The notes beneath the pieces are model-generated. The model did no database searches. It saw only the letters and a list, made by a program, of their open reading frames with translations, and had not been told where the DNA came from. Position numbers and translations under genes: made by a program. A stretch of 64,000 nucleotides of DNA from Candidatus Latescibacterota bacterium (GTDB taxonomy: Bacteria; Latescibacterota; UBA2968; UBA8231), in contig OZ241362.1 in NCBI GenBank assembly GCA_965200315.1, forward strand, positions 1,152,001 through 1,216,000, in the 5' to 3' direction. Positions 1 to 64,000 of this stretch are shown here, in pieces (the first letter of the stretch is position 1; every line of letters starts with the position of its first letter).

Positions 1-1317
1 CAGCGCCAAGCTGACGCCGTGCGGCTAGAGATCGCTCCGGGCGCACCCGACCAGCTAGTATCGCTTTTGCAACAGCAGTTCGATCTCGACGACAGCCTAG
101 TCTTTCGGGTCAATGGGCCGGTCAACCTCCATCGGGTTATGACCCTTTACGGCCTCGTCTCGCGCCCCGCCCTCAAGGACGCCCCCTTCACACCTGTCGA
201 GCGCGATTTCCCCGCAAACCCCGACGCCTTCTTCGACTCCATCCGCGCCGGCGATATTCTCCTGCATCACCCCTACGAGTCGTTTTCTACGGTGATCGAC
301 TTCATTCGCATGGCGGCTAACGACCCCAAAGTGCTAGCCATCAAACAGACCATCTACCGCACGGGCGACGATTCAGAGGTGGCGCAGGCGCTCATCGACG
401 CGGCCGAGCGCAGCAAGGAAGTTACCGTGCTCGTCGAGCTAAAGGCCCGCGGCGACGAAGCGGCCAACATTGAGTGGGCCAAGCGCCTCGAAGACAGCGG
501 CATCCACGTGGTCTATGGCATCATGGGCCTAAAGACCCATTGCAAGCTCTCCATGCTGGTGCGCCGCGATCAAGATCGCCTGCGCCGCTACGCTCACTTG
601 GGCACCGGCAACTACAACCACACCACCGCACGGCTCTACACGGATTTGGGGCTGATTACCGCCGAGCCAACGATCACCGCGGAGGTGGCCGAGGTCTTCA
701 ACATGCTCACCGCCCACAGCCGCATCAGTCAATTTGAAAAACTGCTAGTCGCGCCCTCCGGGCTGATGCAGGGCATGCTCGACCGCATCGAGCGCGAAAG
801 CGAACACGCTCGCGCCGGCCGGCCGGCCGCCATTATCGCCAAGATGAACGGCCTCATGGATCCGGCGATCATCAAGGCCCTGTACGCGGGCTCGCAGGCC
901 GGTGTCGAGATCGATCTGATCGTGCGCGGCATCTGCTGCTTGCGCGCCGGCCTCGACGGCATCAGCGAGACCATCCGCGTGTACAGCATCATTGGCCGCT
1001 TCTTAGAGCACAGCCGGGTCTTTTACTTTGCCAACGGCGGCGACGAGGAAGTTTGGCTCGGCAGCGCAGACTGGATGGATCGCAACCTGCGCGCCCGGGT
1101 CGAGGTCGTCTTCCCCATCTTGGACCAGAGCCTGAAGCGGCGCGTCTATCGCGAGTTGCTCGCATTCGCGCTCGCCGACCGCGCCAAATCTCGGCAGATG
1201 CGTCCAGACGGCACATACATCCGCCGCCAATCCGAGTGCGACACCCCGGGCCACAGCCTGCAGGAGTTGCTCATGCACATAGCTCTCGGCGAAGACATCA
1301 ACGGCCCAGAAAGCTAG
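1..1317 (+). CDS. ppk1: Polyphosphate kinase 1 (5' end outside window)
   Basis: Motifs DILLHHPYESF, AIKQTIYRTG, VELKAR, KTHCKL, HLGTGNYN, IIAKMNGL, SIIGRFLEHSR, GSADWMDRNL; frame open to window start. Confidence 0.96.
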   Translation, partial: QRQADAVRLEIAPGAPDQLVSLLQQQFDLDDSLVFRVNGPVNLHRVMTLYGLVSRPALKDAPFTPVERDFPANPDAFFDSIRAGDILLHHPYESFSTVIDFIRMAANDPKVLAIKQTIYRTGDDSEVAQALIDAAERSKEVTVLVELKARGDEAANIEWAKRLEDSGIHVVYGIMGLKTHCKLSMLVRRDQDRLRRYAHLGTGNYNHTTARLYTDLGLITAEPTITAEVAEVFNMLTAHSRISQFEKLLVAPSGLMQGMLDRIERESEHARAGRPAAIIAKMNGLMDPAIIKALYAGSQAGVEIDLIVRGICCLRAGLDGISETIRVYSIIGRFLEHSRVFYFANGGDEEVWLGSADWMDRNLRARVEVVFPILDQSLKRRVYRELLAFALADRAKSRQMRPDGTYIRRQSECDTPGHSLQELLMHIALGEDINGPES

Positions 1318-1384
1318 AGAGCAGGAATCCGATGCCCGACCGTTGGGTTAAGCAGGGGCGACCTTATTAAAAGAAAGAGACTCG

Positions 1385-2881
1385 ATGCACGACCTACTCG
1401 CAGAGATCAATTCGCCAGTCTTAGACGACATCCACCGCATCGGCATCGTTTTGGCGGCTGGCCACGGCAAGCGCATCCGCTCGGAGATCTCCAAGATGCT
1501 ACACGAAATTTGGGGCCAGCCAACGGCCGTGCGCGTGGGCCGCGCCGTACAAAAGGGCCTCGACAGCCCCAATCAGGTCATCGTCGTGGGCATCAAGGGC
1601 ATCGACGTCGCCCGCGCGGCCGGTCCCCAACCGGGGCGTGTTTTCGCGTACCAAGAAAACCCGGTCCTCGGCCAGCCAGCCGGAACCGGCGACGCCGTGC
1701 GCGTGGGCCTTCAAGCCTTTCCCGCAGCGGCTGCCGACCGCGACGTGTACATCTTTTTAGGGGACATGGGTTTGTTGACCGGGCAGGTAGTAGCCCAATT
1801 CCGCGCCAGCTTTGAAAGCACCGACTGCGACATGATGGTGCTCACCGGCCTGTACAGCGGCTCAGCCGAGAACAACTCCTATGGCCGCATCGTGCGCGTA
1901 CCAGCCACCGACGCCTCCGGGCAGCCCGCGGGCACCGACCGCGACAAGGTCATTGAGATCAGGGAGCACAAGGACATCCTCAGCCTCGACGCGGCAACGC
2001 CCTACGAGGCCGCTTACAATGGCCGCACCTACGCCTTCACGCGCCAAGAGCTGTTGGAAACGCGCGAGATCAACACCGGTGTCTTCGCCTTCAGAGAAAG
2101 CGCGTTGCGGACGTACATCCCGCATCTCAACACCGACAATGCCCAAGGCGAATTGCTGCTGACCGACTTGGTGCAAATTTTCAATCAGCACCAGCTCGTG
2201 GTGCGAGCCGCCACGGCCGACAGCGAAGAAGAGCTCCTCGCCTTCAACGTCAAAAGCGTCTGGCGGCAGATGGAGGCCATAGCCCGCCGTTGGGCCTACG
2301 ACAAACTCAAGGACACCATCACCATCGCCGACGAGGAGGACTTCTTCATCGCCGACGAGGTCATCGAGCAGATACTCAACATGGACGCCGAGTGCGGCCC
2401 CTTGGACATCGTCATCGGCAAGGGCACCTACATCGGTCCCGAGGTCCAACTCAACCGCCGAGTCACCATCGGGGACCGCAGCCATCTGAGCGGGCACGTA
2501 GTGTTAGGCGAGGGAGTACAAATTGGCGTCGGCGTCGAGCTGAGTGCCTACCGAGGCCAAACCCTCGCTCTTGACGAGGAGGTCGAAGTGCTCAGCCGCA
2601 ACATCATCAAGGGGAACCTGCGGATTGGCGCACACAGCCGCATCGAGTCTGGAGTACTTCTGACCGGCAGCGACGAACATCCCATGCGCGTGGGAGCGCG
2701 CGTAACCATCAAGGGCACCAGCTACCTCTACGGCTGTCAAATCGACGACGACCTGTTCATCGAGCACTCGGTCATCAAGGGCAAGCGGGTCGAACAGGTG
2801 CGCCGCCGCGACGGCACCATCCAACCCGTCCGCTATGTCCTGCCTCAGCCCGAGGGCCTCGACTCCATCGCCGATTTATGA
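1385..2881 (+). CDS. GlmU-like sugar-phosphate nucleotidyltransferase with C-terminal left-handed beta-helix
   Basis: LAAGHGKRIRS..SKMLH, GTGDAV, GDMGLL, YGRIVR, EINTG, NAQGELLLTD; hexapeptide-like repeats at C-terminus. Confidence 0.8.
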   Translation: MHDLLAEINSPVLDDIHRIGIVLAAGHGKRIRSEISKMLHEIWGQPTAVRVGRAVQKGLDSPNQVIVVGIKGIDVARAAGPQPGRVFAYQENPVLGQPAGTGDAVRVGLQAFPAAAADRDVYIFLGDMGLLTGQVVAQFRASFESTDCDMMVLTGLYSGSAENNSYGRIVRVPATDASGQPAGTDRDKVIEIREHKDILSLDAATPYEAAYNGRTYAFTRQELLETREINTGVFAFRESALRTYIPHLNTDNAQGELLLTDLVQIFNQHQLVVRAATADSEEELLAFNVKSVWRQMEAIARRWAYDKLKDTITIADEEDFFIADEVIEQILNMDAECGPLDIVIGKGTYIGPEVQLNRRVTIGDRSHLSGHVVLGEGVQIGVGVELSAYRGQTLALDEEVEVLSRNIIKGNLRIGAHSRIESGVLLTGSDEHPMRVGARVTIKGTSYLYGCQIDDDLFIEHSVIKGKRVEQVRRRDGTIQPVRYVLPQPEGLDSIADL

Positions 2882-3796
2882 GCGCTCGGCTCCCATAGCA
2901 TCGAGCAGCGATTTGGCGACTTTGCAGACCATCGTATAGGCCGGGTCGTACACATTCCCCATATCGTATTCCACGCACTGACCCAAAAGCGCGTGGGCAC
3001 TTAACTCGCTGAGGCCGTAGTCCTCAACAAGCCAATTCACCAGCTCGCTGGTGGCGTGTTGTACGCATTGGTCCAAAGGACGCGCATTGCCGACCGCGAG
3101 AATGTGCGTGTCGTTTTCAGCGCGGGGCCAGCCGATCTGCTTGCCCTTGATCACATCTACGCTAAACGTCGCGTCAAAGGAGATTTCCACGCCCGTGCCG
3201 ACGATCTCGCCGTCGCCTTGGATGGCGTGCCCGTCGCCTAAGTGGAAGAGCGCTCCTCGCGCCTCGACCGGCAGATACACGGTCGCGCCGGTTACAAAGC
3301 CCCGGTAGTCCATGTTGCCGCCGTGGGTCGAAGAAGTGGCCGTGGAAATGGCCTGACCGCGCGGCGGGGCCACCCCGAAACAGCCGACCATCGGGCTGAG
3401 GGGCAGCACCAAGCCCGGTAGCACATCCGGTTGCGTTGCCGTGCCGGCCGCTAGATCAATCGGCCACCGGAGCGGCTGATCGTCGCGCTCAATCCCGGTA
3501 GTGAACCCCGGATCCAGCACATTGGGCGCAATTTCCCTAGCCGTCCAGCCCCAGTCGCGGTTGGGGTAGAGCTTGTCGAAGTGAACCACCAGAGTGTCGC
3601 CCGGCTCGGCTCCTTCTATGTAGAAAGGACCCGTCATCGGGTTGCCGCGCTCGGCGACCCGCTCGCCGTGCTGGTCCTGGCCGCGGGCATCAACGGTCGT
3701 GGTAGAGACCGTATCGCCGGGGGCAATGGCCAGCACGGGCTCGTGCCAGCCAATGGTATTGTGATAGTGGGTTGGGGTGAATTCGTGATGAGCCAT
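2876..3796 (-). CDS. Acetamidase/formamidase family protein
   Basis: NPMTGPFYIEGAEPGDTL, PMVGCFGVAP, HGGNMD, GDGHAIQGDGE motifs. Confidence 0.92.
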   Translation of the reverse strand: MAHHEFTPTHYHNTIGWHEPVLAIAPGDTVSTTTVDARGQDQHGERVAERGNPMTGPFYIEGAEPGDTLVVHFDKLYPNRDWGWTAREIAPNVLDPGFTTGIERDDQPLRWPIDLAAGTATQPDVLPGLVLPLSPMVGCFGVAPPRGQAISTATSSTHGGNMDYRGFVTGATVYLPVEARGALFHLGDGHAIQGDGEIVGTGVEISFDATFSVDVIKGKQIGWPRAENDTHILAVGNARPLDQCVQHATSELVNWLVEDYGLSELSAHALLGQCVEYDMGNVYDPAYTMVCKVAKSLLDAMGAERS

Positions 3797-3856
3797 AAGA
3801 CCTCTCTGGAAAGGTTAAACGTTTGGTGTGAATTATTATGGTAGAATAAGCAAAGG

Positions 3857-4160
3857 TGCCTATGTTCTGTTCATCTTGGTACAAGTTCCCTACGGACGAT
3901 GCTAGACATAGACACCTTTGTGAGCACAGTATATGTATGGGTTGATGATTTTTGCAAATCGACGGCGAGGGTGCGGCGTCGGGGTGCCGGCCCCGATTTT
4001 GACGACGCGCAGCAAAGTGGTCACATGGGCGCTATTGAGCCCGTGGGGCTGCTTTACCAGTCAACGCGCCTTTTATCGTTGGGTGCCTACGCACTTGGGG
4101 TGGGCGTTACGTGTTGGCCCGGGATTGATTTTCTCGCGTACAGCAGCCAGTGGCGATTAG
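3857..4160 (+). mobile_element. Degenerate IS982-family transposase remnant (frameshifted, truncated)
   Basis: MLDIDTFVSTVYVWVDDFCK in the frame of 3899 continues in another frame as PAPILT..SKVVTWALLSPWGCFTSQRAFYRW..THL, resembling IS982 transposase N-termini; no DDE core present. Confidence 0.6.
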
Positions 4161-4164
4161 GCTC

Positions 4165-5085
4165 TCAAATTTCCCAAGCAGAAAAAGGCGATAGAAAAAA
4201 CGCCGCTAGGTCGCCCCGGGCCTCGGCTTGTTCTAGCACCGCAATTTCCGCACCCAACTCGTCAGCGATCCGCACCCGCACGTCCGCATCCTCCACCGCA
4301 TCGTCCAAGTGCCCGACGAGTTGTGCCAACACCTGCCGCCGCACGTGAGGACGCAGCTCACCCTCGGCAAAACACTCGGCGCGAAAGCGCGACACCTGCG
4401 CCTTTTGGGCAACAAGCTCGGCGCGCCCCAACGCCAACGCCAAAACGACGCGGTGCAGCACCCCGGCGAAATCCACATCGACCTGTTTAAGCAAAGCGGC
4501 CACCGATGGCTGCGGCAACGAGCGCACAAAGGCTACCTTGCCGGTTAGCTCTTGCAGCATTTGGCCATCGGCGCGCAGATCGATGGCACTGGGACCGGTC
4601 CACGTCTCGGGCACGAGCTTTGCCAAGGCCGCGACTTTGGGCTGCCGATCGGGCCAAAAGCCCAGCTCGGGACAGCCGACTAAGGAGCGAGCCTGCTGGC
4701 GCATCTCTTTGAGGCGGTGGAATGCCTGCTCCCAGCCCTGCTTGTAGAGCGCGTCAAACGAGTCGCTGGCCAGCTTGGCTACGGCGGCGTTGAGATCGCC
4801 GCCGCTTGCCTCCTCCAGCGCCAAGTCCATACACGCCAAGCCCTGCTCCATGCCTTGGCGCAACTGATCGCGGCCAAGGGCGATGCCCGTGCGGTTGCGT
4901 TGGGCAAAGCCCAACCCGCAGATCCGCAGATAAGCCCGCAGCGAATCCATAAAGTGCGGCGGCAACTGCTCGTATTCGAGGCCCGCGGCGACTGCTTGGC
5001 CGATGAAACTCTGGCGGTCGAGCGGGACTTGGCTTCGACCTGAGCTCAGCCGAAGGTTGAGATCAACGGGTGCTAGCCGGTTCAC
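4165..5085 (-). CDS. Hypothetical alpha-helical protein (possible DUF6178-like C-terminal part)
   Basis: GTG start overlapping upstream TGA (GTGA at 5082-5085) with GGAGG RBS; 306 aa. Confidence 0.7.
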   Translation of the reverse strand: MNRLAPVDLNLRLSSGRSQVPLDRQSFIGQAVAAGLEYEQLPPHFMDSLRAYLRICGLGFAQRNRTGIALGRDQLRQGMEQGLACMDLALEEASGGDLNAAVAKLASDSFDALYKQGWEQAFHRLKEMRQQARSLVGCPELGFWPDRQPKVAALAKLVPETWTGPSAIDLRADGQMLQELTGKVAFVRSLPQPSVAALLKQVDVDFAGVLHRVVLALALGRAELVAQKAQVSRFRAECFAEGELRPHVRRQVLAQLVGHLDDAVEDADVRVRIADELGAEIAVLEQAEARGDLAAFFLSPFSAWEI

Positions 5086-5849
5086 GAGGCTCCTCCACCG
5101 GCCCGTTCCCAAGCGGCGCGCAGCACCTTGGCCAGCAACTCGGGCGCGGCTTGGTGCAAGGCGTGGATGACTTCGCGGATCTCCGGGTCGTCGATCGGTG
5201 GCAGCATCACGGCCTGACCCGATTCCGACAGCAGACTGAAGGCCGACACTGTACCCACATCCTCTAGGGCGCTGACTTGGGCCTGCATGTCGATGCTATC
5301 GACCTTGTCGAGGAAGGCGTCTTCTAGCAGGCTCTGATCGACCTTGTACAAGAGTGCGGCGCGCTTGTTGGGATCGCCCAGCGCCGCGACCGCTTCGAGC
5401 CATTCCCACGACACCTTGGTGCGGTTGCCTCGGTAGTAAACCGGATCGAGCGTGTCTGCTACTGCGCGCGCAAACGACTCCGCCGACATAGTTTGCAACA
5501 GCGCGGTGTTGAATCTCGCCAGCTTGCACTCGCCGGGAGCTACCAACTCGGCGATGATCTCCGACGGCAGCTTATCGACTACAGAGGGCAAGTACCCCGG
5601 GCGGCCCTTGGCGTCCATGCCGGTCAGCGAGAGCACTTCCTCGGGGTTTTCGTCTATGGCCACCAGCGCGGCTTGTTCCTCCACGGCCTGCGCCCGAAGC
5701 AGTACGCGGGCCTCGTCAGCGCACCCTGCGCGCAACATCTGGCGCAAAGTGACGTTCTTGGCGATCAATTCTTCCAGATCGCCCGACCACTCCCCTAGCA
5801 CCACCCGGTCGCCCTGCACTTGCAGAGCATCGTTTTCGTGCTGGGACAT
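5082..5849 (-). CDS. Hypothetical alpha-helical protein (possible DUF6178-like N-terminal part)
   Basis: ATG at 5849 preceded by AGGAGG; 255 aa acidic helical protein. Confidence 0.72.
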   Translation of the reverse strand: MSQHENDALQVQGDRVVLGEWSGDLEELIAKNVTLRQMLRAGCADEARVLLRAQAVEEQAALVAIDENPEEVLSLTGMDAKGRPGYLPSVVDKLPSEIIAELVAPGECKLARFNTALLQTMSAESFARAVADTLDPVYYRGNRTKVSWEWLEAVAALGDPNKRAALLYKVDQSLLEDAFLDKVDSIDMQAQVSALEDVGTVSAFSLLSESGQAVMLPPIDDPEIREVIHALHQAAPELLAKVLRAAWERAGGGAS

Positions 5850-5970
5850 CGGTCCTCCTGTGTGGAATAATTGGGGAATTGGGGGCGGTCTTAAAGTAGG
5901 TTGAGCAGTGTATCGCGTCAATATAAAATTTTTCTAACTTATTATTTATATGATATTTATATCATTTTAC

Positions 5971-5999
5971 TGGACATGTCCTCTCTTTTTTTGTATTTT
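5971..5999 (+). promoter_or_regulatory. Candidate sigma-70 promoter TGGACA-N17-TATTTT
   Basis: Near-consensus hexamers with 17-bp spacing in an AT-rich divergent intergenic region. Confidence 0.45.
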
Positions 6000-6013
6000 A
6001 TATGTTACGATTA

Positions 6014-6043
6014 GCGCGGGGCTTGTAGCCCGGCGTTTTTTTT
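6014..6043 (+). terminator. Hairpin plus T8 run (attenuator/terminator-like)
   Basis: GGGCT-TGT-AGCCC core stem followed by 8 T. Confidence 0.45.
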
Positions 6044-6110
6044 ATGGGCAAGCAAGGCGTCGATTAGTAGCGCAGTGCTAGGTTCTGCCCTATATTGTCC
6101 CTTGCGTTCC

Positions 6111-6136
6111 CCAGCCTCCTTGGGGCTGGATTTTTT
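6111..6136 (+). terminator. Hairpin plus T6 run just upstream of the 6166 CDS
   Basis: CCAGCCTC-CTT-GGGGCTGG stem followed by ATTTTTT. Confidence 0.5.
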
Positions 6137-6165
6137 CATTCTATTTTCTGTCAGAGAGCGCGCCC

Positions 6166-6936
6166 ATGGATTACGACGATATCGGCGACTTGCTCAACAG
6201 TTGGGAATTCAAGCCCGACGAGTTCCTCGCCCGGCGCATCCGCACCAGCAAGGGCGAGGAAAAACTTCAGATCCGCATCGACATGGGGCTTCTTCAGCTC
6301 GAATTGGATGGCCGTCCCGACGGCCAACAACCGCACGGCTGCCCCTCACTGCTTGACTACTACCAAGACCTCATCGAATCGCATGACACCCCAGAAAGCT
6401 TCGTACTAAACGAGGACGAGTGCGAAGAGCTCTTCCAAGAGGCCTGGCAGTACTACCACCGCTATTTAAGTCTGTTCAACCTAGAAGACTACGAAGGGGT
6501 CGTCGCCGATACCGAGCACACCCTACAGATTTTTGAATTGGTCGATCAGTGCGCGCCCAACGACGAAATCCGTTGGTACTTTGAGCAGTACTATCCACAC
6601 GCGATTATGATGCAGACCCGGGCGCACGCCATGCTCGCGCTGCAAAGCGACGACTATCCAACAGCCATGCGCGCCGTGGAAGAAGGCATTGCCCACATCG
6701 AGAGCTTTGTCGAGGAATGGGAATCCGAGCTAGACGAGGATTTGCCCGAGATTTCCTTTTTGCGCGAATGGTACGAGGAATTAGAGCAGGAGCGCCCGCT
6801 GTCTGAGCGCGAACAACTAGAGCGCGACCTACAGGCGGCCGTAGAAGCAGAAAATTTTGAGGAGGCCGCACGGCTGCGCGACAAGCTCCAGACCCTGTGG
6901 CCGACGCCGCAGCACCTCCTCCGCCCCAAGCGCTGA
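6166..6936 (+). CDS. UvrB/UvrC (UVR) motif-containing protein, paralog 1
   Basis: C-terminal LQAAVEAENFEEAARLRDKL UVR motif; N-terminal KLQIRIDMGLLQLELDGRPDG.PHG. Confidence 0.85.
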   Translation: MDYDDIGDLLNSWEFKPDEFLARRIRTSKGEEKLQIRIDMGLLQLELDGRPDGQQPHGCPSLLDYYQDLIESHDTPESFVLNEDECEELFQEAWQYYHRYLSLFNLEDYEGVVADTEHTLQIFELVDQCAPNDEIRWYFEQYYPHAIMMQTRAHAMLALQSDDYPTAMRAVEEGIAHIESFVEEWESELDEDLPEISFLREWYEELEQERPLSEREQLERDLQAAVEAENFEEAARLRDKLQTLWPTPQHLLRPKR

Positions 6937-6940
6937 GCGA

Positions 6941-7744
6941 TCAGCCCAGCTCCAACACGTCTCCCATCGAATACATCCCCGGCGCGGCCTGCGCGGCAAA
7001 GCGCACGGCGCGCAGCGCACCCAAAGCAAAGGAATCGCGGCTCGTAGCGCGGTGCCGCAGCTCGAGGCATTCGCCTAAGGCCGCATAGAGCACCGTGTGA
7101 TCGCCCGCCAAGTCGCCGGCGCGGATCGCGTGCAGGCCAATCTCTTGGCGGGAGCGCTCGCCGACCACGCCCGACCGCCCGTGTACCGCTACCTCGCGCA
7201 AGGTACGGCCCAAGCCGGCTGCGGCCCGTTCGGCCAGCGTCAGCGCCGACCCAGAGGGCGCATCGACCTTGTGCCGGTGATGCGCTTCGATGACTTCCAC
7301 ATCGTAGTCGTCGCCCAAGATCCGCGCCGCCTCTTCGACTAGCTTGAAGAGCACGTTCATGGCGGTGCTGAAATTCGACGCAAACACGCAGGTAATGTCC
7401 GCCACCGTCCGCTTGAATTCCGCGAGTTGTTCCGGGGTAAAACCCGTGGTCCCCACCACCATGGGCACCCCGCGCACCGCACAGAGGGCCGCGTCTTCGA
7501 GGGTCGCCTCCGGGGTCGTAAAATTGATGACTACCTGATCTGGCTCGACGATGCCCGCCAGCGTGTCGCGGACCGTTAGGTCGAGGGGCCGGGTGCCAAT
7601 GACTTCGCCGATGTCGCGCCCCACAGCCTCGTGAGCCGGGTGCTCCTTGCCGCCGCACAACTCCAAATCAGCCGCCGCCAAAGTCAAGTGGGCCAGCCGC
7701 TGGCCCATGCGCCCGGCTACTCCGCAGATTACGATTTTGGTCAT
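6941..7744 (-). CDS. dapB: 4-hydroxy-tetrahydrodipicolinate reductase
   Basis: GVAGRMG, VVGTTGF, ASNFS, EAHHRHKVDAPSGSA motifs. Confidence 0.96.
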   Translation of the reverse strand: MTKIVICGVAGRMGQRLAHLTLAAADLELCGGKEHPAHEAVGRDIGEVIGTRPLDLTVRDTLAGIVEPDQVVINFTTPEATLEDAALCAVRGVPMVVGTTGFTPEQLAEFKRTVADITCVFASNFSTAMNVLFKLVEEAARILGDDYDVEVIEAHHRHKVDAPSGSALTLAERAAAGLGRTLREVAVHGRSGVVGERSRQEIGLHAIRAGDLAGDHTVLYAALGECLELRHRATSRDSFALGALRAVRFAAQAAPGMYSMGDVLELG

Positions 7745-7759
7745 CGCTCTTAACCTCGC

Positions 7760-8797
7760 TTAATACGATGGATACACCGCACGCTCGACCAGCGAGTCGT
7801 CGTGCAGACGCGCTTCCACGTCCACCCCGAAAAACTCGGCTACCGGCGCAAAAGCCGTTGGGTCGTTGGCGTGTACTTGGCGCGCGGCGTCCAGCACCGT
7901 TTGTGCGCCCGTGCGCGTCATCTTGCCCAGCGGCTGCCGCACTGGCCCGGCCGGCATGCCGAGGATGTTCATCAGCGTCTTAATCGGCACCGGGTTGCGC
8001 GCCTTGCACTCGACCGGACCATAGGCGCTCTGCTCAGTGGTCGCAACGCCGACAATGCCAAAAAGCGGTGCCAGCTTCGCGGCCAAACTATCGGCCTCGT
8101 CCTCCTCGCCAGCGTTGAGCAACTCGGTGAGCCGCTGGATGGGACCTGGAATGACGTTGGACATCACCGAGATTACGCCAGCGGCCCGGATATCCGCGCT
8201 CTTCATCATCGGCACGGTTTTGTCGTCATCGCCCGAGAGGATGGTAAAATCGTCGCCGCAGAGCCGGCGCGTCTTGGCCATGTTGTCCAAGTCGCCGGTC
8301 GCTTCTTTGACTTGGGCCACGTTGGGGTACTGGTGGGCGAGGATGGCCAAATCTTCCACCTGCATCATGCAGCCGGTGCGCCCGGGGATGATGTAGGGAA
8401 TGATCTGCACCTCGGGAAAGGCCCGCGCCACCGGCTCGACGTATTCGCGGCGGATCTCCAACGAGCTAGGCCCATTGTAGTAGGGATCGACCAGCAGCAC
8501 GGCGTCTGCGCCAATGTGGGCGGCGTGCTCGCTGCCTTCCATAGTCTCCTTAGTGGAGTTGCTGCCCGTGCCAGCAATCGATAGGGTGCGCCCCTTGGCC
8601 AGCGCGACCGTGCGTTCGATGACTTCGTTGTGCTCCTCCCATACTAGGGTCGGGCTTTCGCCGGTCGTGCCGACGGCGAGTACCGCTTGGATGTTGTTGG
8701 CAATCTGGAATTCCACCAGTTGCTCCAAGCCGCCTTGGTCAATGCCGCCGTCTGCGTTCATGGGCGTTACTAGGGCTGTGCTACAACCTTTGAACAT
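7760..8797 (-). CDS. dapA: 4-hydroxy-tetrahydrodipicolinate synthase
   Basis: TALVTPM, GTTGES, AGTGSNST, PYYN, PGRTG, KEATG; adjacent to dapB; ATG at 8797. Confidence 0.93.
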   Translation of the reverse strand: MFKGCSTALVTPMNADGGIDQGGLEQLVEFQIANNIQAVLAVGTTGESPTLVWEEHNEVIERTVALAKGRTLSIAGTGSNSTKETMEGSEHAAHIGADAVLLVDPYYNGPSSLEIRREYVEPVARAFPEVQIIPYIIPGRTGCMMQVEDLAILAHQYPNVAQVKEATGDLDNMAKTRRLCGDDFTILSGDDDKTVPMMKSADIRAAGVISVMSNVIPGPIQRLTELLNAGEEDEADSLAAKLAPLFGIVGVATTEQSAYGPVECKARNPVPIKTLMNILGMPAGPVRQPLGKMTRTGAQTVLDAARQVHANDPTAFAPVAEFFGVDVEARLHDDSLVERAVYPSY

Positions 8798-8919
8798 GGT
8801 CGTTCTACCTCGCCTTGGCTTGTCAAAAAGGGGTTGATTGGCGATTGTCTTTTTACCGCGATTGCCGAACATAATACGCCGCCCCAACTTTTGTCAAATA
8901 GTCTCATCGAGGAGGAACT

Positions 8920-10095
8920 ATGCCCGCGACAATCGACATGCGCTACGGATGCAACCCCCACCAAGCAGGCGCCCGCGGCTCTATGGCCGATGGAGGTGAC
9001 CTGCCCATCGAGCCGCTCAACGACGCCCCCAGCTACATCAACCTCATGGACGCGCTCAACGCCTATCAGCTCGTCCGCGATCTCAAACGCGCCCTCGGCC
9101 TACCGGCTGCTGCCTCGTTCAAACACGTCTCTCCGGCCGGTGCCGCCGTTGCCGCACCGCTCGACGAGGCCCTGAGTGCCTCCTATTTCGTCGCCGACCG
9201 CGCCCTCAGTCCGCTGGCCACGGCCTATGCCCGTGCCCGCGGTGCCGACCGCCTCGCCTCCTTCGGCGACTGGGTCGCCCTGAGTGACGTGGTCGATTTC
9301 CCTACGGCCGATCTCATCCGCGTCGAGGTGTCCGACGGGATCATCGCCCCCGGCTACGAGCCAGAGGCTTTAGAGATTTTAAAAAAGAAAAAGGGCGGCC
9401 AGTACCGCATCCTACAAATCGACCCAGCCTACGTGCCGGCCGCGACCGAGCAACGCGAGATATTCGGCGTCCAGCTCGCACAGCAACGCAATGATTTTAT
9501 CCCCGACGACGCCTTTTTCCACAACATCGTCACCACCCGCAAGGACTTGCCAGCGAGTGCCCGCCGCGACCTGACGGTGGCGACCATCGCCCTCAAGTAC
9601 AGCCAATCTAACTCCGTGTGCCTAGCCCGCGACGGCCAAGTCATCGGCACGGGTGCCGGCCAGCAGTCACGCGTCCACTGCGTACGCCTCGCCTGCGCCA
9701 AAGCCGACAATTGGTATCTGCGCCTGCATCCCAAAGTCTTGGGCATGAAATTCGCCAAGGGCCTCAAGCGCCCAGAAAAGATCAACGCCATCGACATCTA
9801 TCTGCAAGACGACGTCACCCCGGCCGAACTCCGGGCTTGGGAAGCCAATTTCCGCGAGGTTCCAGAGCGGCTCAGCGCCGCGGAGAAGCGGGCATGGCTG
9901 GACCATCTCAAGGGCGTAGCGCTGAGTTCAGACGCCTTCTTCCCCTTCCGCGACAACATTGACCGGGCGCAGCGTTCAGGCGTGGAGTACATAGTCCAAG
10001 CCGGCGGCTCAACGCGAGATGATCTGGTAATCGAGGCGGCAGACGAATGCGGAATGTTGATGATTAATTCGGGGGTGCGGCTTTTTCACCATTAA
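8920..10095 (+). CDS. purH: AICAR transformylase, short PurH form lacking the IMP cyclohydrolase domain
   Basis: Starts at MRYGCNPHQ; [34 protein letters not shown], ends RLFHH; AGGAGG RBS. Confidence 0.92.
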
Positions 10096-10206
10096 TGAGT
10101 AAGCTCATCGACAGTCTAGCGGTAGTGAATTACTGGATTCTCAATCTAGCACGTCATCCCAACTCGTTTTGGCTATCCACCGCAACGGACCAATTGAAGA
10201 AGACGA

Positions 10207-10416
10207 ATGAAAGCTCCTATTGTCGAAGAAATTAGAAAGATAAGAGATGGCCACGCGGCCAAGTTCCAGTTTGATTTACACGCAATCTGCGAAGACCTTC
10301 GCAAGCAAAAAAGACTTGTGGCCACCCTATCGCGTCTCTTGCGCCCAAACGCATTCCCAAGAAACCTTCTTAGAAGCGGTCTGAAAATTCCAAGTGGCGA
10401 GCAAAAAAGAGGCTGA
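10207..10416 (+). pseudogene. Small PIVEEIR-type protein (often found with PIN toxins), probably frameshifted
   Basis: MKAPIVEEIRKIRDGHAAKFQFDLHAICEDL; a family-like tail KTCGHPIASLAPKRIPKKPS* lies in another frame after the A6 run near 10307-10312. Confidence 0.5.
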
Positions 10417-10424
10417 CGAGGCCA

Positions 10425-11129
10425 TCAGCCAGAAACGGTAGCCCTCTCCCGCGCCGTGAGGATATGCCCGACAATCGCCTCCAGTCCCTCCCGATCCTTG
10501 ATGCAAGCAAAAACCGTCGGCCCCTCGCCGCGCATCTTCTTGGCGTCGCGATCCATCACCCCCAGATCCGCCCCCACCATCTCGGCTAGATCGGTCTTGT
10601 TGACCACCAGCAGATCCGACTGCGTCGTCCCCGGGCCGCCCTTGCGCGGAATTTTGTCGCCGCCGGACACGTCGATGACGTACACCGAATAATCGACGAG
10701 TTCGCGGCTGAAATGAGCCGCCAAATTGTCGCCGCCGCTTTCGACTAACAGTAAGTCGATACCCCCGGCGAAACGATACATCAAGTCTTCGAGCGCATTC
10801 AAATTCAGCGAAATATCCTCGCGGATCGCCGCGTGCGGACAACCGCCGGTCTCGACGCCGATGATGCGCTCTTGGTCCAACGCCGCGTGCCGCAGCAGAA
10901 ATTCGGCGTCCTCGCGGGTGAAGATGTCGTTGGTGACCACCCCCAAGCTATACTCGTCGCGTAGACTTTCACATAAAGCCTGCAACAGCGCCGTCTTGCC
11001 GCTGCCGACCGGCCCGCCAATCCCCACCGTAAAGGCGCGGTCGGCAAAGTCGCGGTGCAAGTTCAAACCTTCGCGCTGGGCGAAAAGTCCAGGCGAGTCA
11101 AAAGGCTCGTGTGTGTGGTCGTGGCCCAT
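10425..11129 (-). CDS. ureG: Urease accessory GTPase UreG
   Basis: [38 protein letters not shown]; His-rich N-terminus MGHDHTHE. Confidence 0.97.
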
Positions 11130-11142
11130 ACATCCCTCTCTG

Positions 11143-11796
11143 TCAACTCTGAAAAAGGCGCGAATAGAGATCGTCGTGTACGCTCTGGGCAATGTCGAGC
11201 TGCGGTGCGCAACGCGTCGCCTGTGAGTACGACCGGCCCGCCACTTCCGCCAGCAGTTCCTCGCAATGCACATACAGGTCCAACTGACGGCGCGTAGCCT
11301 CCATCGGCCCGACGATTCCGAGACGCACCGCAGCACTCATCTGGTCCCTGAGTATTTGAAACATGTAAAGCTGCTGGGCATCGGCTTGTGCAAAGCCCGC
11401 AGCTTTCAACGCCAGCCCGAAAACCACCGTGTAGTGCGCCTGCGCCCGCCGCAAGTTTGCGAACTTGACCTCCGGGTACAAGCCAGCCATCAGCCGCAAC
11501 CAGTTCTTGCCCAAGATCAAACTCGCCCGGCGCATCGCCGGAGCCGCGATCATCGCGTCGTAGAAATGCAGCATTTCCGCTAGGGCACTTTCGTCGGATT
11601 CAGCATAACAGGAATGGATAAAGGGAATCTCGCCGTAGGCCGCAGCCATCAGTACCGAATGCACGAACTCTTCCAGCTCCCTAGGCGCTTCCAATAAGCC
11701 CAACTGATAGGCCCCCTCCAAGCCATTGGAAAAGGCGTAGCCACCCGCCGGCAGCGCACTGTCGGCTAGGTGCATTAACGGATAGAGGCGATCCAT
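11143..11796 (-). CDS. ureF: Urease accessory protein UreF
   Basis: [27 protein letters not shown], ends YSRLFQS. Confidence 0.95.
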
Positions 11797-13500
11797 TTAG
11801 AACAGGTGATACAGTTGCGCCAGCGGCAGCTTTTCCGCCGGTTCACAAGTAATTTCCTCGCCGTCGACGTTCACCTTATAGGTCTCTGGATCAACCTCGA
11901 TATTGGGCACCACGTCGTTGAGCCGCATATCGGCCTTGCCAATGTCGCGGCAATTCTCGACGGGCACGACATCTTTTGCCAACCCGTACTCGCCCACTCG
12001 CTCGTGCGAAGCCTGCGAAACAAAAGCCAGCGACGTCGGCCCAACCGCGTTGCCGTAGGACCCGAACATGGGTCGCGGATGCACGGGCTGCGGCGTAGGA
12101 ATGGACGCGTTCGCGTCCCCCATCTGCGCGTAAGCAATCACTCCACCTTTAATCACCAACTCGGGCTTGACGCCGAAAAAGGCGGGCTGCCACAACACCA
12201 AATCGGCCAGCTTGCCCGTCTCCACCGAGCCGATGTGGGCCGAGAGTCCGTGGGCAATAGCCGGGTTGATGGTGTATTTGGCAACGTAGCGCCGCACGCG
12301 ATAGTTGTCAGCACCGCCCGCATCTTCGGGTAACAGGCCCCGCTGTTGATGCATCTTGTGCGCCGTCTGCCATGTCCGGCACACCACCTCCCCCACTCGG
12401 CCCATCGCTTGGCTGTCCGAAGCGATAATCGACAGCGCCCCCAAGTCGTGCAAAACATCCTCGGCGGCGATGGTCTCTTGGCGGATCCGGCTCTCGGCAA
12501 ACGCCACGTCCTCGGGGATATTTTTGTCGAGGTGGTGGCAGACCATCAGCATGTCGAGGTGTTCGTCTATGGTGTTGACCGTGAAGGGCCGCGTCGGATT
12601 GGTCGAAGAGGGCAACACGTATGCCTCGCCGCAAAGCCGCATAATATCGGGCGCGTGGCCACCGCCCGCGCCCTCGGTGTGGTAGGTGTGAATCGTCCGC
12701 CCTTTGAAAGCCGCCCGCGACGCCTCGACAAAGCCCGACTCGTTGAGCGTGTCGGTGTGGATGCAGACCTGCACGTCGAATTCTTCGGCGACGGCCAGAC
12801 ACGCGTCGATTGCCGCTGGCGTCGTGCCCCAGTCCTCGTGCAGCTTGAGGCCGCAAGCTCCGGCCTCAACTTGCTCCGCCAACCCTATGGGCAACGACGA
12901 ATTGCCCTTGCCCAAAAAGCCAAAATTGAGCGGCCAAGCATCGGCTGCCTGTAGCATCGTGCGGATGTAAAAAGCCCCTGGGGTACAAGTGGTGGCATTC
13001 GTTCCGGTCGCCGGGCCGGTGCCGCCGCCGAGCATTGTGGTGATGCCCGAGGCGATGGCCTCTTCCACTTGCTGCGGGCAGATAAAATGCACGTGTACGT
13101 CTAAAGCGCCAGCCGTCAAAATCAGCTTTTCTCCGGCCACCACTTCAGTAGTCGCGCCGACGATCATCTGCTCGGCAACGCCCGGCATAATGTCCGGGTT
13201 GCCAGCCTTGCCGATCCCGGCGATGCGCCCGTCCTTGACGCCGATATCGGCCTTGTAAATGCCCGTGTAGTCGAGCACCAGCGCATTGGTAATTACCAAG
13301 TCCAGTGCCTCTTTTTGGCTCGCGCCGCTTTGCTGCCCCATGCCGTCGCGCAGCACTTTGCCGCCGCCGAACTTGCACTCCTCGCCGTACACAGTGTGAT
13401 CTTGCTCGACCTCGACGACCAAATCCGTGTCGCCCAGCCGCACCCGGTCGCCGATCGTGGGGCCGTACATATCCGCATAAGCGCGTCGCTCAATTCGCAT
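11797..13500 (-). CDS. ureC: Urease subunit alpha (catalytic)
   Basis: [53 protein letters not shown] all intact. Confidence 0.99.
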
Positions 13501-13591
13501 TTAATCTACTCCCTTACTACTCAACAGTCACCCAATAGACGTTACACATGAGCATCTTAGGTATAAGATGCTTCGACTCTGCTTCTACTAT

Positions 13592-14356
13592 CTATGTACG
13601 TAGCTCCGATCCTAAAAAGCCGTGCTCTTTCGCCCGCGCCAGCGCCGCCTGCTTGTTGTCGTCGCTCAAGGCCCCCCCGATCAAACCACTGCCGCCGTGG
13701 ACGACGCGCTGGCCAGCTACGGCGACCAGCGTCACCGTCTTGGTCTCGCCCGGCTCAAAACGCACCGCGGTTCCCGAGGGAATATCGAGCCGAAAACCAT
13801 AGGCGCACGCGCGGTCAAAGCGCAATTCGGCGTTGGCCTCAAAAAAGGGAAAGTGGGACCCCACCTGCACGGGGCGATCGCCCATGTTCGCCACTTCGAG
13901 CTCCACTTTTTCGCGGTCGGCGTTGAGCGCGAGTTCCTCATCCGCCACCAGCACTTCCCCGGGCGCGGTGCTGGACGCGTTGTCCGGCGACCACGTCTCT
14001 CCCACCCTCACCAGCCCCGACCCATAGAGCGCCAACTCGGCGTTGCCGCGCGCCCGGCAGATCGGCTGATGGACCGTCACCAGCTTGGTGCCGTCGGGGA
14101 ACGTGCCCTCCACCTGCACCTCGTGTATCATTTCCGGCACTCCCGGCAACACATCTTCAATACCAAGCAATTGCTTGCCCTTGTCCATCAAGGTGGCAAC
14201 CCGCTCGCCATCGCGAATAAATTCGAGCAACTGCGCCGCGATCAACGCGGTCGCCTCCGGGTAGTTCAGCCGCAAGCCCCGGGCATAGCGCTTCTGCGCC
14301 ACAAACCCGGCGTTGTGCAATACTAGTTTGTCGATTTCCCTCGGTGCAAGCCGCAT
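13592..14356 (-). CDS. ureAB: Fused urease gamma/beta subunit
   Basis: Gamma motifs [11 protein letters not shown] and [14 protein letters not shown], then beta motifs [11 protein letters not shown] and [15 protein letters not shown] in one ORF. Confidence 0.96.
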
Positions 14357-14366
14357 GAATCCTCCC

Positions 14367-15077
14367 TCAAAACGTCAGATAGTTCTTGATGCTTTCATCC
14401 GACAGCTCGTCGGCTGTCCCCTGCAACAGAATGCTGCCGCGGTCCATGAGAAAAAAGTGATCGGCGATCTGCCGTGCGAAGTCGAAGTACTGCTCGACCA
14501 AAACGATGGCGAACTCGCCCCGCTCCTTGAGTTGGAGCAACACCTTTTCTATCGCCAAAATGATCGACGGCTGGATCCCTTCGGTCGGTTCGTCTAACAT
14601 CAGGACCTTGGGTTCGCCGACCAGCGCCCGGGCAATGGCCAACTGCTGTTGCTGTCCACCGCTCAAATTGCCGCCCATCCGCTCCTGCATGTCCGCCAAC
14701 ACCGGAAAGAGCGCGAACACTTCCTCGGGTATCTCGCCACCCCCCGCACGTGCCTGCAAGCCGATCTCCAAGTTTTCCCGCACTGTTAACTGCGGAAAAA
14801 TCTCGCGGCCCTGCGGCACGTATCCCAACCCTCGCCGCGTCCGCTTGTCAGCCGTCAGCGCGGTAACGTCCTCGCCGGCAAAAAACACCCGGCCCTTGCT
14901 CGGTGCCAACAGCCCCATGATCGCCTTGAGCAGCGTCGTTTTGCCGACGCCGTTGCGCCCCATCACCGCCACAATCGAGCCACTGGGAACCTGCAAGCTA
15001 ATATCCCGCAAGATGCGGCTGCCCCCGTAGTGGATATCTAATTCCTCCACCGCCAGCGTGGTCTCAACCGACTGCAC
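14367..15077 (-). CDS. urtE: Urea ABC transporter ATP-binding subunit
   Basis: [43 protein letters not shown]; GTG start with GGGAGG RBS. Confidence 0.95.
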
Positions 15078-15828
15078 TGTGTTCCTCCCGTTCCATGGCC
15101 GTTCCCAAATAGCACTCAATGACGTGCGGGTCGTTCTGCACCGCTTCCATCGGTCCTTCGACTAGGATCTTGCCCTCGTGCAGCACCGTTACTTTGCGGG
15201 CGATTTGCCGCACGAATTCCATGTCGTGCTCAATGACAATCAGGGCGTGATCTTCAGCCAGCCCTTGGAGAATTTCTCCAGTGCGGAAAGTCTCCTCGTC
15301 GGTCATACCTGCCGCTGGCTCATCAACTAGAAAAAGCGTGGGGTCCTGCAAGATGACCATGGCGATCTCCAACCACTGCTTCCGACCGTGCGACAGAGTG
15401 CCCGCGACCTCGTCGAGCACATCCTCCAGTCCCGTGCGCTCGGCCACCTCCTCAATCCGGCGACGCTCGGCTGCTTGGAGCCGGTGGAACAGCGAGGCAA
15501 AGACGCCGCGATTGGCCCTCACAGCTAACATCAGGTTGTCGGCCACGCTCAGGGACGTAAAAACCGTCGGCGCTTGGAACTTGCGCCCCACCCCGAGCTC
15601 GACGATCTCGTCCTCGCTCAGCTTGGTCAGGTCCTGATCCTTGAAATAGGCGTGGCCAACGTCGGGCCGCACCCGGCCGCAGAGCACGTCGAGCAGGGTC
15701 GTCTTGCCCGCGCCGTTGGGGCCGATGACCACTCGCAGCTCGTTTTGGGCAACCTCAAAGATGTCGATGTCCAACGCCTTGAAGCCGTCGAACGACACAC
15801 TCAACTTTTGCACGTATAGATTGTCCAT
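15064..15828 (-). CDS. urtD: Urea ABC transporter ATP-binding subunit
   Basis: VSFDGFKAL, GPNGAGKTT, GRKFQAP, LSHGRKQWLEI, DEPAAGMTDEET. Confidence 0.95.
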   Translation of the reverse strand: MDNLYVQKLSVSFDGFKALDIDIFEVAQNELRVVIGPNGAGKTTLLDVLCGRVRPDVGHAYFKDQDLTKLSEDEIVELGVGRKFQAPTVFTSLSVADNLMLAVRANRGVFASLFHRLQAAERRRIEEVAERTGLEDVLDEVAGTLSHGRKQWLEIAMVILQDPTLFLVDEPAAGMTDEETFRTGEILQGLAEDHALIVIEHDMEFVRQIARKVTVLHEGKILVEGPMEAVQNDPHVIECYLGTAMEREEHSAVG

Positions 15829-15842
15829 CGCCCACACTCGCG

Positions 15843-16901
15843 TTACGCGGCCACCAGCCGCCGGCGCAAACGCCCGACTATGCCGGCGACGCCCTCGGGA
15901 AAAAACAGCACCACTCCGACAAAGAGCGCGCCGAGAAAGTAGAGCCAAGTGCCGGGGAACGCGCCGGTGAGAAAGCTGTAGAGCAAATTGACCAGCACCG
16001 CTCCGACGATCGCGCCCACCAACGTCCCCCGGCCGCCGACCGCGGTCCACACCACGATTTCAATCGAAGCCTGCACGTCCATGCGCCCCGGCGTGATAAT
16101 GCCGGTCTGCGGCACGTAGAGCATCCCCCCCAAGCCCGCCAAGGCGCTGGCGACGACAAAGACGAAGAGCTTGTAGCGAGTGATGGGGTAGCCGATAAAG
16201 CGCAGGCGGTGCTCGCTGTCGCGGATGGCCACCAGCAATTTGCCCAATTTGGAGCCGACGATATAGCGGCACAGATAATACGCCCCCACCAGCGCCGCAC
16301 ACGCCACCACGTAGAGCCCGCGCTTGGTCGCTGGCTCGGCCAATTCAAAGCCCAGCAGCGTCTTGAAATCCGTCAGCCCGTTGGTTCCTCCCAACATGGT
16401 CTCGTTGCGCAAAAAGAGCAGCCACATCGCCAGCGCCAGCACTTGGGTGATAATGGCCAAGTACACGCCCTTGATGCGGCTGCGGAAGGCGAGAAAACCA
16501 AAGACCAGCGCCGCCAATCCCGGCACCAGTAGCCCGAGCAGCAAGGTCAGCGGCAGACTTTGGAACGGCTCCCAAAAAAGCGGCAGTTCCTCGACCCGGT
16601 TCCAGACCATGAAATCGGGCAAGGTGCTGCCGTACACGCCTTTAGTCCCGGTCTTGAGCAGCATGTGCATGCCAATGGCGTAGCCGCCCAAGCAAAAGAA
16701 AAATGCCTGACACAGCGATAGAATGCCGGTAAACCCCCAAATCAGGTCCATCCCAAGAGCGACGATGGCAAAACAAAAATAGCGCCCCCACAGGTTCAGG
16801 GTCGTATCGGCAACCAAGCCCAGATAGTTGAGCAGGGGGACGAGCACCCCGAAAAAGGCGAACAGCGAACCAGCGACGATGTGGTGCCTAGACGCGCTCA
16901 C
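15843..16901 (-). CDS. urtC: Urea ABC transporter permease
   Basis: DLIWGFTGILSL, LPDFMVW, FRSRIKGVY, GGTNGLTDF, AVGGRGTL. Confidence 0.95.
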   Translation of the reverse strand: MSASRHHIVAGSLFAFFGVLVPLLNYLGLVADTTLNLWGRYFCFAIVALGMDLIWGFTGILSLCQAFFFCLGGYAIGMHMLLKTGTKGVYGSTLPDFMVWNRVEELPLFWEPFQSLPLTLLLGLLVPGLAALVFGFLAFRSRIKGVYLAIITQVLALAMWLLFLRNETMLGGTNGLTDFKTLLGFELAEPATKRGLYVVACAALVGAYYLCRYIVGSKLGKLLVAIRDSEHRLRFIGYPITRYKLFVFVVASALAGLGGMLYVPQTGIITPGRMDVQASIEIVVWTAVGGRGTLVGAIVGAVLVNLLYSFLTGAFPGTWLYFLGALFVGVVLFFPEGVAGIVGRLRRRLVAA

Positions 16902-18583
16902 AGTTCCGCGCTCCGTCCTTTGGCGGGGAAGAGGCCCGTCGGGCGCGATTGCAAGAAGACGATAATCAAGCCCAACAGGATGACCTTGCCGTACACGGCT
17001 TCAAAGAGCGGCTCGAGCATCTTGTTGAAGATGCCGATCCCCAGCCCGGCACTGATCGTGCCTAGCAGCTTGCCGACCCCGCCGGTGACAACCACGAGAA
17101 ACGAATCGACGATATAGGTCTGGCCCATGTTGGGCACGACGTTCCCAATCAGCGTCATCGCCCAACCGGCGACCCCGGCAATCCCCGTACCCAAGGCAAA
17201 GGCCATCGAGTCAATGCGCCGCACGGGTACCCCGACGCAGGCACTCATCGCCCGATTTTGGGTCGTGGCCCGCAGCTTGAGGCCAAAACGCGTACGAAAG
17301 AAAAGCGCCAACAGCATCCCGACGATCGCCGCAGCCAGCGCCATGATGAACATGCGGTTATAGGGCAACACCACCTGAGGAGCCATTTCCCAACCGCCGC
17401 TTAGCAGTTGTGGCAACTTCACAGCCGTCAGATCGCCAAAGACGCTGCGCGCCGCTTGAATCAGCACCAGACTAATGCCCCACGTGGCCAGCAGGCTTTC
17501 GAGGGGGCGGCTGTATAGCCGGCATATAATCGACGCCTCTAGCAGGAACCCAACGCCACCAGCGACTAGGAAGGCAAGCGGGAAGGAGATGGCGAAAAAG
17601 AGGTCGCTGTACTCCGGCGGCAGCACGCCCAAACACAGGTTTTGCACCACAAAAGTGGTATAGGCACCGATCATCATAAACTCGCCGTGCGCCATGTTAA
17701 TCACCCCCATCTGGCCGTAGATAATCGCCAACCCCAGCGACATCAACACCAGAATGGACCCCAAGCTCAGACCAATAAAAATCGTCTGCACCGCCTGCAT
17801 GGACGAACTAAAACGTCGCAAGCTAGTCAGGGCCGCTGCCGCCCGCTCTCGGACTTGAGCGTCTGGTTCGGCAAAAGCCCCAGACTCGTCTGTATTCAAG
17901 AGTTCCTCTAGCACAGGTATGGCCAGCGGACTGCGCAGTTCCTCCAATGCAGCCACCGCCTGCAAGCGCACTTCTGCCTCTGCGTCGGCCAATTGCAGTT
18001 TGGCCAACGACACGCGCTTCAACCGCCGGATCGACCCATCCGCCTCCGCCTCGATGGAGCGGCGCAACGTCGAGATGTCGGCCGCGTTTCCCTTGTTGCC
18101 GATATTTTCAGCGGCAATCCGCCGTTTGTTCGCGGCCGGATGGAAGAGTTCCATCTGCAACAAATAGGGCTGGATCAGGGCCCGGATCTTCCGATTCGTC
18201 TCGACTTCCTCTATATCGTAGAGCGAAATCTTGACCTGCTTACCATCTTCGTCGAGAATGGGCTCTCGCTTGGCGTAGGCTGTAAAGAGCGGCGCGATTG
18301 AATCGCCGTACTCGTCCATTTCCTCGTCGCCGATGAGCACCAAGCCGCTGTGCGCTGCGCGCTCGCTCCAGCGATAGACCGCTCCGCTGAACAGCCCCTG
18401 CATCAATGCGTAATGGGCTTGGTCGTAGCGCGCGGCCAAGTCGGTTACGGCCTGTTGAATCTCCTCGTCGTCGCCGCTGGCCAGCCGCGCAAATTGCTCT
18501 TCGTCCCACGTGTCGGCCCCTGCCGATCCAGCCGCTAAGACCCACACCGCCAGTATTTTTATCACCTGTTGTCCCATTGGCAA
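16898..18583 (-). CDS. urtB: Urea ABC transporter permease with periplasmic HEAT-like N-terminal domain
   Basis: GLAIIYGQMGVINMAHGEF, RPLESLLATWG, YIVDSFLVVV.GGVG, PTGLFPAKGR; signal peptide. Confidence 0.94.
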   Translation of the reverse strand: MPMGQQVIKILAVWVLAAGSAGADTWDEEQFARLASGDDEEIQQAVTDLAARYDQAHYALMQGLFSGAVYRWSERAAHSGLVLIGDEEMDEYGDSIAPLFTAYAKREPILDEDGKQVKISLYDIEEVETNRKIRALIQPYLLQMELFHPAANKRRIAAENIGNKGNAADISTLRRSIEAEADGSIRRLKRVSLAKLQLADAEAEVRLQAVAALEELRSPLAIPVLEELLNTDESGAFAEPDAQVRERAAAALTSLRRFSSSMQAVQTIFIGLSLGSILVLMSLGLAIIYGQMGVINMAHGEFMMIGAYTTFVVQNLCLGVLPPEYSDLFFAISFPLAFLVAGGVGFLLEASIICRLYSRPLESLLATWGISLVLIQAARSVFGDLTAVKLPQLLSGGWEMAPQVVLPYNRMFIMALAAAIVGMLLALFFRTRFGLKLRATTQNRAMSACVGVPVRRIDSMAFALGTGIAGVAGWAMTLIGNVVPNMGQTYIVDSFLVVVTGGVGKLLGTISAGLGIGIFNKMLEPLFEAVYGKVILLGLIIVFLQSRPTGLFPAKGRSAEL

Positions 18584-18608
18584 AATTGAACTCCGCCCCG
18601 TGAAAAAC

Positions 18609-18691
18609 GGAGCGGAGACGGCCTTGTTACCTTTTACCTTTTACCTTTTACCGTACCAATCGCTAAACAACTAAGCGGCCGTCTCCGCTCC
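18609..18691. repeat. 15-bp perfect inverted repeat enclosing a (TTACCTT)n tandem array
   Basis: GGAGCGGAGACGGCC (18609-18623) / GGCCGTCTCCGCTCC (18677-18691); TTACCTT x3 plus TTACC at 18627-18652. Confidence 0.9.
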
Positions 18692-18697
18692 ACCCAC

Positions 18698-19597
18698 CTA
18701 AAATGTTAGCAGCGACTCTAGGGCAATTTGCGTCACCGCGTCGGCGTCGCCCACTGTGAGCATCTTCACCTCGGCCACCAAGCCCCAGTGGTCCGAAACG
18801 GCGTAACTCGGGGCAATGGTGATCTCGCTCGTTTCGTCGTCCTTGCCGCCACCAATCGGAGTCCACGCGATAGCCGAGTACCGGGCCGTTACGCCGGCCT
18901 GATCGCTCGGGCCGTAATTGACCATCCCGAGATACCCCAACCCCGACTCATACCCAGCCCAATCGCTCATCGAATTCACCTCGGCAGCGACCGTCAACGG
19001 CCCCGTCTCCAACATACCCCAAACGTTGATCAAGGTCTGTTCGTCTTCCTTGGCCAACGCGGCTTTAGCCGTTATCCCTTCCACAGGCATCAGCGCAACC
19101 TGCGCCTCAAACCCTACGTCGCTTTGATCCCCCGAGAGATCGGTTTCCGCGCCGTCCCACACGCTGGAGACCACTGCTCCGTACAGGCCGAACATATCCG
19201 AGCCATAGGAGGCCGCGACCCCGTTCTGATAGCCGCCATAGACCAGCGTAGCCGAGTACGAATACTGATACATGCCGGTGGGTTCGGCCGCTTCAAAGCC
19301 GGTGCAGCTAAGAAACTTGCCCACCGTGAGCGCCAAGCCTTCGCCGGTGTCGTACGCGATGAAGGCTTGCTCTAATTCGACCGGAGCGGTAGGCCCCAAG
19401 GCATTGACATCCGCCCGCACGGAGATCCCTTCCCCGAGATCCGTCGAGACATCCAACTCAAACTGGTCCAGCGACATGCTCGCGTTTCCATCGTCGCTGA
19501 ACAAGCTCATATCGACGAACCCGGAGAATTTGACCTCGGCGGATACCGTCTGGGCGGCAAAAATCGCCAGTGCAAATGCTGCAACTTTCTTGTTCAT
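18698..19597 (-). CDS. Outer-membrane beta-barrel porin within the urt operon
   Basis: Signal peptide MNKKVAAFALAIFAAQTVSA, FSGFVD, LEQAFI.Y, LTVGKF...GFEAAEPTG.YQYS, C-terminal Phe. Confidence 0.85.
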   Translation of the reverse strand: MNKKVAAFALAIFAAQTVSAEVKFSGFVDMSLFSDDGNASMSLDQFELDVSTDLGEGISVRADVNALGPTAPVELEQAFIAYDTGEGLALTVGKFLSCTGFEAAEPTGMYQYSYSATLVYGGYQNGVAASYGSDMFGLYGAVVSSVWDGAETDLSGDQSDVGFEAQVALMPVEGITAKAALAKEDEQTLINVWGMLETGPLTVAAEVNSMSDWAGYESGLGYLGMVNYGPSDQAGVTARYSAIAWTPIGGGKDDETSEITIAPSYAVSDHWGLVAEVKMLTVGDADAVTQIALESLLTF

Positions 19598-19626
19598 GTT
19601 TGCGTCCTTCTGCGCTAAGTAGAGTA

Positions 19627-20901
19627 TTACTCTAGGGTATAGGTACCCATGTAATTGACGTGGTCGCAGTCCTTGTCGGCGCTGGTGATATCGTCCCACG
19701 GATCCGGGGCTACTAGGCCATCCGATTCATAGACAATTTTGAACTGGCCGTTCTTTTTGATTTCGCCGATATAGACGGGTTTGTGCAGATGGTGATTGCG
19801 CTCGTCCATCATCACTTGGCCGCCCGGCGAGTCAAACGCCAGCCCGTAGAGCGCCGGCCGCACCTTTTCCACGTCAAAGGAACCGGCCTTTTCGACCGCA
19901 CCCTTCCACAGATAGACCCCAGTATAGGCCCAGAGAATCGGATCGTCGGTGACGCGCTTTAAGCCGCCGGGCAAATCGTTGTCCGCGCAGTACTTCTTGA
20001 AGCTCTTGACGAAATCCCGATTTTCCTTGGTGGCGACGGACTGGAAGTAGTTCCAAGCCGCCAGATGACCGACCAAAAACTCGGTATCCATCGCCCGCAG
20101 TTCGTCTTCGGCCACTGAAAAGGCCATGATCGGGCACATTGCCGAAGTCAGCCCCTGATTGGCGAATTCCTTGTAGAAGGGCACGTTGGAATCGCCGTTG
20201 ATCGTGCTCAAGACCGCGGCTTTACCATCGGCGGCGAAATTCTTGATCTTCTGCACGATGGTCTGGTAATCCTGATGGTGGAAGGGCGTGTACTCCTCCA
20301 TGATATTCTCCTCGGGCACCCCTTGGTTGAGGAGATAGGCGCGCAGGATTTTGTTGGCCGTGCGCGGGAATACGTAGTCCGTGCCGAGCAGATAGAATTT
20401 CTCGTACCCGCCGCCTTCTTCGCTCATCAGATACTGGGCGGCTGGGATCAACTGCTGGTTGGGGGTAGCCCCTGTATAAATGATGTTGCGCGAACACTCT
20501 TCGCCCTCGTACTGGACCGGATAGAACAGCAGCCCGGCGTTTTCCTCAAAAACCGGCAACACCGATTTGCGCGACACCGAAGTCCAGCATCCGAAGACGG
20601 ACGCCACCTCGTGCTCTAGCAACAACTCTTTGGACTTTTCGGCGAACAGGTCCCAGTCGGACGCCGGATCGACGACCACCGGCTCAATTTTGCGGCCCAG
20701 CACACCGCCGTTGGAATTGATTTCTTCAACCGCCATCAGCACGGCGTCGCGCAGCGATACCTCCGAGATAGCCATCGTGCCGCTGAGCGAGTGCAGGACG
20801 CCCACTTTGACTGGCTCCTGCGCCCGGGCGCTTGAATGCATCCCAGCGACGATTAGCCCTAAGGCGACAAACGCAATCCAAAACTTACTTGGTCCTCTCA
20901 T
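19627..20901 (-). CDS. urtA: Urea ABC transporter substrate-binding protein
   Basis: KVGVLHSLSGTMAISE, FGCWTSVSRKSVLPVFE, FYPVQYEG, GTDYVFPRTANKI, STINGDSN. Confidence 0.96.
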   Translation of the reverse strand: MRGPSKFWIAFVALGLIVAGMHSSARAQEPVKVGVLHSLSGTMAISEVSLRDAVLMAVEEINSNGGVLGRKIEPVVVDPASDWDLFAEKSKELLLEHEVASVFGCWTSVSRKSVLPVFEENAGLLFYPVQYEGEECSRNIIYTGATPNQQLIPAAQYLMSEEGGGYEKFYLLGTDYVFPRTANKILRAYLLNQGVPEENIMEEYTPFHHQDYQTIVQKIKNFAADGKAAVLSTINGDSNVPFYKEFANQGLTSAMCPIMAFSVAEDELRAMDTEFLVGHLAAWNYFQSVATKENRDFVKSFKKYCADNDLPGGLKRVTDDPILWAYTGVYLWKGAVEKAGSFDVEKVRPALYGLAFDSPGGQVMMDERNHHLHKPVYIGEIKKNGQFKIVYESDGLVAPDPWDDITSADKDCDHVNYMGTYTLE

Positions 20902-20987
20902 TAATCCCTCCAAAAATTGTAGTGTTAAATGGCCGAGCGACAACGCACTCTAATATTCCGGCTCAGACCGATTTCGCTCTCTCTATG

Positions 20988-21002
20988 GCAAAAAGGATAC
21001 CA
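20988..21002 (-). promoter_or_regulatory. Sigma-54 (-24/-12) promoter for the urt-ure operon
   Basis: Minus strand TGGTATCCTTTTTGC = GG-N10-GC, about 90 bp upstream of the urtA ATG. Confidence 0.7.
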
Positions 21003-21326
21003 GAACGGCATCCTCAGCATTCCATAGACGGAGCAGGAGGGAACATTTTTGGTACTATCTCTTTATGTCGCAAAGAGATACGCAATTTGTAATTTTGTTA
21101 TTTTTTATTACGTAAATGGAATTTTTGGCCGTTTGGTCGCTTAGTTTTTTGAGCAATAGACGACAGATACGTAATTTTTGAAATTCAAAAACAGACATAT
21201 ATGTCGCTTTAATGCCGCTTTTTGCACCTCACTGCGGGGCAAAATCCATGCTTCGCGGCACTTTGCGGCTAGGAAGAACAGCCGGAAAATACAATTATGT
21301 AATTTTTGAATTTGCGGCCGAAGAGA

Positions 21327-22172
21327 TCAATACTTTCGGCGCAGTGGATTTTCGCCTAGGACTTGGGGCAGAGATACGGCCGTCGCGAGCGCGTGCAAGA
21401 CTTCCGCTAGATCGCCATTGGTTCGCCCCAAGGCGCGGAGCGCGAGGACGCCGGGACGAGGTTCGGCGAGCGAAACCAACGTTGCCTTGCTCGTCGTCCC
21501 GCACGTCCGCTGGTCAGTAAGCAGCGGCGCTAAGGCACAGCGCAGCACTTCCTCAACGGCAGAGCGCACTGGAGCGCCGACGATAAAGGCATTGGCGAAT
21601 GCCGAGTATGGGCCAAAAGCCCCAACGCGGTCGGGGGCCTGCTGCTTGGGCTGCAAACGCAAGCGTTCGGCCAATACCAGTTCGCCTTCCGAGTAGATGG
21701 ATATATTAGATGTATAAGAGCTGTAGTGGAACTGCTCGCCGCGTGCGCCGCGGCCTGCGGTGCCTCCGTCGAGCAAGACCAGCGAGGCACCCGCCCTTAG
21801 ATGCCAGACCTGTTCCTGCACAAAGGCGCTGTCGGCATAGGGCACCACCGGATCGGGCAGCGATACGACGCAAGCACCTGCTTCGATGTGCCCGGCTAGC
21901 TCTTGACGTGCGACCTTACCGCCGGTGGTCTTGTACACTTTGGTAAAGGACTGCGTGCCCAAAAAGAGCTTGGCCGACCGACCGCAGCGCACGCGCAGCC
22001 GAGCGCAATCGCCGGCGACCAAACCGCCGCCATAGCTCGAAAGCACGGCCGTGCTGTAATCGGCCTCAACCTTGGGGCTGAGGATTTTCAACGGCGCGAC
22101 GGCCAAGCAGGATGTCAACCGCGACCTTCCCCCAACGCGGCTCACTTCGACGATGGACCAACCCTCGTCCAT
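21327..22172 (-). CDS. ureD: Urease accessory protein UreD
   Basis: PLKILSP, SSYGGGLVAGD, TQSFTKVYK, PDPVVPY, AGR.ARGE, ends RRKY. Confidence 0.9.
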   Translation of the reverse strand: MDEGWSIVEVSRVGGRSRLTSCLAVAPLKILSPKVEADYSTAVLSSYGGGLVAGDCARLRVRCGRSAKLFLGTQSFTKVYKTTGGKVARQELAGHIEAGACVVSLPDPVVPYADSAFVQEQVWHLRAGASLVLLDGGTAGRGARGEQFHYSSYTSNISIYSEGELVLAERLRLQPKQQAPDRVGAFGPYSAFANAFIVGAPVRSAVEEVLRCALAPLLTDQRTCGTTSKATLVSLAEPRPGVLALRALGRTNGDLAEVLHALATAVSLPQVLGENPLRRKY

Positions 22173-22173
22173 G

Positions 22174-22950
22174 CTAAAAGACCGGCGCTAACCAACCCCC
22201 ATCAACGGGCAACGCCGTCCCGGTAATCCACTCCGCGTCATTCGAGGCAAAAAACACCACCGCCCGCCCAATATCCCGCGGCAAGCCCAAGCGCGGCAAA
22301 GGCGTATCCCGCCGACATTGCTCGATAATTTCCGCGGTCAAATAGTCTTGAATCGGCGTTTCGATATAGCCGGGGCACACTGCATTGACCGTGACATTGT
22401 CTCCGGCTAGTTCCAACGCCAAATCGCGCGTCAGATTCACCGCCCCGGCCTTTGTCGGCGCATAGGCTGGACCGCCGCCGCCGCCAAAGGCGTGGACCGA
22501 GGCGATGTTGACGATGCGCCCGGCCGCGGATTTTCTCAGATAGGGCGCGGCAAATTTGGTCGCGAGGAAGATCGAGCGCAGGTTGACACCGATGACCCGG
22601 TCCCAATCCTCGACGGACAGTTCTTGGCTGTCCCCCGGTATGATGATCCCGGCGTTGTTGACCAGAATATCCACCCCGCCAAAGCACTCGACGCTGCGGG
22701 CGATTAGGTTTTCCACGGCCTTTTCGTCGGCTACATCGGTCTCGACGAAGAGCGCCTCGCCGCCTTCCCCCGCAATGACCTCGGCCGTGGGCGGCTGTGG
22801 CTCGGTCTCGTGAAACTTGCCGATCTTGGGCGCTTCCTGCCTATCGGCCACTACGACCTTGGCTCCTTCGCAGGCCAGTTCGAGACAAATACCCCGTCCA
22901 ATCCCCGAACTTCCTCCGGTAACAACGGCGATGCGATCCTGTAAACGCAT
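22174..22950 (-). CDS. Short-chain dehydrogenase/reductase (SDR)
   Basis: TGGSSGIG, NNAG, YAPTK (YxxxK), VNAVCPG, ITGTALPVDGG. Confidence 0.95.
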   Translation of the reverse strand: MRLQDRIAVVTGGSSGIGRGICLELACEGAKVVVADRQEAPKIGKFHETEPQPPTAEVIAGEGGEALFVETDVADEKAVENLIARSVECFGGVDILVNNAGIIIPGDSQELSVEDWDRVIGVNLRSIFLATKFAAPYLRKSAAGRIVNIASVHAFGGGGGPAYAPTKAGAVNLTRDLALELAGDNVTVNAVCPGYIETPIQDYLTAEIIEQCRRDTPLPRLGLPRDIGRAVVFFASNDAEWITGTALPVDGGWLAPVF

Positions 22951-23065
22951 GATTTTCCTCCTGTTTGTCGCACAATCTACGGCGGTCGGAAGGGGGGGAC
23001 AAGACAGCCTCGCCGGTCGATATGGGCCATTTGCAGTAGCGGCCAATGGACTCTAAAATAGTGCC

Positions 23066-23686
23066 ATGCCTGCAAGTCTATTTATTCCAAAGCGCAAAAG
23101 TCTACTCTGCGCGATCGCTTGCTGTCTATGCCTGTCCTTTGGGTCTGCCTCAGCCGACGACTCCATCCGCGTCCAGATCGAAGCGCTGCGCACCGCCAAG
23201 GACAGCCTGCTCAAAAGCGAGGATTCGCCGCTCTTGCCGGCACAGCGCGTCCACTTCAAGCGGCTTGCCTACTATCCCATCGACCTCCGCTATCGCCTGA
23301 GGGGCGAGCTGCATATCTACGGCCGCCAGCGCATCGTCGAAATTCCTAATACCGACGGCACCACCACCGAGTTGGAGCGATTTGGGCGCTTTGTTTCGGC
23401 CTTTGGCGAAAAAGACTTTTGGCTAGAGGTGTACCGCAGCCCGCAAACCGGCGAAACGGAGGTCTTCTTCAAGGATTTGACCAATGGCCACACCACGTAT
23501 GGGGGCGGGCGCTATGCGCGCCTGACCCGGGAGGACGATGGCATGTATATTATTGATTTCAATAACGCTTATAATCCATACTGCGCGTACAATCCCATCT
23601 ATATTTGCCCGCTGCCCCCGCAACAAAACCACCTCGATTTTGCGGTGGAAGCCGGCGAGCTAATGCCCGCTGCCGCTCCTCCCTGA
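23066..23686 (+). CDS. DUF1684 domain exported protein
   Basis: Signal peptide; LAYYPID, FKDLTNG..TYGGGRY, IDFNNAYNPYCAYN...CPLPP..N.L. Confidence 0.92.
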   Translation: MPASLFIPKRKSLLCAIACCLCLSFGSASADDSIRVQIEALRTAKDSLLKSEDSPLLPAQRVHFKRLAYYPIDLRYRLRGELHIYGRQRIVEIPNTDGTTTELERFGRFVSAFGEKDFWLEVYRSPQTGETEVFFKDLTNGHTTYGGGRYARLTREDDGMYIIDFNNAYNPYCAYNPIYICPLPPQQNHLDFAVEAGELMPAAAPP

Positions 23687-23755
23687 TGCGCCGGGCACGT
23701 TTTTTGCGTATAATTTTCGCCCACTGCAGCGCACCCTCGCCCCCCGCTAACGCGC

Positions 23756-25600
23756 ATGAAAGCATTCCTCACACGACTCGAACAAGCCGCTGATTTGCGC
23801 GAAGTCCAATCGCTCGTTGATCACATTCTCGATGCGGCGCGGTCCGGCGGCAAACCCGAGGAAAAACGCCGTTTCCTCCGTGACTTGCTCTTCAATCGGG
23901 TGCTTTTGTCCCGCTTAGAGACCCCGGCGGCCCTCGACGCGCTTCTCGCGGCAACCACGCCCGACGAGTGGGAAGCCCTCTTCGGCGCTGCGGTCGCCCA
24001 AGAGCTGCCGCAGCTAACCGTCGATCTCGTTGATGGCTTGGTCGATTTCGACCACCGGCAATTGCTGCGGCTTTTGCCCCCCCAATCCTCCAAGGCGCTC
24101 TTGCAGGTTCTCAGACGCCTCAATACCTATTTAGAAGAATGCGATAACTCGGCCCGCTATCTACGCGGCATGCGCACCGCCCGCATCATGGCCGACATCT
24201 ACCGAACGCTCGCTGCCGAGTCGCGGGTCTGGCGGCGAGCGCTGCCGCCCTGCTGCATCGACGGCCAAGCCATCGTCCAGCTCAAAGAGGCCAAGCAAAC
24301 TGACAAACTAGCCGCGGCCTACGAGACGCGGATCAACCAGCTACAGAGCCTTGACCTCCAGCACAGCTTGGCCGCCTTCGGCAGGGGTCGCACCGCTGCG
24401 CCGCGCATGATCAAAGCGGCCCACGACCAAGCCTTTTGCATTCAATCGCCCCTGCGTCTAGGAATCTCCAGCGCCAATGCCTCGGACAATCACCTGCGCA
24501 GCAAGGAACAGGGCGGCAAGACCCTCAACATCGCCGTCAATCTGCAACAAGGCCGGGAAAAGCAGGCCCAACCGCCGCTACAAGTCACCGCGCGGAGGCT
24601 GCCCGAACCCCAACTCATCCTCCGCTCGCGCTCCCAAGGCTTCAAGGCCGACTTTGAGGTGAACAAACAAAGCGCGGCCACAACCGTCAGCGAGCTGTTT
24701 TTTGCCTATCGCCGCAGCGGCGACGAATCGCTGCGGTTGGTCAAGCAAGGGCTGGTCCACGCAGGCATCGTCCGGCCAAACTCCACAGACGTCATCAAAG
24801 ACATCGCCGCCTTTACCGGTGGCGGTGGCCTAGAAATCACTACGAGTAGTAAGGTGTTACAAGGCTCCGGCCTAGGGACCAGCGGCATCTTGTCTGCCGC
24901 CATCCTCAAAATGCTCTACCACCTCTCCGGCCATCCCTACGCCGCCTCTGCGGACGAGTACCCCGGCCTCTACGACCAAAGTCTCATGCTCGAACAGAGC
25001 CTCGGCCTCAACAGCGGTTGGCAGGATGCGCGCGGTGCCAGCGGCGGCCCCTCGGCCATCAAGAACTTTTACGCGCCGCCGACCAATGGCCTGCCCGCGC
25101 CCGAGCGCACGTTCCTCACCGAGGTGGACGAGCGCTTGTTCACCGAGCGGGTCGTGCTCTTCGATACGGGAATATCGCGCTCGGCTACCCGCGGCCTCAA
25201 CGTCGTTCTCGATGCCTATCTGTCGCGCGATCACCAGCGCTATGCCGCCATCCGCGAGTCGCTGGCCATTCACGACGACATGGTAGCTGCGCTGTGTACA
25301 GGCGCATACGCCGATCTCGGGCGGCTAGCCAACCGCTACTGGCAGTTGCGCTGCATCCTCGACCCCCAAGCCACCAACGACGCCCTGCAACACCTTTTTG
25401 AGAATCCGCAGATTACCGACCTGACCGAGGGCGGGCTTCTCACCGGAGCTGGCGGCGGCGGCTTTGCCCTCCTCATTGCCGCCGAGGGGCAAGCCGCCGA
25501 GCTGCGCACTAGGCTCGTCAAGCTGCGCCAACACGCGGCTTTTGCCAACAGCAGGGTGGTCTTCTATCAGCTCAATGCCCAAGGCATCCATCTCGCGTGA
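23756..25600 (+). CDS. GHMP-family kinase (fucokinase/heptose-kinase-like) with long N-terminal helical extension
   Basis: QGSGLGTSG ATP loop, LEQ.LG..SGWQD, GGLLTGAGGGGF. Confidence 0.8.
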   Translation: MKAFLTRLEQAADLREVQSLVDHILDAARSGGKPEEKRRFLRDLLFNRVLLSRLETPAALDALLAATTPDEWEALFGAAVAQELPQLTVDLVDGLVDFDHRQLLRLLPPQSSKALLQVLRRLNTYLEECDNSARYLRGMRTARIMADIYRTLAAESRVWRRALPPCCIDGQAIVQLKEAKQTDKLAAAYETRINQLQSLDLQHSLAAFGRGRTAAPRMIKAAHDQAFCIQSPLRLGISSANASDNHLRSKEQGGKTLNIAVNLQQGREKQAQPPLQVTARRLPEPQLILRSRSQGFKADFEVNKQSAATTVSELFFAYRRSGDESLRLVKQGLVHAGIVRPNSTDVIKDIAAFTGGGGLEITTSSKVLQGSGLGTSGILSAAILKMLYHLSGHPYAASADEYPGLYDQSLMLEQSLGLNSGWQDARGASGGPSAIKNFYAPPTNGLPAPERTFLTEVDERLFTERVVLFDTGISRSATRGLNVVLDAYLSRDHQRYAAIRESLAIHDDMVAALCTGAYADLGRLANRYWQLRCILDPQATNDALQHLFENPQITDLTEGGLLTGAGGGGFALLIAAEGQAAELRTRLVKLRQHAAFANSRVVFYQLNAQGIHLA

Positions 25601-26253
25601 GGACGGCAACGGTGGCTACCAAGAGAGAGCACTTGCTCATAGACGGCTACAACCTCATCAAAGTGAGCCAGCTTTTCCAAGCCCGCGGCGACTCGCTAAA
25701 ACGAGCGCGTAACCGCTTGGAGCAAGCACTCGCCGCCTATGGTCGCCGCACCAACAAGCACATTGCGCTGTACTACGACGGCACCGGCGCAGTGCCGAGC
25801 ACTGCCAGCGCAAGCAGCCCGTATGTCACCATAGAATTCTCGCGCTACCCTGAGCAGGCCGACGACCTGATCGCGCAGGCGGTCGAAAAAAAGCACGGTG
25901 CCAAGTGGCTGCGGGTCATCAGCTCGGACCGCGCCGTCCAGCGCTGCGCCGCGCGCCACAAGATCCGCTCAACCTGTTCTGAGGATTTTCTCGACGAACT
26001 CACAGGCCCTGTGCAGGAGTCGAGCGAACCCACACCTGCGCCCGCCCGCGACGGCACCGAATCCCACCCGCCGCTCGACCCAAGCGAACTAGACAGCTGG
26101 GAAGCCTTATTTCGCAAGAAAGCTGACGAGGCACCCAATGCGCCCGCACCCGCGCCTGCGCCCACCCGCAACGGCACCGAATCCCACCCGCCGCTCAACC
26201 CCAGCGAATTAGACTGCTGGGAAGCCGTGTTCCGCAAGAAAGCCGACCGCTAG
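25597..26253 (+). CDS. YacP/Rae1-like NYN-domain protein with duplicated C-terminal tail
   Basis: LIDGYNL, YYDG, ADDLI, VISSDRAV motifs. Confidence 0.85.
   Translation: MRTATVATKREHLLIDGYNLIKVSQLFQARGDSLKRARNRLEQALAAYGRRTNKHIALYYDGTGAVPSTASASSPYVTIEFSRYPEQADDLIAQAVEKKHGAKWLRVISSDRAVQRCAARHKIRSTCSEDFLDELTGPVQESSEPTPAPARDGTESHPPLDPSELDSWEALFRKKADEAPNAPAPAPAPTRNGTESHPPLNPSELDCWEAVFRKKADR
26035..26247 (+). repeat. Intragenic tandem duplication, 120-bp period
   Basis: PAPARDGTESHPPLDPSELDSWEALFRKKAD vs PAPTRNGTESHPPLNPSELDCWEAVFRKKAD; DNA copies at about 26035-26127 and 26155-26247. Confidence 0.93.
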
Positions 26254-26924
26254 GGCAGCGCGAGGTCGCGCAGCACGGCCAAGCTGTGCTGTCCTTGGGT
26301 ACCGCCCGTCCGCGCCAAGGCTTCGAGATGCACCTTTAGGAACCCGGCCTCAGCCGGCGTATCCACATCGTACCATGGCGGCAGCAGGCCGAGCGTCTGC
26401 GTCCCCAAGCGCGCTAGGGTTTGCGCGAATACCATCCCGGTGCTCCAAGCCACGTCTTGGAATATCCGGCTTTCCCCTTTGCGTCGGCCCACCAAGTAGT
26501 AGCCGCCGTCCGTGCTCGGGCCTAAGACCACTTCCTTCTCGCGCAACAGCACCAGCCCCTCGTCGATGTAGTTGGCTGGCAGAGAAGGGCTGTCCGAGCC
26601 GACGAGGACCACTCGTTCAGCTCCCCGCGCAAACCCCCACTGCATCAGGCCCTCCATCCGCTGCCCTAGCTCGCCTTCGGGCTGCGGCACGTACTCGAAG
26701 GTGCCAATCGGACTCAGCAGGGCGCACAGGGCGTCTTCGGCATGGGTCGGAGTAAAGGCCACGACCTTGGCAGTAGCCTGTGTCGCATGCAACTCAGTCG
26801 CGCAATCGAGCAGCAGGGCCTCGTACAGACGTGCGGCGTCTTGGGCACTCAGATGGCTCTGGAGCCGGGTTTTGACCGCTCCGGGAGCTGGTTTTTTGGC
26901 AAACAGCACGGCGCAGGTGGACAT
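26250..26924 (-). CDS. TIGR04282/DUF2064 family glycosyltransferase-like protein
   Basis: FAKKPAPGAVKTRL, QPEGELGQRM, VGSDSP, VLGPSTDGGYYLVG, WST, WYDVDTP. Confidence 0.92.
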   Translation of the reverse strand: MSTCAVLFAKKPAPGAVKTRLQSHLSAQDAARLYEALLLDCATELHATQATAKVVAFTPTHAEDALCALLSPIGTFEYVPQPEGELGQRMEGLMQWGFARGAERVVLVGSDSPSLPANYIDEGLVLLREKEVVLGPSTDGGYYLVGRRKGESRIFQDVAWSTGMVFAQTLARLGTQTLGLLPPWYDVDTPAEAGFLKVHLEALARTGGTQGQHSLAVLRDLALP

Positions 26925-27014
26925 CTACTTCCCCCTATTGTCTATCGTCGGCAGACCGCCTATTTTCTGCAATATAATTCGCGGCAACCTTTCACAAAAT
27001 CAACCGAGGAGCTC

Positions 27015-28211
27015 ATGGCCCAAGTCAATATCGTTCGCCACAACCCCATCGCCATCTTTTCCAACCCCACCGAAGTAATCATCACCGACGACAACGGCCA
27101 CGTCGTGCGCCTAGTCGAGCCTTCGGGCAACGTCGGCACCCAATACGCCAACGACGTCGGATCGGAGTGGTTCGGCACTATCGAGAATCTCAACAAGGGG
27201 CTCGAAATTTGCGGCGTCCACTGGTCCGACGTGTACAAGACCGACGTCCTGTGGACCACCCCCTCTGCCGACCGCGACGAGTGCGACCAGCGCAAAAACG
27301 ACTTCAACGCCTGCTACGGCGCCATGATCGCCGCGGTCACCGGCGGTCCCTTGCGCTCCAACCGCATGGCCCGCTTCACCCACCCGGAAGGCTTCCCGGA
27401 CCCAGCGGCCCTTTTCGAAATTCAGATCAAAGCCTGTGCCGGCGAAACCGTCTCCATCAGCGGTGGCACAATCGACTACGGCACCTGGGTCGATCACCAG
27501 CCCTCGGGTGCCTCGGTCATGCACCAGCGCGACGGCGAAATGATCACCACGCTCGGCGACGACTTGGCCGAAGAAATGCGCTTCGTCCTCGAAGAGCAAT
27601 ACGCCAAGCCCTTTGCCGAGCAAGGCGTTGACTTCAAAAAGCAGACCGTATTCATGGAGATTCTCGTGGCCGTGGACGACGATCCAGACAAAACTTGGGA
27701 GCGCATCGAGACCACCCGCCAAGTCTTTGCGGATTACTACGGAGACGACCGCCCCGCCGGCCTGATCTACCCGGTGTCGCGGATCCCCAATCTCGACGGC
27801 ATCGTCGAGCCTCAGCCCCGCGTGGTCTCCGGCGAGGTCGAAATCGTGCGCTCGGGGCAGATCGAGGACGGCTTCTCGACTTGGGCGGGTTTGCGCCACC
27901 ACGGCGTACGCGAAGTCCACGTCTCAGCCGTCGGTGGCAGCGACGCCGGCCAGCAGCTTGGCACGCTCGACGCCCGGATCAAGGAAGCCGGCGGCGCGGG
28001 CCTCAAGGAGGACGGTGTCTTCAACAACGCCTACATCGTCGCCGGGGCCGATTCCGCGCAAAATCGCGCTGGATTGGTCGCCTTCAACGAGTCCTTCAGC
28101 GCGTACTACGCCGGCACGGCACCGGCTGGCCGCACCGCCCAGTTTATCGGCGGCATCCAGCAGCAAGGCCATCAGAGCGGCATCGCCACCCGGGCGATCT
28201 TCGCCGAGTAG
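27015..28211 (+). CDS. Putative triple Rid (YjgF/YER057c/UK114)-domain protein
   Basis: ATG with GAGGAG RBS; 398 aa; three approx. 130-aa units each with a Rid-like pattern (SG.V / ENL..GL..CG..WSDVYKT / FN..Y / PA / LFEIQ). Confidence 0.6.
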   Translation: MAQVNIVRHNPIAIFSNPTEVIITDDNGHVVRLVEPSGNVGTQYANDVGSEWFGTIENLNKGLEICGVHWSDVYKTDVLWTTPSADRDECDQRKNDFNACYGAMIAAVTGGPLRSNRMARFTHPEGFPDPAALFEIQIKACAGETVSISGGTIDYGTWVDHQPSGASVMHQRDGEMITTLGDDLAEEMRFVLEEQYAKPFAEQGVDFKKQTVFMEILVAVDDDPDKTWERIETTRQVFADYYGDDRPAGLIYPVSRIPNLDGIVEPQPRVVSGEVEIVRSGQIEDGFSTWAGLRHHGVREVHVSAVGGSDAGQQLGTLDARIKEAGGAGLKEDGVFNNAYIVAGADSAQNRAGLVAFNESFSAYYAGTAPAGRTAQFIGGIQQQGHQSGIATRAIFAE

Positions 28212-28215
28212 TCCC

Positions 28216-28710
28216 GTGCTCAGCGCCGACAAGATCATCGCCGCCCTCGAACGGCACGGCATTACGCACGTGCTAGGCGTGCCCGATAACGGCTCGTGCG
28301 TCCTGTACGAGCGCCTGTGGGACCACGACACCATCGAAGTGATCCTCACCAGCCGCGAGGGCGAGGCCTATGGCTTGGCCTCTGGCCTGTATTTGGGCGG
28401 CGCCCATCCGCTGGTACTGATCCAGAATACGGGCTTTTTGGAAGCCGGCGACGCCTTCCGCGGCACGGCCTACAACATGGGTATTCCTCTCGTCATGCTC
28501 GTCGGCTACCGCGGCTACGCCACCATGACCCGAGGTGCCCCCCGGGTCGATACGGCCGCCACCTTCTTCGAGCCGACCCTCAAGGCTTGGAACATCCCCT
28601 ACAGCGCCATGCACACAGACGACGACTGTGGTCAAATCGACGCCGCGTTCGCCAAGGCTCAAGAGACCTCGCTGCCAACCGCTGTGCTGCTGGTCGTGGA
28701 GACTGCATAA
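28216..28710 (+). CDS. ThDP-dependent decarboxylase alpha subunit (ComD/phosphonopyruvate-decarboxylase-like)
   Basis: GITHVLGVPD, REGEAYGLASG..LGG, IQNTG, IPLVMLVGYRG; GTG start. Confidence 0.85.
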   Translation: MLSADKIIAALERHGITHVLGVPDNGSCVLYERLWDHDTIEVILTSREGEAYGLASGLYLGGAHPLVLIQNTGFLEAGDAFRGTAYNMGIPLVMLVGYRGYATMTRGAPRVDTAATFFEPTLKAWNIPYSAMHTDDDCGQIDAAFAKAQETSLPTAVLLVVETA

Positions 28711-28711
28711 G

Positions 28712-29281
28712 ATGCTCGACAAATACACCTGCCTCGCAAAACTAGCCGCCAAGCGCACGGACGAAGTCGTGGTCACTACCATGAGCGTGGCCATGCCTTG
28801 GGCTGCACACTCCGACGGCCCGCTGGACTTTGCCCACGTCGAAAGCGCCATGGGGCACGCGGCCGACTTTGCCCTCGGCTTGGCCATTGCCCAGCCCGAG
28901 CGACGGGTCTTGTGCATCAACGGCGACGGCAGCACCCTGATGTCGCTGGGCGTCCTCGTCACCTTGGCCCAGCGCCCGGCCCCCAATCTAACTCTCGTCA
29001 TCACGGAAAACGGCACGTACGAAGTAACCGGCAGCCAGCCGGTGCCCGGTGCCGCCTTTATCGACTACGAGCAAATCTGCCGTGGAGCCGGTCTCCAGCG
29101 CGTCTATACCATCGACACCGACGACGACTTTGACGCCAAGCTCGATCAGCACTTTGCGGAAGAAGGCCCGGTAGTCTTTATCTGGAAAATCGCTCCGGCT
29201 ACCGAGCCGGTGCCCAAACCGGCTCTGCCGATCGGCGAACGCGCCCAGCGCCTGCGCGCCGCCCTAGTCGACGAGGGATAG
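28712..29281 (+). CDS. ThDP-dependent decarboxylase beta subunit (ComE-like)
   Basis: AMGHA...LGLA, ThDP motif GDGSTLMSLG...ENGTYEVTGSQP. Confidence 0.87.
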   Translation: MLDKYTCLAKLAAKRTDEVVVTTMSVAMPWAAHSDGPLDFAHVESAMGHAADFALGLAIAQPERRVLCINGDGSTLMSLGVLVTLAQRPAPNLTLVITENGTYEVTGSQPVPGAAFIDYEQICRGAGLQRVYTIDTDDDFDAKLDQHFAEEGPVVFIWKIAPATEPVPKPALPIGERAQRLRAALVDEG

Positions 29282-30420
29282 AGGTACCCATCGTGCAACT
29301 ACCGCAGATGGCCCCGGTCAAGCAGCACTTTGCCAGCGACTCGCTCACCGATGTGGCCGGCGAAGTCCGCCGCCAGCTAGCCCGCGCCGGCTTAGCCGAT
29401 GCCGTCGCCCTTGGCGCACGGATCGCCGTTGCGGGCGGCAGCCGTGGCATTGCCAATATCCCGCTCATCACCCGCACTGTTGTCGACTGCGTCAAAGAGG
29501 CCGGCGGCGCGCCCTTCCTGCTGCCAGCGATGGGTAGCCACGGCGGCGCTACCGCCGAAGGCCAAAAGCAGGTGCTGGCCGGCTATGGTCTCGACGCCAC
29601 GAGCATGGGCTGTCCGGTCGAGGCAACTATGGACGTCGTCGAAGTGGCCCAACTCGACGACGGCACTCCCGTGCTACTCAACCGGCTCGCCACCGAAGCC
29701 GATGGCGTGGTGCTCATCAACCGCGTCAAGCCGCACACCTCCTTTCGAGGGCCTTTTGAAAGCGGCCTGATGAAGATGATGACCATTGGCCTAGGCAGCC
29801 ACAAAGGCGCGACCATCGCCCACGCTGGAGGAGCCGAGAGCCTCGCCCGCCTGATCCCGGATTGGGGCCGCTGCATTCTTGACAAAGCACCGATCCTCAT
29901 GGGGTTGGCCATCGTCGAAAACGCCTACGAACAGACCCTCCGCGTCGAGGCCCTGCAACCCGGGCAGTTCCAAAGCCGCGAGCCGCAGCTTTTGGAGGAA
30001 TCGAGGCGCACCATGCCCCGCCTCTTCGTCCGAGGCATTGACCTGTTGATCATCGAACAAATCGGCAAGAATATCTCGGGCACGGGCATGGACACCAACG
30101 TCGTCGGCCGCATGCTCCTGCCCGGCGTCAAAGAGCCGGAGTCCCCGGGCGTGGCCCGCATCGTGGTGCTCGACCTGACCGACGAAACCCACGGCAATGC
30201 CAATGGCGTCGGTCTCGCCGACATCATCACCCGCCGCCTATACGAGCGCATCGACTTCAAGTCCACGTACGCCAACGTTTTTACCTCCACCTTCCTCAAT
30301 CGCGCGTACATTCCCGTCGTCATGCAAACCGACCGCGAGGCCATTGAGGCCGCGCTCTCGGTGCAAAACCTCGCTAATTCCGCACAGGCGCGCGTCGTCC
30401 GCATCAAAAACACCCTCGAC

Positions 30421-31118
<698 letters not shown>

Positions 31119-31161
31119 GGTGCTGTTTTCCCTCCAACTAAGTGGGCTCTAAGGGCTCAAT

Positions 31162-31349
31162 ATTGGCCACATCCAGCTATCCGCAAGCCTGCTGAGAGAG
31201 TTCGGCGACCATCCCGACCTAGAGCAAACCGGCGCACCGGCCGAGATGGCGTTTGACAGCGTGGGGCGATTGCGCTAAGCCGCGACTATCCCTCAGTATC
31301 GCGTTCACTGAAACAGATACGAGGATGAGGGAATAATAATTGACACCGA
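31162..31349 (+). repeat. 188-bp direct repeat, copy 2
   Basis: Copy of 30421-30608 at an offset of 741 bp. Confidence 0.95.
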
Positions 31350-31589
31350 ACATCCGCGGCTCAAATCGTCAGCATGAGCTCGGACTCGCCGATTAGGCGG
31401 TACGCCGGGAGTTTACCGGACAACCGCTCGCTGTTTCTCTCGCTCGTCTCGGGATCGAGGAGTCAGGAATCGCTCCCAAAGGGCTGGCTGCAAGTCACCC
31501 AAGCCGGCGAAGGGAACAATTTGCTCGTCGAATCGGATGAGGCGGGCCTGACGGCGCTGCTGGAACAAGCGAGTAAGGTATTCGGATGA
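31350..31589 (+). pseudogene. Probable 3' fragment of an unidentified gene
   Basis: Frame is open from the repeat junction to the stop at 31589; no recognisable family. Confidence 0.35.
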
Positions 31590-31599
31590 CATGACGCTC

Positions 31600-33072
31600 C
31601 TACAGGTCTCTCCGGTAGCGCTGTGCAGGAATTTTTAGCTGATCTCGGTATTTGGCCACGGTCCGCCGCGCAATTTTCAAGCCGCTCTTGCTCAGCTCTT
31701 CGACGATCTGTTGGTCTGAAAGCGGCCGAGCCTTATCCTCGCAGGCGACGAGCTGCGAAATTTTCTCCTTCACCGAGCGCACGGACACGTCTTTGCCCTC
31801 GTCCGTGCTGAGCTTGTTGTCGAAAAAGTACTTCAGTTCAAAGACCCCGTGCGGCGTCTGCACGTACTTGCCGTTGCTGACGCGGCTAATCGTCGATACG
31901 TGCATTCCCACGGCGTCGGCCACATCCTGCAAGACCAAGGGCTGCAACCGCGACGGCCCTTCCTCAAAAAAAAGCCACTGCGCGTGCAACAGATAATTGG
32001 CCACTTTGAGTATGGTCGTGCGGCGCTGGTGGATGGAGTTGATGAGCCAGCGGGCGTCGTTGAGATTCTTGGACACGTAGTCCTTGACCGCGTCCTCAGC
32101 ATCGCCACGGGAGTTGTTGAGTAGATGCTGGTACTCAGAATTGATCTTTAAGGACGGCATGAACCCGTCGGCCAGCCACACCTCCCACTCCTCGCCAATT
32201 TTTTCGATGACCAAGTCCGGCGTGATGTACGCGACCTCGGTATTCAGCGTCAAGAGCTTGTTGTAGTCGCTGCTCGCCGACAGGCCCGGATGCGGCTGTA
32301 AGCGCTCGATGACCTGCAAAGCCTCTTTGAGCTTCTCGTTGGAGACGCCTAAGGCGCGGGTAATGGGCCGCACACGCCGCCGCGTCAAATCTTCTAGATG
32401 GTCGCGCACCACCCGTAAGGCCAGCTTGCTGAGCGAGTCGTCGCGCTGGCTCAACTGGATCATCAGGCATTCGCGCAAGTCGCGTGCGCCAATCCCAAGC
32501 GGGTCAAAAGACTGAATGACGCGCAGTACCTTTTCGACCGCAGCCACTTCCACTTGTAGATCATCGGCGATTTCGGCGAGCGAGCAACCGACGTAACCGC
32601 GCTCGTCGATATTGCCGATGATGTACTCGGCGATGGCGCGCTCTTCTGGCCCCAAATCGCCAATCTCGCCTAGCTGATGGTACAAGTGCTCTAAGAGGGG
32701 CGGCATGGCGGTGATGCGGTTTTCCTGTGGCTCGCGGTCGGTCTCCCAATTGGGATCGTATTCCGTGCGCTCGCTATTGTAAGCGCTCGTGTCGAACTGG
32801 TCGTCCAACAGCGCGTCCCAATCGACTTCCTCCATGTCCGCGGGCAGTTCCTCCTCTTCCTTGATCCCCTCCTCCTCCCGCTCGCGCAGTTCCTCTTCCT
32901 CTTCTTCGCGCAGTTCGACGGCCTCTTCGAGCAAAGGATTGAGCTCGAGCTGCTGCTTGACCTCTAGCGCCAAATCCAAGGTGGACATCTGCAACAGCCG
33001 CAGCGATTGTATGAGCTGCGGTGCCATCTTTTGTTGGAGGCGCAAGCTAGTATTTTGTTCGGGACCAATCAT
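31600..33072 (-). CDS. rpoN: RNA polymerase sigma-54 factor
   Basis: LQQKMAPQLIQSLRLLQ, NPLLE, DPLGIGARDLRECL, MHVSTISR, RpoN box ARRTVAKYR. Confidence 0.98.
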   Translation of the reverse strand: MIGPEQNTSLRLQQKMAPQLIQSLRLLQMSTLDLALEVKQQLELNPLLEEAVELREEEEEELREREEEGIKEEEELPADMEEVDWDALLDDQFDTSAYNSERTEYDPNWETDREPQENRITAMPPLLEHLYHQLGEIGDLGPEERAIAEYIIGNIDERGYVGCSLAEIADDLQVEVAAVEKVLRVIQSFDPLGIGARDLRECLMIQLSQRDDSLSKLALRVVRDHLEDLTRRRVRPITRALGVSNEKLKEALQVIERLQPHPGLSASSDYNKLLTLNTEVAYITPDLVIEKIGEEWEVWLADGFMPSLKINSEYQHLLNNSRGDAEDAVKDYVSKNLNDARWLINSIHQRRTTILKVANYLLHAQWLFFEEGPSRLQPLVLQDVADAVGMHVSTISRVSNGKYVQTPHGVFELKYFFDNKLSTDEGKDVSVRSVKEKISQLVACEDKARPLSDQQIVEELSKSGLKIARRTVAKYRDQLKIPAQRYRRDL

Positions 33073-33182
33073 TTAATAAGTTGTTGTAAACTAATTACTT
33101 AATAAATAGTCAGCCGTCCTAATAGCGGCTGTAAAAACAAGCCTGTGCAGCGAGAAAAGTCAAGGTGCAGGCACAGGCGCAC

Positions 33183-33914
33183 CTACCGATCAACCCGCCA
33201 ACTAAAGCGCTCGCCGAGATAGATTCGCCGCACCTGCTCGTTGGCAATTAGCTCCTCGGCCGTGCCCGCCGTTAAAATTTTGCCATCCACTAGGATATAG
33301 GCGCGCTCGGCGATCTCCAAGGTCTCGCGCACGTTGTGATCGGTAATCAGTACTCCCAAGCCTCGGCCTCTTAGTTCGGCGATGATGTTTTGGATGTCTT
33401 CGACCGTGCGCGGATCAATGCCGGCAAAAGGCTCGTCGAGGAGCATGTAGTGAGGCTCGCAGGCCAAGGCCCGCGCAATCTCGACCCGGCGCGTCTCGCC
33501 GCCCGAAAGCGTGTCGGCGCGCTGATCGGCGCGTTCTAGCAAGTCCAGCTCGGTTAGCAGTTGCCGTTGGCGCGCGGCGATGTGCGCTTTGTCGACCCCT
33601 TGCGCCTCCAAGACTGCGCGGATGTTGCCGGCCACGCTCAGCTTGCGAAAAATGGATGTCTCCTGCGGCAGGTAGCCAATGCCTATCTGCGCACGGCGAT
33701 ACATGGGCAGCCCGGTGATGTCCGCACCGTCAAGCAAAATGTGCCCCCCGTCCGGCGCGGCAAAGCCGACGATGCTGTGAAAGGTCGTGGTCTTGCCCGC
33801 ACCATTGGGACCCAACAGGCCGACGACCTCCCCTCGCTCGACGCGGATGCTCACCTCGTCAACGACCGCCCGGCCTCCGTAGCGCTTGCTCAATGCGTGC
33901 GTTTCCAATGCCAC
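33183..33914 (-). CDS. lptB: LPS export ABC transporter ATP-binding protein
   Basis: GLLGPNGAGKTT, YLPQETSIFRKLSV, LSGGE.RRVEIARAL, DEPFAGIDP, ITDHNVRETL; upstream of rpoN. Confidence 0.96.
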   Translation of the reverse strand: MALETHALSKRYGGRAVVDEVSIRVERGEVVGLLGPNGAGKTTTFHSIVGFAAPDGGHILLDGADITGLPMYRRAQIGIGYLPQETSIFRKLSVAGNIRAVLEAQGVDKAHIAARQRQLLTELDLLERADQRADTLSGGETRRVEIARALACEPHYMLLDEPFAGIDPRTVEDIQNIIAELRGRGLGVLITDHNVRETLEIAERAYILVDGKILTAGTAEELIANEQVRRIYLGERFSWRVDR

Positions 33915-33915
33915 C

Positions 33916-35745
33916 TTACGGCTCCTCTGCGGGCGGATAGTAACGGCCCTTGATCTCCGGCCCGACCCGCACCTCGGCCAGCGCCCCTTCGACAAAGCGA
34001 ATATCCAATTCTTCGCCGCTGACCTCGTTGACGGAGACCTCTTCGTCCTCTTGCAGCCGCGTGACCAACTCGGCTGCGCCCTTTACCAACGCCCGGCGCA
34101 ACCCCGCCGCGTCAAAGTACAGGGTCATCTGCTGCCCGCGAAAGCGATTGATCTCTTCGTTCTCAGCCCGACGATGCGTCACGCCGGCTGCGGTACTCAC
34201 TTCGACCCGCTCCAAGTCCCCGTCAGCCATAAAAACTTGTCCACCTCGGCCCTCGATCCAGCTGCGGCGTTCGCCCACCTCAATTTGGCCGCTCACTTGG
34301 CCGGGTATGGCGATCCACTCAACTTGGCTGTCCGCCAAGGTAACGACCATGGAATCGGCCATCAGGCGGCTGTGATAGTCGCGCTCGTCATCTTGCTCTT
34401 CCAACACCACGCCCTCGGCGACCAGCACCCGCGTCGAATCTGCTTCGTATGCACCGCGCATGGCCGCAACTTCCAGCCCTTTGGTGCGCAGGGCAAAACC
34501 ACCACTCCCGGCCAACCGGCCCCGCACGAGATCGAAGCGCAGCACAGGGGCGGCAAGCACGAGTTCGTGCTGGCTCAGCGAGGGCGCGCCCCGCAGCCAT
34601 CCAGCCTCCTGTTCCAAGTCGAAAAAGAGCGAATCGCCGGCGAGCGAGCCATCCAACTCGGGTGCCTTCAGGGCGATCGCGCCCTCGGCATGGACTTGGC
34701 CATCGCGCGTATAGCGGAGGGTTTGGGCCTCCATTTCTCGCTTCCCGGCGCGCAAGACCACCCCGCCCTCGGCTGTCAGCTCGCGCTCGGTACGCCAATA
34801 CGCCAACTGGTGCGCCTCAATCTGCCGCTCGCCCTGCACAAAGGTCGCCGGCTCCCCGTGGGCCTGCAATAGCGCGGCGCGGCGGTCCTCCTCTACCTCT
34901 GCGGCCCGCAACTCGGCCTCCTCCTCTCGGTAGCGGACCGCCCCTCGCGCCACCAGCCGCTGCTTTTTCGCATCCACGGCGACTTCGTCGGCTGCAAACT
35001 CCGCCAGCGAGTCGGCCCCTTCGACTCCCCCGCTAATATCAAAGCGGCGGGACTGTGGTAGAAACGAGGCGCGTGGCCCCGTCAATTGCACTCCGTCGTA
35101 GCGCACCGCGACGCTGTCGTAGGCAATCTCTTGCACCCCTTCGACGCGACGGCTCTCCTCGCGCCGGGCGCGCACCTCCACCATCACCCCATCCCGACCG
35201 CGCCAAAGCCCCTCGACAGCTTCCAAGGACCAGGCATCCACGGCGAAATTGCTCGTGAGATTGCGGCCCCACTCCCGTCCCTCGCCGACCTCCACCCGCA
35301 GCGCACCCGGAATGCGCAATTGTTCGTGTGCGCTTTCCCACAGCAGGGTATCGGCCTGTACCTCTAGGCTGTCCCCAGCGTGCAAAACCACGCCGCCAGC
35401 CAAGCCAAAGCGATCCCGCTTGTGCTCTAGCACCAAGCGCTCGGCCCGCAACGTCGAAACGGTTGTATCGGAGCGGAACGCGACCTCTACGCCGCCGGTG
35501 GCGACGACCTGCTCTGACTTGGAAAATTCGCGCAAATAAGCGGCGCGGATCTGGATGCGGTGGCCGGGACGTCCTATCTCAATGTGCGCGTCCCATGCTT
35601 CCCCATCGACTTCGGGGATCTGCAGCGGCTCTTCGGGCACTTCTCCCGCGCCACAGGCCCAAAGCATAGCCCCGCAGCACCCGGCGCGAAAAAGCCGCGC
35701 TCCCCCCGGGAAAGCGCGGCCTTCTGAAACGATTGTACCGCCCAC
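33916..35745 (-). CDS. LptC/LptA (OstA-like) multi-jellyroll lipoprotein; start uncertain
   Basis: Lipobox-like LWAC; repeated A..GGV / LRAE.L / ADTLLW beta-jellyroll patterns; sits between pyrG and lptB. Confidence 0.7.
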   Translation of the reverse strand: MGGTIVSEGRAFPGGARLFRAGCCGAMLWACGAGEVPEEPLQIPEVDGEAWDAHIEIGRPGHRIQIRAAYLREFSKSEQVVATGGVEVAFRSDTTVSTLRAERLVLEHKRDRFGLAGGVVLHAGDSLEVQADTLLWESAHEQLRIPGALRVEVGEGREWGRNLTSNFAVDAWSLEAVEGLWRGRDGVMVEVRARREESRRVEGVQEIAYDSVAVRYDGVQLTGPRASFLPQSRRFDISGGVEGADSLAEFAADEVAVDAKKQRLVARGAVRYREEEAELRAAEVEEDRRAALLQAHGEPATFVQGERQIEAHQLAYWRTERELTAEGGVVLRAGKREMEAQTLRYTRDGQVHAEGAIALKAPELDGSLAGDSLFFDLEQEAGWLRGAPSLSQHELVLAAPVLRFDLVRGRLAGSGGFALRTKGLEVAAMRGAYEADSTRVLVAEGVVLEEQDDERDYHSRLMADSMVVTLADSQVEWIAIPGQVSGQIEVGERRSWIEGRGGQVFMADGDLERVEVSTAAGVTHRRAENEEINRFRGQQMTLYFDAAGLRRALVKGAAELVTRLQEDEEVSVNEVSGEELDIRFVEGALAEVRVGPEIKGRYYPPAEEP

Positions 35746-35749
35746 CGAA

Positions 35750-37540
35750 CTAGGAGGCTGCCGCCTGCCTCTCCTCATGACTTGCAACCTCTTGTTGGTA
35801 AGCCAGCGCGGCCTCGACAAACCCGGCAAACAAGGGCGAGGGATTGTCCATCCGCGACTTAAACTCGGGATGGGCTTGGGTGGCGATGAAGAAGCGGTGC
35901 TCCGGCAACTCGATAAACTCCATCAAGCGAGTGCCGTCCACGCGACGGTGATACCCAGCAAAGACCAGCCCCTCCTCCTCGAGCAGTTCGACGAAGCGGG
36001 GCGAGACCTCGTAGCGATGGCGGTGGCGCTCTAGGGCAACTTTGTCGCGCTCCAGCATGACCAAGCCAACGCGGAACGCTTGGCCGGGATTGGCCAACAG
36101 TTGTTGGATGCGGCGGGCGTCTTCGTCGAGGCGACCCGACTCTTCGTAAATCTGGAGGACGCGGCTGTCGCTTTTGAACACCGCGGCATACGCGCCCAAG
36201 CGCATGCTGCCACCGTAGCGGTTTTCTTCTAGCGCGCTCTTTTGCTCGGCGTCTTGGACGCAGATGACCTTCCACTCGGAATCCGCGTCGAACTCTTCGG
36301 AAGTAGCCTCGGCGATCCCGGCAACATTGCGGGCGTATTCGATCACGGAAAGCTGCAAGCCATAGCACAGGCCCAAATAGGGGATGTTGTGCTCGCGGGC
36401 ATAGCGAATGGCCGCAATCACGCCTTCAGCTCCTCCCGCCCCAAAGGCCCCGGGGACGATAACGCCATCGAATGCGTCGAGAGCTGCTAGCTCCATTTCG
36501 CCGCGCTCAAACTGATGGCCGTCAATCCAAGTAATCTCGACCCGCGCATCCGACGCTACGCCAGCGTGTATCAGCGATTGGTTGACCGAAATGTACGAGT
36601 CCGTGAGCTGAAAGTCGCCCGTGGCCACGTATTTGCCGACCATGGCCACGCGGACACACTGCCGAGGATGCCGACTGCGCTTGACCAATTCCAGCCAAGG
36701 CCGCCAGTCTGGAGTCTTCTTGGGCACGCAGCCGACCCGGTTGAGGATCTTCTCGCCGAGCCGCTCTTTTTCCAAAACCAGCGGGATATTGTAGATCGTC
36801 TCCGAGTCCGGGGCCGAAATGATGTGGTCGTAGGGCACGTTGGCACCGATCTGGATCTTTTTCTTGCGCACCTCGTCGGTGGCGGTCTCGGCGCGACAGA
36901 CGATGAAGTCGGGGAAAATGCCGTGCTCGCTGAGCATGCGAATGGCCTGCTGAGTGGGCTTGGTCTTCATTTCGCCGACGTGTGGCGGTATGGGCAGATA
37001 GGTGATGAGCAGGTGTGCAAAGTGCTCCTCACCCAAGTCTCGCTCCAAGGTCTTTACGGCAAAGAGGAACGGCTCATTTTCGTAGTCGCCGACAATGCCG
37101 CCGATCTCGACCAACACGATGTCGTAGCCCGCGCCCGCCTCTTGCAAGCGGCGGGTGATCTCGTCTGTAATGTGCGGGATCGGCTGTACGGTCTCGCCGA
37201 GGTACTCGCCGCGGCGCTCGCGCTCGATTACTGTGAGGTAAATCTGCCCGGTGGTCAGGTTGTTGGAACGCGGCAGATCCAACCCCAAGAAGCGCTCGTA
37301 GTTGCCCAAATCCTGATCGATTTCGCCGCCGTCGTCCGTTACCCATACCTCGCCGTGCTCGGTGGGCCGCATGGTGCCGGCGTCGTAGTTGATATACGGA
37401 TCAATTTTGACGGCCGTGGTGCTGTAGCCGTATTGCTGCAGGATCTTGCCGATGGAAGCGGTGGTCAAGCCCTTGCCCACGCCGCTTATCACGCCGCCGG
37501 TCACAACGACGTATTTGGGGCCTTTGTATTCTCTGGCCAC
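35750..37540 (-). CDS. pyrG: CTP synthase
   Basis: VTGGVISGVGKG, KIDPYIN.DAGTM, EMKTKPTQ, GLCYGLQ, ERHRHRYE, TQAHPEFKS; GTG at 37540 with AAGGAG RBS. Confidence 0.97.
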   Translation of the reverse strand: MAREYKGPKYVVVTGGVISGVGKGLTTASIGKILQQYGYSTTAVKIDPYINYDAGTMRPTEHGEVWVTDDGGEIDQDLGNYERFLGLDLPRSNNLTTGQIYLTVIERERRGEYLGETVQPIPHITDEITRRLQEAGAGYDIVLVEIGGIVGDYENEPFLFAVKTLERDLGEEHFAHLLITYLPIPPHVGEMKTKPTQQAIRMLSEHGIFPDFIVCRAETATDEVRKKKIQIGANVPYDHIISAPDSETIYNIPLVLEKERLGEKILNRVGCVPKKTPDWRPWLELVKRSRHPRQCVRVAMVGKYVATGDFQLTDSYISVNQSLIHAGVASDARVEITWIDGHQFERGEMELAALDAFDGVIVPGAFGAGGAEGVIAAIRYAREHNIPYLGLCYGLQLSVIEYARNVAGIAEATSEEFDADSEWKVICVQDAEQKSALEENRYGGSMRLGAYAAVFKSDSRVLQIYEESGRLDEDARRIQQLLANPGQAFRVGLVMLERDKVALERHRHRYEVSPRFVELLEEEGLVFAGYHRRVDGTRLMEFIELPEHRFFIATQAHPEFKSRMDNPSPLFAGFVEAALAYQQEVASHEERQAAAS

Positions 37541-37608
37541 GTTGTGCGCTCCTTCGAGCTGCTCAAACAAAGAAGCGGCGACAGTGCCCTGCCTCCGCTT
37601 CTCAATAG

Positions 37609-37896
37609 TCAATCGATGATTCTCGGAACTTTGAAGTAATCCTCTTGTCGCTGCGGGGCCGCCGCGACGATCTCAGCCGCTGGGGGAAAGGGTGCTGCCT
37701 CGTCGCGGCGAAACGCGTTGGCGAGGGACAGCACGTGGGACGTTGGCTCTACGCCGGTGGTGTCTAGCTCGTTGAGCGTGTCCATGTAGCGCAAGATGCG
37801 GTTGAGTTCTCCGACCAGCCTTTCTTCCTCTGCGGGCGAAAAGCGCAACCGCGCTAACTCGGCGACCCCGTGGACCTCTTCTATAGTAACCGCCAT
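37609..37896 (-). CDS. gatC: Asp/Glu-tRNA amidotransferase subunit C
   Basis: VAELARL, LNRILRYM..LNELDT.GVEPT.H, RRDE, YFKVPRII. Confidence 0.95.
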   Translation of the reverse strand: MAVTIEEVHGVAELARLRFSPAEEERLVGELNRILRYMDTLNELDTTGVEPTSHVLSLANAFRRDEAAPFPPAAEIVAAAPQRQEDYFKVPRIID

Positions 37897-38074
37897 AGGT
37901 GAATTTCAAACGTAAAATAAAAAAACGGGGCTGGCTGCGCCGGCCCCTTCCAAGTCGCAAAACAGTGTTAAATATCACGCATCGCCAAAAGCAGCGCAAG
38001 GGCTTGTAGCGCCGTATCTCAATGTCTATACTTTGCCGCATGGCAAGCAAGCGACGCTCATCCTACAAAGTCCC

Positions 38075-38563
38075 ATGACGCGCAAGGCATTTACCATTGA
38101 AGAGGCCAACTCCAAACTGCCTCAGCTAGAAGACGTGCTCCAGAGCATAGAGGTCAAGAAGGGGGCTGTCCGCTACCACGACCAGCAGTTGCAAATTCTC
38201 GACGCGCTCTGGGGCCAAGCAATCACCCGCAGCACCAACCCCGACCGCGATGCCTTCGACCAGCACCGTAGCCGCATCAACGACCTAATCATCGACATCA
38301 AGCGCATCGTCGCCGAAGAAATCATCTCCGAAGGCATCCGCTTCCCGGTCGGTGGCCTCGAACGCGGCCTCCTCGACTTCCCCACCACCTACCAAGGCCG
38401 CTGGGTGCTGTTGTGCTGGCAGCGCGGCGAACCCCAGGTCGCCTATTGGCACGAACTGAACGCCGGATACGCCGGTCGTCAGGAGATCACCGCCGAGCAC
38501 ATCATTGCCATGGGCAAGGAAGACGACCCCGCCACGGTCGATGATTCGGCGCTGGACTTCTGA
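38075..38563 (+). CDS. DUF2203 family protein
   Basis: FTIEEAN..LP, GLLDFP, VLLCWQRGEP...WH....GYAGRQ. Confidence 0.88.
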   Translation: MTRKAFTIEEANSKLPQLEDVLQSIEVKKGAVRYHDQQLQILDALWGQAITRSTNPDRDAFDQHRSRINDLIIDIKRIVAEEIISEGIRFPVGGLERGLLDFPTTYQGRWVLLCWQRGEPQVAYWHELNAGYAGRQEITAEHIIAMGKEDDPATVDDSALDF

Positions 38564-38712
38564 GTGCGGCAATTGCCTTGACAGCGTTTCTCGTTTTTGA
38601 GTACTTAAAGATGGCTTTCCCCTGAGCCATCATCCGCTCCCCTAGCATCGCCCACTCTTCACCTTCTCCCCCAGCGGAGCGCCCCTCCCCAGCGCCCAGC
38701 AGGAGCTAGACC

Positions 38713-41700
38713 GTGCGCCTCAATCAACTTGAGATTTTCGGTTTTAAGTCCTTCGCCCAAAAGATCGTCATTCCCTTTGAACCGGGCATCACCGCCATAG
38801 TTGGCCCCAATGGCTGCGGCAAGTCCAATGTGGTGGAGGCCATCCGCTGGGTCTTGGGCGAACAGCGCGCCGGCACGTTCCGCAGCCAGCGCATGGAGGA
38901 TGTGATATTTGCCGGCACTCGCCATCGCAAGGCCCTCGGGATGGCCGAAGTCGCGTTGGCAATTGAAAACCGCGATAGTGCGCTGCCCGTCGAATTCGCC
39001 GAGGTCGTGCTAACTCGGCGTCTTTTTCGCTCTGGCGAAAGCGATTACCTGCTCAACAAGATCCCCTGCCGCCTCCTAGACATTACCAACCTGCTCATGG
39101 ATACCGGCTTGGGCCAAGGCGCTTATGCGGTGATGGAGCAGGGCATGGTCGATGAAATCATCAGCGACAAGACCGAGAACCGTCGCCGCATTCTCGAAGA
39201 GGCCGCCGGCATCACCAAGTACAAGGTTCGCCGGCGCTCCACGCGGAACCGCCTAGAAGCCACCCAAGCTGATCTACAGCGGATTGAAGACATCATCGCC
39301 GAGGTCAAACGCCAAGTTGACTACCTCGGTCGCCAAGTGGGGCGGGCGCGGCGTTACCGCGAACTCAAAGGGGAATTGGACCAGCTCGACGTGCGCTTGG
39401 GTCGCCAGCGCTTCTTCGCCCTCAGTGCCCAAATCGCCCCCCTGCAAGACGAATTCGCCGCACTCAGCAAGGCGGCCGAAGAAGGCTATACCCGCTTCAC
39501 CAGCCGCGAGGCCGAGCTCGAAAAGGCGCGTCTCGCGCTGACCGAGGCCGAGAAGGCCATGCAGGAAGCGGGCCTTGAACTCAATCGCCGCATCGAAGCC
39601 ATCCACGAGCGCGAACAACGCCTCGTAGCCGTGCGCGAGCGGCGCGAGGCAGCCGAACAAATCCGCAAACGCACGGCCCGCGAGCACGCTGATTACAGCA
39701 GCCAGCTCAAAGCTGTGCAGCAACAGTGCCGCGACAATACCTCTCACCGCGACGAAGCACACACGACTTTTGTGCAAATAGAGCGAGAATTACAGGCGCA
39801 CCAACAGCGCGCCGCCCAAGCCGAAGAGGAATACGGCAGCTACCGAACGGAGCTAGACCAACGCCAGCGCCAGCGCATGGAGTACCTGCGCCAAGGAAGC
39901 GAAATAAGCCGTGCGCTCGAGCGCCAACAGGCCGAGCGCGACGCGCTCGACGAACGCGCCGTTGCCATGCGCGGCGAAGAAGACGCGGCCACAGTCGAAC
40001 GCGAGCAAGCCCGGCAAGCGGCCGGCGAGGCCGAAGCCGCCCTCGCCGAAATTCGGCAGCAGCTATCCATCTGCCAACAACAACGCACCACAGCCCGCGC
40101 CGACCGCGACCAAACCGAAAAGGACCTCCGCGACCTCGGCGCACAACGCGATGCGGCCCGGCGTGCCGCTGAGGCCAACCAAGCGCGGCTCCAAGCCCTC
40201 GAAAAAGTCCGTGCCAACTACGAAGGCTATCAGAGCGGAGTCCGCACTTTGATGCTCGAATCGCCCCACGCCGCCCTCTTCCGCGGTGTGCTAGGCGACC
40301 TAGTGGAAGTTGAAGCCGGATATGCCCGCACGGTCGAGGTCGCCCTCGGCGAGGCACTCCAAGCATTGATCGCCGACTCAGACAGCGGCCTGCTCAAAGG
40401 AATTGCCCATCTTCGAGATCGTTCCGGGCGCGTCGGCATTCTCTCGCTAGAGGCTCCCCCGCGCACCCTCGGCCCGGTCTTGGACCCAGTTCCTATGCCC
40501 GGGCTCCGCGGCCCGCTGCTGGCCTACGTGCGGTCCGAAGCCTCCATCGCCCCCCTAATCGCCGGCCTCTTGCACAACACCTTTCTAGTGGACGACCTGC
40601 AAACCGCATTGGCCCTGACGCGCCGCTATCCGAGTGCCTACGTGCGCTGCGTCACGGCCGACGGCGACGCCGTCGATCTCTTTGGCCTCGCGTCGGGCGG
40701 CCAGAGCCAAGCCGAGGATTCAGGCGTCCTCGGCCGCGGGCGAGAAATCCGCACCCTGCGCTCGCTCGTCGCCCACCAAAACGCCCGCTACGCAGCCCTT
40801 GGCCCCCGGCTCGACGCACGCGCAGGGCAACTCCACGCGCTCGCGCAATGCCTAGAAAACCTAGCCGCCGAGAGCGAAACTTGGCGTACCAAGGAGCGCG
40901 AACAGGTCCACCAGCACCAGCGTGCCGACGCTGACGCCGAGCGGCTCGCCACGCGCCTCAAGCAACTCCACAGCGAAAGTTCCCGCTTGGCCACGCGCCG
41001 CCAAGCCCTCGACCAAAGCATCGCCGAGCAAGCCGAGCACCTGCGCCACAACGAGGCCGAGAGCACCCGCCTCAGCGAGAAAAGCAGCTCCTTAGAAGAG
41101 GATCTCAAACAGAGCGAAACCCGCCGGCGAGAGCGGCGCGAAGCACTGAGCACCCTCCAAGTGGAACACGCCCGCACTGCCGAAATAGTCCAAGGACTAG
41201 AGAGAGACGCCACCCGCCTGAAAAACATTGACGAGAACCTGCACAATAACATTGAGCGACTAGCGGCTGAAGGAGTCGCGGCCGAGCGCCAACAGGCCGA
41301 GTGCAGTGCGCACTGCACGGCCTTGGCGGACGAACTCAAAGGACTGCATCAAGGCCGTGAGACCTTGGCTGCCGAGCAAGATCAGCGCCGCCAACACTGG
41401 GCCGCGGCCAATACCCAAAACCGCGAGTTGCAGGAAAACATCAGCCGTTTGCAGCGGCAGCTCAACGAGCAGCGCGAGCGCCGCACGAGCCTCGAAGTGT
41501 GCATCTCCGAGTTGAAGCTACAGACCCAGCACATTCGCGAGCGCTTGCAGGAGGAGTATCACTGCGATGTCGCGGCCCTAGGCCCCCTCAACGAAATCAT
41601 CGACGAGGAAGCGGCGCAACAGCGCATTGACCAGTTGCGGCGGTCCCTACACCGCTTGGGTTCAGTACACTTAGGCGTCTTGGAAGAACACCAAGAGCAA

Positions 41701-42276
41701 AAGGAGCGCTACGATTTTCTCCGCCAACAGCGCGACGACCTAGTCATCGCCGCCGAGGACCTAAAGAAGACCCTCAGCCTGATCGACCGCACAGCGCGGC
41801 GGATGTTTCTCAAGTCTTTCGATCAGATCCGCGAGACGTTCAAAGGGGCCTTTGTCCGCTTCTTCCCCGGGGGCGAAGCCGACCTCCGTCTCGAGGAAAA
41901 CGTCGACGCCTTAGAGGCTCACATCGACATCATCGCCCGTCCCCGCGGCAAGCGCCTGCAAAACATTGCCCTGCTGTCGGGCGGCGAGCGGGCGCTGACG
42001 GCCATTGCACTGCTCTTTGCCATCTACCAAGTCAAGCCCAGCCCGTTCTGCATCCTCGACGAGGTCGATGCCCCGCTCGACGACGCCAACATCAATCGCT
42101 TCGTGCGCGTACTCAAGGAATTTGCGAGGGAGACGCAATTCGTCGTCGTGACTCACAACAAGATCACCATGGCAGCAGCCGACGCTCTGCACGGCGTCAC
42201 CATGCCCGAGGAAGGGGTTTCTCAGCTTGTTTCAGTGCGGGTCGAGGGCGAGGAATTGGAAGCCGCGGCGGGCTAA
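38713..42276 (+). CDS. smc: Chromosome segregation protein SMC
   Basis: GFKSFA, GPNGCGKSN, long coiled coils with hinge, LSGGERALTA, LDEVDAPLD, VVTHNK. Confidence 0.98.
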   Translation: MRLNQLEIFGFKSFAQKIVIPFEPGITAIVGPNGCGKSNVVEAIRWVLGEQRAGTFRSQRMEDVIFAGTRHRKALGMAEVALAIENRDSALPVEFAEVVLTRRLFRSGESDYLLNKIPCRLLDITNLLMDTGLGQGAYAVMEQGMVDEIISDKTENRRRILEEAAGITKYKVRRRSTRNRLEATQADLQRIEDIIAEVKRQVDYLGRQVGRARRYRELKGELDQLDVRLGRQRFFALSAQIAPLQDEFAALSKAAEEGYTRFTSREAELEKARLALTEAEKAMQEAGLELNRRIEAIHEREQRLVAVRERREAAEQIRKRTAREHADYSSQLKAVQQQCRDNTSHRDEAHTTFVQIERELQAHQQRAAQAEEEYGSYRTELDQRQRQRMEYLRQGSEISRALERQQAERDALDERAVAMRGEEDAATVEREQARQAAGEAEAALAEIRQQLSICQQQRTTARADRDQTEKDLRDLGAQRDAARRAAEANQARLQALEKVRANYEGYQSGVRTLMLESPHAALFRGVLGDLVEVEAGYARTVEVALGEALQALIADSDSGLLKGIAHLRDRSGRVGILSLEAPPRTLGPVLDPVPMPGLRGPLLAYVRSEASIAPLIAGLLHNTFLVDDLQTALALTRRYPSAYVRCVTADGDAVDLFGLASGGQSQAEDSGVLGRGREIRTLRSLVAHQNARYAALGPRLDARAGQLHALAQCLENLAAESETWRTKEREQVHQHQRADADAERLATRLKQLHSESSRLATRRQALDQSIAEQAEHLRHNEAESTRLSEKSSSLEEDLKQSETRRRERREALSTLQVEHARTAEIVQGLERDATRLKNIDENLHNNIERLAAEGVAAERQQAECSAHCTALADELKGLHQGRETLAAEQDQRRQHWAAANTQNRELQENISRLQRQLNEQRERRTSLEVCISELKLQTQHIRERLQEEYHCDVAALGPLNEIIDEEAAQQRIDQLRRSLHRLGSVHLGVLEEHQEQKERYDFLRQQRDDLVIAAEDLKKTLSLIDRTARRMFLKSFDQIRETFKGAFVRFFPGGEADLRLEENVDALEAHIDIIARPRGKRLQNIALLSGGERALTAIALLFAIYQVKPSPFCILDEVDAPLDDANINRFVRVLKEFARETQFVVVTHNKITMAAADALHGVTMPEEGVSQLVSVRVEGEELEAAAG

Positions 42277-42374
42277 GGGGTTTAGCAGCTCAGGAGTGCG
42301 TAATATCAGTTATCTAGGTTCTATATATAGAGGGTCCATTCGCATCGTGGCCGCTCGCAGGCGTAGGGGGCTAA

Positions 42375-43238
42375 TCAGCCCCGCCAGCGTGTCTCATCGA
42401 GGTCGTAGAGATTGTTGGCGATTAGCAAGCGAGCGCGCGGGGCCGCTCGCACATCGTCCCCGTTGAGTGCTCGGCGCAAAAACTCGGGATGTTCTTCTAG
42501 AAAAGTCCGCATCGCCGCGTGAGGATCTCGGTAGTACTCCACCAGTTTTGCCCCTTGCGCCTCGTCAATCCGCCCCATTTCAACTAAGCGACCAAAGAGT
42601 GCCTCATCTACCCGCATGAGCGCCCCGGCTGCAATGCCCTGCTCGTTGAGCGTATCAAGGCCGCCTTGGCCCCGGTCGATTACATTGGCCGCGTATGCTA
42701 TCCGCCCCCCACCTGCGGCCACGGCCGGGATCCAAGCGCGCAAGTAACTCGACGCCTCGGTCACCATGTCGGCCACGTGCAGCACATCCATGGCGTTTGC
42801 CTGCACTGTTCGCAGCCTTTGGCCTTCCAACACCACAGTGCGGCCATCCTTGTAAATCAACAGCGACGGCTTTCCCAGCCGCTCGGCTACGGCCAAAGAA
42901 AAATACCAGTCGCGGCGCTCACCGCCGGACACGCCGTCAAAATGTGCATCGCTTTCTCGAGCCAGCGCGACCAACCCATCGACAACTTGGCGATACACAG
43001 CATCTGCCTCGTATTGACCCTCCACGCGCTCCTGCAAGCGCTGTGGGAAATCCGCATCCTCTTTGTGCACGTCAATGAAGGCCAAAAGCTGCTGTGCCTG
43101 CTCCGACCCGCCATAGAGATATTCGGCATTGATGTAGTAGGGGCCAACCGTGCCGGAGGTGTACCAAAACACCTCCCCCTGTGGGGCAAGGCGCAATGCC
43201 TGCGTGTCTAAGAGAGCTGCCAAGAGATCAAAGGCCAT
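42375..43238 (-). CDS. Type I phosphoribosyltransferase (divergent orotate PRTase-like)
   Basis: FWYTSG..GPYYIN, SGGERRDW, HVADMVTEASS (PRPP loop-like), VIDRGQGG. Confidence 0.75.
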   Translation of the reverse strand: MAFDLLAALLDTQALRLAPQGEVFWYTSGTVGPYYINAEYLYGGSEQAQQLLAFIDVHKEDADFPQRLQERVEGQYEADAVYRQVVDGLVALARESDAHFDGVSGGERRDWYFSLAVAERLGKPSLLIYKDGRTVVLEGQRLRTVQANAMDVLHVADMVTEASSYLRAWIPAVAAGGGRIAYAANVIDRGQGGLDTLNEQGIAAGALMRVDEALFGRLVEMGRIDEAQGAKLVEYYRDPHAAMRTFLEEHPEFLRRALNGDDVRAAPRARLLIANNLYDLDETRWRG

Positions 43239-43323
43239 AAAACCTCCTTTTCTAATTTTGGTGGTTCAAAAGTTGATAGGACTTTCAGGGGCCTGTTCTG
43301 GCAAACTCGAAAAGCAACGGTCA

Positions 43324-43749
43324 CTAGCCGAGCGTCCGCTCGACATAGCAGGCAAACGTCTCAAAATCGTCGATGCCTACGCGCAGTGCTTCCGCAATTA
43401 CCTCGAGGTCAACGTCCAAATAACCATGTACTAAGACGTTGCGGAAGCCGGCCACTTTCCGAAACTCGGCCGCAAATTCGCCTGGCAAGATAGCTGCGTC
43501 CGCGAGGCGATCGATAGCAGACGCATAATCCGGCGCGTCCAGTCCCACTGCCGACGATAGGTGGGTGGCAATGTCCAAGGCGTTCTGTGCACAAAGTTGC
43601 AGCCCTCGCTCAATGGCCAAGCGGCGATCGCGATCTTCCAGCAACGCCTGCACAGAAATTCCCGTGTGTCGGCGCAGGTTGGCAACCTCTAGGCGCAACG
43701 CCGTCAGATGACGGCGAATTTGGGGAGGGTCCAAGCGTCCGGGATTCAT
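43324..43749 (-). CDS. hepT: HepT/DUF86 HEPN ribonuclease toxin
   Basis: AIERGLQL..Q..LDIA.H, HEPN motif GFRNVLVHGY; ATGA overlap with mntA. Confidence 0.92.
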   Translation of the reverse strand: MNPGRLDPPQIRRHLTALRLEVANLRRHTGISVQALLEDRDRRLAIERGLQLCAQNALDIATHLSSAVGLDAPDYASAIDRLADAAILPGEFAAEFRKVAGFRNVLVHGYLDVDLEVIAEALRVGIDDFETFACYVERTLG

Positions 43750-44189
43750 CGCTCGTCTGCGCTGTCGAGCGTACGCCACGATGCCTCGATCTTGGCGAGT
43801 TGCGGAACGTAGTCGCAGTAGCGCGAGAGGGCTTGGCCTTCGCGCGTCGTCGTGGCGGCAAGGTCTCGCGCAACGACCCGCACACCGTCCCGCAACACCC
43901 GATAGTAGAGGACAGGTGGAGCACCGTTGAGGATGAGCACATCTACATCGTTGGTCTGGAGCCCGGCCATGAGCTTAGTCGTGAGTGCGGCTCGGTATCC
44001 AAAAGGACCGGCCTCGGCCAACCTTTCTTCAATAAACACCGCTATGTCAATGTCGCTGTGGGATTGCGCCCGTCCTTGGGCGTGGGAACCAAAAAGGTAC
44101 GCTTCGAGGACCTCCTCGCACGGCGATAACAAAGACGCAATCCGGGCGACCAACATAGCTCTATCGTTCACGGGGTCCTTGTTCCTCAC
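43746..44189 (-). CDS. mntA: MntA minimal nucleotidyltransferase antitoxin
   Basis: AYLFGSHAQG....SDIDIAV, VDVLILN.APP. Confidence 0.92.
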   Translation of the reverse strand: MRNKDPVNDRAMLVARIASLLSPCEEVLEAYLFGSHAQGRAQSHSDIDIAVFIEERLAEAGPFGYRAALTTKLMAGLQTNDVDVLILNGAPPVLYYRVLRDGVRVVARDLAATTTREGQALSRYCDYVPQLAKIEASWRTLDSADER

Positions 44190-44325
44190 CTCGGTTGGCC
44201 TACTGAAAAAGCCCGTGGCAGCAAGTCGAGCTTTTCTCCCACCTCTGCGGGAAGCGCGAAACAGTAGTGTAGCAAAAAAAGGCCACCGGCGCAGATATGC
44301 AGGTTTTGGGTACGCCTAAAACCGC

Positions 44326-44862
44326 TTAGTCGGGCAAGTCTTCTTCTGGAATGTCGCGCAGGCGCGGATTATCGAGATCGCGCGGCGAGAGAATCGGCAC
44401 CCCCTCAATACTCCAGTCCAATCCCGTATCGGGATCGTCCCAAGCCACGCCCCATTCGTCCGTGCCGTCGTAATAGGAATCGACCAAATAAAAAAGCATC
44501 GCATCGGTGACGGCGTAAAAGCCATGCGCTACCCCCACCGGAATAAAGACGCCCCGCAATACCTCTTGATCTAACTCGATGACCTGTCCCTGCCCTCGAG
44601 TCGGCGAACTCCGGCGCAAATCGAGCAACCCGACGCGCAACGCGCCCATGCCGCAGTGCCAGTAGTCAACTTGGCGATGGTGATAGTGCAAACCGCGCAG
44701 CACGCCCTGTTGCGACTCCGACCGGCTCCACTGCAAAGCCTCCCAGCGGGGAAACCACTCCTTGCGATACACCTCGGTAAAGCGACCCCGCTCGTCGCCG
44801 TGCGACTGTAGCTCGGCTATATAGACGCCTTCAATGACCGTAGAGGGGCTGAGTTGGGCCAT
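44326..44862 (-). CDS. rmlC: dTDP-4-dehydrorhamnose 3,5-epimerase family cupin
   Basis: DERGRFTE, GVLRGLHYH, DLRRSSPT, IPVGVAHGF, WDDP, LSPRD. Confidence 0.9.
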   Translation of the reverse strand: MAQLSPSTVIEGVYIAELQSHGDERGRFTEVYRKEWFPRWEALQWSRSESQQGVLRGLHYHHRQVDYWHCGMGALRVGLLDLRRSSPTRGQGQVIELDQEVLRGVFIPVGVAHGFYAVTDAMLFYLVDSYYDGTDEWGVAWDDPDTGLDWSIEGVPILSPRDLDNPRLRDIPEEDLPD

Positions 44863-44863
44863 C

Positions 44864-45481
44864 TCAAGCGGCCTTGCCACAGCATCTTTTGAACTTTTTG
44901 CCGCTGCCGCAGGGGCACGGGTCGTTGCGGCCGACTTTGGGGGCTTTGCGGCGGAAGGTCTCTACCTTGCCGGGAAAGAGCCGACCTCCGTCCAGCGCGT
45001 CGGCAGGTTTTTCACCTTCTAACGCGGGGCGCGGCGTCTGCAACCACTCCTCGTGCAATTCCCGCATGGCCTCGCTCATCTCCGCTTCGCCCAGTTCGCC
45101 ATCGAACCCGCGCTCTTGGCAAAAGGCACTAAAATCGGCCAGCAAGGCTCCCTGCGGTGAGCGCAGCATTTCCTCGACCTGCTGCACGTCAACCCCGGGC
45201 GGCAGGGCCTGCTGGAGTTGGGCCAAGTCCAAGTCCTCCACCGCGGCAGGTTCCTCGTCGTCTGTATCCGCGACGGGAGCAGGTGCTACCGCATCGGCGA
45301 TTTCGGCCAGTATTTGGCCCATTTCACTGCGATCGGCCTCAGTGGCCGCTGGCAGTACTTGATCGACAATCCAATCGACCTCTTCGCCATCTGCCAACAG
45401 CTCAACTATCTCTTCAGCCGAGAATTTTTCTCCCCCCTTGGCTTGGCACAATGCCTCCAAGCGCGTGGCCAACTCCTGCAC
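44864..45481 (-). CDS. SEC-C metal-binding motif protein
   Basis: C-terminal [21 protein letters not shown]; acidic helical N-terminus. Confidence 0.85.
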
Positions 45482-45566
45482 GAGCGCACTCCATTTTCAG
45501 CAATTATGTGGGCGAATTTACCGGTGCGAAATCTACCGCTTGCCCCTGTACCTGTCAAAAGATGCA

Positions 45567-45600
45567 CCTCAGAAATCTGAGGATGCTCAAATATCTGAGG
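45567..45600. promoter_or_regulatory. Tandem palindromic operator/enhancer sites
   Basis: CCTCAGA-AA-TCTGAGG (45567-45582) and GCTCAAA-TA-TCTGAGG (45585-45600). Confidence 0.6.
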
Positions 45601-45664
45601 CTTTTTGTTGCTAAAAACTCCTAAAAACGGGCGATAAGACGCGTATTTTCCCCTTATTGAAGAA

Positions 45665-45679
45665 TGGCACGATTATTGC
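45665..45679 (+). promoter_or_regulatory. Sigma-54 promoter upstream of the ECF sigma gene
   Basis: TGGCACGATTATTGC, exact TGGCACG-N4-TTGC consensus, ending about 58 bp before the ATG. Confidence 0.8.
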
Positions 45680-45736
45680 GTGTGTACGTATAACATGACA
45701 AAAATCGCTTGAATTGTACCAGAAAGGAGCACAACC

Positions 45737-46345
45737 ATGGTAGCGATGAATGAACTCACAGATCGGGAAATTTTGCTGCGAGCGGCCGAAGACCAAGGTC
45801 ATCTCGGCGTGCTGGTCAAACGCTATCGCACCCCCCTGTACAACTTTGTCTATCGCTTTGTCGGCGACAGGGAAACGGCCGAGGACATCGTCCAAGAAAC
45901 TTTTCTCCGCTGCTTGCGCCACAGCCACCAGTACCCAGCCATCGAACAGGTTTCCACTTGGCTCTACACCATTGCCGGCAACTTGGCCAAAACTGAATTG
46001 CGCCGCCGCAAGCGCTGGAATTGGATTCCAATCAGCCCCAGTGACGATGAACAGACCGCCGCCTTTTACGAGCCGCCGGCCAAGGACCCGATCCCCGGCG
46101 AACAGGCCGACGGCAACCGCGTCAAGTCCCTCGTCGTCGACGCCATCGAGGACCTGCCCTCAGAATTTCGCTCCGCCGTGCTCCTCCGCGATTTGAAAGG
46201 GCTCTCGTACGAGGAAATTGCCAAGATCATCAACTGCCCCGTAGGCACGGTCAAATCGCGCGTCAACCGGGGCCGCCTGCGGCTGCAAAAGACCTTGCGC
46301 GGGCTGGCCGAAGAAGTGATCGGATCGCTCGCCGCACCAGCCTGA
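45737..46345 (+). CDS. ECF sigma-70 factor
   Basis: AEDIVQETF, STWLYTIA.N, LLRDLKGLSYEEIA, GTVKSRVNRGR. Confidence 0.95.
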   Translation: MVAMNELTDREILLRAAEDQGHLGVLVKRYRTPLYNFVYRFVGDRETAEDIVQETFLRCLRHSHQYPAIEQVSTWLYTIAGNLAKTELRRRKRWNWIPISPSDDEQTAAFYEPPAKDPIPGEQADGNRVKSLVVDAIEDLPSEFRSAVLLRDLKGLSYEEIAKIINCPVGTVKSRVNRGRLRLQKTLRGLAEEVIGSLAAPA

Positions 46346-46432
46346 TTTCTTTGCCAGCTCCCGTAGAGGCGTTGTCATTGCCCCGCGGCTTGCTCCTAAT
46401 TATCTTCGCTCATTCGCAATTAGGAGCAAGCC

Positions 46433-47488
46433 ATGACCATTGATACCCAACGCCTCTACGGCTTTGTCGAGCAATTGCTCGCCGCGCACGCGCCCTCGGG
46501 CGCAGAATCCGCTATGGACGCCCTCGTCAACGAGCTTACCGCCCCCATTGGCAACGCCGTCTGGCAAGACGCGGCCGACAACATCATCATCCACATCAAA
46601 GGCCAAAGCCACGACCAGCCCGTGGCAGCCGTCGCCCACAAGGACGAAATCGCCCTCATCGTCAAGCGCATTGAGTCCGACGGCAAAATCAGGGTGCAGC
46701 CCTTGGGCGGATTGCACCCTTGGGCACTAGGTGAAAGCCCGGTAGAGATCATGGCGCGGGACGGCCTCTGTCGAGGCGTGCTTTCCACCGGTGCCAAACA
46801 CGTCTCCACAGAGAGCCCGGCGGGGCGGCTCAAAGATGGCCAACCGCTCAAGTGGGAACAGATGTGGATTGAAACGAGGCTCGCGGCTGAAGAGTTGGCC
46901 CAGCGCGGGATCCGCGCCGGTACTCGGGTCGTCATCGCCGGCAAACACAAGACGCTCTGGCGTTTGGGCGATTGCGTCTGCGGCTACAATCTCGATTGCC
47001 GCGCCGGCTTGGCGGCCATGCTCGAAGTGGGCCTGCACTTGCGGGAGAATCGACCGGCCCAAGACGTATATCTAGTGGCCAGCTCCAGCGAGGAAATCGG
47101 CGGCCACGGCGCTACCTATGCGCTCGGACGGCTGCCGGTTGACGCGGCCGTTGCCGTTGACATCGCGCCCGCGGCAGCCGAATACGGCACGGCCAACAGC
47201 GGCAACCCCATCATCGGCGTCCGGGACAGTCGCGGCCTGTACGACACACGCATCATCAACCGCTTTGACTCCCTAGCCGCCACTTGCGGGTTCGGCATCC
47301 AAATGGCCGTCCTCACTTCGTATTCCAGCGACTCGTCAATTGCCAAAACGTCCGGTGCCATTGCGCGCGCTGCGCTGATTGGCTATCCAGGCGAAAACAC
47401 GCACGGGTACGAAATCTGCGCGTGGGACGGCATCGTCAATACAGCGCGATTGCTTTTGGCTTATCTGGAAAATCCAGTGGTGGACTAA
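46433..47488 (+). CDS. M42 family metallopeptidase
   Basis: APSGAE, AHKDEI, LDCRAG, EEIG, VDIA, SSDS, NTHGYE. Confidence 0.88.
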   Translation: MTIDTQRLYGFVEQLLAAHAPSGAESAMDALVNELTAPIGNAVWQDAADNIIIHIKGQSHDQPVAAVAHKDEIALIVKRIESDGKIRVQPLGGLHPWALGESPVEIMARDGLCRGVLSTGAKHVSTESPAGRLKDGQPLKWEQMWIETRLAAEELAQRGIRAGTRVVIAGKHKTLWRLGDCVCGYNLDCRAGLAAMLEVGLHLRENRPAQDVYLVASSSEEIGGHGATYALGRLPVDAAVAVDIAPAAAEYGTANSGNPIIGVRDSRGLYDTRIINRFDSLAATCGFGIQMAVLTSYSSDSSIAKTSGAIARAALIGYPGENTHGYEICAWDGIVNTARLLLAYLENPVVD

Positions 47489-47500
47489 GGCCCCGAACAA

Positions 47501-47530
47501 CATCTTCCCCCATCTGCGTCCATCTGCGGA
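47501..47530. repeat. 10-bp-period REP-like tandem repeat between convergent genes
   Basis: CATCTTCCCC CATCTGCGTC CATCTGCGGA. Confidence 0.5.
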
Positions 47531-47575
47531 TACTCTACCGCCGTGCGACAGTTGCCCAAGGGTTTTGAGAACGCT

Positions 47576-48628
47576 CTAAAACGCTCGCCGGACCAAAAAG
47601 TCCAGCATTTCTCCCAGCATATCGCGTACGGGATTGGCCGGAAGTTTCTCTAGGTATGTCAAGCTCTCTTCGACCTTCTGCTGGCACACGCCCTCGACGT
47701 AGCGGTCGCATTCGTAGCGCTCGACTAAGGCGATGACTCGCTCGATTTCGGCGGCTGTGTTGAGGTGCCGCTCCTCGTGTAAGATCGCCATCACTTCTTC
47801 GCGCTCCGCCGCGTTGCATTTGCCCAATAGGTCGATGATAATCAAGGTCCGCTTTCCCTCCGCAATATCCCCACCCCGCTCCTTGCCATAGGCCCCAGAA
47901 GTAACCCCTGGCGCAGAGCCAGCGTCCTGTTCGGAAGAGCTCAAGTTCAGCAGGTCGTCGCGGAGTTGGAACGCGATGGCCATGGACTCGCCGAAGTCGC
48001 CGATACAAGTTCGCAATTCCGTATCGGCACCCGCGATAATCGCCCCGGCCGTACACGGCCCCCGACCCGTGTACCACCCAGTCTTCTTGCGCAACATGGC
48101 CATAAACTCGTCCTCGCTGGGAATGTAGCGCTGGCGAATCCAGCCCACATCGTACGCCTGTCCCTCAAACGTCTCGCACGAGCCGCGAATCATCTCGTCT
48201 ATCAAATCGAGCGCGATATCCGCCCCTAACACCTCGCGGTTCGCGCCGAGGATCTCAAAGACCTTGGCGTACAGGGCATCGCCGACGTTGATGGTCAACG
48301 GAATACCGTGCAGCTTGTGCAAACAGGGCTTGCCGCGCCGCATCTCCGAATCGTCTTCAATATCGTCGTGGACCACGGCAAACGACTGGAACATCTCAAA
48401 GGCCACCGCAGTCCGCATAGCTTTCTTCACGTCGCCGCCGCAGGCTTGGCACGCCAACAGCACTAGCACCGGGCGGAACCGCTTGCCGCCGCGCTCCGGG
48501 TAGTCGCGCATCAGCCGATATAGAAAGTCCTCGGGTTCGCGCACCGCGAGGAACGAAAACATCTCCTCTTCTAGGTCTGGAATGTAGCGGTGTAAAAACT
48601 GGCGCAGGCCTCCGGGGACCGCAGACAT
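47576..48628 (-). CDS. Polyprenyl diphosphate synthase (IdsA/GGPP-synthase-like)
   Basis: GGKRFRP, VHDDIEDDSEMRRG, GQAYD, KKTG, AFQLRDD, DIAEGKRT. Confidence 0.93.
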   Translation of the reverse strand: MSAVPGGLRQFLHRYIPDLEEEMFSFLAVREPEDFLYRLMRDYPERGGKRFRPVLVLLACQACGGDVKKAMRTAVAFEMFQSFAVVHDDIEDDSEMRRGKPCLHKLHGIPLTINVGDALYAKVFEILGANREVLGADIALDLIDEMIRGSCETFEGQAYDVGWIRQRYIPSEDEFMAMLRKKTGWYTGRGPCTAGAIIAGADTELRTCIGDFGESMAIAFQLRDDLLNLSSSEQDAGSAPGVTSGAYGKERGGDIAEGKRTLIIIDLLGKCNAAEREEVMAILHEERHLNTAAEIERVIALVERYECDRYVEGVCQQKVEESLTYLEKLPANPVRDMLGEMLDFLVRRAF

Positions 48629-48662
48629 GTTCAACCTTTCGTTGTGAATGGCGCGAGCGGAC

Positions 48663-49247
48663 TTACCACCTAGTGCGCTCCACTTGTACTTCGGGGTGCG
48701 AGACAATTAAGTGCCATATAACGGCTTGGAATGATTCCGTCAGCGGCGTAACCACATCCGGCGCGACCGTCGGCACAATTGCGCAGGCATCGGCAACTTG
48801 GGCCGTAAAGCCGCCATCCCGCCCCACGATGCCGCAGATCGTGGCTCCGACCTCTTTGGCGTACTCCAGTGCTACAACCAAGTTGACGCTGGTATTCAGC
48901 GGGCGATTGCCGCCGCCGACGGACAAGACCAAGATCAGATCCTTTGCGCTTAAACGGCTGCCCTCCAGCCATTTGGCAAAGGCCGTATCCCAACCCTCGT
49001 CGTTGATGCGCGCCGTCAGCTCCGCGACGTTGTCCGTGGGTGCGTAGGACTCAATGCCAGCGATCTTGCGAAAGTCGTTGACCGCGTGGCTCGCATTGCC
49101 CGCGCTGCCCCCCACGCCGAGGATAAAGAGCCGCCCGCCGCGCTGACGAGTCTCGACGACGAGTTGGACTATCGCTTCTATCGCATTGCGATCTAGCTGC
49201 TTGATGACTTGAGTCGCCGCAGCCAAATACTGTTGGGTATAACTCAT
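48663..49247 (-). CDS. SIS-domain sugar-phosphate isomerase (GmhA-like)
   Basis: GVGGSAGNASHAVNDFRK, LTARIND.GW, LSVGGG, VGRDGG. Confidence 0.88.
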   Translation of the reverse strand: MSYTQQYLAAATQVIKQLDRNAIEAIVQLVVETRQRGGRLFILGVGGSAGNASHAVNDFRKIAGIESYAPTDNVAELTARINDEGWDTAFAKWLEGSRLSAKDLILVLSVGGGNRPLNTSVNLVVALEYAKEVGATICGIVGRDGGFTAQVADACAIVPTVAPDVVTPLTESFQAVIWHLIVSHPEVQVERTRW

Positions 49248-49256
49248 CCGCCACGC

Positions 49257-50012
49257 TTACAGGCTGTAGCCGGCGGCCGTGGCATCTGCGTAAAAGATCT
49301 GGACGGTCTCCAACGAGAACTGCCCCATTTCCTTGCCTAAGGTCGGCAGCTTCTTGATGATGTCGCTGGTGCAGGTGATGATGTGGCAGCCGATGCTGTC
49401 GGCTTGGACGACATTGTAAACCTCGCGGGGGCTGGCCCAGATGAGCTCGGCTTGGGGGTTGGACGCGAGCAGCTCGACCGACTCGGCCATGATTGGCATA
49501 TAGTCTAGCCCGGCGTCGGCGATGCGGCCGGCAAAGACCGACACGCAACACGATGCCCCACCCTCGACTGCGGCCGCCACTTCTCGCACTTGGTCGAGCA
49601 AAAAGATCGCCGTGACATTGACTTTGACCCCGGCGTGAGACAGCCGATGGACCAAGTCGTAGCTTACTTCGCCCTTGGTGTTGCTGACGGGGATTTTGGC
49701 GTACACGTTTTCGCCCCAAGTGGCGATCTCGCGGGCTTGGCGCTCCATGTCGTCGAACTCGTCTGAAAAGACCTCAAAAGAAATGTGGCGATCGGGAATG
49801 GCCGCGACTATGTCGTGGGCAAAGGCCCGGTAGTCGGTAACGCCCGCTTGGCGCATCAAGGTGGGATTGGTCGTAAACCCAGATACTAGCGGATTGGCAT
49901 AGCTCGCCAGCATACTCTCGCGGTCGGCCCCGTCGGCAAAAATTTTGACCGCGAGGTCGGCAGCGGTTTTTTCGTACGCCAACACTTGCGAAGTGAAAGT
50001 GAGAGTGGTCAT
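49257..50012 (-). CDS. tal: Transaldolase
   Basis: IFADGA, GFTTNPTL, ISFEV, YAKIP, VNVTAIF, SVFAGRIAD, WASPRE. Confidence 0.92.
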   Translation of the reverse strand: MTTLTFTSQVLAYEKTAADLAVKIFADGADRESMLASYANPLVSGFTTNPTLMRQAGVTDYRAFAHDIVAAIPDRHISFEVFSDEFDDMERQAREIATWGENVYAKIPVSNTKGEVSYDLVHRLSHAGVKVNVTAIFLLDQVREVAAAVEGGASCCVSVFAGRIADAGLDYMPIMAESVELLASNPQAELIWASPREVYNVVQADSIGCHIITCTSDIIKKLPTLGKEMGQFSLETVQIFYADATAAGYSL

Positions 50013-50190
50013 GGAATTGCTCCTTTAGATTCGCGATAGGCTTAAGTCTATTGATATTAAATATAAAACTCACTGCCGGAAAATTGCCGCAGCCCACGCA
50101 CGGGGCGGTTGGCAATAGTAAAACGCGTATCGTATAATTACAGGCAACCGCTGCATCTCACTTGCCATCCAATTAAATAGGGACTCTGCG

Positions 50191-51630
50191 ATGAAATGCC
50201 AATGGGCACTAGTCGGTTTGCTAATCGCCACCACCTGCTCGACAGCCGAGGTCCTCTCGCTGCAAGAGTGCATCGACTTGGCCATGCAAAACAACCTGCA
50301 ACACCAAAGGGACCAACAAACCCTAGACAACAGCCACATCCAACTGAAGGCGGCGCAAGCGCCTTTTACCTTCGGCATGGACGCCTCTGTCACCGCCCCT
50401 AGCTTCACGGAGCTGCGCGACACCCAAGAAAACGTCGCCCTCCAAACCCGAGTCCGCGAAGAGAATACCGATGTCTCCTACTCGGGCAACCTGCGCATGA
50501 CCCAGCGCCTACGCCACCTCGGCCAATTCACGCTGACCTCTGTGGCTCTGCGTCGCGACTTCTCGTCCAATCGCCGCGAGGACTTTCTCGATTATTCAGG
50601 TTCGACGCGCCTTGCTTACGAGCGCGACATATTCGGCCAGCCCAGCGAGGAGATCACGCTCAAGCGCGCCGAGCACAGTTTGCAAAGCGCCCGCCTCAAC
50701 TTCGATCGCCAGCGGCTCCAGCTAGAAGGCCAAGTCATCGACGATTACTACGACTTAGTGCAAAGCGTCCGCGAGCTCGAAATAGAGGAACAGCGCTTGG
50801 CGCAGTCGCGTGCCAACTTGGAACTGGCCCAGCGAAAATTTGAGGTCGGCCTCATCGCCGAAGTGGAAGCCCTGCGCCTACAGGTGGAAATGCTGCAGGC
50901 CGAGGCCACGTATGACCAAGCTCAAACCGCTATCGAACTGCGCCGCGACCTGCTCCGCGAAACCCTCGGACTCGACGTGTGGGCACCGCTCGAAATCGAC
51001 ACTGAGGTTCAGAACGAGATTTACCCCATCGACGCCCAAAGTGCCCTTGAAATCGGCTTGGTGCGCCGCACCGACATGAAACAAGCCGAGATTTTTGAGG
51101 AGATCAGAGCGTTGGACCTAGAGGAAACTCGCCGCCGCAACAGCATTAACGCAACCTTGGGTGCCAATGTCAGCATGCAGGGGCGCGGTCCAGAAATTGG
51201 CGATGTCAGCGACAATTTCGAGCGCAATCGATGGGGAGTCGATCTGCAGATAAGCCTGCCACTGATCGACAGCGGCCAGCGGCAGGCCAACATCAGCCAA
51301 GCGCGCATCGCCTTGGAGCAGAGCCGCATCGGACGCGAGCAGCAGCGCCGCCTAATCATCCAGCAAGTTCGCGACGCCACGCGCCGCGTCCACGAGGCCG
51401 AGCGCCAGATCAACCTGCGCCAAGCCACCCTCGAATTTGCCCAGCGCACCTATGACGTCGAACAGAGCCGCTTTGAACTCGGCTTGGCCGACAGCCAGCA
51501 ATTGCTCCAAGCCCAAGGCAACTTGACCCAAGCCCGGATCAACGCCTTAGCCGCAGTCATAGGCTACCAGCGCCAGCTCAAAAACGTGCGGCTCGCCACT
51601 ATGGCTGAGCTAAAAGAACTGGCGCCGTAG
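50191..51630 (+). CDS. TolC-family outer membrane protein
   Basis: Signal peptide, LSLQECIDLA..NN, duplicated YYDL/RKFEVG and RFELG helical repeats, ISLPLIDSG. Confidence 0.9.
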   Translation: MKCQWALVGLLIATTCSTAEVLSLQECIDLAMQNNLQHQRDQQTLDNSHIQLKAAQAPFTFGMDASVTAPSFTELRDTQENVALQTRVREENTDVSYSGNLRMTQRLRHLGQFTLTSVALRRDFSSNRREDFLDYSGSTRLAYERDIFGQPSEEITLKRAEHSLQSARLNFDRQRLQLEGQVIDDYYDLVQSVRELEIEEQRLAQSRANLELAQRKFEVGLIAEVEALRLQVEMLQAEATYDQAQTAIELRRDLLRETLGLDVWAPLEIDTEVQNEIYPIDAQSALEIGLVRRTDMKQAEIFEEIRALDLEETRRRNSINATLGANVSMQGRGPEIGDVSDNFERNRWGVDLQISLPLIDSGQRQANISQARIALEQSRIGREQQRRLIIQQVRDATRRVHEAERQINLRQATLEFAQRTYDVEQSRFELGLADSQQLLQAQGNLTQARINALAAVIGYQRQLKNVRLATMAELKELAP

Positions 51631-51654
51631 GCTTCCCAATCCCAATCCTCATAC

Positions 51655-51697
51655 AAAGGCGGCCCAAGCTTATTTGGAGCAACTTGGGCCGCCTTTT
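51655..51697. terminator. Bidirectional intrinsic terminator
   Basis: AAAGGCGGCCCAAG / CTTGGGCCGCCTTT inverted repeat between convergent genes. Confidence 0.8.
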
Positions 51698-51728
51698 GTT
51701 GGACTTGAATAACGCGCGGATTAAGCGC

Positions 51729-52217
51729 CTATTTGTCGTCTTCTGAATCCATCAGCGGATGCGAAAATTCTTCTATGTCCTCGCCAAACATTCGCCGTGG
51801 GCGCAGCCGGGTATAGGACGGAATCTGGTTTTGCTCTTCGGCCTCCTGACAGGACACGCACAGCCGCGCCGTGGGCAGGGCATCCAAGCGCGGCTTGGGA
51901 ATAAACGGACAGGTCGCGCACAGGTTTAAGGGTTTTTCAAGGCAGGCTTCGCACTTGCCATACGTCGTACCTTCTAACTTCTCGAGCGCCAGAATAACCT
52001 CTTCCAACTCGCGGCGCTCAGTATCACCCAGCGCCACCAAAAGCTCCATGGCCCCGGCCTCAACCGCTCGGTCGAGATCGTCGGCCTTGGGGTCTTGCAG
52101 CTCGTCGATTTCATGCTCGGTGCCGTCCAGATCGCTGAGCAATTCAGCGCGGCGCACCAAGAGCCTCTTCTTTATTCTTTCTCGATCTCGCTTGTTGAGG
52201 GCCACCTTTTTGGCCAT
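51729..52217 (-). CDS. TraR/DksA family transcription factor
   Basis: Coiled coil with DDLD tip, GTTYGKCEAC...RLDALP.ARLCVSCQE. Confidence 0.88.
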   Translation of the reverse strand: MAKKVALNKRDRERIKKRLLVRRAELLSDLDGTEHEIDELQDPKADDLDRAVEAGAMELLVALGDTERRELEEVILALEKLEGTTYGKCEACLEKPLNLCATCPFIPKPRLDALPTARLCVSCQEAEEQNQIPSYTRLRPRRMFGEDIEEFSHPLMDSEDDK

Positions 52218-52261
52218 AGTTTTCTCCCCTTTAACTGGCTCAAAGCCAGTGGATTACCCGC

Positions 52262-54028
52262 TCAAATGCCCGCTGCCTGCAAGCGGAAAACCGCCGCGGC
52301 CAACGGATCTAACTCCGCGGCCAGCCGCCCGTTGGCCAGCGTTGGCACCGCCTGCCCGTGGAGCACTTCGGCCCGCCCCATGGGCGGCAAGCCTTCTAGG
52401 CGCAAATCGAGCGGGCGCGGATCTTCGGCGACATTGACGGCAAACACGTAAAAATCGCGTTTGTATTCTTTAACCGCCACTTTAATCCCGGCATCGGTCG
52501 GTTGTGCCGCCAAACTGTGCTCCTCCTGCAAAAGCACCGGACCTAATTCGGCAAGCTCGGCCGCGAGGCGCTGTACTTCTCGCCACAAGGCCAAGGGCTG
52601 GATGTGACGTTCGTTTTCTTGGCAATAGCGGTAAAACAACACCCCCTTGGCCCCTTCGACCAGCCCTTGATAGACCATGTTCCGCAACTCGGCCGCCGTC
52701 GGCGAGCGAGCCCAGTGCTCTACGCCGCCAAAGGCCTGGGCGATAAACCAGACGGGCTTGCGCTCCAGCGAGGTCCAGCGCGCCCGCTGCATGTAGTCGC
52801 CCACCTGAGTGATGGGATAATTCGGAACCGGATAGACATCTATGGCCAAGATATCGCTAGCATCCGAATATGCGGCGTACGTGTGCGGCCGGTTGTTGAC
52901 TAAATAGACCGGATGATATGGATCGAGTTCCCGAATTAGCTCGTATATCGCCGCGGCAGACTCAGGAGCCATTTTGGTCTCGTCTGGCTCGTCAACCAGA
53001 TACCACGCCAAGAGCGCCGGATGCTGGCGATAGCGTTTGACGAGAGCGGCAATGGCCCGATAATCCGGCTCGGGCTTGCGCCGGGCGTACTCGGTCAGCT
53101 CTAGGAGTATCTGCACCCCCTCTGCGGCGGCCGCATCCATCAGCGCGGCGACCTCTTCTCCACGCAGCTTGTAGAAGTAATCCCCGGAATTGAAATGTAG
53201 CTGGCGCATTGGAGCGAGGATGTCCGCCCGCAGCCAGTACAGCCCAATGGGAAAAAACGGCTCGCCATCGACGAGCAAGGACTGGCTGAACAGGTCGATT
53301 TTCACCTCGCGTACGGCTGGTGCAAACTTCTCGCAAGCCGCGACCAGCGAATCCGCACCGCCGACCGGGTCCATCCATCGCGCCACCAACTCATAACGCC
53401 CTGCGGGCAAGGCGTCTGCGGCAAAGGACCCAGCGACCTCCTGCCCGATCACGTTTACATCCAAGCGAGCCAAGACCTCGCCGCCGCGCTGCAACTCGAC
53501 CGTTGCGGGGATGGTCGTATCAGCGCGGCGATTGCGCCGCAGCCGGAAGCGGATCTCATCCTCTACGGTATAATACGAGCGATCGCCCGAAAGCTCCCAA
53601 GCGGGCCGGGCAAACAGGCGCAACTCTTCGACCACGTGGATAGGTGTGTCGATTTCTGGATCGTATAGCCGCAGAGCAGCGCGGTGTATGCCAGCTTCTG
53701 TCAGCCGATACGGCAGCGCATAACGCACGAGACGCTCCTGTGGCACCTGCAACCGGTGCTCGACCTTGCGCTGCTCGCCCGAAGGGGTTTCCCATTCCAG
53801 CAGAGCTATCAGCAGGCGCGAACCAGTACCCGGCCTGAACAACTGCAAGTCGAGCAGGTTGTCGCCTACTATGGGTAGCTGTTCTTGGATGATCTGGACC
53901 GTCGGCACATCGGGCGTCGCCTTGGGAGCCATTTGCCCGCAAGCACTCAACCATGCCAACAGGGCAAAGTAAAAGGGCCGGGAGACAGCACCCCTCGGCC
54001 CATCCCTCGGCAGCAATTGCTCCTTCAA
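52262..54028 (-). CDS. Lipoprotein with putative glycoside-hydrolase TIM barrel
   Basis: Lipobox LSAC; LLVDGEPFFPIGLY, HPALLAWYLVDEP, IRELDPYHPV, DILAIDVYP, PVWFIAQAF, GAKGVLFY. Confidence 0.75.
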   Translation of the reverse strand: MKEQLLPRDGPRGAVSRPFYFALLAWLSACGQMAPKATPDVPTVQIIQEQLPIVGDNLLDLQLFRPGTGSRLLIALLEWETPSGEQRKVEHRLQVPQERLVRYALPYRLTEAGIHRAALRLYDPEIDTPIHVVEELRLFARPAWELSGDRSYYTVEDEIRFRLRRNRRADTTIPATVELQRGGEVLARLDVNVIGQEVAGSFAADALPAGRYELVARWMDPVGGADSLVAACEKFAPAVREVKIDLFSQSLLVDGEPFFPIGLYWLRADILAPMRQLHFNSGDYFYKLRGEEVAALMDAAAAEGVQILLELTEYARRKPEPDYRAIAALVKRYRQHPALLAWYLVDEPDETKMAPESAAAIYELIRELDPYHPVYLVNNRPHTYAAYSDASDILAIDVYPVPNYPITQVGDYMQRARWTSLERKPVWFIAQAFGGVEHWARSPTAAELRNMVYQGLVEGAKGVLFYRYCQENERHIQPLALWREVQRLAAELAELGPVLLQEEHSLAAQPTDAGIKVAVKEYKRDFYVFAVNVAEDPRPLDLRLEGLPPMGRAEVLHGQAVPTLANGRLAAELDPLAAAVFRLQAAGI

Positions 54029-54795
54029 GACGACCTGCCAGCTTGCTCGGTTTCGAGCGAACGCAAGCGATCCCTAAGCGAGGCGGCCAGCTCAAATCGC
54101 TCCGCTTCGACTGCGGCCTGTAGATCAGCCGTCAATCGCTCTCGCAATGTGCGCGGTCGCGTACTTTCCACCTCGCTCGCCCACTCGCTCAAAAAGAGTA
54201 GCTCAGGGCACTCGTCGAGCTGGTCCAGTTGACCAATTTTGGCGAGAAATTCCTCAATTTCGCCGATGCCCCGGCGGATCTCAGCTAGGGCCTCGGCGTA
54301 GTTTTCTGCCTCTAGACACGCCAGCGCTCGCGCCTGCACCCGATGCGCCGTGACAAAGACTCGGTATTGTTCGGCTAATTGACGATCCTCGTCCTCTTCG
54401 GCGTATTCGTAGCACAAGTCGAGAATGGCGAGGTTGTGCTTGGCGTCCTCTTCGGCTCGCTGGTATTCCTTCAGTTCAAAAAAACCGATCCGCCGCCAGT
54501 AGTATTTCATGGCCTCTTGGGCCAACTCGGAACAATCCTCGTGCGAGAGGCTAAAGGTGCCCGGGCCGTGTGCTTTTTCCCACTCGCGTCGCTTTTGGCA
54601 GTAGTAATCCAACAGCGACACATAGCCATGCGGACGGAGTGCGTCGGGACGGCCCCGCCACTCTAGCTGCATCAAGCCCATATCCATGCGGATTTGGAGC
54701 TTGGCGCTGCCGTTGCCGCCTCGTATCTTGCGCACACTCAACTCGCCTGGAGCGTACTTCCAATCGCCGAGGATCGGGCCGATATCGCGTTCCAT
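54025..54795 (-). CDS. UvrB/UvrC (UVR) motif-containing protein, paralog 2
   Basis: MERDIGPILGDW, KLQIRMDMGLMQLEWRGRPDA.RPHG, LQAAVEAERFELAASLRDRL. Confidence 0.85.
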   Translation of the reverse strand: MERDIGPILGDWKYAPGELSVRKIRGGNGSAKLQIRMDMGLMQLEWRGRPDALRPHGYVSLLDYYCQKRREWEKAHGPGTFSLSHEDCSELAQEAMKYYWRRIGFFELKEYQRAEEDAKHNLAILDLCYEYAEEDEDRQLAEQYRVFVTAHRVQARALACLEAENYAEALAEIRRGIGEIEEFLAKIGQLDQLDECPELLFLSEWASEVESTRPRTLRERLTADLQAAVEAERFELAASLRDRLRSLETEQAGRSS

Positions 54796-54957
54796 AATGG
54801 GTGAAAACCTCGAATTATACTTGGCCTTTCGGCCGGGGGTAAACAGACGAACCAAGCGTTCGCGTATCCCGCCCTCAACAAGGCGGGCCTAGCGCGTATC
54901 TCGGTGATTTTCGGATAGAACCGTCCTATTATATGCGCTTGGCGTACCCTTGTCAAC

Positions 54958-55806
54958 TCACAGGTCGGAGGCCGTGGAATCAGCTTCTACCACCGGCGGA
55001 GCACCTGTGATTTCGCTTATTATGGCCAGTAGCTCTTTGCGTAAGGTCGGTCGGCTCACGCGCAAACTGTCTAGGTGATTTTCAATCACTGGAATGGCGT
55101 CCTCCCCCACGGCTGTAAGCGCCTGATGGGTTAGGGTGCGCTCCTCGGGCGTGGGATCGTGTTCCATCTGCGTAGGCTCAATGGGTGTGCCGAACATACT
55201 CACCCGGGGCTGGCCCCCTTCCCCAAAGGGATCCAACCCTACGTTTGGATAGCGCCGCGGGCCATCCGTGGAGTCGGGGTGCGTCCGTCCGTAGGGGAAG
55301 TAAGGGGATAGCTCCTCGCCGGTGAATACCCCCCGGCGAGTTTGCTGCTCAGAGCGCAGGGTGAGTACGTCGTAATAGTCGAGGGCATTGACCAAAATTT
55401 CAGCCGCCTTAGCCCCCCCCATCTGCCCGAGCGCTTCAATGGCGGCCATCCGCAGTTCCGAGTCGGCCGTATTGAGCGAATAATTGAGCAGCCTCCCTAT
55501 ATCCAAGGCCGCGCTCTGGTCGCCGATGGTGCCCAAAGCGCGAAGCGCGTCCTGCTTGAGCGTGGTGCGCTGGTCGTAGTCTTGAAGCGCCATTTTCAGC
55601 ACGGGCACGGCTCGCGGATCGCCGATCTCGCCGAGAATGCGCGCGGCCTTGCGCCGCGTGGCATAGGGATAGTCCTGGCGGGAAACGATCTCCATAATGC
55701 GATCTAACTGCGAGTGGTCGCCCGCCTGATAGAGCTTGTGCATCTGATTGACATTCGTGCAACCCAAGAGGGCCAAAACGACCGCCAAAAGCGCGATCCT
55801 ATCCAT
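54958..55806 (-). CDS. HEAT-repeat lipoprotein
   Basis: Lipobox LLGC; RRKAARILGEIGDPRAVPVL, ALRALGTIGD, RMAAIEALGQMG. Confidence 0.85.
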   Translation of the reverse strand: MDRIALLAVVLALLGCTNVNQMHKLYQAGDHSQLDRIMEIVSRQDYPYATRRKAARILGEIGDPRAVPVLKMALQDYDQRTTLKQDALRALGTIGDQSAALDIGRLLNYSLNTADSELRMAAIEALGQMGGAKAAEILVNALDYYDVLTLRSEQQTRRGVFTGEELSPYFPYGRTHPDSTDGPRRYPNVGLDPFGEGGQPRVSMFGTPIEPTQMEHDPTPEERTLTHQALTAVGEDAIPVIENHLDSLRVSRPTLRKELLAIISEITGAPPVVEADSTASDL

Positions 55807-55888
55807 GGCTGGCTCCTTTGTCTATCCCCTTGCCGCGAGGAGGTCTTTCCTCTATACTTGAAATTTCCACTACGCAGCAGGAACTTCA

Positions 55889-56680
55889 GTGAACGCCCCA
55901 CAAACCCACAACCGCCAACCCATTCCCGGCATTAAAGATACACTAGCCATATCCAGCGGCAAGGGCGGCGTCGGCAAGTCCACTCTCTGCGCCAACTTGG
56001 CCGTGAGCTTGGCCCACCAAGGGCTACGGGTCGGCTTGCTCGACGCCGACATCTACGGCCCCAACATCCCGGGCCTGCTCGGCCTAGCGGGCCGACCGAC
56101 CGCGGACGACGGCCACATCCAGCCTTTATCTACTCACGGCCTCAAAGCCATTTCCATGGGGCTGCTAATCGATTCGGGCACCCCGGTCGTGTGGCGCGGC
56201 CCCATGCTGGCCAAGATGATGCACCAATTCCTCTTCAACGTCACTTGGGGCGAACTCGATTTGCTGCTCATAGATTTACCCCCTGGGACCGGAGACGTAC
56301 AAATCACGCTGACCCAAGTAGCACCCTTGACTGCGGCCTTAATCATCACTACGCCCTCGGCCATTGCCCTCGAAGACGTGCGTCGCGGCGTCGAAATGTT
56401 CCGCCAGACCGACGTACCCATCGTCGGCTTGGTCGAGAACATGAGCTATTTCCACTGCGACGACTGCGGCCATACCGACCCCATCTTCGGAGCCGGAGGA
56501 GGCCGCGCCACAGCCAGTCGCTTGGACATTCCCTATCTAGGCGAAATTCCGCTCGATCCCCTCGTCCGCCGCCAAGCCGACGCCGGCGATCCGGTGGTAA
56601 AGGCGCATCCCCATGCCGAGGGCAGTCAAGCCTTGGCCAGCCTAGCCGCCGACATCGGCACTTATTTCCAGCGCACATGA
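55889..56680 (+). CDS. mrp: Mrp/NBP35 (ApbC) Fe-S carrier ATPase
   Basis: SSGKGGVGKST, DADIYGPNIP, VWRGPM, DLPPGTGD, ENMSYFHCDDCG. Confidence 0.93.
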   Translation: MNAPQTHNRQPIPGIKDTLAISSGKGGVGKSTLCANLAVSLAHQGLRVGLLDADIYGPNIPGLLGLAGRPTADDGHIQPLSTHGLKAISMGLLIDSGTPVVWRGPMLAKMMHQFLFNVTWGELDLLLIDLPPGTGDVQITLTQVAPLTAALIITTPSAIALEDVRRGVEMFRQTDVPIVGLVENMSYFHCDDCGHTDPIFGAGGGRATASRLDIPYLGEIPLDPLVRRQADAGDPVVKAHPHAEGSQALASLAADIGTYFQRT

Positions 56681-57687
56681 ACCGCGTCCAAATCGCCTGC
56701 GTTGGCGCGGGGTATTGGGGCAAAAACCTAGTGCGCGTCTTCCGCGACTTGCCCGACGTGCATCTGCGCCACGTCTGCGATGCCAGCCCGGAAATTCGCC
56801 GCGCCATTCAGCGCCAGTACCCAGAAGCCCCCATCACCGCCAACTACGACGAGGTGCTCGGCGACGACGCGCTCGATGCCGTAGTACTGGCCGTACCGGC
56901 CGCTCAGCACTACGAATTGGCCCGCCGTGCCCTAGAGCGGGGCAAGCACGTGTACGTCGAAAAGCCCATGACTCTCAACGCGATCACGTCGGCTCACTTG
57001 GTCGAACTAGCCGCCGAGCGGGACCGGGTGCTGATGGTCGGGCACCTGCTGAAGTACCACCCAGCCGTGCAAATGCTGCATGATTTAGTACGGGAAGGCG
57101 CACTAGGCGACTTGTATTATCTGTACTCCCAGCGCGTCAACTTGGGCATTGTCCGCCGCGACGAAAATGCCCTGTGGAGCTTGGCACCACACGATATATC
57201 GGTCATCCTGTACCTGCTCGGCCAAGAGCCGGACGCGGTCAGCGCCCGCGGCGAGTGCTATCTACAACCCGACATCGAAGACGTGGTCTTCGCCAATTTG
57301 CACTTTGCCGATGGCAAGATGGCGCAGATGCAGCTTTCTTGGCTCGACCCGCACCGCATCCGCCGCCTGACCGTGGTCGGCAGCCGCAAAATGGCGGTCT
57401 TTGACGATGTGGAAAGCACGGAAAAGGTGCGCATCTACGACAAATCGGCCGAGCGGCCGCAATACGATTCTTACGGCGACTCCATCGCCCTGCGCTTTGG
57501 CGATGTCGTCATTCCGCGGCTGCAAATGGCCGAGCCGCTCAAGCTGGAGTGTCAGCACTTCGTCGAGTGCGTACGCACTGGCCAAGCACCCCGCAGCGAT
57601 GGCCGCGACGGCCTGCGCGTCGTGCGCGTGTTGGAGGCCGCACAGGCGTCGCTGCGCCAAGCCGGCACCCCCGTGCCGCTGCGCTAG
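56677..57687 (+). CDS. Gfo/Idh/MocA family oxidoreductase
   Basis: VGAGYWGKNL, GKHVYVEKP, LMVGH, WSLAPHD, SWLDP; ATGA overlap with mrp. Confidence 0.93.
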   Translation: MNRVQIACVGAGYWGKNLVRVFRDLPDVHLRHVCDASPEIRRAIQRQYPEAPITANYDEVLGDDALDAVVLAVPAAQHYELARRALERGKHVYVEKPMTLNAITSAHLVELAAERDRVLMVGHLLKYHPAVQMLHDLVREGALGDLYYLYSQRVNLGIVRRDENALWSLAPHDISVILYLLGQEPDAVSARGECYLQPDIEDVVFANLHFADGKMAQMQLSWLDPHRIRRLTVVGSRKMAVFDDVESTEKVRIYDKSAERPQYDSYGDSIALRFGDVVIPRLQMAEPLKLECQHFVECVRTGQAPRSDGRDGLRVVRVLEAAQASLRQAGTPVPLR

Positions 57688-59885
57688 CGCACGGTGAATT
57701 CCGAATGTACCTCGGCTTGGTTGCCGCTCATATCCCGCACCCTCAGTACTAGACGGTGCGCACCCGGCGGTAAATTTTCCAGCAAATGACCGTACACGCG
57801 CCCGGCTTCTGGATCGTATTCGGTGATCAGCGGGCGTCCGTCGAGCTCAAACTCAATGTCTGTTTCCCGCCTAATGCCCGCACCCTGATCGCGCACTGCG
57901 CCGCGAATTTCCGGGCGCGAGCCAACCACGACCCCCTCAGCGGGCTGCAAATTGCTAATCTCAGGGGGTTCCAAGTCGGCCAACAGCGCATAGCGGCCCA
58001 AGCGCCGCACCTGCGCCACCACCTGCCGGTTCCCAGCGTTCCATTCGTTGCTCACGAGCGACCACTTTTCAGCAGCGACCTCTCGGTAAATGCCCAGCTT
58101 CTCCGGCGGCAGCACGCCCCGGTCGTAGCGCAAGCGCAGTGCCACCTTGCGGTCAAAGCTAACATCCGGCCCCAAGGCAAAAGCCGGCCCGGCCGCGACT
58201 AGCGCAGCAGGCACTTGCGGCTCAAAAGTCTCGACTTGCGGGAAAAACGGCGCGTACGCGCTCTTCGCAGCAAAGCCCAATTCGACCGCGCCGTTAGCAT
58301 AGGTCAGCTTGGCTGCGGCCCCCGGCTTCACGAGCTGCCTATCGAGGACGACCTTTTGCACAGCACCCCCTAGCGTCCGTAGCAAAACCTGTCCCGCTGC
58401 CGATTCGTTCGCATCGAGCGGCACTACAACTCGGAACTCGCGCAAGCCGGTCTGACGGGAGCTGACATTAGCGGTATCAGCGCGGACCAAAGGCGTAGCA
58501 CTAGGCACTTGTTCATAGCGCATCACAAGTTCCACGAAATCCTCGTGGGGACGGCGCTCTAGGGCAAAGGTCGGCACAGCAGCCCCGGGGTCGGGCAGAC
58601 GACAAATGGCAAAGACCGTAGCGCCCGCCGGATCTCGCGCCCGAATCCGCCAGTAGGAAGCGTTGCGGTGGATCTGCCACTTGAGAGGGCCAGCTCGGCT
58701 CTGCCGCCGATCGACGCGCCGCCAGTTCTTGCCATCGCGAGAACTAGCCAATTCTACTTCCACGAGCGGGTTGTCTGCATCGCTCAGCCGCGCCTCGATA
58801 AAGATTCCATTCGCTTCCGCCGCAATCCGCGCCCCGGCAATAGTCGGCGGTTCGTCAACCACCAAGCCAAAGCGCGCCCGGCTCTCGTTGCCATTGACAT
58901 CCGCGACAACGACGATGGCTTCGTGCCGCCCCTTGGCCAAGTTTAGGATGCCATCGTTAGGCCCCTCGTAGAATTCGAGGCGATTGCCCGGCAGGCGACA
59001 CAAGTTGTAAAAGCGACCCACCCCGCCCTTAAAAGCAGCCAGCGGCCGGTCCAAATACATCTGGTGCATATCGCCGTAGCCGACCCGCTCGTAGCGCGCG
59101 GCAAAAACCAGCTCGCCATCGATGTGCAGTTCCGCGCGATAGGGAGCGAGCTTGTTGGGAGCCGCGTCAGCGCGATCGTACATCAACGCGCTGATGCTCA
59201 CCGGGCCGAGTACCTGCACGGGCTGCACCCCGACAAACTCCCCCCGGCTCGGTTGCCAGCGCAAACTCAGCACATACGGGTCGTGCCCTCCCTCCACTTG
59301 GGCATTGCGGCCATGCGGCGTGATGGCCACTCGTTGCAAGGTCGGCGCGCTTGTATCGGCGATGGCGAACCCGTGCAAGAGGGGATTGATTGCCACGTTG
59401 TTTGCGTCGCGCAGTTCTAGATGCAAATGAGGAGGGCCGGCTCCGCTCTCGCCGCTCCAAGCGATAACCGAGCCGCCGAGTACTGGAATTTCCCCGGCCT
59501 TGAAATACAAATCCACGCTGTAGCGTCCGCGCTGCTGCTGTGCTTGCTGGACGCGCTCGGCCACGGGCGCGGCAAAGCCCTCTAAGTGGGCATAGACCAC
59601 CGTGCGGCCATCGGGCAATTTCTGGTACAGTGCCCGGCCATAACCCCAAGGCGAGGTGCGTACGCGCCAGATATAGCCATCGGCTAGGGCCTGTACCGGG
59701 TGGCCGGTCTCGCCCCAAGTCTTGAGGTCTATGCCGGCGTGGAAAGCGCGGGAACGCGATTCGCCAAAGGTGGAAGACAAGGCCGGTGCAAGGCGCAGCG
59801 GCCAGACGAGACTCCCCTCTTGTGCGCTAGCCGGTAGCCACAAAGCCACCGCCAACAAGAGCATCCATTTGATCACATTAATCAT
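57684..59885 (-). CDS. Exported M23 family metallopeptidase
   Basis: Signal peptide; SSTFGESR...FHAGIDLK, YAHL, GPPHLHLE, INPL. Confidence 0.9.
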   Translation of the reverse strand: MINVIKWMLLLAVALWLPASAQEGSLVWPLRLAPALSSTFGESRSRAFHAGIDLKTWGETGHPVQALADGYIWRVRTSPWGYGRALYQKLPDGRTVVYAHLEGFAAPVAERVQQAQQQRGRYSVDLYFKAGEIPVLGGSVIAWSGESGAGPPHLHLELRDANNVAINPLLHGFAIADTSAPTLQRVAITPHGRNAQVEGGHDPYVLSLRWQPSRGEFVGVQPVQVLGPVSISALMYDRADAAPNKLAPYRAELHIDGELVFAARYERVGYGDMHQMYLDRPLAAFKGGVGRFYNLCRLPGNRLEFYEGPNDGILNLAKGRHEAIVVVADVNGNESRARFGLVVDEPPTIAGARIAAEANGIFIEARLSDADNPLVEVELASSRDGKNWRRVDRRQSRAGPLKWQIHRNASYWRIRARDPAGATVFAICRLPDPGAAVPTFALERRPHEDFVELVMRYEQVPSATPLVRADTANVSSRQTGLREFRVVVPLDANESAAGQVLLRTLGGAVQKVVLDRQLVKPGAAAKLTYANGAVELGFAAKSAYAPFFPQVETFEPQVPAALVAAGPAFALGPDVSFDRKVALRLRYDRGVLPPEKLGIYREVAAEKWSLVSNEWNAGNRQVVAQVRRLGRYALLADLEPPEISNLQPAEGVVVGSRPEIRGAVRDQGAGIRRETDIEFELDGRPLITEYDPEAGRVYGHLLENLPPGAHRLVLRVRDMSGNQAEVHSEFTVR

Positions 59886-59886
59886 A

Positions 59887-60567
59887 TTAATCACAGTCAC
59901 AGTCGTCCTCGTATGTATGCAGGGCCATGCGGTCTGGGGCCACTTCGAGAAAGTGGAGCGGCTTTTCGGTCCAAGCACCGGTGTTGAAGTAGCACCGGCC
60001 CTGCCGCTCAATGGCCATGGCCGCGTGCGTGTGCCCACAGACCACCGCTTCAACCCCCTCCTGCCGCGCCACGCGCAGGGCCTTGCGCGCCACGTGATCG
60101 TTGAGCACCCGGTAGAGCAAAGGCCATTTCTTGGCGTACTCGGCTACGTGGGCATCGCGCCCGCCGACCCAGATGCGGCCACGGTGCAAGCGGCGGAAGG
60201 CCCACTTAAACGCCGCATGCCGGGGCATCAGTCCGTCGAGCTGATGGCCGTGAATTACGAGCAGCAGCCGGTCGAGCCGCCAGCTATCGACAAAGCGAAT
60301 TTGCCCCGGATCGGCCAGCTTGAATTGGGCATCGCGATTGCCGTACACCCAGATCACCGGCCGGGATTGCGACTCGCTCACGAGGCGCTCCAGCACGGCG
60401 CGATGGGCGTCGGGCAGGGCTTGGCCCGGCTCATCTATGACGTCGCCGTTGAGCACGAGCGGCACCCCTTGGGGCAAGGTATCCAGCCAAGACAAAAAGT
60501 GGCGATGAAAAAAATAAGCCGATCCGAGGTGCAAATCGCTGACGACAAAGCAGCGCGTAATGCCCAT
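59887..60567 (-). CDS. Calcineurin-like metallophosphoesterase (LpxH-like)
   Basis: SDLHLG, NGDVID, GNRD, IHGH, CGHTH, NTGAW. Confidence 0.88.
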   Translation of the reverse strand: MGITRCFVVSDLHLGSAYFFHRHFLSWLDTLPQGVPLVLNGDVIDEPGQALPDAHRAVLERLVSESQSRPVIWVYGNRDAQFKLADPGQIRFVDSWRLDRLLLVIHGHQLDGLMPRHAAFKWAFRRLHRGRIWVGGRDAHVAEYAKKWPLLYRVLNDHVARKALRVARQEGVEAVVCGHTHAAMAIERQGRCYFNTGAWTEKPLHFLEVAPDRMALHTYEDDCDCD

Positions 60568-60717
60568 GCCCCTTGCTATATGGATTATATTATTGACTGA
60601 CGTTACGCAGTAGCTCTCTATCTTGTGGTTTCTCGAAGACTGTTGACCCAAGATATTGGGGCAAAATCGAGAATTTTTTGGAAAACTGCACAACGTCAGT
60701 TATTGACAAACCTCCCG

Positions 60718-62181
60718 ATGAATAAACAGACAACCCCCCCTCGGCGCAAAGCGCCCGACCCGCATAAATTACAGGCCCTGCTCCAGTATATCGGCCGCCT
60801 GCTGCCCAACGACCCAGAGCGCACGGCCTTTTATCAATGCTCGCGGACGCCGCCCCCAGCTTCGCTGCGCTTGAACGCACTGCAAGCCCAAGCGCAACAC
60901 GTCCGAACCTCGCTGCACCAGCGCGGCCAAAGCGTACCTTGGTGCAGCGAAGGCTTCGCCTTGCCGGAGCGCGACGCCAGCCTCGGCCAGACCCTTGAAC
61001 ACGCTATGGGCGCGTATTACGTCCAAGCCAAGGCCCCCATGCTAGCCGTCGAAGTCTTGGCCCCCCAGCCCGGCGAGCGCGTCCTCGACCTGTGCGCCGC
61101 CCCAGGCGGCAAGGCCACCCAGATTGCCGCGCAGATGCAAAACAGCGGCTTGCTGCTAGCCAATGAACTCCAGCGCAAGCGCATGCCCGCTCTCGTGGGC
61201 AATTTGGAGCGTTGTGGGGTGGCCAATCACGTCTTGACCCAAGCCCGAGGGACCCTGCTGGCTCGCTACTTCCCCAACTTTTTCGACCGCATCCTCGTGG
61301 ATGCGCCGTGCTCGGGCGACGGCATCGTGCGCAAAGACCAGAACATGCTCGCCTACTGGTCGCCGCAAGACGCCCAGCGCTTCGCCCAGCAACAGAAGGG
61401 CCTCTTGCGCGCCGCCTACCAGATGCTGCGCCCCGGCGGCACGTTGGTGTATTCGACGTGCTCGCTCTCGCTGGAGGAAAACGAAGAAGTGCTCCTCGGG
61501 CTGTTGAGCCGCTATGGAGCAGACGTGGCTATCCTCCCCATCGCAGAGTTCAAAGGACCGCCGCTGCCGGATGCGCTGGCCGCCCAATTTCCGGCCGAGT
61601 TCGCCCGCTGCGTCCGCGTCTGGCCTCACCACCACGACACCGAAGGGGCTTTTGTCGCTCGTCTCTCCAAACGCGCCCCAACACCAAGCCCCGAAGACGC
61701 CCCTGATTGGGCTACCTCAGCGACCGATCCCGCTGCCGCCGAATCCCGACGCGCCATCGAAGACCGGTGGAGCGGTACCCTGCCTTGCCCCTCGGACCAG
61801 ATATTCACCCTCAGCAACCGCCACCTGTGCCGACAGCCGGCGCTCGGTCCGGCCATCCAAGAGCATCTGCCCTACTTCGTCCGCGGCGGCATGAAGGTGG
61901 CCCGCCCCCACAAAGGATACCACTACCTGTCCCAGCAAACCGTCGCCCTGTGGGGGCATCTCATGCAGGGGGCTAGCGTCGAGTTGAGCTGGCCTCAACT
62001 ACAGGACCTGTTCGCCGGGCGTCCCCTCTACTGCGACCCGCCTACGGGCCTCAAAGGCGAAATTTTCTGCCGCTTTGGGCCGTGGACCGTCTGTCGCGCC
62101 ATCGCCAGAGAGGAAGGCCGCCTGGTCGAAGGGATGCTGCCGCGCGCGTTGTTCCGCGCTCAGCTAACGTCGCTGATATAG
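60718..62181 (+). CDS. RsmB/NOP2 family RNA m5C methyltransferase (RsmF-like)
   Basis: VLDLCAAPGGKAT, ANE, DRILVDAPCSGDG, LVYSTCS...ENE, RVWPH. Confidence 0.93.
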   Translation: MNKQTTPPRRKAPDPHKLQALLQYIGRLLPNDPERTAFYQCSRTPPPASLRLNALQAQAQHVRTSLHQRGQSVPWCSEGFALPERDASLGQTLEHAMGAYYVQAKAPMLAVEVLAPQPGERVLDLCAAPGGKATQIAAQMQNSGLLLANELQRKRMPALVGNLERCGVANHVLTQARGTLLARYFPNFFDRILVDAPCSGDGIVRKDQNMLAYWSPQDAQRFAQQQKGLLRAAYQMLRPGGTLVYSTCSLSLEENEEVLLGLLSRYGADVAILPIAEFKGPPLPDALAAQFPAEFARCVRVWPHHHDTEGAFVARLSKRAPTPSPEDAPDWATSATDPAAAESRRAIEDRWSGTLPCPSDQIFTLSNRHLCRQPALGPAIQEHLPYFVRGGMKVARPHKGYHYLSQQTVALWGHLMQGASVELSWPQLQDLFAGRPLYCDPPTGLKGEIFCRFGPWTVCRAIAREEGRLVEGMLPRALFRAQLTSLI

Positions 62182-62183
62182 GA

Positions 62184-62804
62184 TTATTTTTTCCCTTCCG
62201 GCCCCGGCCAAGGCGGGAAGAGTTGGTGTTCGAGCCGCAGCACATTGCAGACGCGGCCAGCGATAAAATCGCCCAAATCGTCCAAGGTCTGCGGCTTTTG
62301 GTAGAAGGCTGGCATGGCCGGCAATATGATGGCCCCGGCTTCGGCTGCGGCCGTCATATTGCGCAACTGAATCAGGTTGAGCGGGGTCTCGCGCACCACC
62401 AACACCAGTGGCCGCCGCTCCTTGAGGCTGACATCGGCCGCCCGCTCAATCAGGCTTGAAGATGCCCCACGGGCAATGCTCGACAGCGTTTTGACCGAAC
62501 AAGGCACCACCACCATACCGTCGATGGCCACCGAACCACTAGCGATGGGGGCCGCTAGGTCGCTGGCGTTGTACTCGCGCAATTCACCAACTTGGGTCTC
62601 CTCCCCATAGCACCGCGTTATAAATGCGCGCAAGCTCTCCTTGTCGGGGCGGAAGCCCAGCTCTTCGACGAGCAGGTAGCGCCCGTATTTGGACATAACC
62701 AGATGCACGTGGTGTCCGCCGATCAGCAGGGCACGCAGGAGGCGGCCAGCGTAGAGCGCGCCACTGGCTCCGGTAATGCCGACGACGATCTGTTTGCCGC
62801 TCAC
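62184..62804 (-). CDS. ubiX: Flavin prenyltransferase
   Basis: VGITGASG, ASGS, PCS.KTL, RAADVSLKERR, RETP, PAMPAFY. Confidence 0.96.
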   Translation of the reverse strand: MSGKQIVVGITGASGALYAGRLLRALLIGGHHVHLVMSKYGRYLLVEELGFRPDKESLRAFITRCYGEETQVGELREYNASDLAAPIASGSVAIDGMVVVPCSVKTLSSIARGASSSLIERAADVSLKERRPLVLVVRETPLNLIQLRNMTAAAEAGAIILPAMPAFYQKPQTLDDLGDFIAGRVCNVLRLEHQLFPPWPGPEGKK

Positions 62805-64000
62805 GACGCCCCCTTTAGCGCCTCGCGGCCCGCTTCGAGCGTGGCGACAATCGCATCCACGTCATAGACGCAACCGCCCCAAGTGCCACCGCCGACGTTT
62901 TGCAGCGCCGCCCACAGCTTAGTGTCGTCGGGCAACTCCGCTTCGGGCGCAAGGTCTGGGCGCAAGGTGCGCTCGGCCAGCACCCGTTGGCCTTCCTCTG
63001 CGCCGAACTCCTCGCCGCCGCCGCCGACCAAATCGATGCGGCCGCGCAGGTTGTGGCAGTCGATTTCAATGGCGATCAAGTCGCCGTCTCGCAGCTTGCC
63101 GATGGGGCCGCCAGCCAAAGCCTCTGGGCCGATGTGCCCGATACAAGGACCAGAGGAAAACCCCGAAAACCGCGCGTCCGTAAGCAGGGCCACGCGCTTA
63201 CCAATATCCGTGTATTTGAGCGCGATCGTAACCTGCGCCACTTCTTCCATGCCCGTGCCCATCGGCCCGCAGCTAATCATCACCAGCACGTCGCCCGGCT
63301 CGATCTTGCCGTCCTTGATCGCGGCGATGGTGTCGCGTTCGGTGGTAAAAACCTTCGCCGGTCCCCTGTGCCGATAGACCCCTTGCGCGTCGAGCAACGA
63401 AGAGTCAATAGCCGTGCTTTTGACGACCGCGCCCTCGGGCGAGATGTTGCCGACCGGGAAGCAGATGGTGCTGGTCAGGCCCTTGGCGTGGGCGCGCTCG
63501 GCGTCCATTATCACGTCGTCCGGCTCCACCCCGTCTAGCTTTTTCAGCTCCTCGCGGAAACGGTGCCGACGCGGTGCATTCTCCCACCAGTCGAGATTTT
63601 CGCCCAGTGTGCGGCCCGTAACCGTCATCACCCCCTCCTCCAACAGCCCCAAGCGGCGCAAGTGCAACATGACCTCTGGCACCCCACCGGCCAAAAAGGC
63701 GCGCACAGTAACGTGGAACTCTGGACCGTTGGGCAGCACATCCACCAAGCGCGGCACCTCGCGGTTGATCCGGTCCCAATCCCCCACCTCGGGCCGCTTT
63801 CGCCCAGCCGCATGGGCAATAGCCGGCACGTGCAATATCAAATTGGTCGAACCGCCAAAGGCCGCGTGGACGACCATGGCGTTGTGCAGGGCCGCGTCGG
63901 TGACCAACTCCTGCGAACGAATCCCCGCGGCCTCCAGCACCATTAGCGCCCGCGCCGAGCGCACGGCCATATCGCGCCAGACAGCCTCGCCCGAAGGAGC
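62801..64000 (-). CDS. YjhG/YagF-type sugar-acid dehydratase (IlvD/Edd family), 5' end outside window
   Basis: VHAAFGGSTN, FLAGGVPEVM, VVKSTAID, GPMGTGMEE, TDARFSG, GHIGPEALAGG, LWAALQ..GGGTWGGCVYD. Confidence 0.92.
   Translation of the reverse strand, partial: APSGEAVWRDMAVRSARALMVLEAAGIRSQELVTDAALHNAMVVHAAFGGSTNLILHVPAIAHAAGRKRPEVGDWDRINREVPRLVDVLPNGPEFHVTVRAFLAGGVPEVMLHLRRLGLLEEGVMTVTGRTLGENLDWWENAPRRHRFREELKKLDGVEPDDVIMDAERAHAKGLTSTICFPVGNISPEGAVVKSTAIDSSLLDAQGVYRHRGPAKVFTTERDTIAAIKDGKIEPGDVLVMISCGPMGTGMEEVAQVTIALKYTDIGKRVALLTDARFSGFSSGPCIGHIGPEALAGGPIGKLRDGDLIAIEIDCHNLRGRIDLVGGGGEEFGAEEGQRVLAERTLRPDLAPEAELPDDTKLWAALQNVGGGTWGGCVYDVDAIVATLEAGREALKGAS

Follow-up and report, generated by a model that had tools for sequence, protein, structure and literature searches.

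The gene studied here, from a 64,000-nucleotide stretch of contig OZ241362.1 of a Candidatus Latescibacterota bacterium (the window), encodes a 398-aa protein that in its predicted structure is a single chain of three strongly diverged YjgF/Rid-type domains packed as a pseudo-trimer. This protein (hereafter the target) is probably an accessory 'helper' that acts on a small carboxylate metabolite. To our knowledge, fused Rid trimers are common and none has an assigned function. The target family is an extreme case among these fused trimers. The triple-Rid architecture as such is already known, fused Rid trimers having been named '3x-RidA' in 2015 with EF_0115 as an example (Niehaus et al., BMC Genomics 16:382, PMC4433059, in part), and the lineage-restricted, diverged sequence family described here is a variant of it. 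The target adjoins two other uncharacterised enzyme types, a ComDE-like split ThDP decarboxylase that falls under every curated cut-off and a LarA group 22 protein, and the functions of the three orphan families could be assigned together via operon reconstitution.

Gene and sequence family

The open reading frame (Table 1) translates without interruption into 398 aa and represents a real gene. Its start is supported by a GAGGAG sequence upstream and by the first two residues, M1-A2, which are kept in 35/35 aligned homologues. All the motif strings listed in an earlier, sequence-only reading of the window are present in the translation. At least 189 homologues were found, each of about 396-405 aa and at 65-98% identity; in an alignment of 35 sequences (A1; 65-86% identity to the query) the mean column identity is 77% and 111 of the 398 columns are invariant. 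In a search of 1.84 billion representatives, which gave 53 matches, the family forms one cluster at 50% identity, a single match being full-length and the other 52 being fragments of 56-240 aa.

Table 1. Features of the target locus, with positions in the window
Feature	Positions	Strand	Evidence or remark
DUF2064/TIGR04282 CofC-like transferase	26250..26924	-	divergently transcribed; conserved neighbour in 51/80 loci
GAGGAG, Shine-Dalgarno-like	27006..27011	+	3 nt 5' of ATG; direct sequence reading
398-aa triple Rid-fold protein gene (fold predicted)	27015..28211	+	stop TAG 28209-28211; translation, homologues, AF2 model
Unit 1, residues 1-143	27015..27443	+	hhalign vs Rid alignment E 7.9e-4, 111 columns; 2ewc Z 7.6 on 5-144
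Unit 2, residues 144-273	27444..27833	+	RutC 3v4d Z 10.8; PH0854 and TM0215 HMMER alignments; NCBIfam RutC E 0.039; hhalign E 4.2e-3
Unit 3, residues 274-398	27834..28208	+	3i3f Z 9.0, TdcF 2uyj Z 9.2, YjgF 1qu9 Z 9.0 on about 273-397; hhalign E 0.053
ThDP-dependent decarboxylase alpha subunit, split, ComD-like	28216..28710	+	PF02776 TPP_enzyme_N E 1.3e-11
ThDP decarboxylase beta subunit, split, ComE-like	28712..29281	+	PF02775
LarA-superfamily nickel-pincer-cofactor isomerase, group 22	29293..30537	+	NF052515 E 8.6e-160, 532 bits, cut-off 400 exceeded

A Pfam scan of the target returned 0 families at E<=10, and NCBIfam gives it no family assignment beyond the hint of a sub-threshold match to RutC. 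A PF01042 scan of its own genome finds five ordinary PF01042 genes elsewhere, and the target is not among them. The family has diverged beyond sequence recognition yet is kept at the above level of identity across two bacterial families, and something specific is therefore under selection. Blank in both family collections and placed at once by a fold search, the protein is also a test case for annotation.

Predicted three-domain architecture

Every structural statement on the target refers to one AF2 model (pLDDT 83.4, pTM 0.87) built from the shallow alignment A1. In this model, three YjgF/Rid-type domains extend over about residues 5-144, 147-273 and 273-397, and every third runs strands-helix-strand-helix-strand-strand. 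The chorismate-mutase-like beta-alpha-beta-alpha-beta-beta domain fold is thus predicted for all the thirds, unit 1 being borderline, and structure searches match them to single Rid proteins at Z 7.6-10.8, of which the lower value, the best single-domain match of unit 1, lies in a range where, according to the tool, unrelated folds commonly score. Unit 2 is the most RidA-like domain (RutC 3v4d: rmsd 2.0, 110 aligned on 147-273, 21% identity). The sequence-only reading had divided the product into three units of about 130 aa that follow the RidA pattern, and had made the absence of a YjgF-like fold from the three segments the test of that idea; the fold is present in all of them in the model, and the division is borne out by this fold and by the single-Rid matches of each third, not by sequence statistics.

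When the thirds were aligned against one another with hhalign, E values of 0.8, 0.21 and 0.044 were obtained, which are close to noise; the triplication is not established by sequence alone and is shown by the predicted fold. Against a 33-sequence Rid alignment, all three units gave full-domain, co-linear matches (hhalign E values in Table 1, each from a single comparison). Among PDB sequences, the A1 profile found no more than two Rid matches, both sub-threshold (E 0.41 and 0.51), and a weak RutC/PH0854 signal is confined to the middle third, the PH0854 match covering residues 234-265 at a sub-threshold E of 0.28-0.41. The ESM Atlas returned nothing but the family's own clusters and a PF01042 cluster at a score of 0.86, short of the tool's lead level of 0.9. 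Together, these weak profile scores and the modelled fold suggest homology of the target with Rid proteins as against convergence on a common small fold.

Comparison with chorismatases and canonical 3x-RidA

For the model as a whole, the top solved structures are the chorismatases Hyg5 (5a3k: Z 20.9-21.2, rmsd 3.3-3.4, 273 aligned, 12% identity) and FkbO (4bps: Z 20.9), and over 4bps, 5a3k and 5ag3 together the superposition is co-linear across the three domains (rmsd 3.1-3.4, 268-273 aligned). The chorismatases are, as the target appears to be, single-chain pseudo-trimers built from the YjgF fold, and at the level of the model this superposition supports the earlier proposal that one chain forms an asymmetric pseudo-trimer whose interfaces are not equivalent. 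They differ from the target in sequence, at 10-13% identity and with no sequence family in common; the target thus has no close kin in a characterised family, a relationship that would have counted against the proposal, as its low identity to Hyg5 and its lack of a Pfam or NCBIfam family show. Other whole-model matches were the FBXO22 FIST domain (Z 13.2-14.3, 248-273 residues, rmsd 3.9-4.5) and the barbiturase/cyanuric acid hydrolase class (Z 8.4-9.1, rmsd 5.4-5.7).

As a control, a canonical 3x-RidA from a related genome, which contains three PF01042 stretches (E 7.7e-57), was modelled and searched in the same structural terms. Its matches fall in the same order as those of the target (Hyg5 Z 26.3, FBXO22 FIST 15.9, barbiturase 8.6), so that resemblance to chorismatases is generic to fused Rid trimers, and the target is accordingly taken as a fused Rid trimer that has diverged strongly and not as a chorismatase. 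Both proteins are single chains of about 400 aa with three Rid-fold domains and presumed covalently linked trimers, at model level in the case of the target. They differ in that the PF01042 stretches of the control have no counterpart in the target at E<=10, where no membership of a RidA subfamily can be read from the sequence, and in their Z to single Rid proteins, which reaches 13-17 in the control.

No significant similarity between the target and the 3x-RidA of its lineage was detected by blastp or phmmer, and the other triple-Rid proteins of related genomes (six loci), taken as a possible bridge, likewise have no significant similarity to it. An hhalign comparison of A1 with the alignment of the lineage's 3x-RidA (A2) gave E 0.0044 at a probability of 7.9% and was out of register. 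The target family and canonical 3x-RidA coexist in three genomes.

Active-site positions

The residues that would line the clefts were assigned from sequence alignments. Unit 1 is the most decorated of the Rid-like domains and has the top conservation by count, with 46 invariant columns. It retains PSGNVG, an SGQ-like motif, together with F15 at the position of RidA Tyr17 and E135 at that of Glu120; its SNRMARFT strand is invariant, and pLDDT is low in its loops 39-45 and 122-132. The position of Arg105 falls at L113/R114 in an area where the alignments around the PAR motif are of low confidence, and R114 is not invariant. In unit 2, W158 occupies the Tyr17 position and E265 that of Glu120, and Arg105 is replaced by G249 (PAG-L). 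Unit 3 carries W290 at the Tyr17 position and a PAG-R sequence in which G372 is followed by an invariant R373, the Arg being shifted one residue later; its last strand has an invariant R393 and is without a conserved acidic residue.

Across the three units, the Tyr17 position thus holds an invariant aromatic residue in 3/3 and the Glu120 equivalent is invariant in 2/3, as in the RidA/YjgF/RutC homotrimers of PF01042 whose fold is predicted for each third. The target differs from those proteins in being a fused chain, in lying under the PF01042 detection limit, and in that the catalytic Arg105 of the PAR motif is conserved in 0/3 units. The distribution of Arg suggested by the sequence-only reading (none in unit 2, one in unit 3 and perhaps one in unit 1) recurs in the alignments, and of the two RidA positions that it had singled out, Glu120 has its equivalents in units 1 and 2 and Arg105 is conserved in no unit. 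Invariant arginines include R117, R120, R269, R373 and R393. Lys is nowhere invariant; the three positions at which it is >=90% conserved (K75, K94 and K139) all fall in unit 1. Arg105 is essential for imine hydrolysis, and the Arg-less Rid4-7 subfamilies 'presumably serve other functions' and are called 'mysterious' (PMC4433059, in part).

Genomic context and distribution

The target is followed closely by the two decarboxylase genes, the GTG of the alpha subunit lying 4 nt past the target stop and the ATG of the beta subunit 1 nt past the alpha stop. The alpha subunit scores 73 bits against TIGR03845 (sulfopyruvate decarboxylase alpha), the cut-off of 148 not being reached, and the beta subunit 110 bits against PRK06163 and 99 bits against TIGR03846, both under cut-off. 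The terms 'group 22' and 'LarAH22' do not occur in the main texts of PMC11770544, PMC12611868 and PMC7583248, in which no characterised member was found, and LarA group 22 was therefore set aside as a guide to the name of a substrate. A phosphonate or sulfonate pathway for the operon is likewise no more than a possibility, since no PEP mutase or sulfonate enzymes were found among 54 ORFs of the window.

The target, both decarboxylase subunits and LarA22 are adjacent in 49-51/80 loci, down to about 61% identity. A second operon context, found in 20/80 loci, consists of Amidohydro_2, an aminotransferase, the target, a Zn-ADH and an SBP_5 ABC system. In three loci birA stands between the target and the decarboxylase, and an extra spacing of ~0.8-1.1 kb, as in these birA-inserted loci, is also present in three others. 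Near the target locus are rpoN, lptB and pyrG, and part of the conserved gene order in the window's family may be due to general synteny of a housekeeping region. Given this possible synteny and the birA insertions, the operon partners say little about the substrate.

Of 168 genomes of the phylum, 102 contain the target family. These 102 belong almost entirely to two families and nearly all have one full-length copy, with extra partial matches in three genomes. Many of the genomes with matches carry Latescibacterota MAG labels. The ThDP beta subunit was detected in 73/168 genomes, and it and the target each occur without the other. In genome G119 (genus g14) the DUF2064, ThDP alpha, ThDP beta, LarA22 and rpoN synteny is intact with ~100 bp in the place of the target, and genome G111 (genus g8) has the decarboxylase without the target and without an adjacent LarA22. 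Conversely, the target is present in 30/31 genomes of family f2, where the beta subunit is found in 0/31, and genera g9, g13 and g19 also have the target without the decarboxylase. LarA22 occurs in 152/168 genomes, often as two paralogues (~43% identity), and because it is near-universal in the phylum its co-occurrence with the target is uninformative. The two operon contexts and the absence of the target from an otherwise identical operon suggest an accessory role.

Proposed function and alternatives

The three Rid-fold domains are predicted to pack like the subunits of a RidA trimer, which would make the protein a monomeric pseudo-trimer whose three inter-domain clefts are non-equivalent. 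With Arg105 missing or shifted in each unit, a classical three-site RidA imine deaminase is unlikely, and the invariant E135/E265, F15/W158/W290 and several arginines point to a small carboxylate-bearing metabolite that would most likely be bound in one or two specialised clefts. The target may there accelerate a step that also runs slowly unaided, a candidate being the conversion of a 2-imino, enamine or enol acid, by hydrolysis or tautomerisation, into a 2-oxo acid. RidA-type genes usually cluster with PLP enzymes, and the imines on which their products act are also hydrolysed spontaneously (PMC4433059, in part). Such a helper enzyme could have joined more than one kind of catabolic operon: in the window's family one with a ThDP 2-oxoacid decarboxylase and a LarA-type 2-hydroxyacid isomerase, and in a sister family one with an aminotransferase, a Zn-dehydrogenase and an ABC importer.

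The very high conservation and the many invariant residues in three units speak against a helper and also fit a dedicated main-pathway enzyme. This could be another instance of the concatenated YjgF fold acquiring a new function, as in chorismatases as well as in cyanuric acid hydrolases, and would have one asymmetric active site that makes or consumes the substrate of the adjacent pair of ThDP decarboxylase and LarA22, such as a sulfo-, phosphono- or sugar-derived 2-oxo/2-hydroxy acid. The fold class has precedent for new chemistries (bioRxiv 10.1101/2024.06.03.594717, in part), the gaps of a few nucleotides between target, alpha and beta genes imply tight translational coupling, the four genes are adjacent in more than half of the loci, over a quarter of the columns are invariant, and the conserved low-pLDDT loops of unit 1 resemble lids. 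Nevertheless, the decarboxylase-LarA22 operon of G119 and the decarboxylase of G111 exist without the target, family f2 and three further genera have the target without the decarboxylase, the ubiquity of LarA22 makes its presence uninformative, and there is no nameable substrate, so that a main-pathway role is unlikely. In its boldest form, which we offer as a tentative and doubtful suggestion, the target family would have re-invented the concatenated YjgF fold independently and once more, following chorismatases, cyanuric-acid/barbiturate hydrolases and FIST, and three diverged Rid domains would form one asymmetric site in a dedicated enzyme that performs an undescribed step on a 2-oxo, 2-hydroxy or 2-amino acid feeding the ComDE-like ThDP decarboxylase and the LarA group-22 isomerase.

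A FIST-like, non-catalytic module that binds small molecules or proteins is improbable. The loss of the canonical catalytic Arg and the match of FBXO22 FIST to the whole model would fit it, and a published account gives FIST three repeats in a pseudo-three-fold arrangement, relates it to YjgF, chorismatases and cyanuric acid hydrolases, and proposes a sensory role (bioRxiv 10.1101/2024.06.03.594717, in part). However, the 3x-RidA control matches FBXO22 equally well, which makes this likeness generic, the target has no FIST_N or FIST_C match in Pfam at E<=10, and it stands alone within metabolic operons, with neither a signalling output domain nor an F-box fusion. The invariant E135, E265 and R373 at Rid active-site positions suggest chemistry, not mere binding. 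AtzD/TrzD and barbiturase share with FBXO22 FIST a single-chain, three-repeat, pseudo-three-fold organisation thought to be YjgF-derived (bioRxiv 10.1101/2024.06.03.594717), and all of them superpose more poorly on the target than the chorismatases do. The first two, Toblerone-fold cyclic amide hydrolases, use three Ser-Lys catalytic dyads, which have no counterpart in the target.

The accessory helper reading is likewise preferred over chorismatase-type enolpyruvyl ether cleavage. Hyg5 has an essential catalytic Glu-334 in its last strand (PMC7170507, in part), which by an approximate mapping from the aligned-range ends (Hyg5 chain 340 = model 395, Glu-334 being 6 residues before) corresponds to about residue 389 of the target, and acidic residues at 388-397 occur in 0/35 sequences. 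Enolpyruvyl ether cleavage or a classical three-site RidA imine deaminase is very improbable, even with Hyg5 and FkbO as top structural matches, the JGI name 'enamine deaminase RidA' on some family members and a gene that in one context comes after an aminotransferase-fold gene, as no chorismatase family is matched in Pfam or NCBIfam at E<=10, the window showed no shikimate or aromatic-polyketide genes, the essential Arg105 (PMC4433059, in part) has given way to Gly in units 2 and 3 and is not strictly kept in unit 1, and a canonical 3x-RidA gives the same Z ranking.

The gene and its family

The gene analysed here has a stop-free translation of 398 residues, which contains all of the motif strings quoted when three fused Rid units were proposed from the sequence. 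The longest open frame at this position begins at 26742, but the real start is placed at the ATG at 27015, since that codon is preceded by GAGGAG and the resulting M1-A2 is the conserved N-terminus in 35/35 aligned homologues; the divergent gene upstream ends at 26924. The gene is real and conserved. A word-indexed search detected 189 homologous proteins (E<=0.001), and among the 120 matches listed these are 365-405 aa in length and 65-98% identical; the named ones derive from MAGs of Latescibacterota, Gemmatimonadota or Zixibacteria, a few bearing the JGI name 'enamine deaminase RidA'. An exhaustive phmmer search of 1.84 billion 50%-identity representatives gave 53 matches, comprising one full-length cluster and 52 pieces of 56-240 aa, so the family is close-knit and stands apart. 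Full-length relatives below ~50% identity were not detectable in this set, and none of the 53 matches was a longer fused form.

The Rid nature of the protein is hardly visible to sequence tools, and the fold evidence is much clearer. The Pfam check suggested by the sequence-only reading returned no family at E<=10. Comparison by hhalign of units 1, 2 and 3 with 33 aligned ordinary Rid ORFs from this and related genomes gave co-linear, full-domain matches at E 7.9e-4, 4.2e-3 and 0.053 (one comparison each). NCBIfam yielded RutC alone (E 0.039, residues 226-250), single-sequence and profile searches of PDB sequences produced Rid matches only below threshold (residues 232-265), and the thirds matched each other by hhalign at E 0.8, 0.21 and 0.044.

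Predicted fold

A single AlphaFold2 model, built from a shallow 35-sequence alignment, has a mean pLDDT of 83.4 and a pTM of 0.87, with values below 50 confined to loops 39-45 and 122-132. Every third follows the order strands-helix-strand-helix-strand-strand, and in the model three predicted Rid-fold domains pack together into a pseudo-trimer. The model was compared with 48,161 PDB representatives using VIA-align. Single Rid structures match each third, and the unit boundaries read from sequence (1-143, 144-273 and 274-398) are therefore essentially right. In the Foldseek comparison that had been envisaged, the top ranks were taken by chorismatases and cyanuric acid hydrolases (E 6e-8 to 1e-6). 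A second pass over Foldseek's top 993 chains agreed with VIA-align (Hyg5, Z 21.0-21.2; FkbO 4bps, Z 20.9), with E. coli YjgF and TdcF placed on unit 3 at Z 9.0-9.2.

Structural matches (VIA-align) of the 398-aa model and of a canonical 3x-RidA control
Structure	Model residues	Z	Rmsd	Aligned	Control Z
Chorismatase Hyg5 5a3k	28-395	20.9	3.4	273	26.3 (292 aligned)
FBXO22 FIST domain	whole	14.3	4.2	269	15.9
RutC	147-273	10.8	2.0	110	
Rid protein 3i3f	273-397	9.0	2.0	113	
Rid protein 2ewc	5-144	7.6	2.6	113	
Single Rid proteins, range		7.6-10.8			13-17
Barbiturase 5hwe	whole	8.4	5.7	289	8.6

Related genomes also encode ordinary fused Rid trimers, such as a 410-aa ORF in which PF01042 matches three stretches (E 7.7e-57), and this canonical type occurs in 10/168 genomes of the phylum, three of which also carry the 398-aa family. 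A control model of canonical 3x-RidA from nine sequences (pLDDT 87.9, pTM 0.89), submitted to the same structure search, gave an identical order of matches, each at a higher score. The resemblance to chorismatases is therefore attributable to shared pseudo-trimer architecture, and a special kinship to them was rejected. On the basis of these models the most fitting description of the protein is a 3x-Rid-type protein that has diverged very far. Canonical 3x-RidA has three PF01042 stretches, whereas this protein has none; no significant similarity between the two was detected by blastp or phmmer, and hhalign of the two family alignments gave an out-of-register, non-significant match (E 0.0044, probability 7.9%).

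The pseudo-trimer architecture of the YjgF fold is already established in four forms, 3x-RidA being described as a single-chain pseudo-trimer (PMC4433059) and chorismatases, cyanuric acid hydrolases and the FIST domain being named together as such (bioRxiv 10.1101/2024.06.03.594717). What is new is a lineage-restricted family, diverged to the point that family databases leave it blank, which stands beside two other orphan enzyme types, a ThDP-dependent decarboxylase and a LarA homologue.

The same class contains three or more further types of triple-Rid protein (loci L114/L119, L115, L116, L117 and L118; genomes G014 and G016), namely the canonical 410-aa type, proteins of 383-425 aa that likewise have three stretches, and proteins of 369-401 aa in which the middle domain alone is recognised. 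This lineage seems to have diversified the concatenated Rid fold more than once.

Active-site positions

Active-site positions were located by aligning the protein to Rid proteins with HMMER and hhalign, and conservation was taken from the 35-sequence alignment. The Tyr17 position is occupied by F15, W158 and W290 in units 1, 2 and 3, all invariant. At the position of Arg105, which is reported to be essential for imine hydrolysis by RidA (PMC4433059), unit 2 has G249 and unit 3 has G372 followed directly by the invariant R373, in keeping with the earlier reading of no Arg in unit 2 and a nearby one in unit 3; the Arg tentatively assigned to unit 1 has a candidate in R114 (L113/R114), which is not invariant and lies where the alignment is unreliable. 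The Glu120 position is an invariant Glu in units 1 (E135) and 2 (E265) and has no counterpart in unit 3, whose equivalent strand carries an invariant R393. Units 1 to 3 contain 46, 41 and 24 invariant columns. These inequalities suggest that the three clefts are non-equivalent, as had been anticipated for the interfaces. As aligned, none of the clefts has the canonical RidA site, and the canonical Arg is either missing or displaced. Rid4-7 proteins, which are without the Arg, 'presumably serve other functions', and Salmonella Rid7 is reported to have no imine hydrolase activity (Niehaus et al., PMC4433059). Glu-334, described as essential in Hyg5 (PMC7170507), corresponds to about residue 389 by approximate mapping, judged by where the aligned ranges end; no acidic residue occurs at 388-397 in any of the 35 sequences.

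Gene contexts and distribution

The triple-Rid gene is the first of a tightly packed run on the + strand. Neither decarboxylase subunit comes close to the curated cut-offs for sulfopyruvate or phosphonopyruvate decarboxylases (73 bits vs 148; 99-110 bits vs 221-240), and the two look like an uncharacterised subfamily. Term searches of the LarA papers PMC11770544, PMC12611868 and PMC7583248 found no characterised group 22 member.

Features in the window
Feature	Position	Strand	Remarks
Urease cluster	10425-22172	-	complete-looking; UreG/cobW-like, UreF, alpha, fused gamma-beta, UreD
614-aa protein, NYN/YacP-like gene, CofC-like transferase	23756-26924		divergent; transferase is TIGR04282/DUF2064
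GAGGAG	27006-27011	+	precedes triple-Rid ATG
Triple-Rid gene	27015-28211	+	398 aa
Split alpha/beta ThDP-dependent decarboxylase	28216-29281	+	related to sulfopyruvate (ComDE) and phosphonopyruvate decarboxylases
ThDP-enzyme alpha subunit		+	GTG 4 nt past triple-Rid stop
ThDP-enzyme beta subunit		+	ATG 1 nt past alpha stop
LarA22	29293-30537	+	NF052515 'nickel pincer cofactor-dependent isomerase, group 22', 532 bits
BrnT-family ribonuclease toxin ORF and 84-aa ORF	30599-31118	+	toxin PF04365, E 4e-29; pair between LarA gene and rpoN

Eighty loci were fetched from species-representative genomes (pattern matches confirmed, 137/202), and two unrelated operon contexts were found. DUF2064, both decarboxylase genes and LarA22 are kept beside the triple-Rid gene at 49-51 of the 80 loci. 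At 20 others it lies in a wholly different + strand operon, in the order Amidohydro_2 (fuconolactonase-like), COX3-like membrane protein, class I/II aminotransferase-fold protein, triple-Rid gene, Zn-dehydrogenase and SBP_5 ABC importer; five loci have neither context. The gene adjoins LarA22 with the decarboxylase missing at four loci (L073-L076). birA (biotin-protein ligase) lies between it and the decarboxylase at L061, L065 and L077, so these genes do not everywhere form an operon with one purpose; L078-L080 resemble these three loci in spacing (~0.8 kb extra), the content of the insert having been scanned at the three.

The triple-Rid gene is present in 102/168 genomes of the phylum (families f1, 67/75; f2, 30/31; f4, 4/22; other families, 0/39), nearly always as one full-length copy, with additional partial matches in G060, G094 and G160. 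The ThDP beta subunit is found in 73/168 (f1, 68/75; f2, 0/31; f4, 0/22; f3, 2/3; f9, 2/2), and LarA22 is near-universal (152/168), often as two paralogues ~43% identical. In genera g8 and g14 the decarboxylase is present and the triple-Rid gene missing, and genome G119 retains the DUF2064/ThDP-alpha/ThDP-beta/LarA22/rpoN order with only ~100 bp in its place. The triple-Rid gene and the decarboxylase-LarA22 pair thus each occur without the other, and the former is dispensable from one of its two operons. The gene order in the window is borne out, but an obligatory functional tie among these genes is not.

Proposed role

The C2 chemistry of carboxylic acids is central to both contexts, with an aminotransferase and a dehydrogenase in one and a 2-oxoacid decarboxylase and a 2-hydroxyacid isomerase in the other. 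One or two clefts of the protein may be specialised for handling a small carboxylate, of which a 2-imino, enamine, enol or 2-oxo acid is the probable type, and the preferred reading is that the protein would serve as an accessory helper, like RidA-type proteins beside PLP enzymes. The main alternative, that it is a new enzyme dedicated to the decarboxylase/LarA22 pathway, is favoured by the translational coupling to the decarboxylase genes and the very high conservation, but the phyletic independence of the protein from the decarboxylase-LarA22 pair argues against it.

Flanking genes

The divergent 614-aa protein is a fucokinase-like GHMP kinase whose C-terminal two-thirds resembles the fucokinase half of Fkp (E 6.4e-43), its N-terminal region of ~220 aa having no assignment; the trio to which it belongs is syntenic with the triple-Rid gene at 34-51 of the 80 loci. 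The BrnT ORF and the beginning of an 84-aa ORF without a Pfam match overlap; the latter is presumably the antitoxin. A branched-chain/urea-type ABC transporter of five genes, with a Peripla_BP_5 binding protein and an OmpL-like porin, adjoins the urease cluster.
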